A stretch of 64,000 bases of DNA from Bdellovibrionota bacterium. GTDB taxonomy: Bacteria; Bdellovibrionota; UBA2428. The stretch lies in the NCBI GenBank assembly GCA_044347615.1, contig JBIKUK010000001.1, positions 299,863 through 363,862 on the forward strand, given 5' to 3'. The notes beneath the pieces were generated by a model, which ran no database searches, was not told the DNA's origin, and saw nothing but the letters and a program-made list of their open reading frames with translations. How positions within the stretch are numbered: the first letter of the stretch is position 1; each line of letters starts with the position of its first letter. This document shows positions 1 through 64,000 of the stretch, one piece after another. The translations under genes were made by a program, and so were the position numbers.

Positions 1-2286
1 TTTGCAATGTAAAGATTTAAGCTTTGTCCCATGTCGATCCATTTTTGGCGGCGACTTGCGCAGTCAATTAACCATTGTGGAGCTACGTCGAAAGCTGTTT
101 TGTAGAGAGACTTGAGGTTTGCAGGGATACTTGTAATAGGCTCGAGATTTCCATCGTATCTCTTGAGTTCGGAAATCATTTCTTGATTCCACAATCCAAC
201 AGCCTTTAAATCTTCTACAAGATACGGATTGATCACAGTGAATTCACCCGACATGTTGCTTTTTACAAATAAGTTTTTATAAGTAGGTTCAATAGACTGA
301 GTTGTTCCCGCAATGTTTGAGATTGTTGCTGTCGGAGCAATCGCCATACAGTTACTGTTTCTCATTCCATTTTGCTTGATCGCTGCACGAACAGGTGACC
401 AGTCAAGTTTAGCCTTGCTGTCCATATCGACTTTGTCTGCTCCACGCTCTTCGCTGACGATCTTGATCGAATCTACAGGAAGAATTCCCTTGTCCCAGAG
501 AGATCCTTTGAAGCTTGCGTAAGATCCACGTTCTTTTGCAAGTTCTGTAGAAGCAAGAATCGCGTAGTAAGAAATTAATTCCATGCTCTCATCTGCGAAG
601 TCTACAGCTTGAACGCTATCGTAAGGAATTCTCATCATGTAGAGAGCGTCTTGGAATCCCATAAGGCCAAGACCTACTGGGCGATGTTTTAAGTTTGAAT
701 TTTTTGATTCAGGAATAGGGTAGTGATTTTGATCGATCACGTTATCAAGCATGCGCATTGCAACTGTGACAGTGCGAGCGACCTTTTCACGATCCAATCC
801 CTTTCCAGGAATCATATGATTTTGAAGATTCACAGAACCCAGGTTACACACAGCGATTTCATCTTTGTTTGTATTCAAAAGAATCTCAGTGCAGAGGTTT
901 GAACTGTGAACAACTCCTACGTGCCCTTGAGGAGAGCGAAGGTTTGAAGGATCTTTGAAAGTGATCCAAGGGTGACCTGTTTCGAAAAGCATAGAAAGCA
1001 TTTTGCGCCAAACTTTGACGGCTTCTACTTTGCGGAAATTTCCGATTTCACCACGAGCTGCTTTGGCTTCATATTCAACGTAAGCTTTTTCGAAAGCTTT
1101 GCCGTAGAGATCGTGCAAGTCAGGAGTTTCTTCTGGAGAGAAGAGCGTCCATTCTGCATTGGCTTCTACTCGCTTCATGAACAAATCTGGAATCCAGTTT
1201 GCAGTGTTCATGTCGTGGCAACGGCGACGATCGTCACCTGTGTTTTTTCGAAGCTCGAGATACTCTTCAATATCGATGTGCCATGTTTCGAGATAAGAGC
1301 ACACTGCTCCTTTTCTCTTTCCACCTTGGTTCACCGCAATGGCTGTATCATTGGCAACTTTCAAAAACGGAATCACGCCTTGTGAGCTTCCGTTTGTTCC
1401 TTTGATGTGAGCGCCAAGTCCGCGCACAGGTGTCCAGTCGTTTCCAAGTCCACCAGAGAACTTAGAAAGAAGGGCGTTGTCTCGGAGAGATTTGTAAATA
1501 TCTCCGAGGTCATCAGGAATTGTTGTGAGGAAGCAAGAAGAGAGTTGGGGGTAGAGGGTTCCAGAGTTGAAGAGGGTAGGGGTTGAAGAAACGTAATCAA
1601 AAGAAGAGAGCAAATCGTAGAATTCAATCGCACGTTTTGTTCTTTCTTCTTTTGTCTTTTCAATAAGAGCAAGGCCCATACCTACACGCATCCAAAACAC
1701 TTGAGGCAATTCGATACGACGGCCTTTTACGTGAATGAAGTAACGATCGTAAAGAGTTTGAAGGCCAAGGAAGCTGAATTTCTCATCGCGCTCAGGCTTG
1801 AGGGCTGCAGCGATTTGATCGAGAGAGAATTCAGTTTTGAGACGTGGATCAAGGCGACCTTCTTGAATTCCAAGATCTAGGTAAACAGGAAGGTACTGAG
1901 TGTAAGCTTCTTTTCTTTCTGAAATTGTGACGAAATGTCCGAGGACTTCATCAAAAGTAACTTGCAAAAGAAGACGTGCTGTTACGAAAGAGTAGGCTGG
2001 ATCGCGCTCGATAAAAGCACGTGTTGCCATAATGGCCGCTTGCATGAGACTTTTCTTAGGCATTCCTTCGTAAAGGGCCTTGAGGGTTTCGTTTAAAACA
2101 AGGTTGACGTCGACTTCTTTGGAAAAGCCAGTGGCTGCTTCTTGGATAATCTGACGAACCTTTCCTTCGTTAAAAGGAACAACGCTTCCGTCGTCTAAGG
2201 TGATGGTCTTGATGGTGCCTGAAAACCCCTCTGTTTGAGGTTTTTCGTTTTCAAGGGTAAAAGAATTCTGCGTGTCCAACGACATC
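1..2286 (-). CDS. nrdA: ribonucleoside-diphosphate reductase catalytic (alpha) subunit; about 760 N-terminal codons present, 3' end runs off the window
   Basis: Own minus-strand translation: ATG at 2286-2284 preceded by AGGAG; motifs [52 protein letters not shown]. Absent from the ORF track because there is no in-frame stop inside the window. Class (Ia vs other) not resolved. Confidence 0.85.
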
Positions 2287-2423
2287 GTTATTGTCTCCTC
2301 TTTCTTAAAGGTGTCTAAATTTTTCTTGGGGAACCTGGTTTGCTGTTGGCTTCTCCCCGTTGATTAGTTACAACAGCTACCGGTCCACTTGGGCCCTTTT
2401 TCAAGGGCTCTGAAATCAGAGTC

Positions 2424-2470
2424 ACACAACATATAGACGGATTCAAGGTCACATATGGCCATATATTGTA
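2424..2470 (-). promoter_or_regulatory. candidate NrdR-box-like palindrome pair overlapping a TACAAT -10 element upstream of nrdA
   Basis: Two AT-rich palindromic elements (acacaacatatag at about 2424-2436 and ccatatattgta at about 2459-2470) spaced about three helical turns apart and resembling the NrdR box consensus; the second overlaps a TACAAT hexamer on the nrdA strand. Confidence 0.3.
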
Positions 2471-3579
2471 ATTTTTAAAAAAAAATCTAAAAAGCCTCTA
2501 AACGCGCCGCTTGCAAAAAAGAGCCGATAACACGCCGCGACTTCTGCCCAAATTTTGCATTTTGAGCAAGCAATTTTTTATGGCCTCGCGTAATTTGACA
2601 CCTTCTTTAATTGAAGTTCCGTTGACAGATTTGTCGAAAAATTCTTTGAGGATTTTGTTTTAATTTCTTCCTAGCTACTTAGAATACTTCAAAGAAACGA
2701 GTCGCAAAAAGCGCAGGCATTTATCAGAGAAAGAGTCGGTGCTACTGGAGGCAGAAGCTAAACTTTTTCTTGCGTCTCTTTGGTGAAGATCATTTCCTTT
2801 GATTAATTCACGGGTTTTTGCTGGAAGATCTTCTTTTGTACGAGAAAGCCAATTGTTGATTGATCTAAATTCTTTTTCTAAGAATTTATTCGTATATTTG
2901 ATGGCTTCTTCGTATTCATCACTATCATTTTTAGGATTTCTTGCGAGAGTTTCTAGCAAACAAAGTAGGGCCTCAGGGTGGGCTTTGAGTGCTTCATGTC
3001 CGTATTGTGCAAGCAGGTCAAACCCCCAATAATTAATTTCAGAGGATAAGAAGTTTAAAGCGGGTCTGAGTCGGGATTCTAACGGTGGGTAGTTAAAGTT
3101 GAGCTGAGGATTAGTTAAACAGAGCAGAGAATTCCGCGAAAAGCGAAGCTAAGCTGCTCCACGAGAGCCGATAGCTTTTCAAAGAATTCGAGTGGCGAGA
3201 AGACGGCGACAGTTGTTCCATTAGTCCATGGAGTTTTGAGGCGGTAGTGTATGTCACCGTTATTTGCTTAGGAGAGTCTTTATTCACTTACAGCAGGCCT
3301 GTCGGTGTAGCGAACTAATTGTTCGAGACTTGCTTTGTTGGTGCTCCAGGCGGAGACAGCTCTAGGCGGTCGTTTTGTTTGGGGTGCTAACGACAGCGCA
3401 AGTGCCGCCTGCACTGCTAGGAATTCAAACGGACAACCTTCATTTACAAACATAAAGATTTTTATGCTGGAGAACTATAAACTCAAAGTGGTCCGTTCCT
3501 AAAAGGGGAGAAAATCTATATCTTTTTTCATAGCTGAAACTAATAGGGTTTCGGTATTCTTAGATCTTTTATTAATAGC

Positions 3580-4653
3580 CTAAGTGAGTCTACTCTTTTC
3601 AACTACTTTATCAATCCAATAAGAATAAGTATCAAGAACTTTATTTTTAGAAAATTTCTTAGCTTGAATCAGTCCTTTTTCTTCATATTTTTTCCTTAAA
3701 TCAGCGTCTGTTAAAAATTTAACCAAAGCTTCTTTAAATTCAGAATCCTTAACAAGCACTCCAGCATCCCCAACAACTCGAATCAAACCCTCATTATCCA
3801 AATTTTCGGTAGCAAGTACCGGCAAGCCACAATTCATAGCTTCCAAATAAGGACGACCAAAACCCTCATATAAAGAAGGATATGCAAAAACCCAAGACTC
3901 TGAGAAAAACTTTAACAACTTTTCTTTATCGACATTTAAGAAAAATTCAACATTTGGATGTTTTGGACAAAAATCTGAAACCATTATCAGTCTAGCATCT
4001 GGGATTTCGAGTAAAACCTCCTCAGTAAATCGTTCAAACAAAAACTTTCCCCTTTTTCTACCATGCCATGTCCCCACAAATAGAACAGTAGGGTTTTGAG
4101 CTTTTATTGAAGAAGGTTTAAAATCTTCTTCAATTACAATATTATCTACAACAGCATCTGCCTTATAAATTTTTGATGAATTTATACCACTACATAGAAC
4201 ACAATCAGCTAACCTAGAGGATAACTTCTCGAAATAAGTAATAACTTTTTGTGAAATCTTTCTTTTAAAAGAGGTAGCATATCTGGACTCGTAAAATGCT
4301 GATCCTTGAAAAATACGAATTGATTTAATTTGTCGTCTAAAAAAAAACCAATCATCCCCTGTGAGAATTATAACATCATAATTTTTAAAGTTTAGAAAAT
4401 TAAGAGAAACTGGCAAAATTAATAAACGGAAAAATTTATCTGGTAATATTTTTGAAAGTCTATAAAATATTTTTTTCGTTTTAAAAGTAAAAACTTCGGA
4501 ACCTCCAAAAATATAATAAAATGTCACGTTATAGCCAATGTTTTGTAAGCTAGAAGCGAGTGTAAGATTAGCTATATCCACTCCTCCAACCCTCTTCCCA
4601 TTAACAAATGGAAGCGCTGAACCAAAGAAAGCAACTTTTATACAATCTTTCAT
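3580..4653 (-). CDS. family 1 (GT4-like) glycosyltransferase
   Basis: 357-aa ORF; C-terminal EGFGRPYLEAMNCGLPVLAT motif (E-x7-E type) typical of retaining GT-B glycosyltransferases; markedly AT-rich compared with neighbours. Confidence 0.8.
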   Translation of the reverse strand: MKDCIKVAFFGSALPFVNGKRVGGVDIANLTLASSLQNIGYNVTFYYIFGGSEVFTFKTKKIFYRLSKILPDKFFRLLILPVSLNFLNFKNYDVIILTGDDWFFFRRQIKSIRIFQGSAFYESRYATSFKRKISQKVITYFEKLSSRLADCVLCSGINSSKIYKADAVVDNIVIEEDFKPSSIKAQNPTVLFVGTWHGRKRGKFLFERFTEEVLLEIPDARLIMVSDFCPKHPNVEFFLNVDKEKLLKFFSESWVFAYPSLYEGFGRPYLEAMNCGLPVLATENLDNEGLIRVVGDAGVLVKDSEFKEALVKFLTDADLRKKYEEKGLIQAKKFSKNKVLDTYSYWIDKVVEKSRLT

Positions 4654-4774
4654 TTTAACACCGTTTTTATAAGTCTATAATATCGCAGGTGACATTGATT
4701 TCCTTGAAAGAAAATAAAAATTATTACAGCTACAACCGGAATATTTTAAAAGAGTGTCGTAGAAAGCCCAGACT

Positions 4775-4848
4775 TGGAGGCGGCACCCGGATTTGAACCG
4801 GGGGTGAAGCTTTTGCAGAGCCTTGCCTTACCACTTGGCTATGCCGCC
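4775..4848 (-). tRNA. tRNA-Cys (anticodon GCA), CCA encoded
   Basis: Minus strand reads GGCGGCA-TA-GCC..GGC-A-AGGCT-CTGCAAA-AGCTT-CACC-CCCGG-TTCAAAT-CCGGG-TGCCGCC-T-CCA: 7-bp acceptor stem, 5-bp anticodon stem with GCA at positions 34-36, T-arm with TTCAAAT loop. Confidence 0.9.
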
Positions 4849-4952
4849 TTTGTTAATTGAGAGCCTCTTTATACCCTAATGGCTCCCTCACACAATCTCA
4901 ACACCTCTTTAAATGCAAAATTGCTGCAAATTTGGCTATGATTGCAAAGCTT

Positions 4953-4983
4953 CCCTTGACTTCTGCCATGCGAATCCCCAGAT
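4953..4983 (+). promoter_or_regulatory. sigma-32 (RpoH)-type heat-shock promoter candidate
   Basis: CCCTTGAC (4953-4960), 15-nt spacer, CCCCAGAT (4976-4983); matches the CCCTTGAA-N13-15-CCCCATNT consensus at 7/8 + 7/8; lies just upstream of the fmdB-like ORF and groES-groEL. Confidence 0.45.
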
Positions 4984-4999
4984 TCAATATGCCGTACGT

Positions 5000-5317
5000 A
5001 TGATTTACGAGTACAAATGCCAAGACTGTGGCCAAATTAACGAATTTTGGATGAAGATCTCCGATCCTTCTCCAACAGAGTGCCCTAGTTGTAAGGGTCC
5101 TAAATTAGAACGTATTATTTCTAAAACATCATTCGCTCTGAAAGGGACAGGATGGTACACCTCTGACTATAAGAGAGCAGGAACGTCTGCTCCGACTTCA
5201 ATAAGCTCTACAGCGTCTTCAGCTGCGGATTGTTGTGCGGGAGCATCTTGCGGGAGTTCATCACAGAGCTCAACAGGCAGTTCAACAACGAGTTCTTCAA
5301 AAGGGGACGCAAGTTGA
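5000..5317 (+). CDS. FmdB-family zinc-ribbon protein (CxxC...CxxC) with Ser/Thr/Cys-rich low-complexity tail
   Basis: Internal ATG at 5000 gives MIYEYKCQDCGQ...ECPSCKG, the typical N-terminus of FmdB-family zinc ribbons. The track ORF starts at 4913, but that extension would contain the sigma-32-like promoter, so the shorter start is preferred. Confidence 0.65.
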   Translation: MIYEYKCQDCGQINEFWMKISDPSPTECPSCKGPKLERIISKTSFALKGTGWYTSDYKRAGTSAPTSISSTASSAADCCAGASCGSSSQSSTGSSTTSSSKGDAS

Positions 5318-5416
5318 AAATGAAATTTGGAAAACAGATTTGCCTAGAGGCAGATCTTTATAAACAGAGCGCTGAAAAAACTTCTCAGTGCCTGTTAAAA
5401 ATTTAAGGAGGAAGTT

Positions 5417-5704
5417 ATGGCAATAAGACCACTTCATGATCGTTTACTTGTAAAAAGACTTGATGAAGAAACTAAAACAAAAGGTGGAATCATCATCCCT
5501 GATAGCGCAAAAGAAAAACCACTCGAAGGTGCTGTTGTCGCTGTAGGCAAAGGAAAGCTCAGCAACGAAGGAAAAGTTACTCCTCTTGATGTAAGAGCAG
5601 GAGATAAAATTCTTTTCGGAAAATACGCTGGAACAGAAGTTAAAATTGATGGAACTGAGCATCTTATTCTTCGTGAAGAAGATGTCCTCGCTATTATAGA
5701 TTAA
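5417..5704 (+). CDS. groES: co-chaperonin GroES
   Basis: 95 aa, [14 protein letters not shown]...[13 protein letters not shown]; AAGGAGG ribosome-binding site 7 nt upstream. Confidence 0.97.
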
Positions 5705-7381
<1,677 letters not shown>

Positions 7382-7413
7382 GTCGAACAGCCAAAATATT
7401 GTTCTCCAAAAAA

Positions 7414-7446
7414 CCCTCGGTCTCGAAAGAGATCGGGGGTTTTTCA
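7414..7446 (+). terminator. rho-independent terminator after groEL
   Basis: ccctcggtctc-gaaa-gagatcggggg stem (about 11 bp with G-U pairs, GNRA loop) followed by a T-run. Confidence 0.7.
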
Positions 7447-7526
7447 TTTTCATAAAGACTAATCTTTCGCAAGACTTAACTAAAAATTAATAAAAATCTC
7501 TCACTGATCTGTCATCCTTTAAAGAG

Positions 7527-9374
7527 GTGCAGTCTGTGGGCTACTTTGGAAGAAATTTTTTTTCTCTTTTATTTATGAGCTTTTTTTTGCAGTCTTGTTT
7601 GGTTCAGCAAGCACCTGAAAGAGGAATGACTTCACCAGGAAATAATTCAACCCCAAATCAGACAAACACTCTAGGGCTTTGGAGTCGAAGCCCTGTTCAA
7701 AGCGCTGGATATTTAGTTGATGCAGGTGATAATTTAGAAATATTAAACAGGCAAAGTGTAGTTTTGTACGATCTGTTGAGTTCAAATGGAAATCTAAATG
7801 GATCGACGGTGAATGTTTATTATTCTCCTAACGACAAGAATTCCCCTCGTTTGAATGCCTATGGTTCAAGTAAAATCCCTTGGAGTAATAAAGATTTTCA
7901 AGCTTACATGGTTTATGCGCATACAAGTGGTGCCTATAGATATATTCAGTCGCTTTTTCCAGATATTAAATTTGAGGTAAACGGAAAGAATCTTTTTCCT
8001 GTTCCTGCTTTTGCTCTCGTAAAGGGATCTCCTTTTGAGACCGGGTATATAGTTAATTATTCGAGTTCTCAATTGGGAGCTCTTATGTTTTATGGAGAAG
8101 ATGACCCGAGTTTTCCGTACAATGTGAGTGATGAAGCAGACGTGATTTATCATGAAGTTGCTCATTCTTTTCAGCATGTTTTAAATCCAAGCGTTATGGA
8201 AACTCCAGGGTATTACGATATGGATATGCTGCTTGAAGCTCTTGCAGATTTTTTTGCTGCGAGCGCCCTAAGAGACGACAAGATTTTACTTTACTTAGAA
8301 GCAAATTCTCCATCTTATGGTGCAGATCGAAACGGATCTAATCAAATAAGACGACTCGATGGAAGTCTTTCTTTTCCCAAATCATATGTTGGAGAATACC
8401 ACTTGGATGGTCGAGTGATTGCAAGTGCTCTAAATGATGTGCGTAAATATCTAACGAATCAAATTGTTATTGTTTCGCAACCAACGAGCAAGTCGCTTCG
8501 GTGGTTAGCTTCAAAGCCGCTTACCACGAGTCAAGCTTTTGATAAGGTATTGGTTTCTTCTCATGAGGCGCTAAGGGTAATGCTTCCTACATCTACAGTT
8601 TTATTTTTCACTCAAAAATTTTTAGATAATTTAATGGAGGGTGATTGGAGTGTTTATTGTGGAGTTGATTTAAGTTGCGAGAATCGATTAAGAAGCGATG
8701 TCATTTCTATTTTAGTTTCAAGAGGCATATATAAATCGTCAAACGATCTGAGATCTAAATCTTTTAGTGTGGGTTTGTTGGATGATATGGGTATTAACCC
8801 TTCTGGTGCCGAGATTATATTTGATAAAACCCTTAAGTTTTTTCCGCTTTCTCCTTCAAATGGGTACTCAAATGTAGATGCTTCTGTCGATAAGTGTGAA
8901 GCTCTTTTGGTGACACCGAATTTTTATTTAGCCTCAGGAGTCGCTCATTCTGTTTATGATACGTTGTTTAGATTGAAATCCTCTCTGGGATTGTCCTCTT
9001 ATCGAAGCATTGACCTTTTAAGTGCTTCCTCAACGAGTTCTGCAAAAACTTTAAAGCTTTTTGGATTCATACTTCCAGGTGAAGATACGTTTGAAGCGAT
9101 TACAAGCAATCGTTTTTACGATGATCATCAAGGAAGTCACTTAACGTCTACGTCGTTAAGCCCAGAAAATCCATCTGCCTTGGGGTGGGCTGCTCGCGCG
9201 CCAGCAGTTTTGTATCCAAATGATCGATCAAATACAGGTCGGGGAGCTATCACTTACGAAATGAGTTTTAGACCCTTTGAATTGTTAAATGCGCCAAATT
9301 CTGTTTATTCAGTATTGAACATAACTCAATCGGTATATGTTTCTGGTACAGCTAATTTTTGCTCAAAGAACTAA
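7527..9374 (+). CDS. putative secreted zinc metallopeptidase (HExxH), probable lipoprotein
   Basis: 615-aa ORF with GTG start; N-terminal hydrophobic segment ending in LQSC (lipobox-like); HEVAH motif in DVIYHEVAHSFQHV. Family not assignable by eye. Confidence 0.55.
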   Translation: MQSVGYFGRNFFSLLFMSFFLQSCLVQQAPERGMTSPGNNSTPNQTNTLGLWSRSPVQSAGYLVDAGDNLEILNRQSVVLYDLLSSNGNLNGSTVNVYYSPNDKNSPRLNAYGSSKIPWSNKDFQAYMVYAHTSGAYRYIQSLFPDIKFEVNGKNLFPVPAFALVKGSPFETGYIVNYSSSQLGALMFYGEDDPSFPYNVSDEADVIYHEVAHSFQHVLNPSVMETPGYYDMDMLLEALADFFAASALRDDKILLYLEANSPSYGADRNGSNQIRRLDGSLSFPKSYVGEYHLDGRVIASALNDVRKYLTNQIVIVSQPTSKSLRWLASKPLTTSQAFDKVLVSSHEALRVMLPTSTVLFFTQKFLDNLMEGDWSVYCGVDLSCENRLRSDVISILVSRGIYKSSNDLRSKSFSVGLLDDMGINPSGAEIIFDKTLKFFPLSPSNGYSNVDASVDKCEALLVTPNFYLASGVAHSVYDTLFRLKSSLGLSSYRSIDLLSASSTSSAKTLKLFGFILPGEDTFEAITSNRFYDDHQGSHLTSTSLSPENPSALGWAARAPAVLYPNDRSNTGRGAITYEMSFRPFELLNAPNSVYSVLNITQSVYVSGTANFCSKN

Positions 9375-11336
9375 CTAATTTTTCAAAAGATCTTTTATTC
9401 TGTGGAACGTTAAACCTTTTGATTTTAAAGCAAGCCACATTGAAAGAGCAAAACTTGTAAGAATATTTCCTATAAGTATGAATAAAACCCCCGAAACACA
9501 TGAAAAAAAAAGACTTGGGGTGATGTCTTGGTAAGGAAGGCTGGCAAGAGCAAGAGTCAAGGATCCGGCAGAAAGAGTGACGTGTCTGACTTCAAGAGGG
9601 AGTCCGAATATTTTTCCAAATATAGGCGAAAAGGCAAGTAATATTCCTAGTGCTATATTAGCAACAACGCTTGCCAAGTTTTTTTCAAGCCAAAGACTCA
9701 ATTTTTTTCTTCGTTCAAGACTTAAAAAACTTTCCACCAAAAAAGAATCAGATAAAAGTTGCGGAACTCCTCTGAAAATCATCCAATTCTCTACCCATCC
9801 ATGAATAATTCCCGTAGACGATAAAAAAACTCCAGTTAGTAAAGCGTAAAAAATTGTAAGGCTTTCAAAGGGATTGTGTGCTTTTACTAGAAGGATTGCA
9901 TCGTTTCGATCCATGAATTTTGTTTGAAAAATCAATTCCCATGCCAGAAGAAGAAAGTAGCATGTAGGGATAACAGCAGATATATTTCCAAGTGCCGCCA
10001 GGGCTTGTGACTTAAGTACGTTTTTTATTTCTTTTTTAAGTTCTAAAAAATTATTTTTCTTTTGGTTCATTCTTCTAGCTAAAGATGCAGCTGTCATGGC
10101 TGGTTGTTTTGTTGCAAGAGTCAAATGTAAGAATTGCATAAGAATAAAACTTCCAGAATAATTAAGAGCCGCAAAAAATCCTTGAAAGAAAAAAGCTGTA
10201 TTTAAATGATGAAGAATACTTTTAAAAAGTGTTGTGAAAGCTGTTACAAAACCCGCTCCAAGAGCAGCTTTAAAAAGGGTTAGGCTTTGACGGGAGTTTC
10301 GAGCAATGTAGTCATCTCCTTTTTCTCCAGCATGATCAACTATTTTTCTAGCTAAGAAATGAATATTTTCTTCTAAAAGAACACGAGTACTTCTTCTTTT
10401 TTGTTCGTCTAAAGTTAAAAGAGAAAAGAAATCCAAGTTTTTTGAATAGGATTTTTTATTTTCAGTAAAATAACAGAGGTTTACAAGAGAGTTGATTCTT
10501 TCCAGATACAATCCCAAAACTTCAATTTGATACACAAGGTCTGCGCTTAATCCTCCGCCTTCAAGATGATCAGATATTCCATTAAGATCGAGAAGGCATT
10601 TTTTGTAAATATCCAAAAATTCTTCTTTTATATTTTGTTGCTTTGAAGAATCTGAATAAGTTTTCAGGCCATATTCAAACTGGTGGAGGAACTTGTTAAG
10701 CTCTAAAAAAGGATGGTGATCATCGAGATTATTTGAAAAATTCCACCGAATATCTCTAATAAGAGGACTTTCAGAAATAATGAGAGCTTCAGCAGATAAA
10801 ATAACAAGAGAATCTATGATTTTTTTTGAAAATTTATCTTTTAAGAATTCAACACCCTTTTCTGAGCTTTGAAGTTTCGGGTCAAAGATCGTAAGGAAAG
10901 AGTTATATTCTTTCAAAGGTAAAGTTTGCAGAAATTGAGCATCGTATTCATTAGGAAAAATAAAAAAAAGGAGATCTTTAAAGTTAGGTCGTTTGGAATG
11001 TCTTGGAATTATTTTTTCAAGAATGCGAGAGCCTAGTTCTCTGATAAATCCATGAGGTTTAGAAAGTCCCGTTTGAGTTAGAAGTGAGTTAAAGTCAAAG
11101 CACTCAAGGATCCTGAGAAAAAGAAGGCTAAATTTTTTCTTTTGAGTTAAATCTTCATTTAAAAGGTTTAGAAAATTTTTTACTTTTTTGGGAGAAATTA
11201 ATTGGTTTTTTTTCGAAATAAAGGAATCTTCCCTTAAACTTTGTACGATCAAGTAAAGAACTCGCGCGCATTCAGTAGCGTTAAGCGTTTCAATTTTTTT
11301 GCTTTCTAAATTAAGGAGAGATTTTATTTCTTCCAT
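9375..11336 (-). CDS. hypothetical protein, soluble N-terminal half plus polytopic membrane C-terminal half
   Basis: 653-aa ORF; C-terminal about 280 aa contain several hydrophobic helices; its start lies 2 nt after the Slt stop, suggesting translational coupling. Confidence 0.55.
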   Translation of the reverse strand: MEEIKSLLNLESKKIETLNATECARVLYLIVQSLREDSFISKKNQLISPKKVKNFLNLLNEDLTQKKKFSLLFLRILECFDFNSLLTQTGLSKPHGFIRELGSRILEKIIPRHSKRPNFKDLLFFIFPNEYDAQFLQTLPLKEYNSFLTIFDPKLQSSEKGVEFLKDKFSKKIIDSLVILSAEALIISESPLIRDIRWNFSNNLDDHHPFLELNKFLHQFEYGLKTYSDSSKQQNIKEEFLDIYKKCLLDLNGISDHLEGGGLSADLVYQIEVLGLYLERINSLVNLCYFTENKKSYSKNLDFFSLLTLDEQKRRSTRVLLEENIHFLARKIVDHAGEKGDDYIARNSRQSLTLFKAALGAGFVTAFTTLFKSILHHLNTAFFFQGFFAALNYSGSFILMQFLHLTLATKQPAMTAASLARRMNQKKNNFLELKKEIKNVLKSQALAALGNISAVIPTCYFLLLAWELIFQTKFMDRNDAILLVKAHNPFESLTIFYALLTGVFLSSTGIIHGWVENWMIFRGVPQLLSDSFLVESFLSLERRKKLSLWLEKNLASVVANIALGILLAFSPIFGKIFGLPLEVRHVTLSAGSLTLALASLPYQDITPSLFFSCVSGVLFILIGNILTSFALSMWLALKSKGLTFHRIKDLLKN

Positions 11337-11337
11337 A

Positions 11338-12906
11338 TTAATTTTGTAATTTTTCCTTATCGTAGAGTACGGAGTACCAGTAGTGATTTCTTAAAACTTT
11401 CGCAACGTAACCTCTTGTTTCACTGTAAGGAATGAGGTCAATAAAAAGCATAGGGTCTTGTGTGTTGTATCTTTTTTTCCATTCTTCGACTTTGTTTGGG
11501 CCTGCATTGTAAGCAGCAAGAGCAAAATCCATTCGGCTTTGTTTTTTCATAAGATCTGAAAGAATCTCACTTCCAACTTCTATGTTTGTTTCAAGATCGT
11601 AAAGATAGCTTTCTGATTTTACATTATAGTTTGCGGCTGTTGAAGGGAGTATCTGCATAAAACCTCTTGCGTTCGCTGGAGATCTCGCCAGCGGGTTAAA
11701 TCCACTTTCTTGTTTTGCAACTGATAGAGCTATTAAATGATCAACTTTTACTTCTGCTCGATCAAATGCTTTTTCAAATGGACGAGGGTGTAGGTGTTTA
11801 AGAATTTGAAGATTTATCACTTCCGGATCTTTAGATAAGATAAAATTACTAATCCTCACTGAATCGCTTGGTAAATTATATTTGTCAGCAAGGGCCGCGA
11901 TATAAAGTTTGTTTGCTCGACTAAAATAAGGATTAAGTTTACCTGACATTTTATAACTTAGGTTCGTAGCAGCTTTTTTCTCACCAAAGATATAAAGCGA
12001 TTCAATCCAATAAATTACTTTTTGTGAAAATGCTAAGTGAGTGTTTCTTTGTGGAACTATAAAAGCTTTTTTGAGTATTCGAGAAAAGGGATCAGTGTTC
12101 ATAATCCTTGAAGCATGAATTGAATGAAAATTAAGAGGATACTCTGTGATGAGATGATTCCAGTATACATCTCTTAACTTTTGGTTTTTTTGAAGATATC
12201 CTAACCAAAAAAGAGTTATCTCTTTTTCTTTAGGTTCAGTTGTTTTAAGCGCAGCACGAAATGCAGTTATTGCGCCCTCTCTGTCCCCCCACATATGCCG
12301 TAAAAGTCCTTGTCGTATATGTGTTAGCTCAAAATAAGAATCGTATGTTTTCAGGCATTGGGCTGCTCTTTGATAACCAACTTCCAGGCTAGCCTGTGCT
12401 TTAATTTTTGGTAGTGCAAGTTCATACATTCTTAAACTAGCAACTAATAAATTTTGAGGACATTTTTTTGAGCTTATTAAGATTGGAAGCCAGCTCATGA
12501 TATCGTCAAATGAATATTTTCTAAGTGCATCCAAGAGTTCACCGGGTCTTGCTTTTTGTGCTTGCTCGAACGTTTTACGATTTATAAATTCAGGCACGCT
12601 AGCATAATTTGTTGGGGTTTCTTTTTTTAAAAATTTTTCGGACCGCTCATCTTTTAATTCAAGGATTTTAATTAATTCACAGAGACTTTTTTTTGAGGCT
12701 TGGTTACTTTTGCAGTTTTTAACAAGATTTTTTTCAGCATAAGAGGTTTGATTTAAATATTGTGCGAGTTCTTTTGTTTGTTTTTTGTGTTCATTTTTTG
12801 TAAGCAAAAGGCCTTTTGCAATTTCTTCTTCGGTTACAACAATTGATTGGGCTAGAATTCGTTCAGCTCCTAAAAGTAAAAAAAAGAATACTAAAGTCCT
12901 TTTCAT
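11338..12906 (-). CDS. soluble lytic murein transglycosylase (Slt family)
   Basis: 522 aa with N-terminal signal peptide; SLT catalytic motif region AKQESGFNPLARSPANARGFMQILPSTA. Confidence 0.8.
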   Translation of the reverse strand: MKRTLVFFFLLLGAERILAQSIVVTEEEIAKGLLLTKNEHKKQTKELAQYLNQTSYAEKNLVKNCKSNQASKKSLCELIKILELKDERSEKFLKKETPTNYASVPEFINRKTFEQAQKARPGELLDALRKYSFDDIMSWLPILISSKKCPQNLLVASLRMYELALPKIKAQASLEVGYQRAAQCLKTYDSYFELTHIRQGLLRHMWGDREGAITAFRAALKTTEPKEKEITLFWLGYLQKNQKLRDVYWNHLITEYPLNFHSIHASRIMNTDPFSRILKKAFIVPQRNTHLAFSQKVIYWIESLYIFGEKKAATNLSYKMSGKLNPYFSRANKLYIAALADKYNLPSDSVRISNFILSKDPEVINLQILKHLHPRPFEKAFDRAEVKVDHLIALSVAKQESGFNPLARSPANARGFMQILPSTAANYNVKSESYLYDLETNIEVGSEILSDLMKKQSRMDFALAAYNAGPNKVEEWKKRYNTQDPMLFIDLIPYSETRGYVAKVLRNHYWYSVLYDKEKLQN

Positions 12907-12981
12907 GGCCGAATCTATTTCGGATGAAATTAAAGGTCGCTTGAGATAGCTAAATACAAAATTTTGTTGGCTTTTTTGTTT

Positions 12982-14283
12982 TTATTTTTCAACTAAATCT
13001 TCGTAACGAGCGGTCTTTACGGTTTTTTGATTTAGACCCCTCAGAAGCCAAGCTGGAACAGCCTCTGTCAAAACTCGTGCGGGATTATCTGCATACTCAA
13101 GCATGTAAAGCATAGGCTTTAAGTTGCTGTTAAAGACACTTTCGATTTTGTTAGGACTTAAGTAGAAGCCCCCTCCAAACATACTGTTGGGACTAAGTTC
13201 AAAGGTAAAGCTGGTCATTCCTAATTCACCATAAAAGTAATCAAGGCTCACTCCTGAGGCGATATATAAATCAGATGATTGCTCTGGTTTGTAGTTGTTC
13301 CAAGTAGCCATTTGTTTGGCCATTTTTGTATGTATTTGAATATCTTGTGGATTTGAAATGTCATCGTACTGGTAGCCCCAAGGATAGAGAATCAATTCAG
13401 AAAAACTGTGAAAATCTAAAACAGAATTCATCCTATGGCGTTTAGCTTTTACAAAATCTCGAATGTTTTGAATTTCAATTTCTGAAAATGGAGAAGGGCC
13501 TCGGTAAGTGTCGTTATTGGGATCCTCAGATGCTCCGCCTCCGCCCCAACCAAATCCATAGTTTCGATTGAGGTCAACACCGTAGCTCCCACCTGAATTA
13601 GGGTGACGATTTTTTCTCCAGTTTTTTCCTGAAATTCCATTGGTGTAATCGTAGAAAAATCCATCGGGATTAATAACAGGAGCAATAAAAATTTCCCGTG
13701 TATCTATCAACTTTTTAATATTTTCATTGGTAGCGTAGTTATTCACAAGGTATTCAGCGAATCTTAGAGGAACTTCTACGGATAAATGTTCACGAGCGTG
13801 GTGGCAACCCTGGTAGAGAATTGCAGGAACTTTTGCGCTCTCTGCCTGGCCGGGACTCACGCTTGAAATGCGAAGCATGGGTTGGTCTCGGCCTTCAAAA
13901 GATTTTCCAAGAACCATATAGCTTGCAATTTCAGGATGATTACTTGCAAGATTTTGTAAAGTTGCCACTGTGCTGTTGTAGGAGCGGTAAGTGCCTGCTT
14001 TGGTATCTGCTTTTTCCCAGCGCTCTTGGTATTTTTTTTCCGTAAATTTGATTCCTGATCGCTTAAGGAGATCGCGATCGTAGGCTGTTCCTGTTATGAA
14101 AACTCTATCACTTTGTATTTCATCCAGAGCAAAACCAAAATTGGCAATAAAGCTACGTTCTTCTCGAGTTGTAGCGGGGACTTCAAAAATATATCGAGTA
14201 TTATTGATAGCTGAATTTTTTTGAATCTTTGCAAAGCTAAGACAACCTACAAATATAGAAATGAGTGTAAAAATTTTTTTCAT
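12982..14283 (-). CDS. M14-family zinc carboxypeptidase, probable lipoprotein
   Basis: 433 aa; lipobox-like IFVGC near the N-terminus; zinc-binding HxxE (GCHHAREH) and GVDLNRNY motifs typical of M14 carboxypeptidases. Confidence 0.8.
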   Translation of the reverse strand: MKKIFTLISIFVGCLSFAKIQKNSAINNTRYIFEVPATTREERSFIANFGFALDEIQSDRVFITGTAYDRDLLKRSGIKFTEKKYQERWEKADTKAGTYRSYNSTVATLQNLASNHPEIASYMVLGKSFEGRDQPMLRISSVSPGQAESAKVPAILYQGCHHAREHLSVEVPLRFAEYLVNNYATNENIKKLIDTREIFIAPVINPDGFFYDYTNGISGKNWRKNRHPNSGGSYGVDLNRNYGFGWGGGGASEDPNNDTYRGPSPFSEIEIQNIRDFVKAKRHRMNSVLDFHSFSELILYPWGYQYDDISNPQDIQIHTKMAKQMATWNNYKPEQSSDLYIASGVSLDYFYGELGMTSFTFELSPNSMFGGGFYLSPNKIESVFNSNLKPMLYMLEYADNPARVLTEAVPAWLLRGLNQKTVKTARYEDLVEK

Positions 14284-14340
14284 GAGTCCCCCCGTTTAGG
14301 TATTGCTTCATCTCTAATTTAATGAAGAAATGTCGAAATA

Positions 14341-15225
14341 ATGGCAGAGGGTCAAAGTCTTGGCATAAAAAGTAAGAAAATACTGCTCTGTGTAAGAGGG
14401 CCGGACACAAAACGCTTTCTCAATGGCATGCTAACGGCTGATCTAGGACGAGCACTCGATCACCCGCCTTCCTGTGGAAGAAGTTTTTTACTTACTTCAA
14501 AAGGCAAAGTTCTTTGTGAGCTTCTTTTTTATTGCCCAACTTCATCAGAGGCTTGGTTGATTGTTCGTCCTGAAGATGAAGCGATTCTTGCTTCGACTTT
14601 GCAAAAATATCTCATCGCAGATCAGGTAGAAATTTTGCCCTCAAAAGAAATTGAAGTTTTAAGTCTTTTTCAATCAAACTTTTATGAAATTCAAAGAATT
14701 CAAAATAGACATCCTTTGGGGCAAGAGAAAAGTTTCAAAGCTATTTATGAGGGTAAAAACATTATTTTGCCTTTGTGTTTATTGAGTCCAACTCATGTTG
14801 AGATTATTTCCGAAGTTGATTTTTCCTTAGAGAAAATAGACTTTCAAAAAATAAATGAAGATCAATTGTGGGATTTTTACTTCAAAGCGGGGCAGCCTTT
14901 GTGGGGAAGGGATTTATTGGCAGATGATTTGATTTTGGAGTTTCCTATTTCTGATGCCGTTTCTTTTGATAAGGGTTGTTATGTGGGGCAAGAAACTGTT
15001 GCCAGAGGAACTTTTAGAGGTAAAGTGAACAAAGTTTTTGCTCGTTTTGCAAAAGAATTTCCCTTAGGCGAGCTTTTAAACGATCAAGGCGAGATAATTG
15101 CCACCGTTAGATCCGCTCATAAAGGCCAGTCACTGGGGCTTGTAAAAATTTCTGCTCTAGAGGGGAGCTATTCTTTTAAACTTGAAGCCCTTGTCAACGA
15201 AAAGACCTATCGAGGGAATCGATAA
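14341..15225 (+). CDS. ygfZ: YgfZ-type folate-binding protein (aminomethyltransferase-like)
   Basis: 294 aa; signature KGCYVGQE present (DKGCYVGQETVARG). Confidence 0.7.
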   Translation: MAEGQSLGIKSKKILLCVRGPDTKRFLNGMLTADLGRALDHPPSCGRSFLLTSKGKVLCELLFYCPTSSEAWLIVRPEDEAILASTLQKYLIADQVEILPSKEIEVLSLFQSNFYEIQRIQNRHPLGQEKSFKAIYEGKNIILPLCLLSPTHVEIISEVDFSLEKIDFQKINEDQLWDFYFKAGQPLWGRDLLADDLILEFPISDAVSFDKGCYVGQETVARGTFRGKVNKVFARFAKEFPLGELLNDQGEIIATVRSAHKGQSLGLVKISALEGSYSFKLEALVNEKTYRGNR

Positions 15226-15243
15226 GTACTCTAAAATAAGAGA

Positions 15244-16149
15244 GTGCAAAATCTTTTAGAAAGTTTTCTAGATTATTTGGCTCATGAACAGAGAGTGTCG
15301 CCTCTTACGATTGAAGCGTATAAGAACGATCTTTTGTTTTGGCAGAAAACACTTTCTTCATTAACGGTAGAAAACCCTACTCCCCAAACATCGAGTGACT
15401 TCTTAAAAGCTTTAGAAAATTTAAAAAATCAAAAATACAAGGAAAGCACTCAACATCGAAAAAGAGCTGTACTGAGAAGTTTTTTACGCTTTCGATCTTA
15501 TCAACGTGATTCATGGGCAAGCTATGTGAATCTGATTCCTCTTTCAAATCATGAGGAGCTTTTGCCGAAAGCTTTATCCGTTAAGGAAGTTTCCGTTCTT
15601 TTAGAAACAATTGAAAATTCAAATGATACAAGATCAGAAAGAGACGCGGCTTTTGTAAATCTTTTGTATTCATCGGGGCTTCGTGTATCGGAGGCGCTTA
15701 ATTTGGAATGGACGCATTTGGATGAACAAAGACAAGTGCTTAGGGTCCTGGGCAAGGGCGCAAAAGAACGTTTGGTGCCTTACTCAGAAAGAAGCGCAAG
15801 AGCTCTCGATAAATACAAAAAAAATTCATGGCAAAAATGGAGCTGTGGAAAACTAAAGGAAAAGTCAAAAACGCGGGCGATTTTTATTTCAGCTCGCTCA
15901 AAGAATCTAACTCGAATGGGGGCATGGAAGGCCCTTTCTTTTTGGAGTCAGATGGCAGGACTGGAGCATGTTCATCCACACGTTTTAAGGCATTCCTTTG
16001 CCACGCATTTGCTGGGTGGCGGAGCGGATGTTCGTGTTGTTCAGTGTTTGTTGGGGCATTCGTCGATTAATACGACGGAACGTTATTTAAAGATTGAAGA
16101 CGAGGATGTTCAGCGCTTATTCAGGGACTACCATCCCTTAGCGGAATAG
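15244..16149 (+). CDS. tyrosine recombinase, XerC/XerD family
   Basis: 301 aa, GTG start; C-terminal catalytic region HPHVLRHSFATHLL...LLGHSSINTTERYLKI with the conserved R..H..R..Y residues of tyrosine recombinases. Confidence 0.85.
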   Translation: MQNLLESFLDYLAHEQRVSPLTIEAYKNDLLFWQKTLSSLTVENPTPQTSSDFLKALENLKNQKYKESTQHRKRAVLRSFLRFRSYQRDSWASYVNLIPLSNHEELLPKALSVKEVSVLLETIENSNDTRSERDAAFVNLLYSSGLRVSEALNLEWTHLDEQRQVLRVLGKGAKERLVPYSERSARALDKYKKNSWQKWSCGKLKEKSKTRAIFISARSKNLTRMGAWKALSFWSQMAGLEHVHPHVLRHSFATHLLGGGADVRVVQCLLGHSSINTTERYLKIEDEDVQRLFRDYHPLAE

Positions 16150-16228
16150 GCTTTTTTTGAGTTTTTTTAGTTGAAAACGTCCATATAAATTTTGATCTAT
16201 TTGAGAGGGAGTTCTAGGATGCAAGGCT

Positions 16229-18814
16229 ATGTCCAAGCCTGTTAAGGGATCTGAAATTAGAGAAGCTTTTTTATCTTATTTTGAGAAGCAAGGTCATGCT
16301 CGTGTTCCAAGCTCAAAATTGGTTCCAGAAAATGATCCAACTTTGCTTTTTACAAATGCAGGAATGGTTCAATTTAAAGATGTCTTTTTAGGAATTGAAA
16401 AGCGTCCTTACACGCGGGCGACAACTTGCCAGAAAAGTGTTCGAGCAGGCGGAAAGCATAACGACCTTGAAAATGTGGGTTTTACTGAAAGGCACCATAC
16501 TTTTTTTGAAATGCTTGGGAATTTTAGTTTTGGTGATTATTTCAAAAAAGATGCGATTCATTTTGCTTGGGAATTTGTGACCAAAGACCTAGGTCTTCCA
16601 AAGGATAAGCTTCGAGTGAGCGTTTATAAAGACGATCAAGAAAGTGCAGATATTTGGCACAAGCAAGAGGGTGTTCCTCTGGATCGTATTGTGCGTTTTG
16701 ATGAGGATAATTTTTGGGCCATGGGTGATACGGGCCCTTGTGGACCGTGTTCGGAAATTTTTTGGGATCAAGGAAAAGACGTCGACGGGGAACGTTGGCT
16801 TGAATTCTGGAACGTCGTTTTCATGCAGTATGATCGGCAAAAAGATGGAACGCTTATTCCTCTGAAAAAGCCCTCGGTTGATACGGGCATGGGCCTTGAG
16901 CGAATGGCTACGGTTATGCAAGGTGTGCAATCCAATTACGAGGTTGATTTGCTTGCAGATTTAGTAAAGGTCACCCATTCAACTTTTGAAAATAAATTAA
17001 AGAAAAAAATTGATCTTCAATCACGAGATAATCTTTGTGCGGTTCGAGTGATCGTGGATCACTTGCGTTCTACAAGTTTTTTAATAGCAGATGGAGTGCA
17101 GCCTTCTAATGAAGGCCGAGGTTATGTATTAAGACGTATTTTGCGAAGAGCAGTTCGTTTTGGCCATAAGCTAGGAGTGCATAATCCTTTTTTAGGCGAG
17201 CTCTATCCTGCACTTTTAAATTCTCTAGGGGATGTGTACCCTGAGCTTAAAACTCGTGAGCCTATTGTTTGCGAAGTTCTTAAACAAGAGGAAGAGCGAT
17301 TCTTTGAAACGCTTGATCGAGGCCTTGAGATTTTAGAAGAGGCGTTAAAAAAATCAAATTCAAAAAGTCTTCCTGCGGAAGCTGTGTTTCAACTTTACGA
17401 TACATTCGGGTTTCCTTTTGATTTAACTCAGTTGATTGCTCGAGAGCGTGGTTTGAGTATCGATATGCAGAAAGTTGATGTTCTGCTTACAAAACAGCAA
17501 GAACAATCTCGAGCTCATTGGAAGGGGTCTGGAGCAGAAACGCTTCCTCCTCAAGTTCGTGAATGGAAATCAGCTTTTTCTACAAAAGCAACTTTTTATG
17601 AGAATGCAGAGGCTCAGTCGAAAGTGCTTGGTATTCACAAAGGAGAAGGTAGCACCTCTTGGGTTGCGATTGATCCTTGTCCTTTTTATGCAGAAAGCGG
17701 TGGTCAGGTAGGAGATTCTGGGCAGTTATTTGATTCAAAAGGAAATGTCTTTAAGGTTTCAACTTGTAAAAAAGTTGGAGACGCAACTTTGGCTTTGCGA
17801 ATTGAAGTAGCTTCCTCTTTGACTATTGGAGATTCTTTAAAAGTTGTTGTTGATGATACAAGAAGATCTAAGATTCGTTGTAATCACACAGCAACGCACT
17901 TGTTGCATGCGGCTTTGAGAGAAATCCTCGGAGACCACGTTCATCAAGCGGGTTCTTTTTTAGATGAAAGCCGCTTACGCTTTGACTTTTCGCATGGAAA
18001 AGCTTTGAGCGAAACAGAGCTGCAGAAAATTGAAACGTGGGTGAATGATCAAATTGAAGCAGACAAAGACGTAAATGTGGCCACTAAATCTTACAAAGAA
18101 GCTCTTCAAGAGGGAGCGATGGCTCTGTTTGGTGAAAAATATGGAGAGACTGTGCGAATGGTTTCAATTGGAAAGGGAGACAAGACGCAAGTAGTCTCAC
18201 GTGAGCTTTGTGGAGGTTTGCATGTCCAGCGAACTTCGCAAATACAAAGATTTAAAATTTTACGCGAAGAAGGCGTAGCTGCTGGCACAAGACGTATTGA
18301 GGCGTGTTCGGGTGAGGCTCTTGTTCGCTATCTTCTTGAAAAAGAATCAACGCTTGATCAGGCCGCGCATACGTTACAAGTTCCCTCCGCTCAGGTTCCA
18401 GCAAGAATTTCGAAAATTCTTCAGGAAAAAAATGATCTAGAGAAAAAGATTAAAGAACTTGAAAAAAAACTAGCTTCAGGATCTTCGTCAGCAAGCAATT
18501 CTTTAGAGACAAATTTTAAAGGAAAGAAAATTATCGTCCACATAATGGAAGATGTTTCTGTAAATTCTCTTCGAGAAGTGGCTGATCAATTGAGACATAA
18601 AACAGCTGATGCCGCGCACGTTCTTGTTTCAGGGCTAAATTTAATTGTAACTGCCGACCCTAAGCTTTCTTTTCATAGCGGGGCTTTCTTAAAGGAATTT
18701 GTTGGCCATTGGAAGGGTCGTGGGGGTGGAAATGAAAAAACAGCTCAGGGAGCTTTTCAAGAAAAAATAACTTTAGATGAGATTCAAAATTGGTTTAAAT
18801 CCCATGCAGGTTAA
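16229..18814 (+). CDS. alaS: alanine--tRNA ligase
   Basis: 861 aa; N-terminal FTNAGMVQFKDVFLG motif and overall length typical of AlaRS. Confidence 0.97.
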   Translation: MSKPVKGSEIREAFLSYFEKQGHARVPSSKLVPENDPTLLFTNAGMVQFKDVFLGIEKRPYTRATTCQKSVRAGGKHNDLENVGFTERHHTFFEMLGNFSFGDYFKKDAIHFAWEFVTKDLGLPKDKLRVSVYKDDQESADIWHKQEGVPLDRIVRFDEDNFWAMGDTGPCGPCSEIFWDQGKDVDGERWLEFWNVVFMQYDRQKDGTLIPLKKPSVDTGMGLERMATVMQGVQSNYEVDLLADLVKVTHSTFENKLKKKIDLQSRDNLCAVRVIVDHLRSTSFLIADGVQPSNEGRGYVLRRILRRAVRFGHKLGVHNPFLGELYPALLNSLGDVYPELKTREPIVCEVLKQEEERFFETLDRGLEILEEALKKSNSKSLPAEAVFQLYDTFGFPFDLTQLIARERGLSIDMQKVDVLLTKQQEQSRAHWKGSGAETLPPQVREWKSAFSTKATFYENAEAQSKVLGIHKGEGSTSWVAIDPCPFYAESGGQVGDSGQLFDSKGNVFKVSTCKKVGDATLALRIEVASSLTIGDSLKVVVDDTRRSKIRCNHTATHLLHAALREILGDHVHQAGSFLDESRLRFDFSHGKALSETELQKIETWVNDQIEADKDVNVATKSYKEALQEGAMALFGEKYGETVRMVSIGKGDKTQVVSRELCGGLHVQRTSQIQRFKILREEGVAAGTRRIEACSGEALVRYLLEKESTLDQAAHTLQVPSAQVPARISKILQEKNDLEKKIKELEKKLASGSSSASNSLETNFKGKKIIVHIMEDVSVNSLREVADQLRHKTADAAHVLVSGLNLIVTADPKLSFHSGAFLKEFVGHWKGRGGGNEKTAQGAFQEKITLDEIQNWFKSHAG

Positions 18815-18830
18815 ATTAATTCGAAAATTT

Positions 18831-19358
18831 ATGTTTAAAATCATAGGAAATTCTTTTTGGCTTTTCTTTATTCTTTCTTGTTCGCAAAAACCTAGCCGTG
18901 AGAGATTTCCAGGCCCGACAGGAAGGACAACAAGCCTCCAGCAAGCTCAAGCAACAAAAGAAGTTTTGGGAGGCTTTGACCCTCAGTCAAGAAAACAGCA
19001 AGAAGATGAAGCCATTCATGGAATCGTCAACATAAAAGCCGGTCTTAAGATTCCTGAAAAAAAACATATGATTTTTATTTCCGCACGACCTATTGGAGGG
19101 GGAGGACCGCCGCTTGCTGTTTTGCGGTTAACTCCAAGAAAGCTTCCTTTTCGGTTTAGGCTTTCGCAAGAAAACGTCATGATGCAAGGAACGAGGCTTG
19201 AGGGTTTTGTGGATTTAAATGTTCGCGTAATTCAGCAAAAAGAGGATGGGTCTTTTGATCCACTCGCAAGGCAGCCCGGAGATCTTTATGGAACGCTCCC
19301 TGTAAAAGTCGGAGCCAAAAACGTCCAAATTGTTCTTTCAGAAGTTATAAAAAAATAA
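18831..19358 (+). CDS. hypothetical lipoprotein
   Basis: Internal ATG at 18831 gives MFKIIGNSFWLFFILSCSQ (signal peptide with lipobox ILSC); the track start at 18777 would overlap the alaS 3' end. Confidence 0.5.
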   Translation: MFKIIGNSFWLFFILSCSQKPSRERFPGPTGRTTSLQQAQATKEVLGGFDPQSRKQQEDEAIHGIVNIKAGLKIPEKKHMIFISARPIGGGGPPLAVLRLTPRKLPFRFRLSQENVMMQGTRLEGFVDLNVRVIQQKEDGSFDPLARQPGDLYGTLPVKVGAKNVQIVLSEVIKK

Positions 19359-19364
19359 ATTAAT

Positions 19365-20495
19365 TTAGGGATGCTTCAATCCCGTTGCGCCTTTGTAATC
19401 TCCACGAGGGCGATAAATGCGATTGTTTTCCCATTGCTCCATGGCATGAGCGCACCATCCAGACATTCGGCTCACAACGAATATAGGAGTGAAGAGATCG
19501 CCAGGAATTCCCATGGAATCATAAACAGTTGCTGAATAAAAATCCACATTTGGAGTGAGGCCTTTTTTCTCAAGCATTTCGGTTTCGATCAAATCACTCA
19601 TTTGGTAGTAGTGAGGTTTTCCAGCGACCCGAGTCAGCTTTTCACTAAAAGTTTTAAGGATTTTAGCTCGAGGATCACCGTTTTTATAAACACGATGACC
19701 AATGCCCATGACTTTTTTCTTATGAGTGAGAGCTTCTCCAACAAATTTCTTAGCGTTTTCAAGGCTTCCAATTTCTTGAAGCATTTGAATAACAGCCGTA
19801 TTAGCTCCTCCGTGGAGAGGGCCTTTTAGGGCGCCGATTGCCCCGACAATCGCCGAGTGTAAATCAGAAAGACTTGAGCAAATCACTCGAGTGGCGAACG
19901 TGCTACAGTTGAGTTCGTGGTCGGCATGAAGAATGAGTGCAACGTCCATGATGCGAGCAATTTCTTCTGTAGGTTCTTTTCCGCTCATCATGTAGAGAAG
20001 ATTCCAAGCGAGATTTTTCTCAGGTTTGGGGGCAACGGGTTCTAGTCCGTTTCGAATGCGCTCATAGGCTGCCACAATGGAACCTACTTTAGCAGTGAGG
20101 CGGAGTGATTTTCGTTTTACAGCAAGAGGGCTGTCGTCTGAGACATCCTGATCATAAAAAGAAGAGAGAGAAATGGCTGTTCTCAAAAAATCCATAGGAT
20201 GCGTGCCCTTGGGCAAGTCTCTCATGACTTCTTTAAGAAGATTGAGGTAAGCACTTTCTAAAACACTTTCGCGGTGAAGGTCTTGTTTAAAGGTTAAAAG
20301 CTCAGAAGCTGTTGGAAGGTGATTGTTCCAAAGCAAATAAATAACTTCTTCAAAGGTTGATTTCTCTGCAAGGTCTTCAATTTCGTAACCTCTGTAGCAA
20401 AGAGTGGCATTGACGATACTGCTAATTTTGGTTGTACACGCGACAACGCCTTCAAGTCCCTTATCGATTGCTCCTATGTACTCATTTTCAGCCAT
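19365..20495 (-). CDS. gltA: citrate synthase
   Basis: 376 aa; GHRVYKNGDPRAKILK motif and overall similarity to short-type citrate synthases (2-methylcitrate synthase not excluded). Confidence 0.85.
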   Translation of the reverse strand: MAENEYIGAIDKGLEGVVACTTKISSIVNATLCYRGYEIEDLAEKSTFEEVIYLLWNNHLPTASELLTFKQDLHRESVLESAYLNLLKEVMRDLPKGTHPMDFLRTAISLSSFYDQDVSDDSPLAVKRKSLRLTAKVGSIVAAYERIRNGLEPVAPKPEKNLAWNLLYMMSGKEPTEEIARIMDVALILHADHELNCSTFATRVICSSLSDLHSAIVGAIGALKGPLHGGANTAVIQMLQEIGSLENAKKFVGEALTHKKKVMGIGHRVYKNGDPRAKILKTFSEKLTRVAGKPHYYQMSDLIETEMLEKKGLTPNVDFYSATVYDSMGIPGDLFTPIFVVSRMSGWCAHAMEQWENNRIYRPRGDYKGATGLKHP

Positions 20496-20534
20496 GATAA
20501 ATTCTTTTATCTTAGAGCCTTTAGAATATCCACT

Positions 20535-22604
20535 CTAATATCGATTGAGAGTTTTAACGAAAGCTTCAGAGTTGTAATTTCGTCCCAAAAAATCTCGGAC
20601 AAGCACGGAGGCTTCAGCTTGATTTTCTCGAGCTAATACCTGATCCCGCCATTTTTTTCCCACTAAAGGATTTAAAAATCCATCAGGGCTAGAGCGAAAT
20701 TGCTCAGCACAGTCTGCAGCCACAATTTTTGACCACAAATAACCATAGTATCCCGCAGAATATCCACCCGAAATAATATGTTGAAAGCGCGTCACCATTG
20801 CGGTGTTTTCTGGGACAGGTAACCAGTAGTTGGAAAGGGCCGCATCAGACATGTCTGAAACCATTTGATCGTTTAGATCGGGGAGTTCAACTTGGCGGTC
20901 GTAATAAGATAGGTCCATCTTGCCCAAGGCCACCTGTCTTGCCCAGTGGTATCCAGAGGTGATTTTTGAAGAAGCGATAACTTTTTCAAAAATGTCTTTT
21001 GGAAGGGGTTCTTGAGTCTCTTCTTTTAAGGAAAGTTGAGCGATGATTTTATAATCCTCTAAAAATTCTTCCATCATTTGCGAGGGGGTTTCTATGAAAT
21101 CCCATGCAACTGAATCTTGTGAAAGTGAATAATGGGGAACGTCTGAGAAGATATTGTGAACCGCATGTCCAAATTCGTGAAAAAAGGTGGTCATTTCTTC
21201 GAAGCTCAAATAGGTGTCAGATGCTCCTTTAAGAGGGGGTCTGAAGTTAGTCACAACTTGAACAGTCGGTCTGATAACCTTGGTCCCAATTGTCTGGTGA
21301 GGGATGATGCCTCCCATCCAGGCACCATTTCTTTTGCCAAGCTCTGGGCGAGCAATAAGGTCAAGATAAACAAGTCCCAGCGTTTGACCGCTTTGATTGT
21401 CGATAACCTTATAGAGGTCAACAGAGTCGATCCACTTGTCGAAATTTCCAGTATACTTTTTAAACGACACACCAAAAATTTTTCCGTAAACAGTAAAAGT
21501 TCCTGCCGTTACTTTTTTGAGAGGAAAGTAAGCTCTTAGTGATTCGGGGTCGATATTGTAGTCTTGTTCCTTGATTTTTTGCTCCAGAAAAGAAATATCC
21601 CAAGGATAAAGGATTTTGTTTTCTGGTTTGCTATTTTTCAGAAGATTATTTTTGAACTCAAGGAGTCTTTGTTTTTGAGCTTCTTTAAGTTTATCAAGCT
21701 TGGGAAGAAGCTCGTTGTAGAGTTTGTAAATGTTTTCGGTTTTTTGGGCCATTCTTCCATCAACTTGATAGTCTGCATAGGTATTGTATCCCAGAGCTTG
21801 AGCAAGGGCCTTTCGTGAATTGATGACTTTTGTTGCAAGAGAAAGAGTTTCACTTTTTGCGAAGCTTTGTCGAATTTGCCAAACTTTTTCTCGAAGTAGG
21901 GCATCGTCTGAGTTGTTTTCAATGGCAATTTGTAAATTTTGATTTCCGTTAGGAACTTGAAAATCTTTAACTGTTTTAAATTTTTCCATCATTTTCAAAA
22001 CAAAGAGAGGAAGTTTGGAAGTTTCTTCAAAAGAAAAGGATGTGGTTTTTGTTCCAGCAGAGCTAAGGGCTTGGCTAAATTCAGAAGTGAGTGAGGATAT
22101 TTGATTCTGAATTTTTTCGATTTCTTTTCGTTTTTCTGTGGATTGTTCTGCGCCAGACTTACGAAAATTTCTCAGGTATAGACTTGCAACGCGTTGATCG
22201 TTTGAGTTGAGTTTTTGAAACTCAGGTTTTTCACTCAAGCTTTTTAAAACCTGAAAAATATCTGTTCTAAGATTTAAGTTTGAGGCAAAAGCGCTAAGGT
22301 TTGCATTCACATCAGATGCTTTTTTTCTTAGTTTTGCATCAGTACTTAAAGAAGAGAGAACGCTAATTCTGGAAGTAATCGCAGCAAATTCAGAGTCTGC
22401 AATGTCGAGTTTTTTAAAAGTATTTTCAAAGCTTAATTCATTGAGAGAAGTAGCGGCTACTTGATCGTAGCTTTTTTCAAGAAGTTCGTGGGCTGTTTTT
22501 CCTAAACTTTCAATTTCAGCTTCAGTTTTTGGGAAAGAAGGAAATACGATTTCGGCAAAAGAAAAAAAACTTAGAAAGATAAATGAATAAAAAAAATAAC
22601 GCAT
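20535..22604 (-). CDS. M3-family zinc metallopeptidase (oligopeptidase A / peptidyl-dipeptidase-like), secreted
   Basis: 689 aa; N-terminal signal peptide; HEFGHAVH (HExxH) motif in the position typical of M3 peptidases. Confidence 0.8.
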   Translation of the reverse strand: MRYFFYSFIFLSFFSFAEIVFPSFPKTEAEIESLGKTAHELLEKSYDQVAATSLNELSFENTFKKLDIADSEFAAITSRISVLSSLSTDAKLRKKASDVNANLSAFASNLNLRTDIFQVLKSLSEKPEFQKLNSNDQRVASLYLRNFRKSGAEQSTEKRKEIEKIQNQISSLTSEFSQALSSAGTKTTSFSFEETSKLPLFVLKMMEKFKTVKDFQVPNGNQNLQIAIENNSDDALLREKVWQIRQSFAKSETLSLATKVINSRKALAQALGYNTYADYQVDGRMAQKTENIYKLYNELLPKLDKLKEAQKQRLLEFKNNLLKNSKPENKILYPWDISFLEQKIKEQDYNIDPESLRAYFPLKKVTAGTFTVYGKIFGVSFKKYTGNFDKWIDSVDLYKVIDNQSGQTLGLVYLDLIARPELGKRNGAWMGGIIPHQTIGTKVIRPTVQVVTNFRPPLKGASDTYLSFEEMTTFFHEFGHAVHNIFSDVPHYSLSQDSVAWDFIETPSQMMEEFLEDYKIIAQLSLKEETQEPLPKDIFEKVIASSKITSGYHWARQVALGKMDLSYYDRQVELPDLNDQMVSDMSDAALSNYWLPVPENTAMVTRFQHIISGGYSAGYYGYLWSKIVAADCAEQFRSSPDGFLNPLVGKKWRDQVLARENQAEASVLVRDFLGRNYNSEAFVKTLNRY

Positions 22605-22620
22605 TTTAAAACTCCAATTT

Positions 22621-23931
22621 TTATGGACTTAATCTATAGAGCATTCTTGGGAAGGGGATACATTCTCTGACGTGTTCCACTCCGCAAATCCAAGCTGTAA
22701 GACGCTCAATTCCTAGTCCAAATCCTGCACTGGGGCTTGAACCGTAGCGACGAAGATCGAGATACCATTCGAAAACTTTGGGATCGAGTCCATGCTCGTT
22801 GATTTTTTTAAGCAGCACTTCGATGTTTTCTTCACGTTGTCCTCCTCCAATGATTTCTCCATAGCCTTCGGGCGCTAAAAGGTCCATGGAGCATGTGTAT
22901 TGTGGATCGCAAGGATCTTCTTTCATGTAAAAGGCTTTGATCGCAGTTGGAAAACCATGAACGAAAACAGGCTTATCAAATTTTGATGCAAGGATTGTCT
23001 CATCTCCACCACCAAAATCCATTCCCTTTTTGAAATTATCTTTACTTTCCTTTTCAAGAATTTCCGCAGCTTCTTTGTAGTGAATTCGAGGAAAGGGTGG
23101 AACGATTTTTTCAAGTACTGCAGGATCACGTTCTAAGTCCTGAAGTTCACGCTTTCTGTTTTTCAAGACACTTTGAACGATATGACCAATCATATCTTCG
23201 GCAAGTTTCATGTCTCCTTCTAGATCCATGAAAGCCACTTCTGGCTCGAGCATCCAAAACTCCGTGAGGTGTCGACGGGTTTTCGATTTCTCTGCTCGAA
23301 AAGTGGGGCCAAAAACGTAAACTTTCCCAAAGGCCTTAGCTCCAGCTTCACCGTAGAGTTGTCCGCTTTGAGTGAGATAAGCTTTGGCATCATCAAAATA
23401 ATTCACTTCAAAAAGGTTGGTGGTTCCTTCGCACGCGTTGGGAGTAAAAATGGGAGCGTCAAAGCAAACAAATCCACGCTCATCAAAAAAATTTCGAGCC
23501 GCATGAATAATTTCAGAGCGAATTCTTAGGGTCGCGTGTTGGCGCTTTGACCGAATCCAAAGGTGCCGATGGTCTTGTAAAAAAGCAGGACCATGTTCTT
23601 TGGGGGTGATGGGATAGTCTTTAGCTTCGCTTACAATTGATAAGCTCACTCCACTGATTTCAAATCCGCCAGGTGCTTTGGGAGCAGAAGCAACTTTTCC
23701 TTTGATGGTCACAGATGTTTCTTGAGTGAGCTTGTCGAAATTAAGAAAACTTTCTTCTTCGCAGCCGCCTTTAAAAAAAACGCATTGAATCGTTCCTGTT
23801 CCATCGCGCAGCATAAGAAATTTTACTTTGCCGCTTGATCGAGAATTGTAAACCCAGCCATTAAGCGTAATGTCTTCGCCTGCGGGAATTTTTCCTTTGA
23901 AAATATCTTCAACGTAGAGTGTAGGATTCAT
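22621..23931 (-). CDS. asnS: asparagine--tRNA ligase
   Basis: 436 aa class II aaRS; [21 protein letters not shown] and [15 protein letters not shown] motifs; length fits AsnRS rather than AspRS. Confidence 0.88.
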
Positions 23932-24021
23932 GCCGCAAACATTATCAGGCAGGGCACCGCGAGGGCAAATTCTATTGCTCTCACTTGCAGAATCTTAAAA
24001 GTTATCATTATACTGGCCCTT

Positions 24022-24246
24022 ATGGGGGCCCCTAAATTTATAGCTAAACTTTTGTTTTTTTTGCTTGTTTTGACTTTGATTGGTCAGCTGCGATGGAACG
24101 GAATCAGTCTTGAGAATTATTATCACAAGGCAGTCAATTCAGAAAACTTTCAGGCGGGATGGGCGTCGTTAACGGCTCCTTTTAAATGGGTGGGAGGTCG
24201 TTTCGGCCTTTCAAAAGAAACAAGTCGACCTGAATCTGCTCGTTAA
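24022..24246 (+). CDS. hypothetical small membrane protein
   Basis: 74-aa ORF with one hydrophobic helix (LLFFLLVLTLIG), divergent from asnS; no other support. Confidence 0.25.
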   Translation: MGAPKFIAKLLFFLLVLTLIGQLRWNGISLENYYHKAVNSENFQAGWASLTAPFKWVGGRFGLSKETSRPESAR

Positions 24247-24248
24247 TC

Positions 24249-24635
24249 TTAGTGCGAGGGAACTTGTCCGGGAGCGTTGATCACGCCCATAGAGCCTGCA
24301 CTCATGACTTGTCTTTGATATAAGTTTTTAAAGTTTGCACAGCTCATATCTTCTTTTTCTTTTCCTTCAAGAATCAAAGCAGCGCATCGACAATTAATAA
24401 TAGAGGCTTCGTTAGAAGCATTTTCTCCGATAAAAGGTGCGGGGCTACCATAAGAGGGAGCTCCTCCATAACCGTACATAGGTTGAAATTGAGGTTGAGC
24501 AAGTCCCTGTCCATAGAAGGCAGGCATACCTTGAGGGAATCCACCGTATGACTGGGCATGGCTTATATTTGAAATACAAAAACCAAAAATTCCGAATATT
24601 GTTAATAAAAATCGAGAAGAGGTTAAATTTTGCAT
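24249..24635 (-). CDS. small secreted protein, Gly/Tyr/Pro/Gln-rich
   Basis: 128 aa; N-terminal signal peptide (LLTIFGIFGFCISNISHAQ) then low-complexity GGFPQGMPAFYGQG...YGYGGAPSYG segment and a Cys-containing C-terminus. Confidence 0.5.
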   Translation of the reverse strand: MQNLTSSRFLLTIFGIFGFCISNISHAQSYGGFPQGMPAFYGQGLAQPQFQPMYGYGGAPSYGSPAPFIGENASNEASIINCRCAALILEGKEKEDMSCANFKNLYQRQVMSAGSMGVINAPGQVPSH

Positions 24636-24680
24636 TCATACAAGGAGTTGCATGAAATATGCCGTGATTTTGACTCTCAA

Positions 24681-24707
24681 AGAGCTCTTTAGCCAAATCA
24701 GAGCTCT
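24681..24707. promoter_or_regulatory. pair of AGAGCTCT palindromes in a divergent promoter region (candidate operator)
   Basis: caaAGAGCTCTttagccaaatcAGAGCTCTtcaaag: two identical 8-bp palindromes 19 bp centre to centre, between the divergent secreted-protein gene and the YD-repeat gene. Confidence 0.25.
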
Positions 24708-24808
24708 TCAAAGTGTCTAATGTTTGGACAATTGTTAAGAGCGACTTAATTTTTTTTTGACACTTTATGAAGAAGCTTTCTCGTTAAACTCGAAGCATGG
24801 AGCGGAAG

Positions 24809-26419
24809 ATGGCAAAGCACGCTGCTTTTAAAGCATTTCTTTTAACTTTATTCGTGGGAACCTTTCAAAAGACTCATGCAGGAGTCAACGTGAACAATGG
24901 TAATTTTTATATTACCTATACGGATTTTGCGATTTTTACTCCTGGTTTACCCATTGAGGTCTCTCGAACTTACAATAGCCGCTCAAGTTATATCGCTGGA
25001 AAGTTTGGAGTGGGTTGGTCAAGCGAGCTTGATTCTTACTTGAAATTTGAAAACAAAGATGTTGTTTATTTCGAGGGTGGTGGGGGAAATGTTCTTCGTT
25101 TTACTCCAAAGAATGAAAGCCTTTGGGAAAATAATCAGCTAGGAACTCAAAACGTTAAAAAAGTTATTAAAGATAAGGTTACCTCTTTTCAGCTGCAAAC
25201 AAATGTTGGAAAATCTTATACTTTTAACTCTTCAGGGCAGTTGATTAAAATTCAAGATGGAAACAAAAACTATATTGAACTTTCTTATGAAAAAAGCGCT
25301 TTTTCAAAAATTAAAGACAATTTTAATAACCAAGTTATTGTAAGTGTTGAAGATGTCGCTGGCTTTGTTCGCGTGAAGTCTCTTAAGTCAGGAGATAGAA
25401 AAGCTAGCTACGAGTATAACAAGAATGGAGACATGATCACGGCTGTGACCATGGATGGTGCCCGTTATGTTTATAGCTACGACGATCAGCACAACATGAC
25501 AAAAGTTTCTTATTCTAATGGAACAAGCAAGACAATGGAGTACAACAAAGTTCGTGATTGGATCACAGCTTTCAAGGATATAGACGGATCATCAATTAAG
25601 TACGATTACTTCACGGATACTCTTGATCCAGAAAATCGTTTCGGAACAATTGTTTCACGAAAAGATAGCACAGGAAAAGAAGAGGTTGCGCGTTATTGGT
25701 ATGAGTTTCGTAAGCGTAAAGACCTTTCTCGTTACGCTTATCGAACGGTATCATCCTTTAATGATCAAGCGACGGAGACATTGTTAACGGAATGTTGTGG
25801 AACTCCAATTACAATCACTCAGTGGAGCATTTCAGAAGTTAGTAACCCTACAAAAAACTTAGCTTGGACGCAGCCTGTTGGAAAAAAATCTTCCACAAGC
25901 TTTGAGTATTACGCTGATGGAACATTGAAAAGAAAAACTCTTTCTAATGGATCAGTAATCAGTTTGGCCTATGATTCTTCTAACAAGAAAATTACCAAGC
26001 TTGAAAAAGATGGTAATAAAATTGAGTATTCATATGATGGAAGACAGAATCTAGCATCTGCAAAAGATCATTCTGAAAAACTAAAAATGGATTTTACGTA
26101 TGATGTTCAAGGAAGAATTACAATTGTAAAAGAAACTCCATTGAAAGGTGCTTCTGGTGAGAGAAGCTTGTACTTTAAGTACAATTCAGATGGGTTGCCA
26201 GTTGAAGTTAAAGAGAGAAACTACGATGGCAAAGTCGCACTTATTAAAATGACTTATTTTCCAAATGGTCAAATTAAAGAGGTTTTAAATTCTAGTGGGC
26301 GTACAATTGCTTCACAGGGTGATCTCAATGTGACTCAAAGAATTTATTCAACCTTTCAACGAGTGCTTGAGGTTATTCAGCCTACAGGAGTGAGTCTCAA
26401 TGCGGAAGGAACCATTTAA
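24809..26419 (+). CDS. secreted YD-repeat (Rhs-family repeat) protein, short form without recognisable toxin domain
   Basis: Signal peptide MAKHAAFKAFLLTLFVGTFQKTHAG (second ATG at 24809 has GGAG upstream; track start is 24797); repeated YD units (YEYNKNGDMITAV, YVYSYDDQHNMTKV, IEYSYDGRQN, FTYDVQGRITIV, LYFKYNSDGLPVEV). Confidence 0.7.
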   Translation: MAKHAAFKAFLLTLFVGTFQKTHAGVNVNNGNFYITYTDFAIFTPGLPIEVSRTYNSRSSYIAGKFGVGWSSELDSYLKFENKDVVYFEGGGGNVLRFTPKNESLWENNQLGTQNVKKVIKDKVTSFQLQTNVGKSYTFNSSGQLIKIQDGNKNYIELSYEKSAFSKIKDNFNNQVIVSVEDVAGFVRVKSLKSGDRKASYEYNKNGDMITAVTMDGARYVYSYDDQHNMTKVSYSNGTSKTMEYNKVRDWITAFKDIDGSSIKYDYFTDTLDPENRFGTIVSRKDSTGKEEVARYWYEFRKRKDLSRYAYRTVSSFNDQATETLLTECCGTPITITQWSISEVSNPTKNLAWTQPVGKKSSTSFEYYADGTLKRKTLSNGSVISLAYDSSNKKITKLEKDGNKIEYSYDGRQNLASAKDHSEKLKMDFTYDVQGRITIVKETPLKGASGERSLYFKYNSDGLPVEVKERNYDGKVALIKMTYFPNGQIKEVLNSSGRTIASQGDLNVTQRIYSTFQRVLEVIQPTGVSLNAEGTI

Positions 26420-26423
26420 TTTT

Positions 26424-26726
26424 ATGAAAAAAACATTTTCTTTAGTTCTTGGGTTCTCTTTTTTCGTTTTTTCTAATTTTGCTCAAGCACAATTTGGACA
26501 ACCGCCTATGTTCATGGATGCTCAAGCTTCCCAAATGCAAATGGGACAAATGCAAATGATGGGGCAGGGAGGAATGCCTCCGGGTTTTGTAGGACAAGTT
26601 CCAGGTAGTTATAACGATGCTCAATGTTTGAATGCAGCTATGATGATGCCTCAGGCTCCCTTGACCCCAGCTTACTATAATCAACAACAGCAGCAGCTTA
26701 TGAATGGACACCAGCAGGGTTTTTAA
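26424..26726 (+). CDS. small secreted protein, Gln/Met/Gly/Pro-rich
   Basis: ATG at 26424 gives MKKTFSLVLGFSFFVFSNFAQAQ signal peptide, then MQMGQMQMMGQGGMPPGF...NQQQQQLMNGHQQGF; the track start at 26400 overlaps the upstream gene. Confidence 0.5.
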   Translation: MKKTFSLVLGFSFFVFSNFAQAQFGQPPMFMDAQASQMQMGQMQMMGQGGMPPGFVGQVPGSYNDAQCLNAAMMMPQAPLTPAYYNQQQQQLMNGHQQGF

Positions 26727-27586
26727 ACTTCGATTTGAACCATTTTATTAATCAAGAAAAGTCCAATTGCTACTAGAGTAAGTGCGATTAAAATAATGAT
26801 AAACCCGGGAATGGTTGTGAAAAGCGGTCGTGTAAGTTCAGGATCAATCGCATACATCATGCCCGCTACGCCAAACGGAACGCAGCCAACAATAATGCCT
26901 GCTGTGCGACCTTGAGCAGTGAGAGCATTAATTTTATTTTGAAGCTTTGAGCGTTCTCGAATCGTTTTGACGATTGTATCGAAAGTTTCGGCCATGTTAC
27001 CGCCGGTTTCACGCAAGATATTTACACTAGTTGCAAAAATGTAGATTTCTTCAGTCTTGATTCTTTTTGCTAAGTTTTCAAAACCTGCTTCAAGAGGAAC
27101 CCCGATTCTGTTTTGATCTAGAACAAGTCCAAATTCTTGACTTACAGGTGCGGGCATTTCATCAACAACAATCTGCAGTGTTTGAGGAACGTTTAGGCCA
27201 GAACGTAAGCCGTTCGCCATCAAGGTCAGTGCGTCGATCATTTGTGCCGTAAATTCTGTAACTCGTTTTTTTCTAATAATCGATGATGCATATATTTTGG
27301 GTAGGCGCATCCCCCAGAAAAAAAGAAAGACCCCAAAAATAATTCCTAGTGTTTTGTTGGGAAAAATAAAAATTACAAAGAGAGTTGTACTAAATCCCCA
27401 AATAAGAATTTCTTTGAGAACTTCCTTTTCTGTTTTAAGTTTGAAAATATCTTCATATTCAGTTTTAAGCTCATCCCGATTTTTTAAAATTTTTTTGTTC
27501 CAAACAAAATCTTCCCAAAAGCTATAAGGAAGGTAGGCAGCTAAGAAAAAACAAATCCCTGCGCCAATGATGACAAGAATATTCAT
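26723..27586 (-). CDS. Flp pilus assembly inner-membrane platform protein (TadB/TadC family)
   Basis: 287 aa polytopic membrane protein with a central cytoplasmic domain, adjacent to the CpaF gene in the Tad locus. Confidence 0.75.
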   Translation of the reverse strand: MNILVIIGAGICFFLAAYLPYSFWEDFVWNKKILKNRDELKTEYEDIFKLKTEKEVLKEILIWGFSTTLFVIFIFPNKTLGIIFGVFLFFWGMRLPKIYASSIIRKKRVTEFTAQMIDALTLMANGLRSGLNVPQTLQIVVDEMPAPVSQEFGLVLDQNRIGVPLEAGFENLAKRIKTEEIYIFATSVNILRETGGNMAETFDTIVKTIRERSKLQNKINALTAQGRTAGIIVGCVPFGVAGMMYAIDPELTRPLFTTIPGFIIILIALTLVAIGLFLINKMVQIEV

Positions 27587-27602
27587 TGCTTTTTCCTCAT
27601 GA

Positions 27603-29774
27603 TTAAGCCGCCTTGAAAAGACCTCGAGGAATCTTGATCCCGTGAGATTCTATTTTTTCTACGAATTTGGGAATGAATCCTGTCGCAACGTGTTTTCCTA
27701 TGACTTTTCTATCTTTGTCTTGTCCAGTTTGTTTGAATAGAAAGATATCTTGAGTTGTTATGACTTCACCTTGCATACCGCATACTTCTGTTATGTGAGT
27801 GATTTTTCTAGATCCATCTGAAAGACGTGATTGCTGAACAATTAAGTGAACAGCGCTGGAAATTTGTTCTCGAATAGCTTTTGCAGGTAAATCCATTCCT
27901 GCCATTAAGACAAGTGTTTCGATACGTGTGAGGGCATCGCGAGGGTTGTTGGCGTGAACTGTCGCCATAGAACCATCGTGACCTGTATTCATCGCTTGTA
28001 GCATGTCGAGGGCCTCTCCTCCCCGGACCTCACCGACGATGATCCGATCGGGTTTCATTCGAAGAGTTTGTTTGACAAGGTCACGAATAGTAATTGCTCC
28101 CGTACCTTCTATGTTTGCAGGACGAGTTTCAAGGCGACCAACGTGTTCTTGAACGAGAGAAAGTTCAGCAGCGTCTTCAACGGTGAGAATACGTTCTGTT
28201 GAGGGAATGAAGCTACTCAATATATTGAGACAAGTTGTTTTACCGGAGCCCGTGCCTCCTGAAATCACCACGTTCAGTCGAGCTTCGATACATGTTCGTA
28301 AAAAATCAGAAATTTCTGGGGTAATAGAACCAAATTTAATTAAATCTTCTGGGCCTAGTCTTTTTTCAGGAAATTTACGTATTGTGATCATTGGTCCATC
28401 GATCGCAAGAGGAGGAATGATTGCGTGAACACGGCTACCGTCTGCAAGTCGAGCGTCAACATAGGGTGTTTTTTCGTCGATTCTTCTTCCAAGTGGATTA
28501 ACAATTCTCTCGATAGCTGCCATGACTTGTACATTGCTTGAAAAAACCACAGGACTTTTCATGTTTTTCCCGCCTTTTTCAAGGTAAATAAGATCAGCGC
28601 GATTGACCATGATTTCACTAACTGTTCGATCTGCAATCAGATCTTCTAAGGGGCCAAGTCCGAGAGCCTCATCAAGAACTTCTTTTACGAGTTTTGAGCT
28701 ATCTTCACGACTCTTCCAGGGATGATCTTCTTTACCAACAATTTCCGTAATAATTTTCATCGCCTTATCTCGAAGCTCCATTTTTTTGGCTTCGTCTAAC
28801 TGGCGGTTAAGTTGTTCCTTTTTTAAATCCATTTTTTCTACAAGTTGTTCATGAATTAAAAGTTTGAAACGACTTCGAGGATCTTGCGGCTCTTTTCCAA
28901 AGCTTGATCGATTACTCGATTTTTTTGATGTGGTATTTTCCGGTGTTTTTTCAGAAGGAGGAGGTGTGGCGGGTTTTGCTCTTTTATAGGCAGAAAGCTT
29001 TTCTAAAATTTTTCCTTCTATGAGTTGTCGACCTAGTTGAATAAGAGCTTTTGTTGTGCCCGATCCAGTTGCAAGGGTGACCATAGGTTGGCCTTTTATG
29101 AGTGCGGTTCTCGCTAGATCGGTTTCTTCGGGAATAGAGCAGACGACTTGACGCTTTAGTGTTTGTTCCAAAAAAGCTGGGTTGTAGGGATTGTTGGGAG
29201 TCATTTTGTTCAGAATGATTTTGACGAATTCTTGAGGAAATAAAAGAGTTTGAATTTTTTCTAAAACTTTTTTTGTTTGATTGAGGACAAGAATTTCGGG
29301 GTTGCTCACAACAAGAATAATTGAGGAGTGTTCAAGTATTTTGATAATACTTCCATCAATTCGAGATCCGCAATCTACGACGGTGATGGGAAATGAACTT
29401 TTGATTGATCGCATGGCGCCGTCCATTTTTTCATCAGTGACATCAATAAGTCTTTCAAGGTTCTGAAGAAGTTGAAGAGAGTGGAGTTGGCTCGAAGCTC
29501 CGCCTAAATTGACTTGAGTCATTATTTTTTTGAGCGAGTCGCCACTTCTTATTTTTCCTTCTATCAGATCATTTCCAAATCCTTTGATTTCTTTATTTCC
29601 AAAAATAAGATTCAAGTCACCAGATCCTTGCATATCAGCATCGATTACGGCGACAGGGATTTTTCGATCAAGGCAAATAGAGAGAGCAAAGTTTCCCGCA
29701 AAAACAGACTTTCCAACTCCGCCTTTACCTCCAACGACTGCAATGATGTGTCCTGAGTTTAGGGGTGCGTTCAT
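27603..29774 (-). CDS. fused CpaE/TadZ-like ParA-type domain + CpaF/TadA secretion ATPase
   Basis: 723 aa; N-terminal deviant Walker [15 protein letters not shown] (ParA/MinD/CpaE-like), Pro/Ser/Thr-rich linker, then CpaF-type ATPase with Walker [14 protein letters not shown] and downstream TVEDAAEL...[11 protein letters not shown] motifs. Confidence 0.85.
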
Positions 29775-29775
29775 T

Positions 29776-31524
29776 TTATCTCCTCAGCCTAAATTTACGT
29801 TTTAAGCTTTCTGTTCCCGCTCCGGGAGTTTGAATAGTTGTGGGCGTGACAAAGATAATCATTTGATTTTTTGTGTCTTGAAGTTCATGATTTTTTGAAA
29901 ATTTAAAAAGAGAAATATCATTTGTTGTGGAATTTGGAGGATCTCTTCCTAGTGATACTTGTCTTCGCTCCGAGATAAGGCCTCCTATAGCGGCGCTTTC
30001 TTCATTTGAAACAACAAGTTGAGTTTTGATAGCATACTCTAGGCTACCTGGGGGGGCGTCGGGGGCGGGTTTGTCTTGAATTTCTGCTTGAGTAGCGTTG
30101 ATACTGATTAGAATTTTATCTGTCGTTCTAATGGAGACTGCGGCAAGAGATATATTTGTTTTAATATCTGCAAAAGCCCATGAAGGAGGATTGTTTGCGT
30201 TTCCTGGAATAAAATAGGGAACTTTTAAAACTTCAGCAATTGTAGATTCAGGACCTGGGTTACCGTCTGCTCCATCTTTCACGATAAGCGTCGCAGATTT
30301 TAAAACTCGAGCGTGACCATTTCTGGAGAGTGTTTCAAGAGTGGGAAAGAAACCGCTTAACGTCGCTTGAAACGAGCCAATAAATTTACTGATATCACTG
30401 GAGTAGCTGTAACTTGAATTTGTTGTAATACCTGGGGCCCATTTAAAATTGAAGGCTTTTATGTAGTTACGTACCAGACTGACAAAGTCTACTCGAATGC
30501 TCAAGTCTTTTTCAGGTTCTCCAGCTTGAGCGGGTCTTATACGAACACGAAGCATACACTCGGGCAGGTCTTTAAAGATAGATTCTTTTACGAGTTTGGA
30601 TTCAAGCTTGAATTGATCTTGAATCATAGCTTGGCAAGTTTGAACTGCTACGTCGCGTTCAATTTTTTTATCGACAGCACCTTCCAAAATAAATCGACCA
30701 TTTAGGACTCGAACATAAATATTTGTAGGTTTATCTCTGCCACCGTTAATTTCATCCTGCATTTTTTCTGCTATGTACTGCAAGGCGAGAGGTGAAACTT
30801 CGGCGAGGAGTTCAATAGGTTTTCCTGCAGTTTTATACCCATCATAAACAGTCATGACACGTCTAAGGTCTTTGGGCACAACAATTTGTCCGTCAATAAC
30901 AATGCGATCGCCAATGAGGCGCATTTCAAGACCTTCAATTTTTCCCATTTTTGCTTTTATTTGCTGTAAGAGAACAATCAGATCTTCGTCTGTGACGGTT
31001 ACACGAAAAACTTTAAAAAGCTTTTTCCCGGGAAGCGCTTTTTTGCTTTCGGGGTCAGTTATTTTGTCGTAGGCAAGTATTTGAGTGGTCATAGTTTGCC
31101 CAGTCGTAACAATAGTTGCCCTTTTGGGGGGAAAGCCAGGTTGAAGCATACTCTCTCTATCAAATTTTACAATTCCAGGAATTGTGATTCCCCAGTAAAC
31201 GTCTTTCACGTCTTTTATTTCTGGAACGTCTTCAAGAGAAATAGTGGTGCCTGTTTTTGCATTTGGATTTTTTTTGTTGAGCCCTATGTAAACTTCTTCA
31301 AAGCCATAAATAGGATTTAGTTGATCTCGATTTTTTAGAATTGTTTCTAAATCTGAATCTGCTATTTCGCCTACGAGTTGGGTTTTAGGAATGGTGCTTT
31401 CATTGGCTACAGAGTTTTCTTGGGTAAAGGATGTCTTTGAAGTAAAAACTAAAAGAAATAAAAAAAAGGTTTTTATTAGTTGATGTTTATTCAAAGACGC
31501 CTCCTCCGGATTCAAGTGGGTCAC
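29776..31524 (-). CDS. Flp pilus secretin (CpaC/RcpA family)
   Basis: 582 aa; C-terminal secretin-type region (AAIGGLISERRQ...MIIFVTPTTI); more likely start is TTG at about 31494 (GGAGG upstream, MNKHQLIKTFFLFLLVF signal peptide) rather than the track GTG at 31524. Confidence 0.8.
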   Translation of the reverse strand: MTHLNPEEASLNKHQLIKTFFLFLLVFTSKTSFTQENSVANESTIPKTQLVGEIADSDLETILKNRDQLNPIYGFEEVYIGLNKKNPNAKTGTTISLEDVPEIKDVKDVYWGITIPGIVKFDRESMLQPGFPPKRATIVTTGQTMTTQILAYDKITDPESKKALPGKKLFKVFRVTVTDEDLIVLLQQIKAKMGKIEGLEMRLIGDRIVIDGQIVVPKDLRRVMTVYDGYKTAGKPIELLAEVSPLALQYIAEKMQDEINGGRDKPTNIYVRVLNGRFILEGAVDKKIERDVAVQTCQAMIQDQFKLESKLVKESIFKDLPECMLRVRIRPAQAGEPEKDLSIRVDFVSLVRNYIKAFNFKWAPGITTNSSYSYSSDISKFIGSFQATLSGFFPTLETLSRNGHARVLKSATLIVKDGADGNPGPESTIAEVLKVPYFIPGNANNPPSWAFADIKTNISLAAVSIRTTDKILISINATQAEIQDKPAPDAPPGSLEYAIKTQLVVSNEESAAIGGLISERRQVSLGRDPPNSTTNDISLFKFSKNHELQDTKNQMIIFVTPTTIQTPGAGTESLKRKFRLRR

Positions 31525-32431
31525 TTGCAGGTTTTCTTACGGGGGCAGCGCCCTCAGCTGTGTTGTTCTTAGCAGCGGCGGCAGCAGCAGCGGCAGCTGC
31601 GGCTTGTCGCGCTTCTTCAATTATTCTTTTTTGCTCTCGATCTCGAGCTTCCGCTCGTTTCGAGTCGGGCCCAAGAACTTCATCAAGAGTTGTTGATCCT
31701 ATGTTTGTTTCGGCGCGATCGATGGGGTTTCTCAGTGTAAGGTAAAGATCGGTGCCTTGGGCGAGTGCGTAAATTAAAATTTGAGATTGTTCTGGCGTTA
31801 CTTCTACGGTGACTGTGTTGAAGTTTTTTTCCCCTCTCGCGCTTACTGCTATTTTTCTTTGATTGAGTGGATCGTTTTCATAACGCGTGGGAATGTTATT
31901 CTGGATAATTTCTCCAGCAGCTAAAATCGTAATATTTTGTAAAAGTGTTTTGAGTTCAGTTTGTTTTGATCCATCTGGGTTTGGGTAGCTAACGCTTCCA
32001 ATAATATCCACATGGTCACCAGGCTTAATAAGTTTAGAGACACCTGTATTATCATTTACAGGAATAGACATGGCTCTTTTTGAAGCAGAAACTTGGACCG
32101 CAAGACCTGTCTCAGCGCTTTTGGGTGAGAGTTTTGTCAAAAGTATTTGCTCACCTTCTTTAATGGGTACAAGAGCTACCATGTCTTTAATATCTTTAAA
32201 GTCGCTAAGGGCTCCTGGCTGAATAAATTTGTCGAACTGACTTTCTTGAGTCACCATCGTTTCATCAAGGACTTGCATTTCATTAATATTTCTTGAGGCA
32301 ATCAAAACGGTTGAAGGCTTGCCAAATTTTTCTTTGCTTTCTTGGTCTTGGCTGTATACGTAAAGACCAACAAGAGCCATGCCTAGTAAAGCAAAAGCAA
32401 AACTTACAAAAAAAGCACGCGACTGGTTCAA
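31487..32431 (-). CDS. Flp pilus assembly protein CpaB/RcpC, with C-terminal poly-Ala tract
   Basis: 314 aa; N-terminal membrane anchor, SAF-like region, position between tadE-like genes and the secretin; poly-Ala run near the C-terminus. Confidence 0.75.
   Translation of the reverse strand: MNQSRAFFVSFAFALLGMALVGLYVYSQDQESKEKFGKPSTVLIASRNINEMQVLDETMVTQESQFDKFIQPGALSDFKDIKDMVALVPIKEGEQILLTKLSPKSAETGLAVQVSASKRAMSIPVNDNTGVSKLIKPGDHVDIIGSVSYPNPDGSKQTELKTLLQNITILAAGEIIQNNIPTRYENDPLNQRKIAVSARGEKNFNTVTVEVTPEQSQILIYALAQGTDLYLTLRNPIDRAETNIGSTTLDEVLGPDSKRAEARDREQKRIIEEARQAAAAAAAAAAAKNNTAEGAAPVRKPASDPLESGGGVFE
31572..31603 (-). repeat. (GCN)n trinucleotide tract encoding 11 consecutive Ala in CpaB
   Basis: gcagcggcggcagcagcagcggcagctgcggc on the plus strand; a GC-rich simple repeat inside an otherwise AT-rich gene. 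Confidence 0.6.
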
Positions 32432-32489
32432 TTTAACTCCTTAAATTGATATCGGTTTTTTCTTTGTTAAATTTGAGTTTTATTTCTTC

Positions 32490-32915
32490 TTACTCACAAG
32501 CATCTATGCTTCCGGGACGTCTAAAAACTGTCATTTTATGAATTCGTTGAAGGCCCATATCAACGCCAAGAATACTTGGTAATTTGAATAAGTTGGGTCC
32601 GTCGGTTGAAAGTTGGGGTGTAGCAGAAAAACATGTTTTAGAATTGTCCACGATAATATTTTGAGATCCAGACATAGGAAATTCATAAAGATTTTGAGCT
32701 CCAGATCTATTTGCTCTAGAGACAAGAGGGCCAGAATTAGAGATTTTTGCAAAAGCTGCGTTGCGGGCTGCTTCTTGAAGAAGCGTCGATTCTCGAAGTC
32801 CTATAAAGAAAACAGTACTTACAATTAGAATGACAATAAATAGCAAGACTGCTGGGAGAAACTCAATCATGGCCTGGCCTTTATTGTTTTTGAAACGACT
32901 AATTTTTTTTAACAT
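32490..32915 (-). CDS. TadE/TadG-like pseudopilin
   Basis: 141 aa; N-terminal GQAMIEFLPAVLLFIVIL motif (G-x4-E-F/Y prepilin-like processing site plus hydrophobic helix). Confidence 0.65.
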   Translation of the reverse strand: MLKKISRFKNNKGQAMIEFLPAVLLFIVILIVSTVFFIGLRESTLLQEAARNAAFAKISNSGPLVSRANRSGAQNLYEFPMSGSQNIIVDNSKTCFSATPQLSTDGPNLFKLPSILGVDMGLQRIHKMTVFRRPGSIDACE

Positions 32916-33481
32916 CCATTATCCTCCATGCCTTCCCAGCTATGAAGTGAGTTTCCGCCTCTGAAAAATTTAGAAAAAAATTCTTGAAAAAAAACTTGGC
33001 ATTCTTTTTTAGTTGGCTCACGTCCAAGATTACTTTGAGTAGAAAGATTGAGCGTACCAAATGTTTTTTTTAAATCTTGACCAAGAGGAACCGTTATCAA
33101 GGGCACTTCAAATTCTAAGCGAAAAGGGGTTCTAACGTTACCCGAATTTACGGAGGGAGTGCTAAAATTAGTAATGGTTGCAAGTTTTCTTTTTGAGGAA
33201 AAACCAAAAGGAGTTGAGCCTGATCCAGGGCTTACGTTTGGAACGTAAATTTTCATGGTTCTCGTTGCAGCCTCAAGCTGGGAATTGGGATCGTCCCGGC
33301 TTGCTTGATAAGCACGAGCCGACATAAAAGTTGCGTAACTTAAATATTGGTAAACTGCAAAAGAAACAACAGCATTGTAACTTAAAGAAAGAAAAAAAAT
33401 AAAAGCAATAAAAACAAATATGAATTCGACTGTGCCTTGTCCCTCTTTTTTATGAAATTTAACTTTCATAATTTTTTTCAT
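32909..33481 (-). CDS. TadE/TadF-like pseudopilin
   Basis: 190 aa; N-terminal GQGTVEFIFVFIAFIFFL motif; start overlaps the flp1 stop. Confidence 0.65.
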   Translation of the reverse strand: MKKIMKVKFHKKEGQGTVEFIFVFIAFIFFLSLSYNAVVSFAVYQYLSYATFMSARAYQASRDDPNSQLEAATRTMKIYVPNVSPGSGSTPFGFSSKRKLATITNFSTPSVNSGNVRTPFRLEFEVPLITVPLGQDLKKTFGTLNLSTQSNLGREPTKKECQVFFQEFFSKFFRGGNSLHSWEGMEDNGC

Positions 33482-33696
33482 TTAGTTTTGAACTCCATCT
33501 TGTTGTAGTAGGCCTCTGCGGGTTTTCCAGCGGTGGCGGAATCTTTTTCGACCTTGTCTTTGAAGGTTTCAAGGGGTTTTTTCATCTTTTGTTTAAGAAG
33601 TGTGTATGCGACAAGTGCCATTCCAACAATGGCTGCAATGACAAGTATATATTCCACAACAACTTGTCCTTTGCGGAGATTTTTTTTCTTTTTCAT
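33478..33696 (-). CDS. flp: Flp-family type IVb pilin (copy 1)
   Basis: 72 aa; KG-QVVVEYILVIAAIVGMALVA: Flp prepilin motif G/xxxxEY followed by a hydrophobic helix. Confidence 0.75.
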   Translation of the reverse strand: MKKKKNLRKGQVVVEYILVIAAIVGMALVAYTLLKQKMKKPLETFKDKVEKDSATAGKPAEAYYNKMEFKTK

Positions 33697-33714
33697 AAAA
33701 TAAAATTTAGTCGC

Positions 33715-33897
33715 TTATTTGCACTCACTGTTTTTATTATTAGAAGAAATACAATCAGTTGTTTTTGTTTTTAACCTACTCATGGAATCTCGAAAAACAT
33801 CATTAACTATGAATTTTACAACAACCACAGTTGTTACCGCTACCAGTAAAGATAGAAGTATGTATTCGACAAGCACTTGACCGTTTTTAAATTTCAT
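33715..33897 (-). CDS. flp: Flp-family type IVb pilin (copy 2)
   Basis: 60 aa; NG-QVLVEYILLSLLVAVTTVVV. Confidence 0.7.
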   Translation of the reverse strand: MKFKNGQVLVEYILLSLLVAVTTVVVVKFIVNDVFRDSMSRLKTKTTDCISSNNKNSECK

Positions 33898-33929
33898 AGC
33901 TCACATCCTATTTAGCTAAGATTTTAGTT

Positions 33930-34109
33930 TATTTGTCTGAGGAAAGCGTGCCTACACTACCATCAACACTTTTGAAGACGCTATCAACAGTTCCGCCGAT
34001 TTTACCTTTTATCGTTTTACCGAAAATCATGACGAAGCCAACCATGACAGCGAGGATGAGAATCCACTCTAATGTACCTTGACCGCTTTTTTTTGAGTTG
34101 TTTTTCATT
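33930..34109 (-). CDS. Flp-like pilin (copy 3), 59 aa, not in the ORF track
   Basis: Own translation: MKNNSKKSGQGTLEWILILAVMVGFVMIFGKTIKGKIGGTVDSVFKSVDGSVGTLSSDK; AGGAG 7 nt upstream of the ATG at 34109; G-x4-E-W variant of the Flp motif. Confidence 0.6.
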
Positions 34110-34177
34110 TTTTTCTCCTTGAATTTCTTTTCGGGCGACTGAATAAAAAGCTTCGTTAATTTTGTATTAATTTTGTG

Positions 34178-34942
34178 TTAAGAAGCACGTTTTTGAATAG
34201 TTTTTGACTTTTTAGTGATTTCGGTTTCAGAGGATGTGCTTTCAGAAAAGTTTTCACCTACAAATACAACTTTAAATGTATTGATCCAAATTTTTAAATC
34301 AAGTGATAGGGAGAGGTCTCGGACGTATTTACAATCTAGGGTTGCTTTTTCATCTGGATCATTAAGATTTGTTTTTAAAGCTTGCCAATATCCAGACATT
34401 CCAGGGCGTACAGCAAATCTTTCAACATGGGATTCGGTCATGTGAAGGTTTTCTTCAATAATGTAAGGCCTTGGTCCCAAGAGAAGCATGTCTCCTTTAA
34501 CAACATTTATTAGCTGAGGAATTTCATCAATTTTCCATTTTCTAAGAAAACGACCAAGTTCTCCTTCGACTCTTGGATCATTTTCTATTTTTTTTAGAGG
34601 GGTAAATCCCATTTCTATAACTTTAGGAGATCCGGTTTTTAAAGTTCTAAATTTATAAACATAAAAAATGGTTCCATTTTTTCCAACTCGTTTTTGCTTA
34701 TGGAATACTTTACCGCCTTTGAGTGTTTTTATAAGAATTGCGATCATCCCCAAGAATGGACTTAGTAAGGTTAGTAAAAGGGTTGCGAGAAGTGTTTCAA
34801 GGATAATTTTGAATTTGTAATAAATTGGAAGTTTTTTTTGAATTGAGAATATTTTATTTTGAAATTTTATAAAATCTGAAATTGGTAGGGCAGGCACTAC
34901 TTTTTTTTCATTATCTCTTAAGAAATTGGTTTCATGGGTCAC
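34178..34942 (-). CDS. bacterial sugar transferase (polyprenyl-phosphate hexose-1-phosphate transferase, WbaP/ExoY-like)
   Basis: 254 aa; TM helix then KFRTLKTGSP...DEIPQLINVVKGDMLLLGPRP motif typical of the bacterial sugar transferase family. Confidence 0.8.
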   Translation of the reverse strand: MTHETNFLRDNEKKVVPALPISDFIKFQNKIFSIQKKLPIYYKFKIILETLLATLLLTLLSPFLGMIAILIKTLKGGKVFHKQKRVGKNGTIFYVYKFRTLKTGSPKVIEMGFTPLKKIENDPRVEGELGRFLRKWKIDEIPQLINVVKGDMLLLGPRPYIIEENLHMTESHVERFAVRPGMSGYWQALKTNLNDPDEKATLDCKYVRDLSLSLDLKIWINTFKVVFVGENFSESTSSETEITKKSKTIQKRAS

Positions 34943-35004
34943 TCTGATACTATCGGACTAGACCTAAGTTGTTTGATTAAAAAAATATAAATTTTAATTT
35001 AATT

Positions 35005-35568
35005 TTATCTTCTCTGGTGAAAGTCCGGTTTTTTTTTGTCATGACTAAGGGCAAAAAATTTCTGTTCGTAGGGAGTGTGTAAAATGACGGTCGGTGAGAT
35101 GAAATGAGTAGATTTGAATTCAGTTTTTAAATTGAATGAAACAATGACAAGATTTTGTTCATTTTTTATTTCTAAACTTGAAACTTGAATAGGCGCCTTT
35201 AAAGAGCTTTGTTCTCTGTACTTTTTAAAGCTCATCAAATCGTACTTTCCTTCAAGTGAAACGTTTACCTCAAAGTATTGTTCTGAGTTTTCGTCAAAAA
35301 AGAAGCACTCAAAGCAAGTTCTTTTCCATAAATCCGAAGCCTTTTCTAAATCTGTAATTTTTTTTGGCATGAAAAGCTTTTGGTCAACATTTTTTTGACT
35401 AAGGATAAAGGATAGAGTCATCTCTTGATTTTCGGAGTTAGCGTTCAACTGTTCAATTATAACTTCAATAAATTTAGGGTCTTCATCTTTAAAGTTTATG
35501 AGTTTAAGAGAGCGTTTCATCTTGACTCTTTTATTCAAGCTGTCAAAAGATAGAAGTGCAATATCCAT
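35005..35568 (-). CDS. hypothetical protein
   Basis: 187-aa ORF; no recognisable motif. Confidence 0.4.
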   Translation of the reverse strand: MDIALLSFDSLNKRVKMKRSLKLINFKDEDPKFIEVIIEQLNANSENQEMTLSFILSQKNVDQKLFMPKKITDLEKASDLWKRTCFECFFFDENSEQYFEVNVSLEGKYDLMSFKKYREQSSLKAPIQVSSLEIKNEQNLVIVSFNLKTEFKSTHFISPTVILHTPYEQKFFALSHDKKKPDFHQRR

Positions 35569-36749
35569 TTGATCCTATTTCTTTGTCAGTTCTTGGGAAG
35601 TTGAGTGAGTATTCATCTTTTCAAAACGCATCTTTTTTTGAATCATTGGGAATTCCGCTTTTGGCTGAAGACGAACAAATAGAGTTTTTTTATAAGCGAG
35701 TTTTATACGTTCTTTCTTTTGTTCCTCAACCGCAGCTTGTGTTTTTATTTGTTAACGAAAAAGAAGATTCTTCTTTGCAAGTAAAAGAATCTAACAAAAG
35801 GGTCTTAGATTTTTTTTCTTTTGAAAAGCACGAAGTCCTAAAGGTTTGTTCTCATGAAAATCACCTGATTGTGATTATAAATGGCACTTTAAGTGAATGG
35901 ACATTAAAAAACAAAGAAGGTGTTGGGCGGGCCCGTCGTATACTTGGTGATATAACTTTATATTTGTATAAGCAGAAAAAGTTAAACACAGCTTTGCATC
36001 GACAAATTGATGCAGATGTTCGATTGCCCCTGGATTATTTTAAAACCCAACTCAATCAGCCTTTTGTGGCGGGGACTTATCCTTTTTTTCATTCAAGGGG
36101 GGCATTGAGTGAATATGAATTTAGGGGCCTTCAGGAATATGAGGGTTTTTTGCGGTCTTATGTGGAGGGTTTAAAATTTGCCGATTCTCCGTATGCGTTT
36201 TGGGCTCTGGGAAGTACGCTTATTTTTGATTTAAGGGCGTATGAGAAAATTCGAGGATTCCCGAACGTTCAGGCTGGAGAAGATTTTTATTTTCTAAGCA
36301 AGATACAAAGTCAGGGATTGGTCACTCAGATTGATGAAATTTCCTGCCATGCAGAGCTTGATATAAAACTTGAAATTGTAGGTAGAAAATCAACGAGAGT
36401 TCCCTTTGGTACTGGTCGTGCTTTAGAGCGATTAGAAAACGGCGGCAGATATGAAAAATATCCTCACGAAGTTTTTGAGAAACTTAAAAATGTTTTATAT
36501 GAGCTTGAGAGGCTTTCAGAACACAGAAATGTTGAAGAGTTTTTTTTACAAATTCCCGCTCATGACCATTTAAACTTGAAAGAATTAAAAAAATCTTTTA
36601 CTGGAATTTTTAAACAAAAAGCAACTTCTCGTCATTACTTGCGTCAGCTTCACCAAACTTTCGACGGCCTTCAAACTTTTCGATGGGTCAGAGAAAAAAC
36701 TTATTTTCAAAGTTTAGCTGAAAAGTCTTTAGCAAACTCAAGTGCATAA
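35556..36749 (+). CDS. hypothetical protein
   Basis: 397-aa ORF with GTG start overlapping the divergent neighbour; no confident family assignment. Confidence 0.45.
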   Translation: MQYPFDPISLSVLGKLSEYSSFQNASFFESLGIPLLAEDEQIEFFYKRVLYVLSFVPQPQLVFLFVNEKEDSSLQVKESNKRVLDFFSFEKHEVLKVCSHENHLIVIINGTLSEWTLKNKEGVGRARRILGDITLYLYKQKKLNTALHRQIDADVRLPLDYFKTQLNQPFVAGTYPFFHSRGALSEYEFRGLQEYEGFLRSYVEGLKFADSPYAFWALGSTLIFDLRAYEKIRGFPNVQAGEDFYFLSKIQSQGLVTQIDEISCHAELDIKLEIVGRKSTRVPFGTGRALERLENGGRYEKYPHEVFEKLKNVLYELERLSEHRNVEEFFLQIPAHDHLNLKELKKSFTGIFKQKATSRHYLRQLHQTFDGLQTFRWVREKTYFQSLAEKSLANSSA

Positions 36750-37684
36750 TAACTGAGAATGATATCAGCGCCTGCTCTTTTGATTGCGAGCAGAGCTTCT
36801 TTCATCGCTTCTTTTTCGTTAAGTAAATTTTGAGCTCCTGCGAGCTTGATCATTGCGTACTCACCGCTGACTTGATAAGCCGCAACAGGGACTGAGGAGT
36901 TATCCTTAAAAAGACGAATGATATCCAAGTAGGATCCAGCAGGTTTCACCATCACCATGTCGGCTCCTTCAGCTACGTCCAGACTAAGTTCACGCAAAGC
37001 CTCGCGAGTATTACGCGGGTCCATTTGATAAGTTTTTTTATCACCACTTCGGGGGGCGGAATCCAGCGCAGCCCGAAAAGGACCGTAAAAAGCGGAGGCA
37101 TATTTAGCGGTATAAGAAAGGATTCCTACCTCTTGAAATCCTTCAACATCGAGAGCTTTTCGAATAGCTGCGACTCTACCGTCCATCATGTCTGAAGGTG
37201 CAACCATTTGCGCCCCCGCGCGGGCTTGCATGACAGCTTGTTGAGCTAGAATTTTAACACTTTCGTCATTGAGAATTTTTCCATTTTTATAAATTCCATC
37301 GTGACCATCGCTTGAGTAAGGATCAAGCGCCACATCTGTGATGAGAAGAGCTTCAGGAACTTCTTCGCGCAGTCTCTTAAGTGCTGAATACAAAAAAAAC
37401 TTCTCATCGAGTGAGAGGCTTCCTGAAGAGTCTTTTAGGTCTTCGTTTACTTTGGGAAAAATCGCAAAAGCTTTAATTCCTAGACGAAGAGCCTCATTTA
37501 TTTGATCAGCTAGGAGATCCACACTCCAGCGGTAAACGCCGGGAAGTGCAGAAATTGGTTCTTTTTTTTGGAGACCATCCACTAAAAAAACCGGCCAAAT
37601 AAAGTTTTGGGGATGCAAGTGGGTTTCAGAAACAAGGTTTCTGATAGCGGAAGAGGAGCGATTTCTCCGAGGTCGCTGCATCAT
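36707..37684 (-). CDS. hemB: porphobilinogen synthase (delta-aminolevulinic acid dehydratase)
   Basis: 325 aa; characteristic HemB sequence throughout (active-site Lys region MVKPA, metal-site region DVALDPYSSDGHDG). Confidence 0.9.
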   Translation of the reverse strand: MMQRPRRNRSSSAIRNLVSETHLHPQNFIWPVFLVDGLQKKEPISALPGVYRWSVDLLADQINEALRLGIKAFAIFPKVNEDLKDSSGSLSLDEKFFLYSALKRLREEVPEALLITDVALDPYSSDGHDGIYKNGKILNDESVKILAQQAVMQARAGAQMVAPSDMMDGRVAAIRKALDVEGFQEVGILSYTAKYASAFYGPFRAALDSAPRSGDKKTYQMDPRNTREALRELSLDVAEGADMVMVKPAGSYLDIIRLFKDNSSVPVAAYQVSGEYAMIKLAGAQNLLNEKEAMKEALLAIKRAGADIILSYYALEFAKDFSAKL

Positions 37685-37704
37685 GTCATGAATCTATATG
37701 AGTT

Positions 37705-38697
37705 TTGATTTTGAATCTAGCCTTTTTAGTGAACGATAAAAGCTCTGCGACTTGGCCTGTGGGGTGCTATATAAAAAAGACCATGACGGCTAAAAAACGT
37801 AAGCTTCCAGATGTTGCCATTGAAAACAGGGCTCATCTTAAGTCCAAGATCGATCGAGTAGGGATGACTAATATAGAAGTTCCTTTAAGGTTTAAGATCA
37901 ACAAAGAAAGTATTCGATCATCTGCTAAGGCTGCTGCTTTTATAAGTCTTGATGATCCCGATGTGAAGGGCATTCACATGTCGCGTCTTTTTAGTCGAAT
38001 TCAAGATCTTGCTGAAAAAAACTTAACCGCAAAAGATCTAGAAAAAGTTGTTAAATCTTTTCAAGAATCTCATAAGGACATTTCTAAAAGTTCTGAGCTT
38101 CGTTTGAATTTTGAAATTGATTTGCAAAGAAGATCTCTTACCTCAAACATGACGGGGTGGAGAAATTATCCTGTTGAATGTGTTCTTACTTACGAAAAGG
38201 GAGAAGTACATTGGAGGTTAAGTTATCAGATTGTTTATTCCAGCACTTGCCCTTGCTCTGCGGCACTTTCACGTCAGCTTATTCAAGAAAAGTTTTTATC
38301 TGATTTTTCAAAAAGAAGTAGTTTGGAGATTTCTGAGATTGCTGAATGGATATCTAAAGAAGATTCTGTTTGTGCAACTCCTCATAGTCAGCGAAGTTTT
38401 GCTAAAGTAGAAGTAACTTTTAAAAAAAGCCCTCGTGATTTAATTGTATCTTTTTTAGGCTTAATTGAAAAAACAGAGGACAAATTAAAAACTCCTGTGC
38501 AAAGCTTTGTTAAGCGCAGTGATGAGCAAGAGTTTGCTCGCTTGAATGCTGAGAATTTAATGTTTTGTGAGGATGCTGCGAGAAGAATTCATGATTTATT
38601 AGAGAGCTCTAAGGATATTCAGTCTTATAAGGTTGAAGTGGAGCACCAAGAAAGTTTGCATCCACATAATGCGGTGGCTCGGGTCTGGTCAAAGTAA
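37705..38697 (+). CDS. folE2: GTP cyclohydrolase FolE2/MptA-family protein
   Basis: 330-aa track ORF; KLPDVAIENRAHLKSKIDRVGMTNIEVP N-terminal region and a CPCS motif resemble FolE2; true start probably ATG at 37783. Confidence 0.6.
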   Translation: MILNLAFLVNDKSSATWPVGCYIKKTMTAKKRKLPDVAIENRAHLKSKIDRVGMTNIEVPLRFKINKESIRSSAKAAAFISLDDPDVKGIHMSRLFSRIQDLAEKNLTAKDLEKVVKSFQESHKDISKSSELRLNFEIDLQRRSLTSNMTGWRNYPVECVLTYEKGEVHWRLSYQIVYSSTCPCSAALSRQLIQEKFLSDFSKRSSLEISEIAEWISKEDSVCATPHSQRSFAKVEVTFKKSPRDLIVSFLGLIEKTEDKLKTPVQSFVKRSDEQEFARLNAENLMFCEDAARRIHDLLESSKDIQSYKVEVEHQESLHPHNAVARVWSK

Positions 38698-38711
38698 ATT
38701 TAGTTACTTAA

Positions 38712-38975
38712 TCAAGGGGTGCTGGTAAAAAGTTTGCCCTCTATAAATTGTTCGATGTATTCTTCAAGAACATCTTCTCCTACAAGTTGAAGTTCATAAT
38801 CTTCAAATCCAGTGAGAGTTTTGAGTTCTAGAAGTGCATCATTGCTCAAAGGTCGTCGAGCAATAATACAGAGCTTATTTTCACGTATGGCCATGGGGAC
38901 GATTCGGTGTTTACGAAGAATGCTCATAGGGATTACGCCTTGTACGTGGTATTCGAAGTCTAGTGAACTTGCCAT
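38712..38975 (-). CDS. small protein resembling a stand-alone T2SS-E (GspE) N-terminal domain
   Basis: 87 aa; by-eye resemblance to GspE_N-type domains only. Confidence 0.35.
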   Translation of the reverse strand: MASSLDFEYHVQGVIPMSILRKHRIVPMAIRENKLCIIARRPLSNDALLELKTLTGFEDYELQLVGEDVLEEYIEQFIEGKLFTSTP

Positions 38976-39058
38976 GATAAATTCTTCGGCTTCAAAAGAG
39001 AGAGCCTAAGTAAAGACTTCGTGAATTCTTTGCAAAGAAAGTATATTCTATTTGAATT

Positions 39059-41119
39059 GTGTCAAAAAGCTTTACGAATAATCTCAAGACACAAATGGCC
39101 CAGTTAACAGGGCGTTTTGAATTGGTGACTGATTACAAACCTGCAGGAGATCAGCCCACCGCTATAGCAGAGCTTGTTGAGGGATTGCAGCAAAATGAAA
39201 AACATCAAGTCCTGATGGGTGTGACAGGTTCTGGAAAAACTTTCACAATGGCGAGTGTTATTGCACACGTCAACAAACCTACTTTGGTTATGGCGCCCAA
39301 CAAAACATTGGCTGCTCAATTATATAGTGAATTCAAGGCGCTCTTTCCTAAAAATGCAATTGAATATTTTGTAAGTTATTATGATTATTATCAGCCCGAG
39401 GCGTATGTCGTTTCGACGGATACTTTTATTGAAAAAGATTCAGCCATTAATGATGAAATTGATAAGCTTCGTCACTCCGCTACGCGATCTCTTTTTGAAC
39501 GAAAAGATGTCCTTATTGTCTCAAGTGTTTCTTGTATTTATGGTCTTGGCTCTCCAGAGGAATATTTTGCTCAAATGTGTATCTTTGAAGAAGGAGAAAA
39601 GATTCGTCGAGATGATCTTTTAAGAAAACTTGTTAGCATTCAGTACATTCGAAACGATGTTGATTTTGCAAGGGGAACTTTTCGAGTAAGGGGTGATACG
39701 ATTGATATTTTGCCATCTTACGAAACGATGAAGGCGATTCGCATTGAGATGTTTGGTTCTTCTGTTGAGAGTATCTATGAACTTGATCCCCTTCGCGGAA
39801 AAAAATCTGCTCAATTAAAAAGAGTAGCAATTTTTCCCGCTTCTCATTACGTCACAAGTGCTGATCTAAAAAAAACAGCCATTAGCTCAATCTTAGATGA
39901 GCTGAGAGAGCGATTAACGGTTTTCAAAGCTGAGGGAAAAGTAGCAGAAGCAAAGCGTTTAGAAAGTCGAACACTTTTTGATATCGAGATGATTCAAGAG
40001 GTGGGATACTGTCCAGGAATTGAAAACTATTCGCGGCACCTTACAGGACGTCGTCCAGGAGAAGCCCCTCCAACATTGTATGATTATTTTCCAGATGATT
40101 TTTTGCTTGTGGCGGATGAAAGTCATGTCACTGTTCCCCAGGTGGGGGGAATGTATCGAGGAGACCTTGCTCGAAAATCAGTTTTAGTGGAGCATGGGTT
40201 TCGTTTGCCAAGTGCTCTTGACAATCGACCTTTAAAGTTTGAGGAATTTGAAGTAAAAATTCATCAAGCAGTCTATGTAAGCGCAACTCCCTCGGATTAT
40301 GAATTAGAAAAAGCCAAGGGCAAAATTACGGAGCAAATCATACGTCCCACGGGTTTATTGGATCCCACTATGGAGATTCGACCTGTGAAGAATCAAGTAC
40401 AAGATCTTTTTGATCTTGCCAAAAGTCGTATCGAAAAAGATGAAAGAATTCTTGTTACAACTCTTACAAAAAGAATGGCTGAAGATTTGACGGATTATTT
40501 GAGGAAAAATTCTATTCGAGTTCGCTATTTGCATTCGGATATAGAAACCTTGGAGCGCATAGAAATTTTAAGGGATTTAAGAGAAGGCAAGTTTGATGTA
40601 CTCGTCGGAATTAACTTGCTTCGTGAGGGATTGGATTTACCAGAGGTTTCTTTGGTCGCTATTTTAGATGCAGATAAAGAAGGGTTTCTTCGGTCTAAGA
40701 CATCTCTTATTCAGACCTGTGGGCGTGCGGCTCGTAACGTCAATGGTCATGTCGTGTTTTTTGCGGATAAAATTACAAAAAGTCTTCAGGCAACAATTGA
40801 GGAATGTACTCGTCGTCGTAAGATTCAAGAGGATTACAATAAACTTCATGGTATTCAACCGCGAACAATACGAAAAAATCTTGGAAACAATCAAGTTACA
40901 GATCGACTTGATGAGCATGATTATCTAGAACTTGGGGGTGTTTCAAGGGAGCTTGAAGAGCTTCATGTTGCCCCAGAGAAGGTTCAAGATGAAATCCAAA
41001 GAATTGATCTTGAAATGAAAGAGGCGGCTCGTAAACTAAATTTTGAGCTTGCCGCTGAGCTAAGAGATAAACTGATGAAATTGAAAGAGGTTGATTTAAA
41101 ATGGAATCTCAAGAAGTAA
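39059..41119 (+). CDS. uvrB: excinuclease ABC subunit B
   Basis: 686 aa; [20 protein letters not shown], Walker [10 protein letters not shown], helicase motifs and C-terminal UVR region ([14 protein letters not shown]); alternative ATG start at 39095. Confidence 0.95.
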
Positions 41120-42327
41120 AAGATGTAAAAAAAGATAAAACGGATAATTCTCCTTTAAAGGGAGTTTTCTTCAAGAATCGTATGCTGACAGCAGGGCCTA
41201 CACCTGTGCCTGACTATGTCTTAAGTGCCATGTCCTCGGGTGTGCTTTATCATCGAGGCGCTGAATTCGGTGCAATCATGCAACAGTGCCGTGAGAAATT
41301 AAAAAAACTTTTCGGAACATCAGAGGAGGTTTTAATTTTTTCTGGAACAGGAACTCTTGCTATGGAGGGCGCTGTTCAAAATTTTTTCAATCCAGGTGAA
41401 GAAGTCATTTGTGTGAATGGCGGAAAATTTGGTGAACGTTGGTTACAGCAGGCTAAAGTTTATGGGTTGAATGCAAAAGAAATTTTTGTTGAAAGAGGAC
41501 GTTCTCTTGATCTTGTAGCTCTTCAATCGCAGCTCACACCTGACACTAAAGGGGTTTTGGTCCACTCAAGTGAAACGTCAACAGGTGCTCGTCATGCAAT
41601 TAAAGAAATAGGAAAGCTTATCAAAGAAAAAGCTCCCCATGCTCTTTTGTGTGTGGACGGGGTTACGTCTGTCGGAGTTTTTGGAACTCCTATGGATGCC
41701 TGGGGGATTGATGTTTTGGTTTCTGGATCACAAAAAGCTTTGATGCTGCCTCCGGGATTGTCCTTGGGAGCTGCGAGTAAAAAAGCTTGGGCAAAATGCG
41801 AGAATGTGAAAAATACTCGCTATTACAACGACTGGAGAAAAACTAAGAAAACAGCTCTCGAAAATACAGGTCCCTTCACTTCACCTGTGACTCTTGTTGC
41901 AGGATTGCTGGCTGTTTTGAATAATTTTGAAGAGATGGGTTATGAGCGTCTTTATGAAAAAAGCTGGAGACTTATGAAAGCTACTCGTGAAGCGTGCAAA
42001 GCTATGGGTTTACAATTGCTTGTTAAAAAAGATGAGGATGCCTCAGCGGCTTGTACCTCTGTTTTGACGGAAGGATTGATCGATACCAAAGCCTTCAAGA
42101 AATTGGGACTCACGATCAGTGGTGGACAAGATGAGTTGAAAGGAAAAATTATTCGATTAGGTCACATTGGGTATATGGATGCCTGGGATGTATTGAGTCA
42201 GATCATTGCCCTTTCTAAAGCGTTTTCTGATAAAGGAAAAAGCGTTAATTTGATTGAGGGTATGAGTAAGTTTTGGGAAGTTCTTGAAAGTCCAGCTGAT
42301 CAAACACCTGATGATATGAGGATCTAA
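41101..42327 (+). CDS. class V aminotransferase (serine--glyoxylate / phosphoserine aminotransferase-like)
   Basis: 408 aa; PLP-binding region [14 protein letters not shown] with the lysine in a typical class V context; alternative start ATG at 41182 avoids overlap with uvrB. Confidence 0.75.
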
Positions 42328-42332
42328 AGTTA

Positions 42333-43343
42333 ATGTCTAAAAAGTTTAAAGTTTTAGCAACGGACGGTTTCGATAAAAAAGCTCATGAGTTTTTATCGGC
42401 TGATTCCAGGTTTGAGGTTAATGTCCGTAAAGAAACCACAGGAGCGGAGCTGCTTGATCTTGCTCAAGATGCTGACTTTTTAATAATTCGATCTGCAACA
42501 AAGTTGGGTGCGAAAGAATTTGAATTTTTGCCTAAATTAAAAGGTGTTGTGAGAGCAGGTGTTGGAATTGATAATGTTGATTTAGAAAGTGCAAAAAAAT
42601 CGAGTGTCTATATTTGGAATGCTCCCACGGGAAATTTTTTAGCGACTGCTGAACATACTATTGGTTTGATTGTCAGTCTTTTTAGAGCGATCCCTCTAGC
42701 TCATTCGATGAGTTTAGAAGGGAAGTGGGGGAAAAAAGAAATTTCCTCTTTAGGCCGACAATTGGCTGGTGCTAAATTGGGTTTGTTCGGGGCGGGAAAT
42801 ATTGGATCTAGAGTCGCTAAAATTGCGATGGGTCTTGGAATGAAAGTTGGAATTTACGATCCTTACCTCAAAGCAAGTCCAGTTGAAGGTGCAGAGCTTT
42901 TAAATTTGGATCAGCTTTTGGCTCAATCGGATGTCATTTCGATTCACACGCCGCTGAGTGCAGAGACTAAGAGTTTTTTTAATTTAGAAAATTTACAGAA
43001 AATGAAAAAGAGGTCTTATCTGGTAAATGCGGCAAGAGGAGGCATTATTGTTGAGAAGGATCTTTTAAAAGTTTTGGAAAATGAACATCTTTCTGGTGCC
43101 GCTCTCGATGTTTTTGAAAAAGAACCTTTTGATTTAAAAGATCCTGTGACGATTGCTTTGCTTCGCAATTCTCGTTTTATTTCGACTCCCCATGTGGCAG
43201 CCTCTACCAAAGAAGCTCAGCAAGCTGTGGGCTTAGAAAGCGCTGAAAAATTAAAGCTTGTTGTAGATGCTGTTGTTAAAAGAAATGAAGAGTTACTTCC
43301 AAAATCATTAAGTAAAGGAACCTTTGCAAAGTTAAGCTCGTAG
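42333..43343 (+). CDS. serA: D-3-phosphoglycerate dehydrogenase-like 2-hydroxyacid dehydrogenase (short form)
   Basis: 336 aa; NAD-binding GLFGAGNIGSRVA and catalytic RGG/His region typical of the D-isomer 2-hydroxyacid dehydrogenase family; follows the class V aminotransferase by 5 nt. Confidence 0.75.
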   Translation: MSKKFKVLATDGFDKKAHEFLSADSRFEVNVRKETTGAELLDLAQDADFLIIRSATKLGAKEFEFLPKLKGVVRAGVGIDNVDLESAKKSSVYIWNAPTGNFLATAEHTIGLIVSLFRAIPLAHSMSLEGKWGKKEISSLGRQLAGAKLGLFGAGNIGSRVAKIAMGLGMKVGIYDPYLKASPVEGAELLNLDQLLAQSDVISIHTPLSAETKSFFNLENLQKMKKRSYLVNAARGGIIVEKDLLKVLENEHLSGAALDVFEKEPFDLKDPVTIALLRNSRFISTPHVAASTKEAQQAVGLESAEKLKLVVDAVVKRNEELLPKSLSKGTFAKLSS

Positions 43344-43364
43344 TTTATTTAATTTAAATTATAA

Positions 43365-44678
43365 TTAATTTCTTCCTACACCGTAATAAATATAGCCTGC
43401 CTTTTTAAAATCTTGAGGAGAGTAAATATTTTTTCCATCGTATATGTGCTTACCTTTGAAGTAAGTTTTCAAGCCCTCTGCTTTAATACGTTGAAATTCC
43501 TGCCATTCTGTCACAAGAATTAGTGCATCTGCGTCTTTGAGAGCGTCTTCTTTATTTGAGCAATATCGAATGTTCGCATCTTTTTTGAGGCTAGTCTTGA
43601 ACGTATCTATAGCTTTGGGGTCATAGGCGTTAAATTGATACCCATAGGCAGAAAGTTTTTCGACAATTACAAGCGCAGGACTTTCTCGAACATCGTCTGT
43701 TTCTGGTTTAAAAGCTAGTCCTAGAAGAGCAATGCGAGTATTTGAAGCTTTTGGAAAGTCTTTTAAAATTTGATTAACGAAAATAAGTTTTTGATCATCA
43801 TTGAAGGAGTCGATGGCCTCAGCAACTGAAGCATCAACGCCTTGTTTTTTACAAAGATCGATAAAATTTTTGATGTCTTTTGGAAAGCAACTCCCACCAA
43901 ATCCAAGTCCAGCATAAAGATATTTAGATCCGATTCGCGAATCACTCTGCAGAACCTTTTCTATGCTTCTTATATCAGCTCCCGTAACAGAGGAAAGGCG
44001 AGCGATTTGATTGACCACTGAAACTCTTGAAGCAAGCATTAGGTTCGCTCCTAGTTTTGCAAGTTCAGCAGAAACGGAATCAATTTTGATGAGGGGTTTT
44101 TGATTCAAAAGAAAACTTTCGTAAATAAATCCAACTTTTTCAACAGCTTCGGGAGATCCTCCAAGAACAACTCTTTCAGGCCTTAGGAAATCTGCAACAG
44201 CTGTTCCTTCTTTTAAAAACTCAGGATTGTTGAGAACTGAAATTTTTCCCGGAGCTAAGGATTCAGCTATTTTTTGAAGTTTCTGTGATGTTCCCACTGG
44301 AACAGTTGATTTAATAATAAAGTAACATTTGTTTTTTGATATAGATGCACAATCTCTTAGAGCTTCTTCAACATAACTAAGATTTGCGCTTCCATCAGGA
44401 TTTTCGGGTGTTCCAACGGCACAAAAAACAAATTGAGCATTTAGATTTTCAAGAGCGTCTTTTTGATTCGAGAAAAAGCTAAGACGTTTTGAGGCAATAC
44501 CTTCTTTAAGTAACTCGCTTAGTCCAGGCTCATAAAATGGCACTTGAGAGTCTTTTATAAGTTTTAATTTTTGCGGATTTGATTCAACCATTCCGACTTG
44601 AAAACCTGCGCTAGCAAAACATGCACCAGCAACAAGCCCTACATAACCCGCACCAATAACAATTATTCTTTCAGACAT
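43365..44678 (-). CDS. ugd: UDP-glucose 6-dehydrogenase
   Basis: 437 aa; N-terminal Rossmann IIVIGAGYVGLV and catalytic-Cys region GFGGSCFPKD typical of UDP-glucose/GDP-mannose dehydrogenases. Confidence 0.9.
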   Translation of the reverse strand: MSERIIVIGAGYVGLVAGACFASAGFQVGMVESNPQKLKLIKDSQVPFYEPGLSELLKEGIASKRLSFFSNQKDALENLNAQFVFCAVGTPENPDGSANLSYVEEALRDCASISKNKCYFIIKSTVPVGTSQKLQKIAESLAPGKISVLNNPEFLKEGTAVADFLRPERVVLGGSPEAVEKVGFIYESFLLNQKPLIKIDSVSAELAKLGANLMLASRVSVVNQIARLSSVTGADIRSIEKVLQSDSRIGSKYLYAGLGFGGSCFPKDIKNFIDLCKKQGVDASVAEAIDSFNDDQKLIFVNQILKDFPKASNTRIALLGLAFKPETDDVRESPALVIVEKLSAYGYQFNAYDPKAIDTFKTSLKKDANIRYCSNKEDALKDADALILVTEWQEFQRIKAEGLKTYFKGKHIYDGKNIYSPQDFKKAGYIYYGVGRN

Positions 44679-44798
44679 AATTTATTCATCGGAAAAAGTT
44701 TACTTAAATAAATACTGAATAAAACGAAAAATTGACGATTTTTTTTAAAATAAGGTTGAAAGTTTAATATTTCAACAGATTTGACGAATGAAGAATAA

Positions 44799-45632
44799 GT
44801 GAGTCAAAAAAAAAAGCTTAAAAAGCGTATAAATTGGAAAAGGCAGGCCTTGGCAGCAGAGCGTTTAAGGTTTGAAAGTATTAAAAGCTTTCAAACAAGA
44901 CACGATCCTATCCGAGTTGACCTCCTTGCTTTAGGAGTGTCCCATGAATTCAATAATATTTTGGGAGCTGCTCTTGGTCATGCAGAGTGGGCATTAGATA
45001 CAAAAGAACCCTCAGATATGAAAGAAGCCTTAGAAGTTATTCGAACTGCGTGCATTCGGTGCTCTAAAATTACTAAGTCTTTGCAAGGTATTGTTCAGCC
45101 TCGTGAGGAAAAAAAAACCATTTACTCGTTAAAAAAGCTTTATCAAGAACTTGAAAAACTTTGGGAGCCTAGAGCTAAAAATCAAAAAATAAAAATTGTT
45201 TTTGAAAGAGAGGATTTAAATGTTTATTTAGATCCGGGTGCTGTTATCGAAATTCTATCAAACTTAATTAAGAATGCGTTTGAAATTTTTGAATCAAATA
45301 AAACTTTAAATCCCAAGATTCACGTCATAACAAAATTACAAAAAAAGAATGTTGAAATTCTTGTGCAAGATAATGGACCGGGCGTTTCTTCAGCATATAG
45401 ACCTTTCTTGTTTCAGCCGTTTTTTTCTACAAAGGGAACAATTAACGCGGTCTTTAAAGAAGATAAGAATATTGACACTGGTTCTGAAGCGAGTCTTAAC
45501 TCAAAAAACAGTGGACTTGGCTTGTATTTAAGTAAGGCTTTAGCGCAAGAAATGGGCGGAAACCTGGAGCTAGTAGAAGGTAAAGAGAATTTGGGTGCTT
45601 GTTTTATCCTGACTCTCCCACTTGTCACTTAA
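44799..45632 (+). CDS. cytoplasmic sensor histidine kinase (HisKA + HATPase_c), no membrane or sensor domain
   Basis: 277 aa, GTG start; H-box SHEFNNILGAALGH, N/G boxes (IKNAFE, DNGPGV, GLGLYLSKALAQEMGG). Confidence 0.8.
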   Translation: MSQKKKLKKRINWKRQALAAERLRFESIKSFQTRHDPIRVDLLALGVSHEFNNILGAALGHAEWALDTKEPSDMKEALEVIRTACIRCSKITKSLQGIVQPREEKKTIYSLKKLYQELEKLWEPRAKNQKIKIVFEREDLNVYLDPGAVIEILSNLIKNAFEIFESNKTLNPKIHVITKLQKKNVEILVQDNGPGVSSAYRPFLFQPFFSTKGTINAVFKEDKNIDTGSEASLNSKNSGLGLYLSKALAQEMGGNLELVEGKENLGACFILTLPLVT

Positions 45633-45692
45633 TTGACTTTAAAAAAGAAAAAAAAATTTTGAAATTTGATAAGTTTGCCGAATACGTAATAT

Positions 45693-47252
45693 ATGAAATC
45701 TCTTTATTTCATTGGAGATGAAGAGCTTTGGAGCGATGCATGGTTTAAGGCATTGGTTGAAAGCTTAGAAGCAAAAATGAATCTAACCCTTTTGGTTTAT
45801 GATTCCGTAAAAGATCTTCAAAAGATTAAAAGCATAAGTAGTAAAATAACAGTTGCTGATAGAATTATAATAAAAAAAAATCTTTCACTTAATTTAGGCT
45901 TAGAAAAAAAGCACCAGGGCTTAGTGTTTAATCTTTCAAAAGATAAAGAAGAAATAAAAACAGATTCATTTGTAGAATGGGGTGTTTCAACCCAAGCTTT
46001 TCTAGAAAAAATTGGTATTTCTGAGGCTTCTCAAGTTATAGAAGAAGACTTTTTATCTGAAATAAATATTGCTAGCGAAGTATCAAAAATTATTGAGTCA
46101 GAAGAAAAATCAACTTTAGATAGTGATGCTTTCAGTTCGGAGCTTGAGGATTTATCAAAACTTTTAGAAGCCGACTTTTCTTCTGCTTCAAAAGAGCCTT
46201 TGTCGCAAAAATCTGAATTGCAAATAGAAGATCAGCTTGAAGTAGCTTCGTTTGAAAGTAATAACCAAGAAAACATTGTTGCTTTAGAAAAAAATGAAGA
46301 TGAGGTTGATCAGTCATTAAATGTTGAAATAAGCTTAAATGAAGAACAACCTCTTATCGAGAAAGAATCAACTGATTTAGATCCCCAAGATTTGATAGCG
46401 GCCTTAGAGAGTTCTCCTTTGGCAGATAGCAGTTCTGTAGCAGAGAGAAGTCCGCTTATTGAAGAAAAAGAAGAATTAGATGTTTTGGAATCTTTAGAAA
46501 TTCCTTCTGCAAAGATTGAAGTCGATGTAGAAACTTTTTCTGAATCTGCCAAACCAGAGGTAGAAGTTGGCAAGCTTTTGTCTTCAATGAGTGCAGAGGT
46601 TTCAGGTGAAGATTTAGGTGTCATTAAAAGATATTCTAATATAAAAGAGCGCGAATTGAGGGAGTCACAGGCTTCAGCAGAAGCTCTCAGACGTCAGATT
46701 CGCTACTTCGATGAACGACTTAAGAAAAGTGAAGAAGAGCGTAGAAAACTAATTTTGAAACTTGAAGAAGTTCAAAGTGAGCTACGAACAACAAGTGACA
46801 AAAAAGATGAGAATAGAGCAAAGCTTAAGAACATTGAAAATCATTATGAGGAAAAAATTAAGGAGCTTCAAATTCAACTTGAAAGTTCACAGTTTCAGGC
46901 TGGTAAGTTAGAAAAAAAGCTTGAAGATTTTCGTGATCGTGTACGAAATGATCTTCAAAAAATAAGATCACGAGAAAGGGAGCTTGCAAGCCGCCTCGAG
47001 ATACAAAAGCGAGATGCTGAAGCCTTATTAAGTGCTAAAGATGAGCGTCTTCTTAATCAAAAGAGAGACATAGATAGATTAGAGTTTGAAATTGACAAGT
47101 TACGCGAACGCCTTCTTGATAACGTTAACAGTAGCGAAGAGAGAAGGAAAAGGATAACAAGATCTCTCCAATCGCTAAAACTTGCTCAGAGTGTTCTTTC
47201 TGGCTTAGATGAAGAGACTTCAGAAAAGGATGAAAAAAGTAAGGTAGCCTAG
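45693..47252 (+). CDS. hypothetical acidic coiled-coil protein
   Basis: 519 aa; Glu/Ser/Leu-rich N-terminal half, long heptad-like charged C-terminal half; no nucleotide-binding motif seen. Confidence 0.5.
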   Translation: MKSLYFIGDEELWSDAWFKALVESLEAKMNLTLLVYDSVKDLQKIKSISSKITVADRIIIKKNLSLNLGLEKKHQGLVFNLSKDKEEIKTDSFVEWGVSTQAFLEKIGISEASQVIEEDFLSEINIASEVSKIIESEEKSTLDSDAFSSELEDLSKLLEADFSSASKEPLSQKSELQIEDQLEVASFESNNQENIVALEKNEDEVDQSLNVEISLNEEQPLIEKESTDLDPQDLIAALESSPLADSSSVAERSPLIEEKEELDVLESLEIPSAKIEVDVETFSESAKPEVEVGKLLSSMSAEVSGEDLGVIKRYSNIKERELRESQASAEALRRQIRYFDERLKKSEEERRKLILKLEEVQSELRTTSDKKDENRAKLKNIENHYEEKIKELQIQLESSQFQAGKLEKKLEDFRDRVRNDLQKIRSRERELASRLEIQKRDAEALLSAKDERLLNQKRDIDRLEFEIDKLRERLLDNVNSSEERRKRITRSLQSLKLAQSVLSGLDEETSEKDEKSKVA

Positions 47253-47254
47253 GA

Positions 47255-48352
47255 GTGAGCTCCATGAAAAAAATTAAAATTATTGTTTCAGACTTTCATC
47301 TTGGAAAAGGCATTTACTTGTCAGACGGTTCAGTCAATGTTCTTGAAGAATTCTTTGGGGACAGGCAATGGGAGGAGTTTCTTAACCATTTTAGCGATGG
47401 TCCTTACAAAGACATGGAAGTTGAATTGGTTTTGAACGGAGATATTTTTGATTTAATTAAAGTTGATTATAGAGGATATTATTCACCCATTTTGACTGAA
47501 GCAATCTCCGTTGAAAAGCTTCAATCTGTTCTAGACGGGCATCCTGTTTTTGTAGCAGCTCTAAAGAAATTTGGCTCTATAGCTCAACACAAAATCACCT
47601 ATGTCGTCGGCAATCATGATGTTGAAATGATTTGGCCACGATGCCAAGAGTTGTTTTCACGAAGTATAGGATGTGAGGTCCAATTTTTTAATTTTAGTTA
47701 CATAGATGAAGGTGTTCACGTTGAACATGGGCAACAGTTCGAAAATACGAATCGCGTTAATCCTAAGCAAATGTATATTACCAAAAATCTCCGTGAACCA
47801 ATTATAAATTTGCCCTGGGGAAGCCATTTTGTCATAAATTACGTTATCCCCATTAAAATGCAAAGAATTGCAGTTGATAGAGTTCGTCCTGTTAGCGCTC
47901 TTATAAGATGGAGTTTGTGGCACGACACCACATGGTGCTTAAAAAACATATTTCGAGTTCTATTATATTTTTTTGGAACAAGATTTTCTAAATCAATTTA
48001 TAGAACGACAAATCTAATGACGACTTTAAAAATTTTTAAGGAGCTATTTCGTGCTCCTCAGTTACTTGATGCTGCTAAGGATATTTTTCAGAGAAACAAT
48101 GATGTTAAAACAGTTGTCATGGGGCACACGCATGTTTTCGATACCCGCCAATTTCATGAAGGAAAGCAGTATTTAAATACAGGGACATGGACTGAGGTCA
48201 CAAGCTTAGATCTCAATAGCTTTGGTCGATACACAAAGTTTCACTATGCTTTAATTGAACTAGAAAAAGACTCAGAAGGATTAAAAGTTAATGCAAATTT
48301 GCGTGAATGGAGAGGCAAGTGGCATGAAGATGTTTCGCATCAAATGGGCTAA
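47255..48352 (+). CDS. calcineurin-like metallophosphoesterase
   Basis: 365 aa; motifs DFHLG, GDIFD, GNHD, GHTH in the canonical order of the metallophosphoesterase fold; starts 2 nt after the coiled-coil gene. Confidence 0.8.
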   Translation: MSSMKKIKIIVSDFHLGKGIYLSDGSVNVLEEFFGDRQWEEFLNHFSDGPYKDMEVELVLNGDIFDLIKVDYRGYYSPILTEAISVEKLQSVLDGHPVFVAALKKFGSIAQHKITYVVGNHDVEMIWPRCQELFSRSIGCEVQFFNFSYIDEGVHVEHGQQFENTNRVNPKQMYITKNLREPIINLPWGSHFVINYVIPIKMQRIAVDRVRPVSALIRWSLWHDTTWCLKNIFRVLLYFFGTRFSKSIYRTTNLMTTLKIFKELFRAPQLLDAAKDIFQRNNDVKTVVMGHTHVFDTRQFHEGKQYLNTGTWTEVTSLDLNSFGRYTKFHYALIELEKDSEGLKVNANLREWRGKWHEDVSHQMG

Positions 48353-49130
48353 CCTTTTTTTATTTTTTATATGTTTTAATCTTTTTGGAAATCAAAAAAA
48401 CACTTCAGCCTATATTCTAGAAGTTAAAAAAGCTTCAAAGCTTTATGATGTCCCCTCAGCAAAAGGAATTGTTGTTGGAGAGGCGGATGTGGGTACTTTT
48501 TTAATTTTTTTAGAAGAATCCAAAAAAGGACTTTGGATTAAAGTTCAGGATTCAGATGGCTTAAGCGGATGGCTTCCTAAAGATAGAACGGATTATGAAG
48601 ATATAGAAAGGTCTGTCCTTGATTCACAAAACTCAGAGTCTGTTAAAGGAAATTCTAGGGAAAGTTTGAAACAAAATTCAAATGATCGTGAAAAAACGTA
48701 TTTTGAGTCTCCCTCAAATTATAGGATTTCACCTTTTTTTAGGATTTACTCTAAGGCGATAATGGGTAGATATGAAGCAGGTATTCGTTTTGATCTAAAA
48801 ATGCCATCAGCTGATTTATCTACTAAATCTTCGAAGGTTAATTTACTTTCTTTTGATGCAGGAATTCCCTTTAATTCTAAAGAATCCTCTTATGGGTATT
48901 CAGGAGCAATACGTTTTGGGATGAAAAAATTTTTTTTACAGAACTTTTTTTATCTTTTCGATTATGGCTATTCTGTATTAAGTAGCAATTCACAGCTTCA
49001 TCATCATTTGTCTTTAGGTTTAAGTACAGGAGTTGATGTTTATCCTTTTGATATAAAAACTCGTCTTGGATTTAATATATTTTCAGGATCTAATGCTACT
49101 TTAGAGGTACAAATAGGATGCCGTTTTTAA
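48324..49130 (+). CDS. secreted protein with SH3b-like N-terminal region and beta-barrel-like C-terminus ending in Phe
   Basis: Internal ATG at 48324 gives MKMFRIKWANLFLFFICFNLFG signal peptide (track start 48291); alternating-hydrophobic C-terminal strands and a terminal aromatic residue. Confidence 0.45.
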   Translation: MKMFRIKWANLFLFFICFNLFGNQKNTSAYILEVKKASKLYDVPSAKGIVVGEADVGTFLIFLEESKKGLWIKVQDSDGLSGWLPKDRTDYEDIERSVLDSQNSESVKGNSRESLKQNSNDREKTYFESPSNYRISPFFRIYSKAIMGRYEAGIRFDLKMPSADLSTKSSKVNLLSFDAGIPFNSKESSYGYSGAIRFGMKKFFLQNFFYLFDYGYSVLSSNSQLHHHLSLGLSTGVDVYPFDIKTRLGFNIFSGSNATLEVQIGCRF

Positions 49131-49567
49131 TTGTTCTTTTATCTTTTTTTAGTTTTTTTTCATACTCTTCACAGCCAGAGGGGCTTGTTTTGAAGCCTCC
49201 AGCAGATCCTGTGCCAAGAAGAATATTAAGAAATAAGAATATTACATTTGTCGATGAAGAGAATTTAAATAAAAAAGTTAAAGTGCAAACCAATGATAAA
49301 GTTCTCTTGCACGAAACAAAGTATAGGGTAAAGGGTAGGAGTCGACCAAGCCGAACTGGGAGTGTGGTTGCAGTTATAGATAGTGGAGAAATTGTTGAGG
49401 CGATAAAAGATTCAGAAGATGGAAGGTGGAAAGCTGTTTATTTCAAAAAAAATGACATAAAAGTTTGGGTTCCAATATCAGCTCTTTCCAAAAAAAAATC
49501 GATCAATTCAAATCAATCTTCGTCTGATTTGGATGAATTGGCTGAAGAGGAAAGCCCAGATGATTGA
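49118..49567 (+). CDS. hypothetical secreted protein with SH3b-like segment
   Basis: 149 aa; signal peptide; GSVVAVIDSGEIVEAIKDSEDGRWKAVYF resembles a bacterial SH3 core; acidic C-terminus. Confidence 0.4.
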   Translation: MPFLIVLLSFFSFFSYSSQPEGLVLKPPADPVPRRILRNKNITFVDEENLNKKVKVQTNDKVLLHETKYRVKGRSRPSRTGSVVAVIDSGEIVEAIKDSEDGRWKAVYFKKNDIKVWVPISALSKKKSINSNQSSSDLDELAEEESPDD

Positions 49568-51408
49568 ATTATCTCCTCCGATAATTTCTTAATTTCGTGA
49601 AAAGAAATATTTGAGTCTAGGGAGTTTTTTTGGAATCCAAATCGCTTCTCCTCCAATTTCTTAAAGAGTTCCCGAAGTTTGTTTATTTTTGGATGAGTGG
49701 AGACGTGACAAACATTCAAAAGCATAGTCATTAACTCATCAAAAGAGGCTTCATTTTTTGAAAGTTTTGCAAATCTTAATATTATCCACTCCTCTATGTA
49801 TCCTAGTAATTGTACCAAATTCAAGTCTGGTTGCTTGTTGATTTTCTTTTCAATAAATATCCAAGGATAATTCTGTAAAAGTCGATCTTCTTCCTCTCTT
49901 TTTCTTCTTTGAATAAAAAATAGTGAGGCTAGAGCATAAAGAAAGGCGGGTATTGTCCATACGAAGATTGAAATAGATGTTTTATCTAAGTTTACAAATT
50001 CTTGAGTTCCAGCAAAAATAATACTTTTTCCTTTCTTTTCTTCTGTAAATGGTTTGTTTGAAGGTTCAATGTTTAGTTCAATCGGAGGAATCGGAATTGT
50101 TTCGTATGATTTCTTATCGGGGTCAAAGTAAGACCAAGAGTTAGCTGCTATTTTATAGTCACCTGAATTTTGAGGAACTATTAATACTTCAAAATCCTTA
50201 TAGCCTTCTGATCTATCATTTGTTTCGTAGTTTGTAGCGGTTCTGCTTTTTTGAAGAGAGGAGGGAAGATTTAGTTCGGGTTCTTGAAGTCCTTTTATGT
50301 TTCCTTTGCCCTCAATCCTCAATTTTAAGTTGAAAGCTTCATTTTGAACAAGTTTTTGATTTGGTTGTTCGAGTGATATTTTATAGGTTCCAACTGGTAT
50401 ATTATTTTGACTAATGGAAGCTGGTCTGGGTGGTAAAGGTATAACCGTTACAGGAATGGAACCAGATGTTTTGTTGAATAGTTGATTCTGGCCTAGCGTT
50501 AGTTGTGGGTTTTGCATTTGTTCTAGCATCTGAAATATATCAGTATCCACTTCGAACCTCATTTTAAGTGGATCTATAAGAAGTTCACCGCTTTTTATAG
50601 GAAATAGTGCAAATCTAATAATCTCTGCTTTAAAGTAATTGTTGTTCCTATATTCAGTTCTTTCAGGACGCCAGTTTTTAGGAATAAAGAGTTGTTCTTT
50701 TAAGAAATCTTTAAATGTTGGAAAAGAACCAAATTCTAAGTTTCTAAATATATTTTCATTTGTATAAATATAAAACGGAAGCGTAATTAGCTCGCCCACA
50801 AAGACCTGTGTCTTAGAGGGTTCTGCTACAACAAAAACATCAAGCTGTTTATTTTTATTTTCTGGCTCAATTCTGTTGAGAGGTTTTTCTTCATCAAGTT
50901 CAAAAAGATTAAAAAATGGAAGTCTTGTGTTGGGTTGAACCTGCGGTAATTGCTGTTTCGGTCTTAGACTTTTTACGATTATAGATGCTTCATCAATATT
51001 AAAAGTTTTGTTAGGTGCTGAAATTATAATTTTAGGTGTTTTGATTTCCCCTATCTTTAGGGGTACAAGGGTTAACTTTAATAATGAACTAGATTTACGA
51101 GAAGATTTTCCATTAACAAAAAATGTCTGAGTTTTTTTTAAAATCTGTGGTGCAGAGATTTCCCAGCTTTGACTTTTGTCTTCAATTGATTTCAACGAAA
51201 GATCTAACGGAGTCGATTCTTTGCTATCAATTTGAAAGCTAACTGTTATGGTTTGTCCTGAGCTTTCCCTAGGTTCAATTTTAATTTGAACATTGTTGGA
51301 TGGATCTTCTTTTGATGAAACAAGATCAGAGAAATTTATAAGAGTAAAAAAAATGATAAGTTTAATTTTTTTCATATTACTTCGATTACCATGGCTTAGA
51401 AGAGCCAT
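49513..51408 (-). CDS. BatD-like protein (signal peptide, large extracytoplasmic domain, C-terminal TM)
   Basis: 631 aa; position as last gene of the MoxR/BatA/BatB operon; single TM near the C-terminus (FVWTIPAFLYALASLFFI). Confidence 0.55.
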   Translation of the reverse strand: MALLSHGNRSNMKKIKLIIFFTLINFSDLVSSKEDPSNNVQIKIEPRESSGQTITVSFQIDSKESTPLDLSLKSIEDKSQSWEISAPQILKKTQTFFVNGKSSRKSSSLLKLTLVPLKIGEIKTPKIIISAPNKTFNIDEASIIVKSLRPKQQLPQVQPNTRLPFFNLFELDEEKPLNRIEPENKNKQLDVFVVAEPSKTQVFVGELITLPFYIYTNENIFRNLEFGSFPTFKDFLKEQLFIPKNWRPERTEYRNNNYFKAEIIRFALFPIKSGELLIDPLKMRFEVDTDIFQMLEQMQNPQLTLGQNQLFNKTSGSIPVTVIPLPPRPASISQNNIPVGTYKISLEQPNQKLVQNEAFNLKLRIEGKGNIKGLQEPELNLPSSLQKSRTATNYETNDRSEGYKDFEVLIVPQNSGDYKIAANSWSYFDPDKKSYETIPIPPIELNIEPSNKPFTEEKKGKSIIFAGTQEFVNLDKTSISIFVWTIPAFLYALASLFFIQRRKREEEDRLLQNYPWIFIEKKINKQPDLNLVQLLGYIEEWIILRFAKLSKNEASFDELMTMLLNVCHVSTHPKINKLRELFKKLEEKRFGFQKNSLDSNISFHEIKKLSEEIIQSSGLSSSANSSKSDED

Positions 51409-53218
51409 TTTGCTTACCTAGCTCATTACCTTTTTTCTGAGATTCACTTTTTAATTTCTTTTTAATAACTTTTCGCTCTTCACTGCTGATGCTTTGCATG
51501 ATTTGTTTTACTTCATCAGGCGTATAGTTCTTACCTCTGTAGTCTTGAGGCTTTTTATCTTCATCGTTTGGATCTTGGCTTTTATTGGATTTTCCTTGGT
51601 TATTAGATTTTCCTTGACCTTGATTTCCGCCACCGCTTCCTTGCTTTTGAGAGTTTTGTTTTAATAAACGCGCAAGATTGTGTCGGATTATGGGATCTAG
51701 CGTTTTTGAGGGAGGGTCGTTAAGTGCATTATAGTAGCTTTCAATTGCTGCCTGAGTTTTTTTACCCAGTTCGTAGGCTTGAGCAAGTTGGTAAAACCAT
51801 TTTTTTTTATCCAAAGGATCGGGATCTTTTTTGGCCAAAGGCTCTAAGATCTTTGAAATCTCTAGAGCTTCCTCTTCTACAGGGCTTAGGTCTAATCCTT
51901 CTTTTGTCTGCAGATATAATTGTTTATTTTCTATCTGTTTCAGTCGAGATGTTATCCAGTTAAAGATATATTTTTTTTCATTTGATTCACGGTTAAGAGC
52001 TTTTTCAAAAAGCTCTTGTGCGTAATCGAATTTCTTTAGATTGAAAAAGAAGACTCCAATATTATTTTGTAAGCTATCCAAAGTAGTGGAAGCTTGTAAT
52101 GTTTTTTGTGAAAAAAGGGCAATAGCAAAGACAACCTTGGACGAGATTTTTAGAAATTTGTTTCTGTAGTATAAAAAAACTCCCCCCGTCTCAGTTGTTA
52201 TCCACTCTAAAAGTAAAAGAATAATTCCAATAAGAAGAGGAATTTGAAATTTTTCTTCTTTTTCAACTTGGACGCCTTCCTCTTTAAGTTTAAACTCTAA
52301 TTTTTTTAAGTTTTCAGCAAAACTTACTTTAAAGTTTGAAGACTCATCCGCTATGTAAACTTGACCATTAGTTTTCTCTGCTAGTTTTGTTACAAAACTT
52401 TTTTCAGCTTTAGTTTTTGCATCTAAACCCGTTTCTGGGTCTTTTACAAATCCCAAACCGTGACCGTCTTTATCTTTTTGAGGAATAGGGGTGCCTTGTT
52501 TTTTGCCAATTAAAAAAGTTGAGATGGGAATTTTATTCCTGATGAGGCCTTTTATAATGCTTGATTCAATTTGGTTACTGTCATCACCATCGGTGACAAG
52601 GAGTATTGACCCCGCAGTATTTTCTTTTTCGTCATCGTTTTTGGTATCAGTAATATCCTTATACCCTAGGGCCTCCGCGCAAGTTATTACTGCGCCTTGG
52701 ATAAAAGTTGAGGGAAGGCTTACAAAGCTGGGGTTTAGGGGGTTTAGGTAGTCTGCAATAGCATCTAAATCTGAAGTAAGAGGTGCTGCGATAAAAGCAC
52801 CTCCTGCAAATCCGACAAGAGTAACTTTTGTTTTATTTAGATTTTCAAGAAGAAGTATGAGCTCTCTTTTTGCGTATTCCAAACGATTGGGATTCATATC
52901 TTCTGCATGCATACTTTGAGAAAGATCAAGCGCTATGCATAGGTCTGAACCCACGACTTTTTTTATGCTGTGTTTGGCTCCCCACTTAGGTCGCATAAGA
53001 CTAAAAGCAATCAAAGTAATTCCTAAAATAAAAAGAAATTCTTTGAAAACTCTATTTTTGGGTAATTTTTGAGTTTGAGAAACTTCAAGTGTTTTGGAGG
53101 CCTGTATGATTTGCGAGTATTTTTTTCTCAAAAAATGAGTTTTGAAAATTAAATATATTAAACATCCGACTATCAAAAATAAAAAGCTAAATTCTGGTCT
53201 ATGAAATTCAATATTCAT
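51386..53218 (-). CDS. BatB-like protein: 2 TM + vWA domain + TPR-like region + Lys/Gly-rich tail
   Basis: 610 aa; vWA MIDAS context (ALDLSQSMHAED...LLVTDGDDSN); TPR-like helices; low-complexity basic C-terminus. Confidence 0.7.
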   Translation of the reverse strand: MNIEFHRPEFSFLFLIVGCLIYLIFKTHFLRKKYSQIIQASKTLEVSQTQKLPKNRVFKEFLFILGITLIAFSLMRPKWGAKHSIKKVVGSDLCIALDLSQSMHAEDMNPNRLEYAKRELILLLENLNKTKVTLVGFAGGAFIAAPLTSDLDAIADYLNPLNPSFVSLPSTFIQGAVITCAEALGYKDITDTKNDDEKENTAGSILLVTDGDDSNQIESSIIKGLIRNKIPISTFLIGKKQGTPIPQKDKDGHGLGFVKDPETGLDAKTKAEKSFVTKLAEKTNGQVYIADESSNFKVSFAENLKKLEFKLKEEGVQVEKEEKFQIPLLIGIILLLLEWITTETGGVFLYYRNKFLKISSKVVFAIALFSQKTLQASTTLDSLQNNIGVFFFNLKKFDYAQELFEKALNRESNEKKYIFNWITSRLKQIENKQLYLQTKEGLDLSPVEEEALEISKILEPLAKKDPDPLDKKKWFYQLAQAYELGKKTQAAIESYYNALNDPPSKTLDPIIRHNLARLLKQNSQKQGSGGGNQGQGKSNNQGKSNKSQDPNDEDKKPQDYRGKNYTPDEVKQIMQSISSEERKVIKKKLKSESQKKGNELGKQNGSSKPW

Positions 53219-54240
53219 GGATACTTCCTCCAGATACTTTGAAGAGCGAGGCCCTCAGCTATCAGGAAAAGCATCCCAACCCAAAGAAAAAAATCAGCTC
53301 CCTCGCTAGTTTTAGTCTGATTTGAAATTTCGATTTTACTTTTTTCAAGTTGGTCAATCTCGCTGAGTATTTTACCCATTAAACTTTGGTCAACAGCCGA
53401 GTATGCTTTGCCTCCCGTAAAGTTTGAGATTTTTTCGAGAAGCTCATCGTTAGCGGCATCTGTTAAATATTGTAGGACTTGTTTTTTATTACCAAATCCA
53501 TCCTCGACTGTTACAGGAAAGGGAACTCTACCTTTTTTTCCGATTCCTATAGAATAAATTTTAATTCCAAAACCAGCAGCAATTTGTGAGGCTGATATTG
53601 GATCGATTGAGCCCATGTTATTGTCTCCATCTGTAACAAGGAGAATTGTTTTAGATTTAGCCGTTGATCCTTTAAGGTGGTTAACGGCAACAGCTAGCGC
53701 TTGTCCGATAGCTGTTCCATCTTCAAGGCCTGAATTTGAACTTGATTTTAAGTTAGCTAGAAGGAGTTTGTGATCAAGAGTTAGGGGCGCGCTTAAGTAA
53801 GCTTCCCCGCTAAATAATACTAATCCCAATCGATCATCTTGCCGTAAGTTGATGAATTCTACCAATCGATCAATTGCCACGGTTCTTCTGTTAGGTGAAA
53901 AGTCTAAAGCATCCATAGACTTTGAAAGGTCAAAGGCAACGATCATATCTATTGATTCAACAATCCTTTTTTCTTTACCAAATTTTTTCTGAGGTCTTGC
54001 AAGAGCTAATATCAAAAAAGTAAGGGCAGTGAATCTCAGCGCTGCTTGAAGTTTAAATGGAGTAATCTGTTTCTGATTTTCGGTACGAGTTGACCAGTCA
54101 AAGGGGAATATGAGACGACTTCTAAAGCGGACAGAAATTTTTATGAAAAATATAAAACATAGTAAAAGGGGAATTAAGAGCAAGAATGCTTCGGGGCTAA
54201 ACCATGCGAAATTACTTAAGCTTTGACTTGAGTAGCTCAT
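53215..54240 (-). CDS. BatA-like protein: 2 TM + vWA domain
   Basis: 341 aa; vWA motifs (IVAFDLSKSMDA...LLVTDGDNN) after two N-terminal TM helices. Confidence 0.75.
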   Translation of the reverse strand: MSYSSQSLSNFAWFSPEAFLLLIPLLLCFIFFIKISVRFRSRLIFPFDWSTRTENQKQITPFKLQAALRFTALTFLILALARPQKKFGKEKRIVESIDMIVAFDLSKSMDALDFSPNRRTVAIDRLVEFINLRQDDRLGLVLFSGEAYLSAPLTLDHKLLLANLKSSSNSGLEDGTAIGQALAVAVNHLKGSTAKSKTILLVTDGDNNMGSIDPISASQIAAGFGIKIYSIGIGKKGRVPFPVTVEDGFGNKKQVLQYLTDAANDELLEKISNFTGGKAYSAVDQSLMGKILSEIDQLEKSKIEISNQTKTSEGADFFLWVGMLFLIAEGLALQSIWRKYP

Positions 54241-55022
54241 CTGGAATTCTCTTTTTTATCTGAGGACTTAGGGATATCTTTCTTTGGAAAAGCCAGGAAA
54301 ATTGTTTTTATTTTTATAAGATAATCTTGCCAAAGTTTTGAGTTAATTGTTTTTTTGGCAAACCTCACATCGTCCGCTGTTTTTAAGACGTACTCTAACT
54401 GAGATGTTAAATTCTGGTTTTTGCTTTGGGTAAGTCCCATGGCCCTAAATGTTCCTATGAATTCCCCAGTCGTAAGAGAGTTGGTGTTTAAATTCAGCTC
54501 GTTTTCTAGGAAGTGTCTTAGATATTTATATATTTCATGTAAATGGGCACTTTCTGGATTTTGAACATTGATTTCGCAATGGAGAATATATTTTTCCAAC
54601 TCCACTCTAGGGTCAAATTTATTTTTTTTCTTTTCTTGAAAAGTAACTTTGTTTTTTCTTTTATTTATATAATAAAAGAACCCCCCAAAGACGGAAAAAA
54701 TAATTAAGAAACAAGCTATATAAAAACCTAGAGGGTAATCAATCTTTTCTGCGTTAAGAGGCGCAAATCTTTGATTAGCAACTTTTGGATCAAGTTCTTT
54801 GATGTTGGCTTGTACGGCCACATTGGAAGAACTACACGGCAATGAAAAGGAAATGGTTCCTGTTTTAAAGGGACCCAGGGTTACGACTTCTTTTTTAATT
54901 TTTAGCACCTTTGCAAGGATTTCTTTTTCATCTGGAAGAGTGTCGCCGGTACTCAATATTGGGTTCTCGCCAATAGGACAGCTTACATTAAATGTATCTC
55001 CCGCGTTTATTTCAATTGCCAT
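54237..55022 (-). CDS. hypothetical single-pass membrane protein within the MoxR/Bat operon
   Basis: 261 aa; one central TM (FYIACFLIIFSVFGGFFYYI); overlaps neighbouring genes by 4 nt at the BatA start, consistent with an operon. Confidence 0.5.
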   Translation of the reverse strand: MAIEINAGDTFNVSCPIGENPILSTGDTLPDEKEILAKVLKIKKEVVTLGPFKTGTISFSLPCSSSNVAVQANIKELDPKVANQRFAPLNAEKIDYPLGFYIACFLIIFSVFGGFFYYINKRKNKVTFQEKKKNKFDPRVELEKYILHCEINVQNPESAHLHEIYKYLRHFLENELNLNTNSLTTGEFIGTFRAMGLTQSKNQNLTSQLEYVLKTADDVRFAKKTINSKLWQDYLIKIKTIFLAFPKKDIPKSSDKKENSR

Positions 55023-55023
55023 A

Positions 55024-55884
55024 TCACGATCCTTTTATGAAGGCCTCAAGAGGTCTTAGAAATTCTTGGTTTTCATTTAATTTTAAAAAGGGAATACGGG
55101 CCATTTCAAAAAATGTTTGAACTTTGTCTATTTTTTTTCCTTCTTTTTGAACGTTTTCTTGAAAATTTTGTGACTCTGTTGCAATTGTAAAGGCTTTTGC
55201 ATTTTCAGCAGCTTCCATTTCTATAAAGGGAAAGGGGGGAAACATTTGAAGACGAGAGTGAAAAACTCCAATTGCTAAAAATTCGTGTTTAAGTGAATAT
55301 TCCTTCAGAATCCTTTGTTCGGGGAGTTTTTCAAAGTCTGAGATAAAGAATATAACGCTTTGTTTTTTTAAATAACCTCTCAGTTGTTTAAGGGCATGGT
55401 TTGGGTCAGTCCCACGAGTTTTATGGCCTGTTTTAAGTATTTCGCGAACGAGTCTAAGGACGTGGTTTCTTCCCTTTTCGGGAGGTAGACATTTTTCGAC
55501 AGTTTGAGAAAATGTAAGAAGTCCAACTTTTTCTCCTATATCCTCAGCAGAGAGGGCGAGAGTTGCAGCTATTTCAGCAATTCGATAGGCGACGCTTCCT
55601 CCTATCGGTCCTCTTCTTGCAGAAGCGCTTACGTCTACAACAAGAAAATAGTTTTTATCACGTTCTTCTTCAAAAGTTTTTAAAACTGTCTCGTTGGCTT
55701 TTGCACTTGTTGTCCAGGATATATGTCTAATGTCATCTCCGTAAACATAAGGCCGAAACTCTCTAAACTGTAATCCAGAACCCTTGAACCGTGACTGAAA
55801 TCCTCCAACAAGTCCTTTTTTTATGAGATGGTGATTTCGTATTTCAAGCTTTCGGATCTCTTTAAGAAATTCCTCAAAGGTCAT
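55024..55884 (-). CDS. DUF58-family protein (MoxR-associated)
   Basis: 286 aa; signature GSGLQFREFRPYVYGDDIRHISW. Confidence 0.8.
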   Translation of the reverse strand: MTFEEFLKEIRKLEIRNHHLIKKGLVGGFQSRFKGSGLQFREFRPYVYGDDIRHISWTTSAKANETVLKTFEEERDKNYFLVVDVSASARRGPIGGSVAYRIAEIAATLALSAEDIGEKVGLLTFSQTVEKCLPPEKGRNHVLRLVREILKTGHKTRGTDPNHALKQLRGYLKKQSVIFFISDFEKLPEQRILKEYSLKHEFLAIGVFHSRLQMFPPFPFIEMEAAENAKAFTIATESQNFQENVQKEGKKIDKVQTFFEMARIPFLKLNENQEFLRPLEAFIKGS

Positions 55885-55896
55885 GTGTTTAACTCC

Positions 55897-56886
55897 TTAA
55901 GGAGTTGGGAGCGCAGATAGAATTTTTGTAATGATTTGTTGAGCGGTAACTTCTTGAGCCTCTGCTTCAAAAGAGAGAAGAATCCTATGTCTTAGGACAT
56001 CTGGCGCAACTGCCTTGATGTCGTCTGGAGTTACAAAAGCTCTTCCCTCCATAAAAGCTTTGGCCCTTGAAGCTCTTGCCAGAGAAAGAGTTGCTCTTGG
56101 AGAGGCTCCAAATTGAATATATCTTTCTATTTCGCTCAGTTTTTTATTCGCTTTTGGTTCGCGAGAAGCAAAAACAATTTCTATGATGTAGTCTTTGACT
56201 TTTGAATCAAGATAGATTTCGTTGCAGAGACTTCGCGCCTTAAGAATTTGGCTGGCGCCAGCTATAGGACGAAGCGTGCCTTCTTTAGAGGAAGCTTGAG
56301 TTTCAAGAATTTTTAATTCCTCTGCTTTATTTGGGTAGGGGATGAGAACTTTAAACATAAAGCGGTCCATTTGAGCTTCAGGAAGTCGATAGGTTCCTTC
56401 TTGTTCAATAGGGTTTTGAGTTGCTAAAACAATAAAGGGCTCTTCGAGTTTGTAGGTTTCATCGCCAATGGTGACTTGCTTTTCAGCCATACACTCTAAG
56501 AGAGCTGATTGAACTTTTGCGGGTGCGCGATTGATTTCGTCAGCGAGAACGATGTTTGCAAATATGGGACCTTTTTTAGGGAAAAATTCTCCGCTTTTAG
56601 GATTGAAAACCATTGTTCCTGTTAGGTCGCTAGGTAAAAGATCAGGAGTAAATTGTAAGCGTTTAAAGTTAAGGTCAATTAAATCAGCAAGAGTTTTGAC
56701 AGCAAGGGTTTTAGCAAGTCCAGGTAGTCCTTCGAGAAGAACATGACCCCCTGTCAAAAGTCCCATGAGGATTCTTTCGATCATTTTTTTTTGCCCAACA
56801 ATTATTTTAGAAATATCTGTTTCAAGTTGATTTATGAAAGCACTTTCCTGTTTAATCAGTTCACCTAATTGATTTAAATCAGCCAT
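55897..56886 (-). CDS. MoxR-family AAA+ ATPase
   Basis: 329 aa; Walker A (GLPGLAKT) and overall MoxR-like sequence. Confidence 0.9.
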   Translation of the reverse strand: MADLNQLGELIKQESAFINQLETDISKIIVGQKKMIERILMGLLTGGHVLLEGLPGLAKTLAVKTLADLIDLNFKRLQFTPDLLPSDLTGTMVFNPKSGEFFPKKGPIFANIVLADEINRAPAKVQSALLECMAEKQVTIGDETYKLEEPFIVLATQNPIEQEGTYRLPEAQMDRFMFKVLIPYPNKAEELKILETQASSKEGTLRPIAGASQILKARSLCNEIYLDSKVKDYIIEIVFASREPKANKKLSEIERYIQFGASPRATLSLARASRAKAFMEGRAFVTPDDIKAVAPDVLRHRILLSFEAEAQEVTAQQIITKILSALPTP

Positions 56887-56922
56887 GAGTAAAGTTTAGC
56901 AGACGCCTGTAAAATTGGGACT

Positions 56923-56951
56923 TTGACGCGACCTACAAAAGCTAAATAATC
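56923..56951 (+). promoter_or_regulatory. candidate sigma-70-type promoter upstream of the DUF1844-htrA pair
   Basis: TTGACG (56923-56928), 17-nt spacer, ATAATC (56946-56951); sequence match only. Confidence 0.25.
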
Positions 56952-57042
56952 TCTTTTGGGAAAAAGCACACTTCTTAACCTTAGGCATGAGCTTGTCTCA
57001 AGTTTGTCCTTGTCATAAATTGAAATTCGAAGGACTCAAATT

Positions 57043-57318
57043 ATGCCTCAAAATAAAACTACTCAGCCCATGAGCGATGTAAATTTTTCGACCTTTATTT
57101 TAAGTTTAGCTTCGGCAACTTTTATTGAAATGGGAGTCATTGAGGACCCACAAACGAAAACTAAGAAGAAGGACTTGTCTTCTGCAAAACAGCACATAGA
57201 TTTATTGCAAATGTTGCAAGAAAAGACACGAGGAAATTTGGATGATGAAGAGCGGGGACTTTTAGAAAGAATTCTTAGAGATCTTCGCTTACAATTTGTA
57301 AAAGTATCGGAGGGATAG
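57043..57318 (+). CDS. DUF1844-like small protein
   Basis: 91 aa; by-eye resemblance to DUF1844 (FSTFILSLASATFIEMG...IDLLQMLQEKTRGNL); AAGGA ribosome-binding site upstream. Confidence 0.5.
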   Translation: MPQNKTTQPMSDVNFSTFILSLASATFIEMGVIEDPQTKTKKKDLSSAKQHIDLLQMLQEKTRGNLDDEERGLLERILRDLRLQFVKVSEG

Positions 57319-57321
57319 TTC

Positions 57322-58860
57322 ATGAAATTGAAAAGTCTTTCAAAATATTTTTTTCTTTTATCAGGATTGGGAATTTTGTCTCTTTCAGCTTGTCTATGGG
57401 CATCAAATTCAAAGGGTCCTTATTGGATTGAAAAAGATGTGGAAGCTAAAAAAACTCTACAGCCTAAAGTCGATGCGATGAATGAAATGTTTTCAAGCTT
57501 AGCAACGACTTATTCCTCAGCTGTTGTAACGGTTTTGACAACGAGTGAAGTTAAAGTTCCGCAAATGCAAATGTTTCCCGAGGATATGTTTGATTTGTTT
57601 TTTGGTTTTCCGGGCGGAGGTGGCCTCCAACGTAGAGCGCCTCGTTCTCAAAAGACTCAAAGTCTTGGAAGTGGTTTCGTGATTCATCCGGATGGAATTA
57701 TAGTGACAAACTCTCATGTCATTCGAATTCAGGATGATCGTGTTGCGGATTCCGTAAAAGTTAAATTTTTAGGAGATTCTGACAAGTCTGAAGGGATAGA
57801 TGTTCAGGTTGTAGGAGTTGATCCTCTCGTCGATACTGCTGTTCTTCGTTTAAAAGGAAAGGCTAAGCCTAATTTATCTGTGATTCCTCTTGGAAATAGC
57901 GATAACTTAAAAGTTGGAGAGTGGGTTGTCGCAATTGGAAATCCTCACGGACTTTCTCATACTGTGACAAAAGGAATTGTGAGTGCTTTGGGTCGTGATA
58001 TTATACCGAATGTCTCTGCGGATTTTATTCAAACAGATGCAAGTATTAACCAAGGAAATTCTGGTGGACCTTTGATTAACATGATGGGTGAGGTTGTGGG
58101 TATTAATACTGCGATTGATCCTCGAGGACAGGGATTGGGATTTGCTATTCCAGTGAATACAGCCAAAAGAGCGATTAAGTCGATTATGGAAAAAGGTAAG
58201 CCATCGCATGGTTTTGCAGGAGTGAGTTTATTTCAAAATTTCGACTTAGAAACAGCAAAATCCCTAGGTCTTAAAAATGCAGATGGAGCCTTGATTGAAG
58301 ATGTGGTGCCGGGCCAGGCTGCTGCAAATGCAGGCTTAAAGGCTTATGATGTTGTCACTAAAATTGGAGATCGCAAGATCAATACAAATTCTGATTTTCA
58401 AAAAGCTGTTCGGGAGCTTGATCCAAATACAAAAGTCTCTGTTGAATATTTACGTGAAGGCAAGGCAGCCACAACAAACATGGTATTGGGAGACCTAGAA
58501 AAAAGCTCTCAAGTATCCATGAATGATATTCGTTCATTGTTTAAGAGTAGGAGTAGTGGCGAAAAAACTGAATCTTTCTCTATTTCTAAAGCGGGTTTTG
58601 AAGTTGTGAATCTGACAAAAGAAATTCGTACTCGATGGAGATTATCTCCAGATGTGAGCGGTGTTGTGATCAGCGAAGTACTGGCAAATACTCCAGCTGA
58701 TGAGGCGGGGATAGCTCGCGGAGATATTTTAACGGAAATTCAAAAGAAAAAAGTAACGGATGTAAAGTCGGTTGAGAAGGCCATTGGAAAAAGTGGGACG
58801 TATATTTTGAAGGTCCTGCGGGGAAATACGGTTGCACTTTTTACTTTGAAGGTAGATTAA
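57322..58860 (+). CDS. HtrA/DegP-family serine endoprotease with two PDZ domains
   Basis: 512 aa; catalytic triad context (TNSHV, D, GNSGGPL); two PDZ-like regions; N-terminal lipobox-like LSAC. Confidence 0.9.
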   Translation: MKLKSLSKYFFLLSGLGILSLSACLWASNSKGPYWIEKDVEAKKTLQPKVDAMNEMFSSLATTYSSAVVTVLTTSEVKVPQMQMFPEDMFDLFFGFPGGGGLQRRAPRSQKTQSLGSGFVIHPDGIIVTNSHVIRIQDDRVADSVKVKFLGDSDKSEGIDVQVVGVDPLVDTAVLRLKGKAKPNLSVIPLGNSDNLKVGEWVVAIGNPHGLSHTVTKGIVSALGRDIIPNVSADFIQTDASINQGNSGGPLINMMGEVVGINTAIDPRGQGLGFAIPVNTAKRAIKSIMEKGKPSHGFAGVSLFQNFDLETAKSLGLKNADGALIEDVVPGQAAANAGLKAYDVVTKIGDRKINTNSDFQKAVRELDPNTKVSVEYLREGKAATTNMVLGDLEKSSQVSMNDIRSLFKSRSSGEKTESFSISKAGFEVVNLTKEIRTRWRLSPDVSGVVISEVLANTPADEAGIARGDILTEIQKKKVTDVKSVEKAIGKSGTYILKVLRGNTVALFTLKVD

Positions 58861-58865
58861 AAAAA

Positions 58866-59276
58866 TTAGTTTTGAAGGAGCGGTGATTTTAATTCAAAGC
58901 GGGAAATAGGGGCTTCGAATTTTTCATTTAGGTTATTTCGCATTTCAAAGCTTCCTTCCATGCTTCCGGAAGGAGTTTTTAGGGGACAGAAACTTGTGTA
59001 TTCAAAAACTTCACCAGGTTGTAAAAGGGGTTGTTTGCCGACGACGCCCGCTCCGCGAACTTCTTCAACTCCTCCAAAAGCATCACGAATAATCCAATGG
59101 CGATTCATGAGTTGCACAACATCGCTGCTAAAGTTTTCAATTAAAATAGTGTAACTATAAATAAAAAGAGCATTTGTTGGGCGTGAGTTCGTTTCGTCGT
59201 ATTTGGGCCAAACAGAAATTCGAACTCCGCGAGTTTCGTTAGTGCTGGAAGATTTTTTCCCTTCGGTTTGACTCAT
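58866..59276 (-). CDS. apaG: ApaG-domain protein
   Basis: 136 aa; HWIIRDAFGG...GAGVVGKQPLLQPGEVFEYTS matches the ApaG/DUF525 core. Confidence 0.75.
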   Translation of the reverse strand: MSQTEGKKSSSTNETRGVRISVWPKYDETNSRPTNALFIYSYTILIENFSSDVVQLMNRHWIIRDAFGGVEEVRGAGVVGKQPLLQPGEVFEYTSFCPLKTPSGSMEGSFEMRNNLNEKFEAPISRFELKSPLLQN

Positions 59277-60064
59277 GAAGCACTTTCTCTTCTACGAATA
59301 AATTTATCAAAGAAGTCCCAAGTTTTATCGCCTACTTCGTCAAGCTTTAGAATTGTCAAAACATCATGACATTTAAAAACAGGATCGTACGCGGGTTCTC
59401 CACAAATATAAGCACCAAATTGAAAATATACTGAAAGAAGGGCGGGAATTTGCGGATTATCTCCCATTTTAGTTCCACTTGGAATGCGCATGCTTGGAAT
59501 AGGCTCTACGCCTTTCATGTCTAACACTCGTCCCATTTTTTTTATTTCTTCAAAAGTTGCAAGAGCGTTTTCGTGAGACATGATGGGGAGCGAGGCTAAT
59601 CCAAATAAGGAGTGGCAATCTTTTAAATTCATGTAATGTCTGATTCCGCAGAACAAACACACAAGAGTGGCTTGTTTGCGATATTCAGGCAAAATACACG
59701 CCCGACCCATTTCAAGGGATTTATTAAAATCCAAAGGGAGATTCTTAATAAAATATTCAGTTTCGGAATAAAATCCAAGATCTTTGTTAACTTGAGAACT
59801 GGGCATCAAACGGTAAGTCCCAACAACTTGCCCGTTTCTTTCGACGAGTAAATGGTCGCAGTGAGCATCAAAGCGATCTGTATCTCGCTTTGTTAAGGCA
59901 TTTTCTGGAATACCCTCTCCTAATTCTTCATTAAATATCTGATATCTGAGCTTATAGGCCTCGTCTCTGTCTCTTTCTGATTGAGCGAGTCTAATTTTAA
60001 AGGGACTTAGTTCAAGTCCTTCACCATTAAGCTTTTCAGAGTCCCTAATATCGACCCGTTTCAC
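59273..60064 (-). CDS. GNAT-fold N-acyltransferase (OlsB / N-acyl amino acid synthase-like, 'hemolysin-like')
   Basis: 263 aa; YKLRYQIFNEELGEG...HLLVERNGQVVGTYRL resembles the acyl-ACP-dependent N-acyl amino acid synthase family. Confidence 0.65.
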   Translation of the reverse strand: MKRVDIRDSEKLNGEGLELSPFKIRLAQSERDRDEAYKLRYQIFNEELGEGIPENALTKRDTDRFDAHCDHLLVERNGQVVGTYRLMPSSQVNKDLGFYSETEYFIKNLPLDFNKSLEMGRACILPEYRKQATLVCLFCGIRHYMNLKDCHSLFGLASLPIMSHENALATFEEIKKMGRVLDMKGVEPIPSMRIPSGTKMGDNPQIPALLSVYFQFGAYICGEPAYDPVFKCHDVLTILKLDEVGDKTWDFFDKFIRRRESAS

Positions 60065-60245
60065 GCTTAAAGATTAGGTTTTAAAGGACTTTTCGTCAAT
60101 TAAGGGAAGCCTTCTTTTTAGGCACTTATGAGCTGTCTAAGCTTTAGTCAGCTTTCAAAAACGAGGACAAAAATGGGCCCCCTTAACAAAAGAGACATGA
60201 TTCTAAGGGCTTCTCGCTTGGCATGTTCAATGCAACTTAGCTGGT

Positions 60246-61268
60246 ATGGGGAATTTTATGAAATTAAATAAAATGGGGTTATCTATCACAAGTCTTTTGG
60301 CTGTTGCGATTTTTTCTACAGCTTGTAGTATGCAAAAAGCATCCAGCAATCCTGGTCGAGTTATTGATCAATCAGGCGGTACAACGAACGATACTGGAAT
60401 AGATGTGACTCGGGGAGGCGATACAACGACTGATCCGGATACTTCTGATTCAACAACTGTTGTCACTCCTGTAGTTGATCCTCCTTCTACTTTCTTTACT
60501 GGAGAAAAGGTTCTTTTAAATCAATATCCAAACACAGTTCCGACAACTAAGGTCTGTCGAAACGTTTTAAACAACCGCAGTGTTGACGTTTTAAAATCAT
60601 TCTTTAATTTTGATATCGTTAACTTAGTAGGTCCTGTGACTGTTTGTATCGAACAGAACAACTTAGCTTCTCGTTGCCCTGCTGGCGAAACAAAGTGTTC
60701 AGGCGGAGTAGACCGTAACGTTCGATTTAGAATTGAATACGAAGATAATAACCGTTTTTGGTATTACGACTCAGCTGCTTCAAACAACTATACAAAAGTA
60801 TTGAGTTACACAGGCGGCGGAACTTCGAACAACGTTGAAATCATTCTCCAAGATGGCGCAGGATTCTTAATGGTAAGCGGTAGCAAGGCAAACTCCACAA
60901 GTGCTTATGACTTAGAATTTCGTTTCGTAGATCGACAAAACTATTCAGATGCCTACAACTACGATCAAAACAACGGTTACTCAGCAACATCTCCTTATAG
61001 AAGAGCCGCAACACTTGATGATATGGCGGTTTGTGCAAAAGCATCTGCTGGAAATGCCCTCTTTACCGATGGAACATCTTGTGCGACTCGATTCGTGTTC
61101 CACTACACATTCTTCACAGACATGAATACAAAGTATCCTGCAACAGCCATCACAGATACAGCTTTATGGCTCAGAAACCAAGCAGCCTTTGCAAGACAGT
61201 TACTCATCAACCGTTCTTTCTCAGCAGTTGGTGGAGTATTCGGAAAGGTATCTGTTTATGAACTCTAA
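60246..61268 (+). CDS. hypothetical lipoprotein (paralog A)
   Basis: 340 aa; lipobox FSTAC; Thr/Asp/Pro-rich linker; RFRIEYEDNNRFWYYD motif shared with the next gene. Confidence 0.55.
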   Translation: MGNFMKLNKMGLSITSLLAVAIFSTACSMQKASSNPGRVIDQSGGTTNDTGIDVTRGGDTTTDPDTSDSTTVVTPVVDPPSTFFTGEKVLLNQYPNTVPTTKVCRNVLNNRSVDVLKSFFNFDIVNLVGPVTVCIEQNNLASRCPAGETKCSGGVDRNVRFRIEYEDNNRFWYYDSAASNNYTKVLSYTGGGTSNNVEIILQDGAGFLMVSGSKANSTSAYDLEFRFVDRQNYSDAYNYDQNNGYSATSPYRRAATLDDMAVCAKASAGNALFTDGTSCATRFVFHYTFFTDMNTKYPATAITDTALWLRNQAAFARQLLINRSFSAVGGVFGKVSVYEL

Positions 61269-61995
61269 GAAATTATATAAAACAATCGCTCTTACAATCG
61301 TTCTTTTCACAACAAGTGCTTGTTCGATAAAATCGCAAAACTCTTCAAGTGGTACAACTTCTACAACAGGAGTTACTCCTCCAGTGACACCTCCCAATCC
61401 TACAACAAGACGTTGTCGGATTCCGGTTCAATATGCAAATGAGACGACTCACCTTGCAGCTCTAGAAGCTTTAGCTCAAGCGAAAGTTCGAAAAAAAGAA
61501 ACGCCCACAACAATGTGTGTGGCTGCAAAAACTTCTCCTTTAAAAAGCTTTGATGCTAGCTTAAGGATTGAATACGAAGATAATATCGGATTTCGATGGG
61601 TAACGTTAAGATCTCCAGACTTGGTATATAGCAGCCAAGAAAACAATAACTTTCGTCTTATTTATTTAGACCAATATGGATATGTTGAACTTAAGGCAAC
61701 GGAGAGTACTTCTGGTGTCCTTAATGGAACAATTCGAATAGCAAACATTTCACCCTACAATTCTTATTTAAGCGATATTCAAGCTTTCTTGGATCTTATT
61801 AAAACAACCTGTAACACCACTCCAGCAAAATGCTTGAATCCAATTTTCAATGTTAACCCGATTGAGCCGCCTCCCACTGAAGCTCAGATTATTCAGCGAG
61901 CAGAGGAAGCTTTTGCGGGTCAGCATGGAGCACAGCCTTTTACCTTGGGAACGGTACAGTTCAACTCTTCAGCTATTGAATCAACTTTGTTCTAA
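61258..61995 (+). CDS. hypothetical lipoprotein (paralog B)
   Basis: ATG at 61258 gives MNSKKLYKTIALTIVLFTTSAC (lipobox; track start 61189); Ser/Thr/Pro-rich linker; LRIEYEDNIGFRWVTL motif shared with paralog A. Confidence 0.55.
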   Translation: MNSKKLYKTIALTIVLFTTSACSIKSQNSSSGTTSTTGVTPPVTPPNPTTRRCRIPVQYANETTHLAALEALAQAKVRKKETPTTMCVAAKTSPLKSFDASLRIEYEDNIGFRWVTLRSPDLVYSSQENNNFRLIYLDQYGYVELKATESTSGVLNGTIRIANISPYNSYLSDIQAFLDLIKTTCNTTPAKCLNPIFNVNPIEPPPTEAQIIQRAEEAFAGQHGAQPFTLGTVQFNSSAIESTLF

Positions 61996-62004
61996 GAAAG
62001 ATTA

Positions 62005-62601
62005 TTGCTAAGCTTTGTAAAAATGACAAAGCTTGTTGTTTCGATGTTGTCTTCAAAAGCTTTGATGGCTTTGTTCGCAGAAGATAACAGCCTATGCGAA
62101 TATACTTCTTGGGAACAGCAAGAAGGCAAAGAGCTTTCAGATGAGTTACCCTTGCAGCTTTCTTTTTTATTTCAAAAGACGAAGCTTGAACTAAAATCAG
62201 TATCAAAGATTTATGTTTTTCAGGGGCCAGGATCTTTTACGGGTCTTCGAGTGTCCGCTTCTTTTGCAAAAGGATTGAGCACAGCTCTTGAAATCCCTAT
62301 GATTGGGATTCCCTCGTTTAGACTTTATGGAGAACCTTTTGCCATTTCTCTGAGAGCTGCTAAAGCTAAATCTTTAAGCTTAGAGGAATGTGTTGATCGA
62401 GCTTATAAGTTTTTAGAGATTAAAAATGACAAAGAATCAGAAGTTGTTTTAGTTCCTAAAACAAAGATTCTAAAAGGACTTAAAAGCTGTCCTCTTTGGC
62501 CAGAAATAAGTGACATAGAAAAAGCCATAAAGCATTCAAGCGATTTAAATTCGTTTGAAATGAATTATGGCTTCGATCCTTCTTTTGTGGAAAGTACTTA
62601 G
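62005..62601 (+). CDS. tsaB: tRNA threonylcarbamoyladenosine biosynthesis protein TsaB-like
   Basis: 198 aa; GPGSFTGLRVSASFAKG signature; N-terminus is atypical. Confidence 0.65.
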   Translation: MLSFVKMTKLVVSMLSSKALMALFAEDNSLCEYTSWEQQEGKELSDELPLQLSFLFQKTKLELKSVSKIYVFQGPGSFTGLRVSASFAKGLSTALEIPMIGIPSFRLYGEPFAISLRAAKAKSLSLEECVDRAYKFLEIKNDKESEVVLVPKTKILKGLKSCPLWPEISDIEKAIKHSSDLNSFEMNYGFDPSFVEST

Positions 62602-62604
62602 CTC

Positions 62605-64000
62605 TTATACGGGGATATTGGTTTTTCTTCCAAATCCTAAAAGAACGGCAAAGACAATAAACATTAAAGTTGAAAGGAGTAAGTATCCTTGAACTTGTTT
62701 GAGGCTATTCGCTGTGAGATCAAGTTTTGCAGATTTTACTTCTTTAGGTCTAATGCCTATGAGATCTGTGTCTTTGACAAGATAGCTAAAAGAATTCATT
62801 AGAAAGTCCATATTTCCAAATTGTCCAATGAGCCCATTGGAAGCAAGCATTTGATTTCCGATGAGGAGGATTCCCGTTTCTTTTGATTCTTGTTTTTCTG
62901 TCGCTTCCTTATCGGATTTTGTTTTCTCTTTAGTATCAGCAGTTTTCACAGGTTGAGTGATTTCTACAATAAGTGGAAGCGAGTTTGCTTTACTAAGCGA
63001 GGAGCGAGCAACGCTTCCTGCCTTGAGAGATTTTAAATCGCCTATTTTTTGAAGTGTTCCTGCTTCCGTTGTGGCAATTGCACGAGCAGTCACATTTGGT
63101 GGTGCTGCTTTTGGAACAATGATTGAACGAGCTAGAAGCATGAAAAGGGGTGAGTTGAAGTTTCGAGTAATATCGCTTTCAGGCGAAAAGCTTTTTGTGT
63201 AAACGCCTGGAGCCCCTTGAACACGCTCATCAATCAAAACGTTATTTTCCAGTTTCACTCCATAGGATTCAATCACTGCATTCCATGCTGCAGGAGTTTC
63301 CAGTCCCCAGAAAGCAAAGAGTTTACCTCCTTGTGCAAGGTATTCTTTTAAAAGCTTTACTTCATTTTCTGAAGGAGCTGAACGCGGACCAACACTTGCA
63401 ATTAATTCACAATCAGAGGGAACAGTTTTTTCAGTGGCAAGAGTGAGTTCTTTGGTTTCATAAGAGGCACTTTCAAGAGCTTCTTTAAGCTGAGAAATGC
63501 TCATAGCTTGTTCGCTCCCTTCGCGTCCGCTCGCCTTAATTTCTCCATGCCCATCGAGAAAACAAAGTGTTTTCTTACGTCCTTTAATAGCTTGTACGAT
63601 GGCATTTGTGATTTGTTCTTCTGCTCTTCCGGTACTGAAGTTATCGACTCGGCTTTCTCTACCAGAGCTTGCTCTTGCAATGATGACATCTTTTCGAGTT
63701 ATTTTTGCTTGAATAGCTTCGACTCTCTCCGCATTGGGATTCCTGACTTTTAGGCTTAATTTGCCCTTGGATTTTTCTTTGTAGCTCTCAAGAAAACTAC
63801 TCATATCAGTTGAGCCAGACATTTCTTTAATATTTGTTGTCCAAACTTCTAGGGTGATATCTTCTTTAAGGTTTTGAAGAATTTTTGTTGTTTGATCACT
63901 TAAGGAATGAAGTTTGTTACGAGTTACATCCCATTTTTTATTTTTTTGAACAGCTGTCCAGTTGAGAACGCTTAGTATTCCTACAACCCCGATGGTTGAT
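62605..64000 (-). CDS. GldG-like ABC-transporter auxiliary protein, 5' end beyond the window
   Basis: Track ORF 62605-63822 (405 aa) with a C-terminal TM; own translation shows the reading frame stays open upstream of the track Met to the window end (…WDVTRNKLHSLSDQTTKILQNLKEDITLEVWTT…). Confidence 0.55.
   Translation of the reverse strand, partial: STIGVVGILSVLNWTAVQKNKKWDVTRNKLHSLSDQTTKILQNLKEDITLEVWTTNIKEMSGSTDMSSFLESYKEKSKGKLSLKVRNPNAERVEAIQAKITRKDVIIARASSGRESRVDNFSTGRAEEQITNAIVQAIKGRKKTLCFLDGHGEIKASGREGSEQAMSISQLKEALESASYETKELTLATEKTVPSDCELIASVGPRSAPSENEVKLLKEYLAQGGKLFAFWGLETPAAWNAVIESYGVKLENNVLIDERVQGAPGVYTKSFSPESDITRNFNSPLFMLLARSIIVPKAAPPNVTARAIATTEAGTLQKIGDLKSLKAGSVARSSLSKANSLPLIVEITQPVKTADTKEKTKSDKEATEKQESKETGILLIGNQMLASNGLIGQFGNMDFLMNSFSYLVKDTDLIGIRPKEVKSAKLDLTANSLKQVQGYLLLSTLMFIVFAVLLGFGRKTNIPV

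Follow-up and report, generated by a model that had tools for sequence, protein, structure and literature searches.

Probable remnant of an IS91/ISCR-family insertion sequence between nrdA and tRNA-Cys in a Bdellovibrionota bacterium

A GC-rich block between nrdA and a glycosyltransferase gene

The DNA analyzed here is a stretch of 64,000 nt from a Bdellovibrionota bacterium (hereafter, the window). The block under study comprises positions 2960-3579 and lies between nrdA, which the initial annotation had correctly identified as its left flank, and a gene for a GT4-family glycosyltransferase; the interval between these two genes is 1.3 kb. The following features were identified in this part of the window:

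<1-2285, minus strand: nrdA.
2675-3041, minus strand: small hypothetical gene abutting the element end, with homologs P0005-P0011.
3042-3107, minus strand: oriIS-type terminus of the same element as the transposase fragment below, approximately 65 bp, from alignment, blastn, and nhmmer.
3108-3159, minus strand: deletion junction with an internal loss of approximately 485 bp, based on the spacing in the related copy L001.
3160-3360, minus strand: fragment of an IS91/ISCR-family (Y2/HUH rolling-circle) transposase gene, an internal piece of 67 codons (201 bp); pseudogene.
3361-3440, no strand assigned: GC-rich flank (53.7% GC) that contains a ggtcgtt/aacgac stem.
3441-3579, minus strand: apparent AT-rich 3' flank of the glycosyltransferase gene (30.9% GC), in which no homology was found.
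3580-4653, minus strand: GT4-family glycosyltransferase (Pfam Glycos_transf_1, E 3.9e-18), on the terIS (transposase-upstream) side of the relic.
4775-4848, minus strand: tRNA-Cys(GCA), predicted by both ARAGORN and Rfam; its 3' end forms the right border of a variable stretch (2477-4774).

As had been claimed previously, no ORF of 60 or more amino acids is contained within the block. The longest are of 58 aa (3111-3287, minus strand), 57 aa (3280-3453, minus strand), and 55 aa (3335-3502, plus strand), and the only other ORFs that touch the block enter it from the left (2675-2959, minus strand; 2799-3032, plus strand). The lack of a long ORF is explained by the breakage of the transposase gene that is described below. 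Screening of the antisense ORFs 2799-3032, 3264-3365, and 3335-3502 against Pfam returned no matches.

The GC enrichment that had been attributed to the block as a whole was identified in its core (3042-3440) but not in positions 3441-3579, which are AT-rich. The window has a GC content of 38.5%, compared to 44.5% for 2960-3579 (top 4.6% among 620-bp windows), 48.9% for the core (top 0.24% among 400-bp windows), and 55.8% for 3301-3420 (top 0.3% among 120-bp windows). The adjacent glycosyltransferase gene is low in GC (31.6%), consistent with its initial description. The elevated GC content of the relic is explained by the composition of the element family, which is 48-54% GC (47.8-54.2% in intact elements) as compared to 38.5% in the genome. 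Since an identical 2.7 kb (99.9-100% identity) is present in five contigs from different metagenome samples, the block is not an artefact of assembly.

Transposase fragment, element terminus, and their relatives

Translation of the minus strand of the core in a single frame yields ...AVSAWSTNKASLEQLVRYTDRPAVSE*RLS*ANNGDIHYRLKTPWTNGTTVAVFSPLEFFEKLSALV..., and the 67 codons at 3160-3360 correspond to residues ~350-415 of an intact 547-aa relative. The fragment has no frameshift and is interrupted by two nonsense codons, each the product of a GAA to TAA change (...PAVSE*RLS*ANNGD...). It was recognized by the Pfam profile Y2_Tnp (PF04986; 39.6 bits, E 7.4e-10, gathering cut-off of 20.9), of which it covers only positions 101-163 of 183. 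Among NCBIfam profiles, the best match was to ISCR clade Ia (NF052416; E 7.6e-17, profile positions 321-387 of 509), with the IS91 model also matching (E 3.5e-4). A search of 5.8 billion proteins recovered four PF04986 proteins that are 79-85% identical to the fragment with E values down to 1.6e-26, the latter for P0001/P0002, which are identical at 55 of the 67 residues. Copies encoded in Bdellovibrionota MAGs and metagenomes are 76-82% identical to the fragment at the amino acid level. At the DNA level, the fragment is 78% identical to L001, ungapped and in codon register, and was detected by nhmmer with an E value of 3.7e-51.

The limits of homology at 3160-3360 were the same in tblastn, protein profile, and DNA profile searches, and none of these detected the rest of the transposase, including the N-terminal Zn_Tnp_IS91 domain and the HUH motif. 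When the full-length protein of the intact relative was searched against the 64 kb with tblastn, a single match was returned (residues 350-415, 76% identity). Searches for an extension of the fragment comprised tblastn with a word size of 2, Smith-Waterman alignment with shuffles, a six-frame protein profile, and a DNA profile built from four complete elements; outside of 3160-3360 these returned only a weak, non-significant scrap of the C-terminus, such that strong homology is limited to 201 bp. No intact transposase is encoded anywhere in the 64 kb. Because only residues ~350-415 of 547 remain, with two in-frame stops and no complete ORF of the kind expected of an active copy, the copy is a relic rather than a functional member of the family. 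Screening of 2460-3600 against plasmids with blastn and of viral contigs for the transposase returned no matches.

One terminus of the element is preserved in the relic, finishing on the minus strand with ...CGCTTTAAACTTCTTATCCTC, the last base of which is at position 3042; read into the flank, this is ...CCGACTCAGACCCGCTTTAAACTTCTTATCCTC followed directly by TGAAATT. Seven related copies that were aligned at their ends all stop at (C/T)CTATCCTC, 190-230 nt past the transposase stop codon, and copies that reside in different flanks are alike up to this motif and diverge directly after it. ISVsa3/ISCR2 ends at the equivalent place (GGCGTTTATTCTTCCTATACG). The terminal 21-mer of the relic fits the family consensus, and the terminus is 84% identical to L001 826-862 over 37 nt (blastn). 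When a profile of the ends was searched against both strands of the whole window with nhmmer, the best match was the terminus at 3042, in the right orientation, with an E value of 0.023 for a profile of close relatives and 0.085 for a profile of all relatives. With such E values, this short match is convincing mainly because its position and orientation are right. Thus, the relic appears to carry the terminal motif of an oriIS-type end, with moderate statistical support.

The bases that directly follow the end are TGAA in the window and GAAT, TAAG, TTCT, TAAA, or TTTT in the relatives. In characterized members of the family, the tetranucleotide target next to oriIS is CTTG, GTTC, or GTCC (PMC13181058). 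TGAA is absent from these targets reported for IS91, IS801, and IS1294, a rule that may not be that of the present lineage.

The spacing between the fragment and the element end is 606 nt in L001 but 121 nt in the window, which indicates that ~485 bp have been lost. A second short piece of the transposase C-terminus may be present near this junction, at approximately 3144-3188 (RLSWSSLASLFAEF compared to RISWAKLLSRVFALDM); this weak similarity was recovered by tblastn with an E value of 0.046 in a 1.8-kb search (shuffle p = 0.03) and had a non-significant score of 0.7 in hmmsearch.

Related copies of the element occur in Bdellovibrionota MAGs. An intact relative was identified in MAG ABC2.20 (L008 4990-6633), where it encodes a protein of 547 aa with Zn_Tnp_IS91 and Y2_Tnp domains, an architecture that it shares with the ISVsa3 (ISCR2)/ISCR group. 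Like ISVsa3, for which the end is given above, the Bdellovibrionota elements end ~200 nt past the stop codon, with the pattern ...GYTT(T/A)...YCTAT(A/C)C.... Unlike a close member of that group, however, the intact relative is only ~40% identical to plasmid ISVsa3 (ISCR2) transposases over 90% of its length, and it scores 383 bits against the model of ISCR clade Ia (NF052416), which does not reach the curated cut-off of 925. These two values place the element in a separate, undescribed lineage. Judged from these comparisons, the relic is a dead copy from an ISCR-like Bdellovibrionota lineage that falls outside of the curated clade Ia.

Truncated copies that retain the oriIS end of ISCR2 are common next to sul2 and floR, where they lack the 5' part of the element. 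Similar 5'-truncated, oriIS-keeping copies were identified in MAG ABC2.20, which encodes an intact ISCR-like element along with three or more 99%-identical, 5'-truncated copies that keep this end (intact and truncated copies at L008 4990-6825 and 10413-11219; L012 2130-2941 and 6940-7574), indicating that truncation of this kind is common in the lineage. The window fragment and two of the copies in MAG ABC2.20 are truncated at points no more than ~40 nt apart (residues ~340-350), which hints at premature termination of rolling-circle transposition or at an internal ter-like site. The window locus also differs from ISCR2 in that its host is an environmental Bdellovibrionota bacterium rather than a gammaproteobacterial plasmid, in that resistance genes are lacking, and in that the copy is dead (67 codons with two stops).

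With IS91, IS801, and IS1294, the element shares the HUH/Y2 transposase superfamily. Those elements have two different ends, oriIS and terIS, with oriIS located 3' of tnpA and no inverted repeats (PMC13181058), and the present element resembles them in carrying its oriIS-type end 3' of tnpA and would likewise have two different ends. In contrast to them, it matches the IS91 model less well (fragment, E 3.5e-4; intact relative, 83 bits against the equivalog cut-off of 125), the relic is flanked by TGAA rather than CTTG, GTTC, or GTCC, and no orf121-like gene is present.

Gene turnover between nrdA and tRNA-Cys

The block forms part of a variable stretch of 2.3 kb (2477-4774) bounded by the conserved nrdA leader and the 3' end of tRNA-Cys. 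Synteny between the host and MAG ABC2.20 covers nrdB-nrdA on one side and tRNA-Cys, a Zn-ribbon gene, groES, and groEL on the other, with DNA identities of 82% (groES-groEL), 76% (nrdA), and 96% (tRNA-Cys). The content of the interval differs in the three relatives compared:

Window, 2477-4774: a small ORF, the IS relic, and the AT-rich GT4 gene.
MAG ABC2.20, L102 5486-8743: a Na+/H+ exchanger gene and two hypothetical genes.
Third relative: only ~0.5 kb.

The occurrence of different genes in related Bdellovibrionota genomes indicates that the interval between nrdA and tRNA-Cys is a hot spot of gene turnover. The stretch at 2477-4774 looks like a site of insertion and deletion that has received the glycosyltransferase gene, the IS, and the small gene that is now 5'-truncated. 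As variable and compositionally mixed DNA directly 3' of a tRNA gene, it resembles tRNA-adjacent genomic islets; unlike those, it is without an integrase (none was identified between 2286 and 4774) and without a direct repeat of the tRNA-Cys 3' end, for which the far border has only short matches at chance level. An inverted match to the tRNA-Cys 3' end (11/12) at 3402-3413 is also at chance level. Screening of metagenomes with nrdA recovered only relatives that are 61-66% identical and that lack the synteny, the IS, the glycosyltransferase, and the small ORF.

The glycosyltransferase gene was probably acquired horizontally. Some 200-bp windows within it have a GC content as low as 23.5%, and the gene is located directly 3' of tRNA-Cys.

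The left part of the block (2960-3041) is the stump of the small gene, which adjoins the IS end. Its frame is open from 3041, with a first possible start (TTG) at 2959 that would yield a product of 94 aa, and this 94-aa product is called in L004 and L005. In a tblastn search, residues 24-165 of the 166-aa homolog P0007 aligned to 3013-2681 with 49% identity. Because ~23 N-terminal residues and the ATG are missing relative to P0007, the gene appears to be 5'-truncated at or next to the insertion. The family of the small gene (P0005-P0011) matches no Pfam or NCBIfam family. Its members have a highly conserved C-terminus (...DKCLRFLRLVSLKYS[KHN]) and N-termini that are mosaic, including a signal peptide (P0008), unrelated leaders (P0007 and P0010), and a 29-aa indel, and their genes are found in different genomic contexts. 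A 29-mer that adjoins the IS end upstream of the small ORF (TGAAATTAATTATTGGGGGTTTGACCTGC, 3013-3041) matches L018 7411-7439 at 28 of 29 positions (also L019 and L020). In these three, the 29-mer lies 38 nt downstream of the homologous ORF, in an order permuted relative to the window, and the ORF follows a tRNA-Leu(CAG) gene.

Upstream of nrdA, a stretch of 59 nt (2418-2476) is 94.9% identical to L102 5427-5485 in MAG ABC2.20, compared to only 76% for nrdA coding DNA. This stretch is probably a regulatory site conserved in the nrdA leader, and by eye it resembles candidate NrdR boxes (cacaacatataga ... cacatatggccatatattgt).

Origin and present state of the relic

We interpret the block as what is left of an inactivated IS91/ISCR-family insertion sequence and thus as ordinary genome debris, with a probability of about 0.9. 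Remnants of foreign DNA had been among the explanations first offered for the GC-rich block, and the decayed transposase fragment and element terminus in its core bear this out. The interpretation draws on what was observed at the locus, namely homology, stop codons, the terminal motif, GC values, and variable synteny. Elements of the IS91 family transpose by a rolling-circle mechanism that starts at oriIS, 3' of tnpA, and ends at terIS, and adjacent DNA is co-transferred when termination fails (PMC13181058; PMC6218425). In the most likely history, the element would have inserted into the small gene or beside it, such that its oriIS end came to lie at 3042. Deletions and point mutations would then have cut it to the present relic of 320 bp, with the loss of ~485 bp that had separated the fragment from the end and of everything upstream of residue ~350, leaving DNA that has no function today. 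Insertion in situ and arrival together with neighboring DNA are indistinguishable in the genomes compared.

It is improbable that the relic is not inert, that is, that its oriIS-type end is nicked in trans, mobilizing DNA on the terIS side including the glycosyltransferase gene, or that it provides an outward promoter for the small ORF. The terminal 21-mer that matches the family consensus is compatible with such activity, as the final 82 bp of IS91 are sufficient for oriIS function and failure of termination mobilizes adjacent DNA (PMC13181058), and outward promoters have been described in the oriIS region of ISCR1 (PMC6218425). The arrangement of the locus is also suggestive, in that the relic is immediately flanked by a compositionally foreign glycosyltransferase gene on its transposase-upstream side and by the small ORF past its oriIS end, and in that the related MAG has several 5'-truncated copies that share this end. 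However, there is no intact transposase in the 64 kb, a scan of the minus strand at 3042-3160 yielded no sigma-70-like promoter, the glycosyltransferase gene differs in composition from the IS (31.6% versus 49% GC), neither this glycosyltransferase nor the family of the small ORF is linked to the IS at any other locus, and the identity of the locus in five samples gives no sign of ongoing mobility. The lack of an intact transposase in the window and of a called promoter makes it unlikely that the relic functions today, be it as an origin that is used in trans or by supplying an outward promoter. Equally doubtful is the specific scenario in which a working oriIS end allowed the glycosyltransferase gene to be delivered, and would allow it to be moved again, through one-ended rolling-circle transposition for which the clade's intact ISCR-like element acts in trans. 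If true, it would mean that ISCR-style gene capture acts on cell-surface genes in environmental Bdellovibrionota and that the clustered 5' truncation points (residues ~340-350) mark an internal termination site.

The initial annotation had also raised a structured RNA as an explanation for the block and had proposed an Rfam scan as a check. Rfam 15 at gathering thresholds identified only the tRNA-Cys (4775-4848, minus strand) in the whole 64 kb, and a scan of 2400-3700 on both strands at E ≤ 10 returned only chance matches to snoRNAs and sRNAs (E 4-8), none of them relevant. ARAGORN predicted no tRNA or tmRNA in the block, in agreement with the failure to match it to tmRNA by inspection. The folding energy of the whole block is ordinary relative to shuffles (z = -1.5 for the minus strand and 0.0 for the plus strand), and the block proved homologous to a decayed protein-coding gene, the observation that had been named in advance as speaking against an RNA. 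The stem between ggtcgtt (3368-3374) and aacgac (3389-3394) does exist, with 6 bp and a loop of 14 nt, but the block that contains it folds no better than shuffled sequence.

A structured non-coding RNA in the GC-rich block, whether an sRNA, a riboswitch, or a ribozyme, is therefore very improbable. The block is indeed enriched in GC within an AT-rich genome, the minus strand of 3361-3579 folds slightly more stably than shuffled sequence (z = -2.4; 4 of 200 shuffles fold as well), and an imperfect long hairpin is present in addition to the ggtcgtt/aacgac stem. However, Rfam and ARAGORN gave no match there on either strand, the z-scores of the whole block are ordinary, and the transposase fragment, in codon register, accounts for every base across half of the GC-rich core. 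The mildly low folding energy of 3361-3579 is attributable to the imperfect hairpin downstream of the glycosyltransferase gene; on neither strand does this stretch or the block as a whole have convincingly more structure than shuffles. This hairpin (minus strand, ~3499-3423; AACGGACCAC...GGTTGTCCGTT) lies ~80 nt past the glycosyltransferase stop codon and is not followed by a U-tract, and a promoter/terminator scan identified no terminator-like site after the gene.

That the block is ordinary intergenic DNA with a host-gene or chance similarity is effectively refuted, since the match, although short (67 codons) and without a counterpart in the syntenic relatives compared, reaches an E value of 1.6e-26 against 5.8 billion proteins, is found independently by two curated profiles (Pfam and NCBIfam), extends to 78% DNA identity in codon register, and is accompanied by the element's own terminus, correctly placed and oriented, as detected by the end profile.

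The importance of the relic as an IS91/ISCR-family remnant goes little beyond annotation, in which the block should be labeled as an IS91/ISCR-family transposase pseudogene with an oriIS end. It does mark the interval between nrdA and tRNA-Cys as a site of gene turnover in this Bdellovibrionota lineage, and it points to an uncharacterized ISCR-like element, ~40% identical to ISCR2 and with intact copies in related MAGs, that may be of interest to those who catalog rolling-circle IS outside of resistance plasmids.

On the transposase-upstream side, nothing recognizable was identified in the most GC-rich part of the block (3361-3440), with no protein, DNA-profile, or Rfam match and none in the viral contig scan, which leaves ~80 bp of the GC increase unexplained. 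This flank may be further diverged DNA of the element. Two likenesses noted by eye, to a 'DDPLAGIQAAS' stretch and to an HUH stretch, were rejected as neither was significant (p ~0.09). A terIS end was sought in 3361-3579, which has no significant similarity to the regions upstream of tnpA in L008, L009, L010, or ISVsa3. The 57-aa ORF that spans part of the fragment and this flank (3280-3453, minus strand) is annotated as a hypothetical protein in metagenome pipelines (L004 9148-9321 and L005 2109-2282); the ORF combines part of the disrupted transposase frame with upstream sequence without a match.

What the first reader, a model, noticed from the sequence alone, without database searches (positions are those of the whole stretch)
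3580..4848. Very AT-rich glycosyltransferase immediately downstream of tRNA-Cys: probable small acquired islet
tRNA genes are common integration sites. The GT1-family gene directly downstream of tRNA-Cys on the same strand is much more AT-rich than the flanking housekeeping genes, and it is followed by the compositionally aberrant GC-rich block. No integrase or clear direct repeat of the tRNA 3' end was found, so if this is an islet it is old or degraded.
Basis: partly seen in the sequence, partly recalled or inferred. Interest (0 to 1): 0.4.

Follow-up and report, generated by a model that had tools for sequence, protein, structure and literature searches.

The report
Glycosyltransferase islet at tRNA-Cys hotspot
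A lone sugar-transferase gene sits beside a tRNA gene in a short stretch that holds toxin-antitoxin pairs, other genes or nothing in related bacteria, so it is an ordinary horizontally acquired "hot-spot" gene and not a new kind of element.

Summary
A 357-aa GT4 (Pfam Glycos_transf_1) glycosyltransferase lies at 3580..4653 (-), 121 nt downstream of tRNA-Cys(GCA) at 4775..4848 (-). It has the lowest GC (0.316) and GC3 (0.209) of 42 long ORFs in the window.

Composition alone is weak evidence (z about -2). The comparative evidence is decisive:
- Contigs with an identical GroES lose all similarity to the window one base past the CCA end of the tRNA (4774).
- They carry HigBA-like, or HigBA-like plus HicAB, toxin-antitoxin genes there instead of the GT.
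- More distant relatives have an empty site (nrdA, 495 bp, tRNA-Cys) or other cargo. That makes six states in all.
- The nearest non-self GT homologue among 5.8 billion proteins is 44% identical, and none of the few closest homologues that carry a taxon name is from Bdellovibrionota.

So 2647-4773 is a lineage-specific islet in an HGT hotspot. It has no integrase and no tRNA direct repeat. The "GC-rich block" is partly (2673-3139) a relic of a multi-copy cassette or repeat-protein gene; 3140-3579 stays unexplained. The nrdBA-tRNA-groESL flanks show anomalously low synonymous divergence, which favours recombination at conserved flanks over site-specific integration. This is a known kind of feature and of modest interest.

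The parts
3..2285 (-). nrdA (class I ribonucleotide reductase alpha subunit, N-terminal 761 codons; runs off the window start). Conserved left flank of the hotspot.
   Evidence: PF02867/PF00317/ATP-cone. NCBIfam PRK07207 at 1300 bits. 94.5% nt identity to L006. aa identity 98.7%, dS 0.30.
2286..2646 (-). nrdA leader/promoter region, conserved with sister L006. It contains a palindromic segment (2421-2470) that is conserved even in the distant relative L108. That segment looks like NrdR boxes, but the assignment rests on my own knowledge and was not tested.
   Evidence: 97.5% identity over 362 nt to L006. Segment 2421-2470 is 90% identical to L108 1902-1951.
2647..4773 (.). The variable interval (islet), 2127 bp. 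It is absent from or replaced in every relative examined.
   Evidence: blastn breakpoints at 2646 and 4774 against L006. Breakpoint at 4774 against L009-L020. Empty site of 495 bp in L102 and L105.
2673..3139 (-). Relic copy of a multi-copy cassette family. The frame is open from about 3140 to the stop at 2675. It encodes '...AQYGHEALKAHPEALLCLLETLARNP...LVSLKYSK', which is the repeat motif and tail of a large tandem-repeat protein.
   Evidence: 88-96% nt identity to copies at two other loci, L110-L114 and L115-L117. tblastn matches to the C-terminal 102/123-bp tandem repeats of the 955-aa protein of L009. A 71-bp remnant (2676-2746, 84.5%) survives in L006.
2675..2959 (-). 94-aa ORF (TTG start) called inside the relic. 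It is 65% identical, with a 29-aa deletion, to 123-aa ORFs elsewhere in related genomes. It is probably not an independent gene.
   Evidence: No Pfam, NCBIfam or PADLOC hit.
3140..3579 (.). It holds only short overlapping ORFs (57, 58 and 55 aa) with no family hits.
   Evidence: No Rfam match at E<=0.1. Folding z-scores 0.06 (+) and -1.85 (-). No Pfam hit worth noting: 57- and 58-aa ORFs none at E<=10, 55-aa ORF only a sub-threshold PF06488 hit (E 0.027, 14.3 vs 23.6 bits). No phage or plasmid similarity. Similar only to contigs of the same lineage.
3580..4653 (-). GT4-family (GT-B fold, retaining type) glycosyltransferase, 357 aa. This is the cargo gene.
   Evidence: PF00534 at 66 bits, PF13692 at 62 bits. 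E263 and E271 of the EX7E motif are invariant in 39 homologues. AlphaFold2 pLDDT 91.5. Foldseek TM 0.7-0.77 to MshA, GlgM, BshA, PimA, WaaG and PglA. Lowest GC and GC3 in the window. Best non-self homologue 44% identical.
4654..4774 (-). Spacer between the tRNA and the GT. It is AT-rich, has one sigma-70-like site (4749..4720, with an extended -10 TG) and no predicted terminator.
   Evidence: This is a consensus match only and is not evidence of function.
4775..4848 (-). tRNA-Cys(GCA) with encoded CCA. It forms the right boundary of the islet.
   Evidence: Identical in all sister contigs. Similarity resumes at 4774.
4913..7381 (+). Conserved right flank: fmdB-type zinc-ribbon gene (4913..5317), groES (5417..5704) and groEL (5717..7381).
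   Evidence: PF09723/TIGR02605. groESL is 96.3-96.6% nt identical to the sisters. groEL dS 0.155.

Best explanation
Window 2647-4773 is a small lineage-specific accessory islet. It occupies a horizontal-transfer hotspot between the nrdA leader and the 3' end of tRNA-Cys, in an uncultured freshwater member of Bdellovibrionota/Oligoflexia.

Its only credible gene is a stand-alone GT4 (GT-B, retaining) glycosyltransferase. It was acquired from outside the lineage.

Inferred function: the enzyme adds one sugar from a nucleotide-sugar donor to an envelope acceptor (lipid, LPS/EPS or another glycan), giving this population a surface variant. Donor and acceptor are unknown.

The islet is composite. 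The nrdA-proximal 0.47 kb is an older relic of a repeat-protein/cassette gene. That gene is intact, or left as a 71-bp stub, in sister lineages. The tRNA-proximal 1.6 kb (unexplained spacer plus the GT) stands where the sisters carry toxin-antitoxin modules.

Inferred mechanism: cargo turnover probably proceeds without a site-specific integrase. It would use homologous or homology-facilitated illegitimate recombination, anchored in the very conserved flanking genes (nrdBA on one side, tRNA-Cys-fmdB-groESL on the other).

Shown: the position, the variability, the absence of orthologues, the fold and family, and the absence of an integrase and att repeats.
Inferred: the direction of events, the recombination mechanism and the physiological role.

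Confidence by sub-claim: accessory and acquired about 0.9; GT4 enzyme about 0.9; integrase-free recombination mechanism about 0.5.
For: 1. Variable cargo at one site.
- Contigs with 100% identical GroES carry either GT + relic, or a HigBA-like TA pair, or HigBA-like + HicAB + a >=955-aa repeat protein, between nrdA and tRNA-Cys.
- Relatives with GroEL 84-85% identical have an empty 495-bp site.
- L108 (82%) and L229 (91%) carry other cargo.

2. Breakpoints.
- Similarity to all sisters stops at 4774, one nt past the tRNA's CCA.
- On the other side it stops at 2646, plus a 71-bp remnant at 2676-2746.

3. No orthologues. The next-best hit among 5.8 billion proteins is 44% identical (an Omnitrophota MAG). 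The other named close homologues are Obscuribacterales, Rhodothermales and Acidobacteriota.

4. Composition. The GT has the lowest GC and GC3 of 42 ORFs.

5. Not an assembly artefact. The same arrangement occurs on 7 contigs from independent ENA, JGI and Logan assemblies.

6. Enzyme identity.

7. No integrase, transposase or att repeat.

8. Recombination signal, window lineage versus sisters.
- Inside the block, nrdB, nrdA, fmdB, groES and groEL have dS 0.13-0.33 and aa identity 89.6-100%. The non-coding nrdA leader is 97.5% identical.
- Genes on both sides have dS 1.4-2.0 and aa identity 63-72%.
- A control pair (L102-L105) with similar background divergence has groEL dS 0.39, nrdA dS 0.67 and a leader only 72.7% identical.

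9. Known pattern. About half of HGT hotspots lack any recognizable mobile element, most lack an integrase, and their flanking core genes show excess homologous recombination (PMC5635113).
Against: - Direction is not fully polarised. The window lineage is the outgroup to all TA-bearing sisters. TA loss plus GT gain, versus TA gain in the sisters, cannot be separated.
- An insertion exactly at a tRNA 3' end is also the classic signature of tyrosine-integrase islands. A decayed island cannot be excluded.
- The low dS of groEL and nrdAB could be partly codon-usage selection. Only about 20 kb of the sister genomes was available, so the 'background' divergence rests on 4-5 genes.
- Composition is only a 2-sigma outlier.
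- No expression or activity data exist. The GT is the odd one out at 20 of 39 near-invariant subfamily positions. That could mean relaxed constraint rather than function.
- That the large repeat gene of L009-type sisters abuts nrdA is inferred. Their contigs end inside its tandem repeats.
Confidence: 0.6

Rival explanations
1. Decayed integrase-mediated tRNA island. A small integrative element carrying the GT inserted by site-specific recombination into the 3' end of tRNA-Cys. It later lost its integrase and its distal att repeat by deletion.
For: - The boundary falls exactly at the tRNA 3' end.
- The same tRNA is the boundary for different cargo in at least five other lineages. Recurrent integrase targeting would produce this.
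- An unexplained 440-bp non-coding stretch (3140-3579) could be debris.
- A weak inverted match to the tRNA 3' end lies at 3402-3426.
Against: - No integrase domain is present in the window interval or in the cargo held for any of the other lineages.
- No direct repeat of the tRNA 3' end occurs in the window, in the TA-bearing sisters or at the empty sites.
- The one 19/24 match, in L108, lies inside a coding region and looks like chance.
- The 12-mer at 3402 is in the wrong (inverted) orientation, with about 0.01 expected by chance.
- A strongly conserved tRNA gene will mark the edge of any replaced segment, whatever the mechanism.
Confidence: 0.25
2. Ancestral gene, differential loss. The GT was present next to tRNA-Cys in the common ancestor. 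It was lost or replaced in all the other lineages sampled.
For: The window lineage branches outside all TA-bearing sisters. Its state is therefore not formally derived. The nrdA-proximal relic is shared with L006, so part of the interval is old.
Against: - At least four independent losses would be needed (sisters, L229, L102/L105, L108).
- No homologue above 44% identity exists anywhere, and none of the few named close homologues is from Bdellovibrionota.
- The GT has the lowest GC3 in the window.
- Two outgroup lineages have an empty site with no gene remnants.
Confidence: 0.08
3. Not an islet at all. Under this view it is an ordinary, weakly expressed core gene whose AT-richness reflects mutational bias. 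Alternatively, it is a chimeric metagenome assembly that joins unrelated DNA at the conserved tRNA.
For: GC 0.316 is only 2 sd below the window mean, and several other genes have GC 0.32-0.33. All the data come from metagenome assemblies.
Against: The identical junctions were recovered on 7 contigs from six independent samples and three assembly pipelines, one of them a 750-kb contig. Comparative absence from the sisters does not depend on composition.
Confidence: 0.03

Closest known systems
Integrase-free HGT hotspots between conserved core genes (Oliveira, Touchon, Rocha and co-workers 2017, PMC5635113)
   Same: - An interval bounded by the same core genes holds different accessory genes in different genomes (six states here).
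- It has no integrase, transposase or other mobile-element gene.
- Its flanking core genes show a signature of homologous recombination.
- The cargo types (cell-envelope enzyme, toxin-antitoxin pairs) are typical.
   Different: - The islet is very small (2.1 kb, one real gene).
- It was seen only in metagenome-assembled contigs of an uncultured Bdellovibrionota/Oligoflexia group.
- 'Hotspot' is used qualitatively here. The statistical definition (number of transferred genes above a simulated threshold across a clade's pangenome) could not be applied.
tRNA-linked genomic islands or islets inserted by tyrosine integrases (established knowledge, e.g. pathogenicity islands at selC, leuX and asn tRNAs)
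   Same: The boundary is exactly at the 3' end of a tRNA gene. Base composition is atypical. Presence among relatives is strain-specific.
   Different: There is no integrase and no direct repeat of the tRNA 3' end, either here or in the alternative cargos held for relatives. Two defining features were tested and not met.
GT4-family retaining GT-B glycosyltransferases (MshA, PimA, BshA, WaaG, PglA, GlgM)
   Same: Pfam PF00534 domain, EX7E motif, two-Rossmann-domain fold. TM-score 0.7-0.77 to solved structures.
   Different: Only 15-18% identity to any solved enzyme. No NCBIfam equivalog comes near its cutoff (best 37 bits against 500). JGI's name 'phosphatidylinositol alpha-mannosyltransferase' is therefore unsupported. 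The protein belongs to a distinct, uncharacterised subfamily (motifs GDDWF and GTWxGRKRG) and is the most divergent member of that subfamily.
Glycosyltransferase-bearing flexible genomic islands of aquatic bacteria (replacement-type 'glycotype' islands; own knowledge, not checked in the library)
   Same: A surface-glycan enzyme varies between co-occurring freshwater populations. A second variable sugar-gene spot lies 4.5 kb away.
   Different: Those islands are usually 10-100 kb multigene clusters. Here there is one orphan GT with no partner sugar-synthesis or export genes.

Membership tests
GT4 / Pfam Glycos_transf_1 (GT-B retaining glycosyltransferases) | Match to PF00534 above the gathering score | tested here: met
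   66 bits against a cutoff of 26.4, residues 174-327. PF13692 at 62 bits.
GT4 / Pfam Glycos_transf_1 (GT-B retaining glycosyltransferases) | EX7E catalytic/nucleotide-sugar motif in the C-terminal domain | tested here: met
   E263-GFGRPYL-E271. Both Glu residues are invariant in 39 aligned homologues.
GT4 / Pfam Glycos_transf_1 (GT-B retaining glycosyltransferases) | GT-B fold (two Rossmann-like domains) | tested here: met
   AlphaFold2 model with pLDDT 91.5 and pTM 0.89. Foldseek probability 1.00 and TM 0.7-0.77 to MshA, GlgM, BshA, PimA and WaaG.
GT4 / Pfam Glycos_transf_1 (GT-B retaining glycosyltransferases) | Glycosyl transfer activity, and donor and acceptor identity | not testable with these tools
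   This needs biochemistry.
PimA (phosphatidylinositol alpha-mannosyltransferase), the name given by JGI | Equivalog-level sequence match to a characterised enzyme family | tested here: not met
   All 15 NCBIfam hits lie far below their cutoffs (best 37.4 bits against 500) and cover only the C-terminal 100 residues. PDB sequence search finds only one marginal hit.
Integrase-mediated tRNA-linked genomic island | Inserted at the 3' end of a tRNA gene | tested here: met
   Similarity to the sisters ends at 4774. The tRNA CCA end is at 4775.
Integrase-mediated tRNA-linked genomic island | Encodes a tyrosine or serine integrase, or a recognisable pseudogene of one | tested here: not met
   No integrase domain in any ORF of 20 aa or more in 2647-4773. 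The nearest PF00589 gene is a XerC/D-like ORF at 15244..16149, outside the islet. The PF10136 'site-specific recombinase' at 9375..11336 is a conserved core gene in all sisters.
Integrase-mediated tRNA-linked genomic island | Direct repeat of the tRNA 3' end (attR) at the distal boundary | tested here: not met
   No direct match of 12-30 nt at up to 30% mismatch in 2201-4774. No second match in the whole window at up to 3 mismatches in 16 nt. None in the sisters.
Integrase-mediated tRNA-linked genomic island | Atypical composition and sporadic distribution | tested here: met
HGT hotspot sensu Oliveira et al. 2017 | The same pair of flanking core genes with different accessory content across genomes | tested here: met
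   Six states between nrdA and tRNA-Cys/groESL. In L229 and the L009-type contigs nrdA itself is not on the contig.
HGT hotspot sensu Oliveira et al. 2017 | Number of transferred genes above a clade-specific simulated threshold | not testable with these tools
   This needs complete pangenomes of the clade.
HGT hotspot sensu Oliveira et al. 2017 | Excess homologous recombination in the flanking core genes | tested here: inconclusive
   The dS contrast is 0.13-0.33 against 1.4-2.0, and the leader is 97.5% identical. The control pair shows leader 72.7% and groEL dS 0.39. This is suggestive, but it rests on about 20 kb and no formal recombination test was run.

The most novel reading that the evidence does not exclude
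The roughly 9.5-kb block nrdB-nrdA-[hotspot]-tRNA-Cys-fmdB-groES-groEL may act as a 'homology raft'. Under this reading the block is exchanged by homologous recombination between freshwater Bdellovibrionota lineages that are otherwise diverged at genus level (neighbouring genes 63-72% aa identity, dS above 1.4). The raft would ferry alternative small cargos (an orphan GT4, HigBA or HicAB modules, repeat-protein cassettes) between lineages without any integrase. The multi-copy 'HEALKAHPEA' cassettes, with their AATTAATTATTGGGGGTTTGA junction motif, might then be a recombination-driven variable surface-protein system.
Probability: 0.25. Interest if true: 0.45.

Novelty: new member of a known kind. 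Interest (0 to 1): 0.25.

Why it matters
It gives a clean, breakpoint-resolved example of a tRNA-adjacent HGT hotspot in an uncultured group (Bdellovibrionota/Oligoflexia) for which little is known about the flexible genome. Co-occurring populations differ at this spot by a surface-glycan enzyme in one and toxin-antitoxin modules in the others. These gene classes are typically linked to phage or prey interactions.

The case also shows that composition alone would not have been convincing, whereas comparative context was. The low-divergence flanks hint at recombination between quite diverged lineages. That would be worth testing with whole genomes. Nothing here challenges current understanding.

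Tried and rejected
1. Genome-contig scan with GroEL.
2. Metagenome-contig scan with an 18-mer from the unexplained block, GGTGCTCCAGGCGGAGAC. It returned 111 matches. None had any further similarity to window 2286-4900, so all were chance.
3. Rfam at E<=0.1 over 1-12000. Only the tRNA was found. The 'GC-rich block' is not a known RNA.
4. RNA folding of 2960-3580 on both strands. No significant stability.
5. Pfam at E<=10 on the 55-94-aa ORFs of the block. Only noise.
6. PADLOC on the GT, the 94-aa ORF and the sisters' cargo. The GT is not a known defence-system component. The weak PF20706 'GT4-conflict' hit (20.6 bits against a cutoff of 26) is below threshold.
7. blastn of 3040-3600 against phages and plasmids, and tblastn of the GT against phages. 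No match for the DNA. Only three remote C-terminal GT hits (29-33% identity).
8. Search for a tRNA 3'-end repeat. Only an inverted 11/12 match at 3402-3413, extended to 18/25. The orientation is wrong and the significance marginal. A 19/24 direct match in L108 lies inside a coding region and was rejected as chance.
9. I considered whether the 94-aa ORF is a real small gene. I rejected this in favour of a relic of a larger gene or cassette, because the frame stays open upstream without a start codon and continues the repeat motif of the 955-aa protein.
Full report
**1. What is there**

The window begins inside nrdA, a class I ribonucleotide reductase alpha subunit, at 3..2285 on the minus strand. 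The features that follow are:
- a 94-aa ORF at 2675..2959 (-);
- an ORF-poor stretch up to 3579;
- a 357-aa ORF at 3580..4653 (-);
- tRNA-Cys(GCA) with encoded CCA at 4775..4848 (-);
- on the plus strand, an FmdB-type zinc-ribbon gene (4913..5317), groES (5417..5704) and groEL (5717..7381).

The 357-aa protein hits PF00534 at 66 bits (cutoff 26.4) and PF13692 at 62 bits. GroEL's named relatives, at about 75% identity, are Bdellovibrionales, Oligoflexia and Bdellovibrionota MAGs. The contigs come from metagenomes whose habitat I did not check and assume to be freshwater.

**2. The observation**

The GT is 121 nt downstream of the tRNA on the same (minus) strand. GC in 400-nt windows is 0.29-0.34 across 3401-4800, against 0.41-0.48 in nrdA and 0.42-0.45 in groEL. 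Among the 42 ORFs of 150 aa or more in the window, the GT has the lowest GC (0.316, z = -2.0) and the lowest GC3 (0.209, z = -2.3). Several other genes have GC 0.32-0.33, so composition alone would not carry the case. The 'GC-rich block' (3001-3400, GC 0.475) is no richer than the housekeeping genes.

**3. Comparative test, the decisive evidence**

The exact GT protein occurs on 7 contigs from independent ENA, JGI and Logan assemblies. All show the same nrdA-94aa-57aa-GT-fmdB-groES arrangement, which rules out a chimeric assembly.

The exact GroES protein occurs on many more contigs. In these, the interval between nrdA and fmdB holds different genes:
- L006 has a Gp49/HigB-like toxin plus an HTH_37 antitoxin.
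- L009-L015 have that pair, plus HicA/HicB, plus a protein of at least 955 aa with no Pfam hit.

blastn shows that every sister contig is 98% identical to the window from 4774 rightwards and unrelated to it leftwards. Position 4774 is one base past the CCA end of the tRNA. On the other side, L006 matches through nrdA and its 360-nt leader up to 2646. It also keeps a 71-bp remnant equal to 2676-2746.

More distant relatives found through GroEL homologues show further states:
- L102 and L105 (GroEL 84-85% aa) have nrdA, then 495 bp without genes, then tRNA-Cys-fmdB-groESL. This is an empty site.
- L108 (82%) has about 6.3 kb with five other ORFs there.
- L229 (91%) has a 314-aa ORF and a TetR gene 3' of the tRNA.

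That makes six states at one site. The tRNA-Cys-groESL linkage is constant throughout.

**4. The GT has no orthologues**

Among 5.8 billion clustered proteins, the only hit above 44% identity is the protein itself. The next hits (36-44% over most of their length) include MAGs named Omnitrophota, Obscuribacterales, Rhodothermales and Acidobacteriota. The sister lineages' proteins are in the same collection, so the sisters lack the gene altogether.

In the Omnitrophota MAG the homologue is also a solitary GT and is not part of a polysaccharide cluster.

**5. What the protein is**

It aligns over its whole length with a distinct GT4 subfamily with the motifs GDDWF, GTWxGRKRG and EGFG-x-PY-x-E. 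Both Glu residues of the EX7E motif (E263, E271) are invariant. The AlphaFold2 model is confident (pLDDT 91.5). It superposes on retaining GT-B enzymes (MshA, GlgM, BshA, PimA, WaaG, PglA) at TM 0.7-0.77, with only 15-18% identity.

No NCBIfam equivalog comes near its cutoff. JGI's name 'phosphatidylinositol alpha-mannosyltransferase' is therefore not supported. PADLOC finds nothing.

The window protein is the odd one out at 20 of 39 near-invariant subfamily columns; no other member exceeds 5. Most of its changes go toward residues with AT-rich codons (H to I, G to I, A to N, W to K). This fits either a long residence in AT-rich genomes or relaxed constraint.

**6. The rest of the interval**

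On the minus strand the frame of the 94-aa ORF stays open upstream to about 3140. It reads '...AQYGHEALKAHPEALLCLLETLARNP...'. That motif is the unit of the 102/123-bp tandem repeats at the C-terminal end of the >=955-aa protein of the L009-type sisters. Their contigs all break inside these repeats.

Window 2673-3139 is also 88-96% identical to copies at two other loci in related genomes:
- after an acyltransferase gene in L110-L114;
- after a 634-aa gene in L115-L117.

These copies show a permuted order and a recurrent junction motif, AATTAATTATTGGGGGTTTGA.

Its 71-bp stub in L006 shows that it predates the split between the GT state and the TA state.

The remaining 3140-3579 has no Rfam hit, no significant fold, no protein-family hit and no phage or plasmid similarity. 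It remains unexplained.

**7. Mechanism**

No ORF in the interval, and none in the cargo held for any relative, has an integrase or transposase domain. No direct repeat of the tRNA 3' end exists in the window, in the TA-bearing sisters or at the empty sites. The only tRNA-like fragment in the window is an inverted 11/12 match at 3402-3413, or 18/25 with flanks. About 0.01 such matches are expected by chance, and the orientation is wrong for att sites.

By contrast the flanks carry a recombination-like signal. Between the window lineage and the sisters:
- nrdB, nrdA, fmdB, groES and groEL have dS of 0.33, 0.30, 0.20, 0.13 and 0.155;
- the non-coding nrdA leader is 97.5% identical;
- the next genes on both sides (mrpD-like, the 615-aa gene, the PF10136 gene, SLT) have dS 1.4-2.0 and 63-72% aa identity.

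Among the sisters themselves, groEL dS is only 2-3 times below the neighbouring genes.

The control pair L102-L105 has similar background divergence. It shows groEL dS 0.39, nrdA dS 0.67, groES 86% aa identity and a leader only 72.7% identical.

The simplest reading is that the conserved block containing the hotspot has been exchanged between otherwise diverged lineages. The conserved genes would provide the homology for cargo replacement. This matches the published finding that about half of HGT hotspots lack any recognizable mobile element, that most lack an integrase, and that their flanking core genes show excess homologous recombination (PMC5635113). It is an inference from about 20 kb of sequence, not a formal test.

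**8. History, inferred**

- Empty site (outgroups).
- A repeat-protein or cassette gene arrives next to the nrdA leader (common ancestor of the window lineage and its sisters).
- On the tRNA-proximal side, TA modules in the sisters and spacer plus GT in the window lineage.

The window lineage branches outside all sisters: groESL is 96.3-96.6% identical to them, against 98-100% among them. The order of the last steps is therefore not resolved.

**9. Verdict**

The 'tRNA integration site' mechanism is not supported by its defining features. Recombination at conserved flanks is the better-supported mechanism, with moderate confidence.

This is a new member of a well-known kind of feature. It is of low to moderate interest, mainly as a tidy example from an uncultured predatory-bacteria phylum.

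Noticed in passing
window about 1-7400, extending about 2.2 kb left of the window start (seen in L007 against L006): The block nrdB-nrdA-tRNA-Cys-fmdB-groESL has dS 0.13-0.33 and a 97.5%-identical non-coding leader between the window lineage and its sisters. Genes on both sides have dS 1.4-2.0 and 63-72% aa identity. A control pair of relatives does not show this contrast. This suggests inter-lineage homologous recombination of the block.
   Followed up: partly
window 9374/9375 (junction of the 615-aa gene and the PF10136 gene); L006 13988-15757; L009 9089-12076: This is a second variable spot. The sisters carry a WecG-family glycosyltransferase and one or two NAD-dependent epimerase/dehydratase genes between these two convergent genes. 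In the window the two genes abut directly. The lineage that has the orphan GT4 therefore lacks these sugar genes.
   Followed up: no
window 2673-3139; L110 7961-8439; L115 1980-2612; L009 1-671: A multi-copy cassette family is present at three or more loci at 88-96% nt identity. It has a junction motif, AATTAATTATTGGGGGTTTGA, and is related to the 102/123-bp tandem repeats ('HGHEALKAHPEA...') of a protein of at least 955 aa with no Pfam hit. All L009-type contigs break inside these repeats. It might be a variable surface-protein or orphan-cassette system.
   Followed up: partly
window 7527-9374: A 615-aa protein with no Pfam hit follows groEL. It is syntenic in all sisters but only 62-63% identical at the aa level, and its length varies among the sister contigs.
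   Followed up: no
window 4913-5317: The FmdB zinc-ribbon protein is 134 aa here, 125 aa in the sisters, 103 aa in L108 and 70 aa in L102 and L105. The difference lies in a Ser/Thr/Gly-rich low-complexity C-terminal tail that expands in this clade.
   Followed up: no
window 3402-3426 and 4762-4786: An imperfect inverted repeat (18/25, core 11/12) has one arm spanning the tRNA-Cys 3' end. The other arm lies inside the unexplained block. Together the arms bracket the GT gene. Significance is marginal (about 0.01 expected for the core) and the orientation is not that of att sites.
   Followed up: partly
window 9375-11336: A PF10136 'Site-specific recombinase' family protein (502 bits, 653 aa) is present. 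It occurs in every sister next to an SLT-domain (PF01464) gene, so it is a core gene and not an islet integrase. The family name should not be read as evidence of mobility here.
   Followed up: partly
window 2421-2470: A palindromic segment in the nrdA leader ('cacacaacatatagacgg...cacatatggccatatattgt') is conserved at 90% even in the distant relative L108. It looks like tandem NrdR boxes. That assignment is from my own knowledge and was not tested.
   Followed up: no
L006 8635-9268; L009 2989-4354: The sisters' cargo directly 3' of tRNA-Cys is a Gp49/HigB-like toxin with an HTH_37 antitoxin. In most of them a HicA/HicB pair is present as well. In some contigs (L014, L015) HicA is not called, which suggests decay.
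   Followed up: no

Follow-up and report, generated by a model that had tools for sequence, protein, structure and literature searches.

A conserved FmdB-like zinc-ribbon gene between a predicted heat-shock-type promoter and groES-groEL in a Bdellovibrionota bacterium

The window analysed here is a stretch of 64,000 nt (64 kb) from the genome of a Bdellovibrionota bacterium. It contains a chaperonin locus in which the Cpn10 and Cpn60 genes are adjacent, co-oriented and followed by a terminator, and in which a small open reading frame (ORF) of the FmdB family stands ahead of groES (Table 1). The spacers measure 99 nt between the fmdB-like gene and groES and 12 nt between groES and groEL. Upstream, the intergenic region 4849-4999 separates a minus-strand tRNA-Cys(GCA) gene from the plus-strand fmdB-like gene and holds a promoter-like site. 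The tRNA gene is divergent from the operon and outside its transcript, and is a neighbour kept in relatives: of 21 related loci scanned, 16 have a minus-strand tRNA-Cys ahead of fmdB, 14 of them at a distance of 350 nt or less, and one is also visible at the locus with the most similar GroEL (L166, 91% identity). The closest named relatives of the window GroEL are from Oligoflexia, Bdellovibrionales and Bdellovibrionota MAGs, with 74-77% identity.

Table 1. Features of the fmdB-like-groES-groEL locus (positions within the window).
Feature	Position	Strand	Basis or remark
tRNA-Cys(GCA)	4775-4848	-	ARAGORN; Rfam tRNA 63.4 bits
CCCTTGAC	4953-4960	+	sequence
Candidate -35 block CCTTGACT	4954-4961	+	core CTTGAC, 4955-4960
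15-nt spacer	4961-4975	+	sequence
-10-like block CCCCAGATT, sigma-32 type (CCCCATnT-like)	4976-4984	+	CCCCAGAT, 4976-4983
fmdB-like gene, 105 aa	5000-5317	+	PF09723, TIGR02605, orthologue alignment
Intercistronic hairpin 1, perfect 9-bp stem, 4-nt loop	5336-5357	+	RNA fold
Intercistronic hairpin 2, 12 pairs, one bulge	5363-5396	+	RNA fold
Shine-Dalgarno AGGAGG of groES	5406-5411	+	sequence; unpaired in predicted fold
groES, Cpn10, 95 aa	5417-5704	+	PF00166, E 1.7e-36
groEL, Cpn60, 554 aa, GGM-repeat C-terminus	5717-7381	+	PF00118, E 1.2e-76
Intrinsic terminator, 16-bp stem then TTTTT, operon end	7409-7444	+	terminator scan

An earlier note on this DNA had placed the small ORF directly before groES, and this order proved to be kept in about 23 distinct loci from Bdellovibrionota/Oligoflexia-like MAGs and metagenome contigs, with changing flanks. 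On the long contigs of four homologues, Zn_ribbon_8, Cpn10 and Cpn60 came in that order every time, and the flanks there include ribonucleotide reductase, a Na/H exchanger, a BamHI restriction-modification system, SLT and others. In a metagenome scan with the orthologue alignment, covering 80 loci, genes of the ‘MIYEY...GWYT[ST]DYK’ subfamily were followed by groES wherever the downstream sequence sufficed, and groES was not the next gene after the ‘MPLYEYQC’ types. The neighbours of non-linked FmdB genes (GNAT, amidohydrolase, ABC/GGDEF, RNA ligase, glycosyltransferase, L21) are heterogeneous, and no pattern that might point to a function was found among them. Across the linked loci the spacer between fmdB and groES ranges from 11 to 125 nt, with 36 nt or less in seven of them, and AGGAGG ends the spacer in all related loci. 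The gene is absent from the loci L021, L031, L039 and L167-L169, labelled Bdellovibrionia, Pseudobdellovibrionaceae, Bdellovibrionota, Oligoflexia and Bdellovibrionales, whose GroEL proteins are 70-75% identical to that of the window. To judge from these comparisons, the linkage has a phylogenetic boundary at the fmdB-less sister lineages.

The earlier note had also claimed a close match to the heat-shock promoter consensus ahead of the small ORF, and this was borne out. The site, CTTGAC and CCCCAGAT with 15 nt between them, is the only one of its kind in the 64 kb. When both strands were searched with the pattern CTTGAM-N13-15-CCCCANNT, it gave the single match in the window, against a chance expectation of about 0.02 (0.019 analytically; 0.023 as the mean of 1000 shuffles); with one mismatch allowed, three sites were found and 0.54 expected. 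Scored with a two-block matrix, the site reaches 26.3 bits, compared with 19.9 for the best site in any of 50 shuffled windows and with 18.2 or less for every other site in the window. CTTGAC agrees with CTTGAA at five of six positions, CCCCAGAT agrees with CCCCATnT at six of the seven specified positions, and the 15-nt spacer lies within the 13-15 nt found between CTTGAA and CCCCAT, most relatives having 14 nt. The distance from promoter to ORF, previously put at 17 nt, is 16 nt, as the start is ATG 5000 and not 5001. A reading of the site as a divergent tRNA-Cys promoter was rejected on its orientation and on the distance to the tRNA, which can be anything between 66 and over 2000 nt. On inspection, no resemblance to the sigma-54, sigma-E and sigma-28 consensus sequences was seen.

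The same arrangement recurs in relatives. With an iteratively refined two-block matrix, cCTTGACy-N13/14-yCCCAnATT was found upstream of the orthologous fmdB in 22 loci, and L166 is a 23rd locus with the motif, as GCTTGACT-N13-CACCAATAT. The information content of the -35 block is 1.2-1.6 bits at its six core positions across the 22 loci; conserved positions include the C 5' of TTGA (1.38 bits) and the CC preceding the -11 A (1.38 and 0.76 bits), and CCC is absent in three to four relatives, L089, L094 and L096 among them. In 355 kb of related DNA, matches scoring at least 16 bits were located ahead of fmdB except for those in L113, L126 and L129, the last two scoring 16-17 bits. Comparable sequences were also seen directly upstream of groES at two fmdB-less loci, L021 (CCTTGACT-N13-ATTCATATT) and L031 (CCTTGACA-N13-GTCCACATT). 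Because the two blocks recur in 22 loci in which the letters of the spacer are unrelated and the distance from -10 to ATG varies (6-179 nt), the comparison indicates that the site is a phylogenetic footprint and no chance match. There is little doubt that the promoter is real.

Which sigma factor would read it is less easily said. groESL heat-shock operons and sigma-32 promoters are textbook knowledge, and the promoter itself is ordinary. The label ‘sigma-32-type’ was given because two features are conserved, the C preceding TTGA and the CC(C) preceding the -11 A. The sigma-32 (RpoH) groESL promoter of E. coli and other Proteobacteria, CTTGAA-N13-15-CCCCATnT, shares with the window site its two blocks, the C before TTGA and the CCCC before A; it also shares with the window and its relatives a spacer of 14-15 nt, the place at the head of groESL and the lack of CIRCE. 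The window differs in that its -35 ends in C and not A, in that the 3' half of its -10 is AnAT(T) and not ATnT, and in that an extra small gene lies between promoter and groES. Four details go against a clean sigma-32 element, namely the -35 TTGAC, which ends in C and is sigma-70-like, the 3' half of the -10 (AnATT), which fits sigma-70 (A-11, A-9, T-7) at least as well as CATnT, the few relatives without CCC, and the housekeeping-like sites of the sister loci L167-L169. The geometry of the window site fits the sigma-32 profile described for delta-proteobacteria, CTTGAAA-N11-15-CCCCAT (PMC545781). On the motif, sigma-32 specifically is somewhat favoured as the reader of the predicted promoter.

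The strongest competing explanation is that the site is an ordinary sigma-70 promoter, or a dual sigma-70/sigma-32 one, with the elements TTGACT-N17-CAGATT. The fmdB-groESL operon would then be constitutive, with heat control, if any, located elsewhere. The -35 matches TTGACA at five of six positions, the spacing read in this way is canonical, and both A-11 and T-7 are kept in relatives. Sister loci without fmdB carry the housekeeping-like TTGACA-N16-CAATAT (L167, L169; L168 is similar), and in L113 a similar site, CCTTGACT-N14-TGCCATATT, stands ahead of an fmdB-like gene that precedes rplU, itself not a heat-shock gene. It is known that sigma-70 prefers T at -12 and sigma-32 prefers TTGAA at -35. 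The conserved C residues at -12 and -13 of the present motif thus go against sigma-70, as does the conserved C 5' of TTGA, and a simple sigma-70 scan does not pick the site. Moreover, the motif occurs once among more than 45 window genes and is therefore not the generic promoter of this genome. The sigma-70 alternative is held to be rather unlikely, although the doubtful RpoH status of Bdellovibrio (PMC3464611) counts in its favour.

The chaperonin operon of Bdellovibrio bacteriovorus HD100, groES1-groEL (bd0097-bd0099), comes from the same phylum as the window and is heat-induced (PMC3464611), whereas the loci examined with Bdellovibrionia and Pseudobdellovibrionaceae labels (L021, L031) are without fmdB upstream of groES. 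Its expression is influenced by an RpoE-like sigma factor, and the sole RpoH-like sigma factor of B. bacteriovorus is without an RpoH box (PMC3464611); an RpoH1 gene has been annotated in a Bacteriovorax genome (PMC11789641). In the 64-kb window no rpoH, dnaK, grpE, clpB, htpG or lon was found, and the only other stress-type gene there, for an HtrA-like protease at 57322, has no such site upstream. Heat induction of the operon is predicted and appears moderately likely.

Most bacteria, B. subtilis, Geobacter and Desulfovibrio among them, control groESL through HrcA and CIRCE. With these operons the window has in common the chaperonin genes and an inverted repeat upstream of groES. The repeat had been described as a weak one at about 5366-5394 that does not match CIRCE well; it is real, with a stem at 5363-5396 of 12 pairs and one bulge, and a poor match indeed, with 7 or more of 18 positions mismatched, and it is not conserved in relatives. 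Compared with CIRCE (TTAGCACTC-N9-GAGTGCTAA), the best-fitting sequence of the region differs at 7 of 18 positions, and nowhere in the window are there fewer than six mismatches, so that an HrcA operator in the spacer or upstream was rejected. None of the fmdB-linked loci has CIRCE either, all showing five or more mismatches. Among 80 diverse unrelated groEL loci, about 55 carry CIRCE with at most three mismatches within 350 nt upstream of groES.

A stronger hairpin, a perfect one of 9 bp at 5336-5357, had gone unmentioned in the first reading. Folded together, the two hairpins of the window spacer have a dG of -27.1 kcal/mol (z = -3.6), and the AGGAGG and ATG of groES are unpaired in both the minimum-free-energy and the centroid fold. 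An operator function of the hairpins was rejected, as they are not CIRCE and leave the ribosome-binding site unmasked. An RNA thermometer of the ROSE or fourU type was likewise rejected, the Shine-Dalgarno sequence being unpaired and the Rfam hits being to tRNA only. No other copies of the hairpins were found in the window, so they are no dispersed repeat element, and an inverted-repeat search was empty. The closest relatives, with spacers of 11 and 27 nt, do not have hairpin 1. Being unique in the window and missing from the nearest relatives, the hairpins were therefore added recently and in this lineage specifically. Unrelated hairpins, some with T-runs after them, occur in other relatives whose spacers are long, and this suggests that intercistronic structure is recurrent but non-essential and may serve RNA stability or processing, or act as a leaky attenuator.

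These hairpins raise the question of whether fmdB and groESL might be separate units in the window, the hairpins terminating the first transcript and groES having its own promoter in or near the spacer. The 99-nt spacer is among the longest of the set and its two hairpins are stable. Hairpin 1, with TTTAT after it, could end a share of the transcripts, positions 5359-5364 read TATAAA, and hairpins with T-runs occur in several long-spacer relatives. Nevertheless, the T-tract falls short of that of an intrinsic terminator, there is no -35 at a usable distance from TATAAA, and simple scans of 5318-5416 returned neither a sigma-70-like promoter nor a terminator, the first terminator-like site on the plus strand being that after groEL. 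No sigma-32-like site comparable to the one upstream was seen inside fmdB or in the spacer at any locus scanned, and no conserved internal promoter, sigma-32-like or sigma-70-like, was found between fmdB and groES in related loci. In the closest relatives, moreover, the fmdB stop codon adjoins the groES ribosome-binding site, as in L166, and spacers of 11 and 27 nt therefore leave no room for a terminator plus a promoter. Separate units are very unlikely, and co-transcription of fmdB, groES and groEL is considered highly probable. The three-gene heat-shock transcript suggested by the earlier note gains support in every element that sequence comparison can address, from the conserved motif, the conserved small gene, synteny with spacers as short as 11-36 nt and the absence of CIRCE, and needed correction in its coordinates only.

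Translation signals differ along the operon. The 16 nt between the window -10 and ATG 5000 contain no Shine-Dalgarno sequence, as is also the case in the nearest relatives (L081, L086 and L166), where, the window included, this distance is 14-16 nt. At four other loci (L097, L100, L103 and L136) it is as short as 6-11 nt, and the mRNAs would be leaderless or almost so. Relatives with leaders of 30-180 nt have Shine-Dalgarno-like sequences.

The small ORF runs from ATG 5000 to TGA 5317. Its assignment to the FmdB family was upheld by both family models, PF09723 Zn_ribbon_8 (51.6 bits, E 9e-14; curated cutoff 34.4) and TIGR02605 ‘FmdB family zinc ribbon protein’ (63.9 bits; curated cutoff 31.3). 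Cysteines are found at residues 7, 10, 28, 31, 78, 79 and 84, and the protein has the architecture of the family, with CxxC-17-CxxC from near the initiator Met (C7/C10, C28/C31) and a degenerate, Ser-rich tail. This tail, rightly described before as rich in Cys and Ser, has 18 Ser and three Cys in 46 residues and contains CCAGASC. The zinc ribbon spans residues 1-40, and an invariant motif, SFALKGxGWYTxDYK, spans residues 41-58. In an alignment of 16 orthologues with overall identities of 45-63%, 27 residues are invariant, among them M1-I-Y-E-Y, the four ribbon cysteines and FALKGxGWYTxDYK; the tails vary, are rich in Ser and Ala, and in 10 of 17 sequences contain a C-x(0-5)-C pair. The close homologues (P0001-P0017) are from uncultured bacteria, one of them labelled Bdellovibrionota.

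Since 27 residues are invariant across 16 orthologues, the alignment indicates that the small ORF is a real, conserved gene. In an AF2 model, residues 1-40 form a three-stranded zinc ribbon with a pLDDT of about 90, and pLDDT is below 55 beyond residue 40, the invariant motif included. A PDB sequence search gave no relative of the protein, and Foldseek against the PDB returned generic zinc ribbons only (MCM zinc ribbons, Rpo12, rubrerythrin), all with E above 0.05. Public gene calls are faulty at this position, two orthologues (P0001, P0002) being extended to the ATG equivalent to 4913 and the gene being missed in L166. A longer ORF of 134 aa from ATG 4913 was rejected, as the other orthologues all start with MIYEY and the extension runs through the promoter. 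That the small ORF is instead a non-coding leader, an upstream ORF or a chance ORF, the promoter simply being that of groESL, might be argued from its missing Shine-Dalgarno sequence, its low-complexity tail and these inconsistent calls, but is hardly tenable in view of scores above the curated cutoffs of two family models, the invariant residues and all four ribbon cysteines retained despite 45-63% identity, the confident zinc-ribbon model, and the Shine-Dalgarno-like sequences that relatives with long leaders do carry.

The FmdB family was named after an ORF beside formamidase in Methylophilus methylotrophus. To our knowledge its ‘regulatory’ label has never been tested and its function is not known, and in the FmdB literature no paper was found on a linkage of fmdB with groESL or on a tested function of the family. 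The KG.G[WF]Y segment is common to Streptomyces FmdB proteins and to 120 of 120 Desulfobacterales-type relatives, and as it is family-wide, the window protein is a typical family member. Like the FmdB family, also called CxxC_CxxC_SSSS, it starts from the initiator Met with CxxC-17-CxxC, followed by KGSG(F/W)Y and a Ser-rich tail, sometimes with a Cys pair; it differs from the family at large in belonging to the distinct ‘MIYEY...GWYT[ST]DYK’ subfamily, whose members head groESL.

The linkage is not confined to this clade. Among 80 diverse groEL loci, an FmdB-type gene directly upstream of groES was also found in L052, which is Desulfobacterium-like, and in L005, which is unclassified. A homologue search with the L052 protein revealed a large family, of which all three sampled members on long contigs showed Zn_ribbon_8, Cpn10 and Cpn60; these three loci (L170-172) are from a Desulfotignum MAG, a MAG labelled Pseudomonadota and an unlabelled contig. 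Four Desulfobacterales-type loci (L052, L170-172) and the unclassified one thus have the same gene order. The Desulfobacterales clusters (Desulfotignum and Desulfobacterium MAGs) resemble the window in the three-gene order, the absence of CIRCE and the protein architecture, but their FmdB is of another subtype (MPIYEYEC...GWYVTDYGG) and they have a conserved upstream element of their own, CCTTGACAAGGAAtAAAGACTGACTAtTTTA, with no CCCC box. In L052, the one Desulfobacterales-type locus scanned for tRNA, no tRNA-Cys neighbour was found. Recurrence in at least two distant lineages argues for functional coupling and against an inherited accident.

The best explanation, considered likely as a whole, combines a sigma-32-class promoter, a single fmdB-groES-groEL mRNA and a low-abundance accessory protein. 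The promoter at 4954-4984 would start one mRNA with the fmdB-like gene, groES and groEL, ending at the terminator at 7409-7444. The fmdB-like gene would be read from a very short leader of about 7-10 nt without a Shine-Dalgarno sequence, and groES and groEL each from a strong ribosome-binding site; given this difference, much less zinc-ribbon protein than chaperonin would probably be made from the one stress-responsive transcript. The 99-nt spacer with its two hairpins would most likely serve to stabilise or process the RNA, or else be a leaky attenuator. The protein itself is modelled as a Zn(Cys)4 ribbon, then the KGSG(W/F)Y segment found throughout the family, then a Ser-rich tail that includes a Cys pair. 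The KGSG(W/F)Y segment is disordered when modelled alone and may be a partner-docking motif. Our best guess is that the protein, present in low abundance, assists or regulates the chaperonin/heat-shock system in a zinc- or thiol-dependent manner, a guess of which operon linkage is the sole basis.

A bolder proposal is that the FmdB-like protein is a dedicated chaperonin partner. It could be a feedback regulator that replaces HrcA-CIRCE and is titrated by GroEL or by zinc or thiols, or else a co-factor or adaptor of GroEL. The idea was put forward because CIRCE is missing from all the fmdB-groESL loci found, which come from two or more unrelated lineages; it is quite unlikely to be correct.

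We regard the locus as a form of the groESL heat-shock operon that is specific to its lineage. Its novelty is a third, conserved cistron for a protein of the FmdB/CxxC_CxxC_SSSS family, between a heat-shock-type promoter and groES. This cistron is present throughout one uncultured Bdellovibrionota/Oligoflexia-like clade and again in Desulfobacterales, always where CIRCE is missing. The locus also flags recurrent gene-calling errors. The linkage provides a reproducible and testable context, that of the chaperonin and of stress biology, for a large orphan family, and the dedicated-partner idea, if true, would supply the first function for a very large family of bacterial small proteins.

The fmdB-like gene (corresponding to window 4913-5317 in its longer, mistaken form) has been mis-called in several public records, including those for the locus with the most similar GroEL (L166, 2115-2468) and for two close homologues of the protein (P0001 and P0002). 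Some of these calls move the start upstream across the promoter, to the ATG equivalent of position 4913, and the public annotation of L166 omits the gene altogether, with a spurious 117-aa ORF antisense to tRNA-Cys annotated in its place. Also in the start region is a mini-ORF whose stop codon shares bases with the fmdB start (ATGA); it is not kept in relatives and thus probably arose by chance.

The fmdB-groES spacer of the window (5318-5416, 99 nt) carries two strong hairpins, at 5336-5357 and 5363-5396, and the spacers of the nearest relatives measure 11 nt (L166) and 27 nt (the related locus L086). The 99-nt spacer looks like an insertion, and no second copy of it was found elsewhere within the window.

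Desulfobacterales-type fmdB-groESL loci have in common a conserved upstream element, CCTTGACAAGGAAtAAAGACTGACTAtTTTA, which differs from that of the window clade and encloses the palindrome CCTTGaCAAGG. This element may combine promoter and operator; no CIRCE was found at L052, L170, L171 or L172.

On one metagenome contig (L113, 2940-3360), an FmdB-like gene with the same GWYTTDYKK motif is followed by rplU, encoding ribosomal protein L21, and not by groES, and is preceded by a promoter-like site (CCTTGACT-N14-TGCCATATT) similar to that of fmdB-groESL. HSP33 is a redox-regulated zinc chaperone, and its gene lies directly 3' of groEL in an Oligoflexia MAG without fmdB (L167, 4896-5816), a further zinc/thiol protein adjoining chaperonin genes.

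The 615-aa ORF beyond groEL had no match in Pfam or NCBIfam. It contains an HEVAH motif and has an N-terminus resembling a signal or lipoprotein sequence. Among the other contents of the window, the HtrA-like protease gene had no heat-shock-type promoter match.

Features of the window and of Desulfobacterales-type loci (ranges joined by "and" are given jointly for four features)
Feature	Location	Strand	Remark
tRNA-Cys(GCA) gene	window 4775-4848	-	just 5' of fmdB-groESL promoter
Mini-ORF, four codons	window 4989-5003		ATG CCG TAC GTA TGA; begins near expected transcription start
615-aa ORF	window 7527-9374	+	directly after groEL terminator
RHS-repeat protein	window 24797-33481 and 49513-56886
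Tad/Flp pilus cluster	window 24797-33481 and 49513-56886		secretin, RcpC/CpaB, ATPase, TadB/C-like
Bat-like cluster	window 24797-33481 and 49513-56886		MoxR-DUF58-VWA-BatD
Site-specific recombinase	window 24797-33481 and 49513-56886		PF10136
HtrA-like protease	window 57322-58860
CCTTGACAAGGAAtAAAGACTGACTAtTTTA element	L052 ~3170-3215; L170, L171, L172 upstream of position 2501

An opposite-strand tRNA-Cys(GCA) gene lies upstream of the fmdB-groESL promoter at 16 of 21 related loci, no more than 350 nt away in 14 of those 16. This neighbour was not found at fmdB-less Bdellovibrionota loci, at L052 or at an unclassified fmdB-groESL locus (L005). The adjacency may be merely old synteny, or may reflect some connection with the Cys-containing small protein.

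Follow-up and report, generated by a model that had tools for sequence, protein, structure and literature searches.

A short YD-repeat protein with small secreted neighbours beside Tad pilus genes: a probable Bacteriovoracaceae counterpart of the Bdellovibrio hit locus

Introduction

It is not yet understood how obligate bacterial predators come to a decision between attack and growth, and the hit (host-interaction) locus of Bdellovibrio bacteriovorus with its genes Bd0108 and Bd0109 is the only genetic handle on this decision. Bd0109 appears to be essential in B. bacteriovorus. Bd0108 is secreted, intrinsically disordered and a binding partner of Bd0109; its mutation leads to host-independent growth and altered piliation (PMC3818213, PMC4267844). 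The mechanism by which both proteins act is still unresolved in the literature (PMC12428579). Similar arrangements have been described in relatives: in Halobacteriovorax marinus SJ the Bd0109 homologue BMS_0182 is accompanied by two small secreted neighbours, BMS_0183/0184, without clear homology to Bd0108 (PMC4267844), and in metagenome bins of Bdellovibrionales arrays of two to three short secreted genes, likewise without clear homology to Bd0108, lie beside Bd0109 homologues (PMC10469934). YD/RHS repeats also build the shells of T6SS Rhs effectors (RhsA, 7q97; 8qja/8qjb), Tc toxin BC and teneurins. Here we describe a cassette in which a short, secreted homologue of Bd0109 with YD repeats is combined with small secreted low-complexity proteins beside Tad pilus genes; it is located in a 64-kb stretch of DNA (the window) from a freshwater clade of the Bacteriovoracaceae.

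Results

Organization of the locus

A preliminary description had listed a 540-aa ORF between two smaller ones, and all three are present (Table 1; the small proteins are called S108 and S128 according to their listed lengths). As it had suggested, we checked the conservation of the flanking ORFs and found orthologues of the cassette genes in the independent assemblies L006–L009, for S108 in all four and for S128 in three of them. Purifying selection acts on all three ORFs, with dN/dS values of 0.05 for the YD gene, 0.12–0.13 for S128 in comparison to its orthologues and 0.15–0.32 for S108. Because of these orthologues and the low dN/dS, all three ORFs are real genes, beyond chance ORFs. Their signal peptides were called by n/h/c-region heuristics only.

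Table 1. Coordinates of the cassette, its boundary gene and the Tad/Flp genes in the window
Feature	Position	Strand	Remarks
S74, conserved small membrane or secreted protein	24022..24246	+	74 aa; fixed locus boundary next to the asparaginyl-tRNA synthetase (AsnRS) gene
S128, small secreted protein	24249..24635	-	128 aa; orthologues in L007-L009
Divergent intergenic region, S128 to YD gene	24636..24796	.	conserved
YD-repeat protein, Bd0109-type	24797..26419	+	listed as 540 aa; 536 aa from the probable start 24809
S108, small secreted protein	26400..26726	+	108 aa as listed; probable start 26424, giving 100 aa; directly 3' of the YD gene
TadB/TadC-like inner-membrane platform protein (T2SSF)	26723..27586	-	Pfam T2SSF, E 8e-18; last Tad/Flp operon gene
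CpaE/TadZ-CpaF/TadA fusion ATPase	27603..29774	-	Pfam CbiA/AAA_31 (N-terminal part), T2SSE (residues 371-648)
Secretin, RcpA/CpaC type	29776..31524	-	Pfam Secretin
RcpC/CpaB	31487..32431	-	Pfam RcpC and SAF
Two TadE/TadF-like pseudopilin candidates	32490..33481	-	141 and 190 aa; N-terminal motif only
Three Flp-type pilin genes	33478..34108	-	72, 60 and 59 aa; G-Q-x-x-x-E-(Y/W), then hydrophobic stretch

The cassette is adjoined on its right by the Tad/Flp operon, and the stop codon of the TadB/TadC-like gene abuts that of S108. The two pseudopilin candidates gave no Pfam match; they were picked by reading the sequence for an N-terminal G-Q-(A/G)-x-x-E-F followed by a hydrophobic segment. Three TAD-associated flp genes, the same number as here, have been reported in Bacteriovorax and Halobacteriovorax (PMC5430801). 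Other neighbours of the cassette are the genes for AsnRS, an M3 peptidase and citrate synthase. S74, for which no match was obtained in Pfam or NCBIfam, has homologues in 11 loci, is divergent from the AsnRS gene in every one of them and shows a dN/dS of 0.01–0.07.

The YD-repeat protein

The YD protein is the only one of its kind found by profile search in the 64 kb of the window. Its predicted layout comprises a signal peptide, a plug-like N-terminal DUF6531 domain, about 12 YD hairpin repeats and a C-terminal helix (residues 507–527). The profile-HMM search proposed in the preliminary description was run and matched DUF6531 at residues 30–96 (Pfam, E 7e-16) as well as RHS_repeat (Pfam, E 5e-16), while the Rhs core PF03527 gave no Pfam match. 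The NCBIfam model RHS_core was matched partially, at model positions 531–671, with 46 bits against a cut-off of 2000. A motif scan showed that the autoprotease motif DPxGL or DPxG[LW] is absent. The view of a secreted YD-repeat protein without Rhs core or toxin, in a locus that is not a canonical Rhs toxin locus, is therefore confirmed, there being neither a toxin nor an immunity gene. Repeats had been counted as at least five; they are indeed present, but their number is about 10–13 YD/YE/YN units.

Structure prediction, likewise proposed earlier, gave an AF2 model with a pLDDT of 89, about 40 strands and a dedicated C-terminal helix, and a PDB profile search matched the plug and the first part of the shell of RhsA (7q97). 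The protein thus resembles Rhs/YD toxins in having YD/RHS repeats that would form a shell, together with an N-terminal plug. In contrast to T6SS Rhs effectors, Tc toxin BC and teneurins, it covers only roughly 40% of a cocoon. Missing as well are the Rhs core, the aspartyl autoprotease, a toxin with its immunity gene, and PAAR/VgrG or TcA as partners. Its only two cysteines form a vicinal pair, C333-C334.

An ATG at 24809 is the probable start codon: it is preceded by GGAG, and close homologues measure 536 aa. Directly after the hydrophobic segment follows the mature N-terminus GVN(V/L)(N/K)NGNFY, which is conserved in dozens of YD homologues and therefore lends added support to the signal peptide. 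Length is conserved as well: hundreds of homologues throughout the Bdellovibrionota, with identities as low as 25%, measure 527–570 aa.

Relationship to Bd0109

Bd0109 was not among the matches of two word-indexed homology searches, in which the query was the window protein or a profile of 15 sequences. We therefore screened the N-termini of representatives from an exhaustive search for the AFA-LV site and then searched again from the relative obtained in this way. The sequence concerned (P0367 = UniRef Q68VD7, annotated 'rhs family', B. bacteriovorus) was taken as Bd0109 because its N-terminus ...SAQAFA-LV matches the published AFA-LV cleavage site. BLASTP aligns both proteins end to end (E 4e-44, 25% identity), residues 12–534 of the window protein with 4–549 of Bd0109. 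Both are secreted proteins of about 540–550 aa with an N-terminal DUF6531 domain, about 13 YD/YE repeats and the C-terminal helix motif STF..L..I.P. In both cases the gene is located at the distal end of a Tad/Flp cluster beside a TadB-like gene, followed by small secreted proteins. Apart from the low identity, the differences are an insertion of about 50 residues after the N-terminal domain of Bd0109, seen in the alignment, four scattered cysteines in Bd0109 in place of the vicinal pair conserved in the window family, and the orientation of the window gene, which is inverted relative to the Tad operon.

BMS_0182 and M899_018[5] are listed as Bd0109 orthologues in the supplement of Avidan 2017, and P0087, which is M899_0185, is 31% identical to the window YD protein. 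HD100 has four other RHS proteins, bd0328, bd1292, bd2719 and bd3309; the probable orthology of the YD protein to Bd0109 rests on conserved synteny. The arrangement in the window is the same as in H. marinus SJ and the Bdellovibrionales bins. It differs from those arrays in that its small proteins are longer and rich in Gln, Met and Gly and its YD-S108 unit is inverted. The window belongs to a separate freshwater clade of the Bacteriovoracaceae; its identity to the marine clade, for which Bacteriovorax sp. BSW11_IV stands here, is about 30%.

The small secreted proteins

S108 consists of a signal peptide ending in NFAQA and a low-complexity region that is rich in Gln, Met, Gly and Pro and contains one Cys only; its mature part contains 23% Gln, 15% Met, 13% Gly and 10% Pro. 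The conserved start MKKTFSL at ATG 26424 lies 5 nt past the YD stop codon, so that the 20-nt overlap between the YD and S108 ORFs is probably not real. In S128 a signal peptide ending in ISHA is followed by a Gly/Pro/Gln/Tyr-rich low-complexity region, the motif NCRCAALILEGKEKEDMSC (CxC...C) and a low-complexity tail. The build of signal peptide and low-complexity segment that the preliminary description had given for both proteins was found again. Its one or two Cys do not apply to S128, of which the mature part has three (CxC-x16-C) and the signal peptide one more. This build is what the two proteins have in common, as no homology between S108 and S128 was detectable (hhalign E 0.2). Disorder of both is suggested by composition only. 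The small proteins evolve fast, with a dN of about 0.25 compared to 0.07 for the YD protein.

Bd0108 is a protein of 101 aa with a CxxC disulfide. S108, as the first gene after the YD gene, occupies the Bd0108 position, and both S108 and S128 share with Bd0108 a signal peptide, a low-complexity or disordered region, conserved Cys, a length of about 100 aa and fast evolution. The CxxC is absent here, S128 having CxC...C and S108 one Cys. The Bd0108-position proteins compared here are rich in Gly, Ser, Thr, Asn, Asp and Glu, in contrast to Gln, Met, Gly, Pro and Tyr in S108 and S128. The equivalents of S108 and S128 in other clades are short and charged, with a high content of Ser, Thr and Lys. 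We compared Bd0108-type sequences, taken from L088–L092, with S108, S128 and the small proteins of other clades. HMM comparisons with the signal peptides kept gave many weak cross-matches, which are explained by the signal peptides and were discarded. Repetition with mature regions only was negative, with E values of at least 0.004 in hmmsearch and at least 0.08 in hhalign; none of the hmmsearch cross-matches involving the window proteins had E < 0.3, and hhalign probabilities were below 1%. To judge from these sequences, the equivalence of S108 and S128 to Bd0108 is positional and architectural only.

The counterpart of S128 in the ancestral array is its second small gene. CxC...C proteins like S128 sit between the YD gene and S74/AsnRS in L001/L011, L010, L002/L003 and L017. 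Most Bacteriovorax loci have the order reversed with respect to the single-Cys protein followed by the CxC...C protein of the window.

Synteny in the Bdellovibrionota and inversion of the YD-S108 unit

A TadB-like gene adjoins the YD gene in about 85 loci. Of the 85 loci in which a TadB-like gene, the last of the Tad/Flp operon, could be identified, about 80 have the YD gene directly downstream of it. The order RcpC, secretin, CpaE/F, TadB, then YD, then small ORFs is found in L001–L005 and L010–L092, including B. bacteriovorus (L088). A small ORF encoding a signal peptide and at least one Cys starts no more than 135 nt after the YD stop codon in 85 of 87 loci, which thereby hold positional equivalents of S108, and two or more such ORFs follow in 63 of 79. 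The background of this pairing is about 2% (about 10 of 515 other long ORFs).

Three traits set the lineage of the window apart: the YD gene and S108 are inverted and thus convergent with the Tad operon, Gln, Met, Gly and Pro abound in the small proteins, and the vicinal Cys pair of the YD protein is conserved. The convergent orientation was seen in the window and L006–L009 only and indicates an inversion of the YD-S108 pair in this lineage. A search for inverted repeats at the inversion breakpoints gave only short matches at chance level. As a result of the inversion the YD gene is no longer coupled to the Tad operon, so that co-regulation of the two cannot be assumed. The intergenic region between S128 and the YD gene shows a mean identity of 89% among the window and L007–L009, with long invariant blocks, at a dS above 1 in the flanking genes. 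It presumably holds the promoters and operators required by the inverted YD-S108 unit. An Rfam search of this region gave no RNA family, and a promoter/terminator consensus scan gave counts not above those of shuffled sequence.

Discussion

Because of full-length homology to Bd0109 and synteny conserved in about 90 loci, we consider the cassette with good confidence to be the Bacteriovoracaceae counterpart of the Bdellovibrio hit locus, in an uncultured freshwater predator. The preliminary description had found no described system to which the cassette could be assigned. This no longer holds, since the cassette corresponds to the hit locus and to the loci described earlier in relatives (PMC4267844, PMC10469934); it is a further member of an already described system and no new kind of system. 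What the analysis shows is the homology, the fold, purifying selection, synteny with the Tad (Kil-like) pilus operon and a nearly universal pairing of YD and small proteins. From orthology only, we infer export, binding and a regulatory role of the cassette proteins.

On this basis the YD protein would be a Sec-exported Bd0109 orthologue, in which the DUF6531 plug and about 40% of a cocoon are closed by the C-terminal helix, lacking autoprotease and toxin. The two small genes would encode fast-evolving, Sec-exported low-complexity proteins with conserved Cys, in the places of Bd0108 and its small neighbours. [quoted passage not shown] In the lineage of the window the inverted YD-S108 pair would be transcribed from a putative conserved divergent promoter region common to S128.

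Another reading of the same proteins, which we regard as unlikely, is that of a cargo or chaperone device of the Tad (Kil-like) pilus: the half-shell would load the small proteins for display or delivery to prey via the pilus machine or the secretin, as an effector or tip-loading module and not as a signalling switch. This agrees with the YD gene closing the Tad operon in about 80 loci and with the fold matches to Rhs/YD shells, which are encapsulation devices. In the proposal of Prehna 2014, Bd0108 is enclosed by Bd0109, which might hand it over to pili. Contact-dependent killing is a function of Kil-type Tad pili (PMC12075869), and the fast evolution of the small proteins is expected of prey-facing factors. 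However, so partial a shell comes without autoprotease or release mechanism, loss of Bd0108 in Bdellovibrio causes a growth-switch phenotype and no simple predation defect, and it is an assumption that the small proteins leave the cell. Considerably less probable still is the adhesin or matrix module considered in the preliminary description, taken as a stand-alone system with no functional link to the pilus, in which the YD protein would be a WapA-like surface protein binding carbohydrate or cell wall and the small proteins would be matrix or amyloid-like. Near-invariant linkage to Tad genes across the phylum argues for a pilus-related role instead, and Pfam gave no adhesin domains. The composition of S108 and S128 does resemble that of prion-like or matrix low-complexity proteins, but the Gln/Met/Gly-rich character is limited to the clade of the window. 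Also in favour of this reading, Bd0109 was first annotated as a cell wall-associated protein precursor, and in this lineage the unit is transcriptionally apart from the Tad genes.

The preliminary description had also considered a degenerate Rhs locus, that is, a truncated polymorphic-toxin locus with small ORFs that are spurious or remnants of immunity genes. RHS repeats and DUF6531 are indeed common to T6SS Rhs effectors, and both core and toxin are missing here. Degeneration is nevertheless effectively refuted by the conserved length and architecture of hundreds of homologues (527–570 aa, down to 25% identity), by dN/dS values of 0.05 for the YD gene and 0.12–0.32 for the small genes, and by a confident and complete AF2 model (pLDDT 89) with its dedicated C-terminal helix. 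In addition, T6SS, PAAR and VgrG genes were not identified over about 5 kb to the left and 10 kb to the right, and the neighbours of the cassette provide no link to TcA or a CDI-like export signal either.

The assignment to the hit locus may be extended, although we hold this extension to be doubtful. A YD half-shell with at least two small, secreted, Cys-bearing disordered proteins could be an ancient, phylum-wide module hard-wired to the predatory (Kil-like) Tad pilus and not specific to Bdellovibrio, its partners being recognised by structure and cysteine chemistry and not by sequence. Cys333-Cys334 of the Bacteriovoracia YD protein could then form disulfide bonds with single-Cys small proteins. 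If this were true, the 'absence' of Bd0108 from many genomes would reflect homology that escapes detection, and a prey-dependence switch of the Bd0108 type would be general to all these predators.

Three 'hypothetical' genes of an uncultured freshwater member of the Bacteriovoracaceae are explained by the assignment, and the pairing of YD and small proteins holds in about 90 loci from both major lineages of the Bdellovibrionota. The comparison yields constraints that can be used by anyone studying the predator switch, namely the invariant residues of the YD protein, the Cys patterns of the small proteins, the obligatory linkage to Tad genes and an inversion that is tolerated.

A Bd0109-like protein encoded beside Tad pilus genes

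In Bdellovibrio, the host-interaction (hit) locus carries the gene of an RHS-repeat protein next to Tad genes. This protein, Bd0109, is secreted, has a mass of 62.5 kDa, and its gene adjoins TadB (bd0110) and TadA (bd0111); it is bound by Bd0108, a secreted, intrinsically disordered protein of 101 aa with a CxxC disulfide, mutation of which makes growth host-independent and alters piliation (PMC3818213, PMC4267844, PMC5430801). We compared the central YD-repeat protein of the cassette (YD protein) with the homologue P0367 (UniRef Q68VD7, "rhs family", B. bacteriovorus, 551 aa), which was taken as Bd0109 since its N-terminus, ...SAQAFA-LV, reproduces the published AFA-LV cleavage site. BLASTP aligned residues 12–534 with residues 4–549 (E = 4e-44, 25% identity), including the N-domain motifs RTYNSRS and FGxGW as well as the C-terminal helix. 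Of the Bd0109 orthologues BMS_0182 and M899_018[5] tabulated in the supplement of PMC5430801, M899_0185 (homologue P0087) shows 31% identity to the YD protein. From the full-length similarity and the conserved gene order we identify the YD protein as the probable orthologue of Bd0109. The preliminary description could not assign the cassette to a described system; the full-length match and the shared synteny make it a counterpart of the hit locus. A paper of 2012 described this locus as conserved in Bacteriovorax marinus (PMC3526173) and a metagenomic study of 2023 found short secreted genes, two or three per array, beside Bd0109 homologues in Bdellovibrionales bins (PMC10469934), so the arrangement belongs to a system already on record. 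Particular to the window's lineage are an inversion, the Gln/Met/Gly-rich small proteins and a conserved vicinal cysteine pair.

Gene layout

The YD gene and the genes of two small proteins, S128 and S108, were recovered exactly as first described. To their right lies a complete Tad/Flp pilus cluster, entirely on the minus strand.

Features of the cassette and its surroundings (window coordinates unless a comparison locus is named)
Feature	Coordinates	Strand	Remarks
tRNA gene	4778-4848	-	
Asparaginyl-tRNA synthetase (AsnRS)	22621-23931		left neighbour
M3 peptidase			left neighbour
S74, fourth small ORF	24022-24246	+	74 aa
S128	24249-24635	-	128 aa
YD gene	24797-26419	+	540 aa
S108	26400-26726	+	108 aa
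TadB-like T2SSF gene	26723-27586	-	
CpaE-CpaF fusion ATPase	27603-29774	-	723 aa
Secretin	29776-31524	-	
RcpC	31487-32431	-	
Two pseudopilin-like genes		-	part of Tad/Flp cluster
Three Flp-type pilin genes	33478-34108	-	
Bacterial sugar transferase	34178-34942	-	Bac_transf, E 2e-51
Extra non-secreted genes	L001 5509-5823 and 7946-9247; L010 7493-7774	-	

The YD gene probably starts at ATG 24809 and not at 24797 (GGAG upstream; close homologues of 536 aa), and the most likely start of S108 is ATG 26424 (conserved MKK start, MKKTFSL...), 5 nt past the YD stop as in the close relative L009. With these later starts the apparent 20-nt overlap of the two genes would vanish. S74, divergent from the AsnRS gene, has a single hydrophobic N-terminal helix and no family in Pfam or NCBIfam; kept in 11 loci out to distant relatives under very strong purifying selection (dN/dS 0.01–0.07), it is a fixed edge of the hit-locus region. 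The fusion ATPase joins a TadZ/CpaE-like ParA domain to a TadA/CpaF ATPase; it is common to most Bdellovibrionota loci examined, B. bacteriovorus included, and is replaced by two separate genes in comparison locus L001. The sugar transferase gene lies directly upstream of the Flp pilin genes, a position that may tie glycosylation to the pilus cluster. The tRNA gene is the sole Rfam gathering-level match in the 64-kb window.

The 160 nt between the divergent S128 and YD genes (24636–24796) are 89% identical among the window and its close relatives L007–L009, with long invariant blocks such as GTTGCATGAAATATGCCGTGATTTTGACTCTCA and CAATTGTTAAGAGCGACTTAATTTTTTTTTGACACTTT. This conservation, despite saturated synonymous sites in the flanking genes, suggests conserved regulatory elements, and the region probably acts as a divergent promoter or operator. 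Rfam gave no match in it, and no sigma-70 consensus was convincing.

Fold and conservation of the YD protein

Pfam profiles matched DUF6531 (residues 30–96, E 7e-16) and RHS_repeat (E 5e-16), which bears out the YD repeats of the preliminary description, and no Rhs core family; NCBIfam RHS_core scored 46 bits at a cut-off of 2000. The sequence holds 13 YD/YE/YN dipeptides and no DPxGL autoprotease motif. An AlphaFold2 model (68 homologues; mean pLDDT 89.1, pTM 0.76) shows beta-hairpins throughout and a C-terminal helix at 507–527, in agreement with a PDB-sequence profile search that returned RhsA (7q97, E 6e-42) followed by teneurins. The only two cysteines are adjacent, C333-C334 (TECCGTP; codons 25793–25798), and their conservation within the Bacteriovoracia family is at least 90%, whereas Bd0109 lacks this pair. 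In many Bacteriovorax-type loci the number of small secreted proteins with a single Cys is exactly two, which together with the vicinal pair raises the hypothetical idea of disulfide tethering.

It had also been suggested that the cassette could be a degenerate Rhs locus. A degenerate toxin locus is effectively excluded by length conservation and purifying selection. Homology search found about 93 homologues of roughly 490–570 aa, nearly all of 527–568 aa, at identities down to 25%; the named organisms among them are all Bdellovibrionota or Bacteriovorax. Exhaustive profile search added dozens of single-domain representatives of 540–570 aa amid giant Rhs proteins, and a search seeded with one of these found 744 proteins at E <= 1e-10, the best 120 having lengths of 537–568 aa and many of these being from Bdellovibrio. 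Against its closest relatives the YD gene shows dN/dS of 0.04–0.05; dS is saturated in several comparisons and dN/dS values are approximate.

Small secreted proteins

S128 (dN/dS 0.12–0.13) and S108 (0.15–0.32) have orthologues among the closest relatives (L006–L009); the flanking low-complexity ORFs are conserved, and judged from this selection both are real genes. Compared with the YD protein, they evolve at three to four times the rate. Gln accounts for 23% of mature S108, Met for 15%, Gly for 13% and Pro for 10%, and the chain contains a single Cys. Mature S128 carries NCRCAALILEGKEKEDMSC and has a high content of Gly, Ala, Gln, Ser, Pro and Tyr.

We took a census of ORFs of 45–150 aa starting at most 135 nt from the YD stop, with at least one Cys and a signal-peptide-like N-terminus as scored by a home-made heuristic, in loci with enough downstream sequence. 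Such an ORF follows the YD gene in 85 of 87 loci, and two or more in 63 of 79. Applied to every long ORF in these loci the test gave 95 of 602, or about 10 of 515 (2%) once the YD cases are removed. In loci of the Bdellovibrio type, a CxxC or comparable Cys pair marks the first small protein (GCKECEARLKRIR in B. bacteriovorus, L088), and the second has its one Cys directly after the signal peptide. In loci of the Bacteriovorax type, four Cys, CxxC among them, are usual in the first protein, and one or two proteins of 55–65 aa with a single Cys each come after it. Profile comparisons among these groups with signal peptides removed gave no significant match, S108-type against S128-type proteins and either of them against the Bd0108 type included; the small proteins can therefore be equated with Bd0108 by position and architecture only. 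Recent reviews still call bd0108 unique to a Bdellovibrio subgroup, and one preprint reports Bd0108 absent from strain KM01. At the Bd0108 position, however, KM01 (L089, 4666–4938) encodes a signal-peptide protein of 90 aa that bears CVNC; such "absence" in comparative studies may partly be failed homology detection.

Inversion of the YD-S108 unit

Synteny was assessed in about 90 loci from genome and metagenome collections; here as in the census, some loci repeat a contig already represented. Of the 85 loci in which a TadB-like gene could be identified, about 80 have the YD gene directly downstream of it and in the same direction, including those of B. bacteriovorus, Bdellovibrio sp. KM01 and HCB337, Bacteriovorax sp. 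BSW11_IV and Peredibacter. The YD gene is convergent with the Tad operon only in the window and its four closest relatives (L006–L009; 88–96% identity, independent MAG projects). The nearest clades of usual orientation (L001/L011, L010, L002/L003, L017) share the order TadB> YD> small-A (one Cys)> small-B (CxC...C)> <S74 AsnRS>, which gene-order comparison indicates to be ancestral. The window reads TadB> <S108 <YD S128> <S74 AsnRS>; thus S128 kept its orientation and the two-gene unit YD-S108 was inverted. No repeats were found at the breakpoints. In the sister clade (64–68% identity) additional non-secreted genes separate TadB from the YD gene, and the two small genes from each other. Besides the inversion seen in the window, the region tolerates insertions.

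Possible function

The cassette is less likely to act as a stand-alone adhesin or matrix module. A role as cargo or chaperone of the Kil-like Tad pilus is a reasonable rival of the main reading, which is drawn from the B. bacteriovorus experiments, and overlaps with it. Beyond the fold, homology, synteny and selection established for the cassette, those experiments suggest that the YD half-shell would be exported and bind one or more disordered small proteins, and that the complex may modulate pilus extrusion and retraction and the switch from attack to growth.
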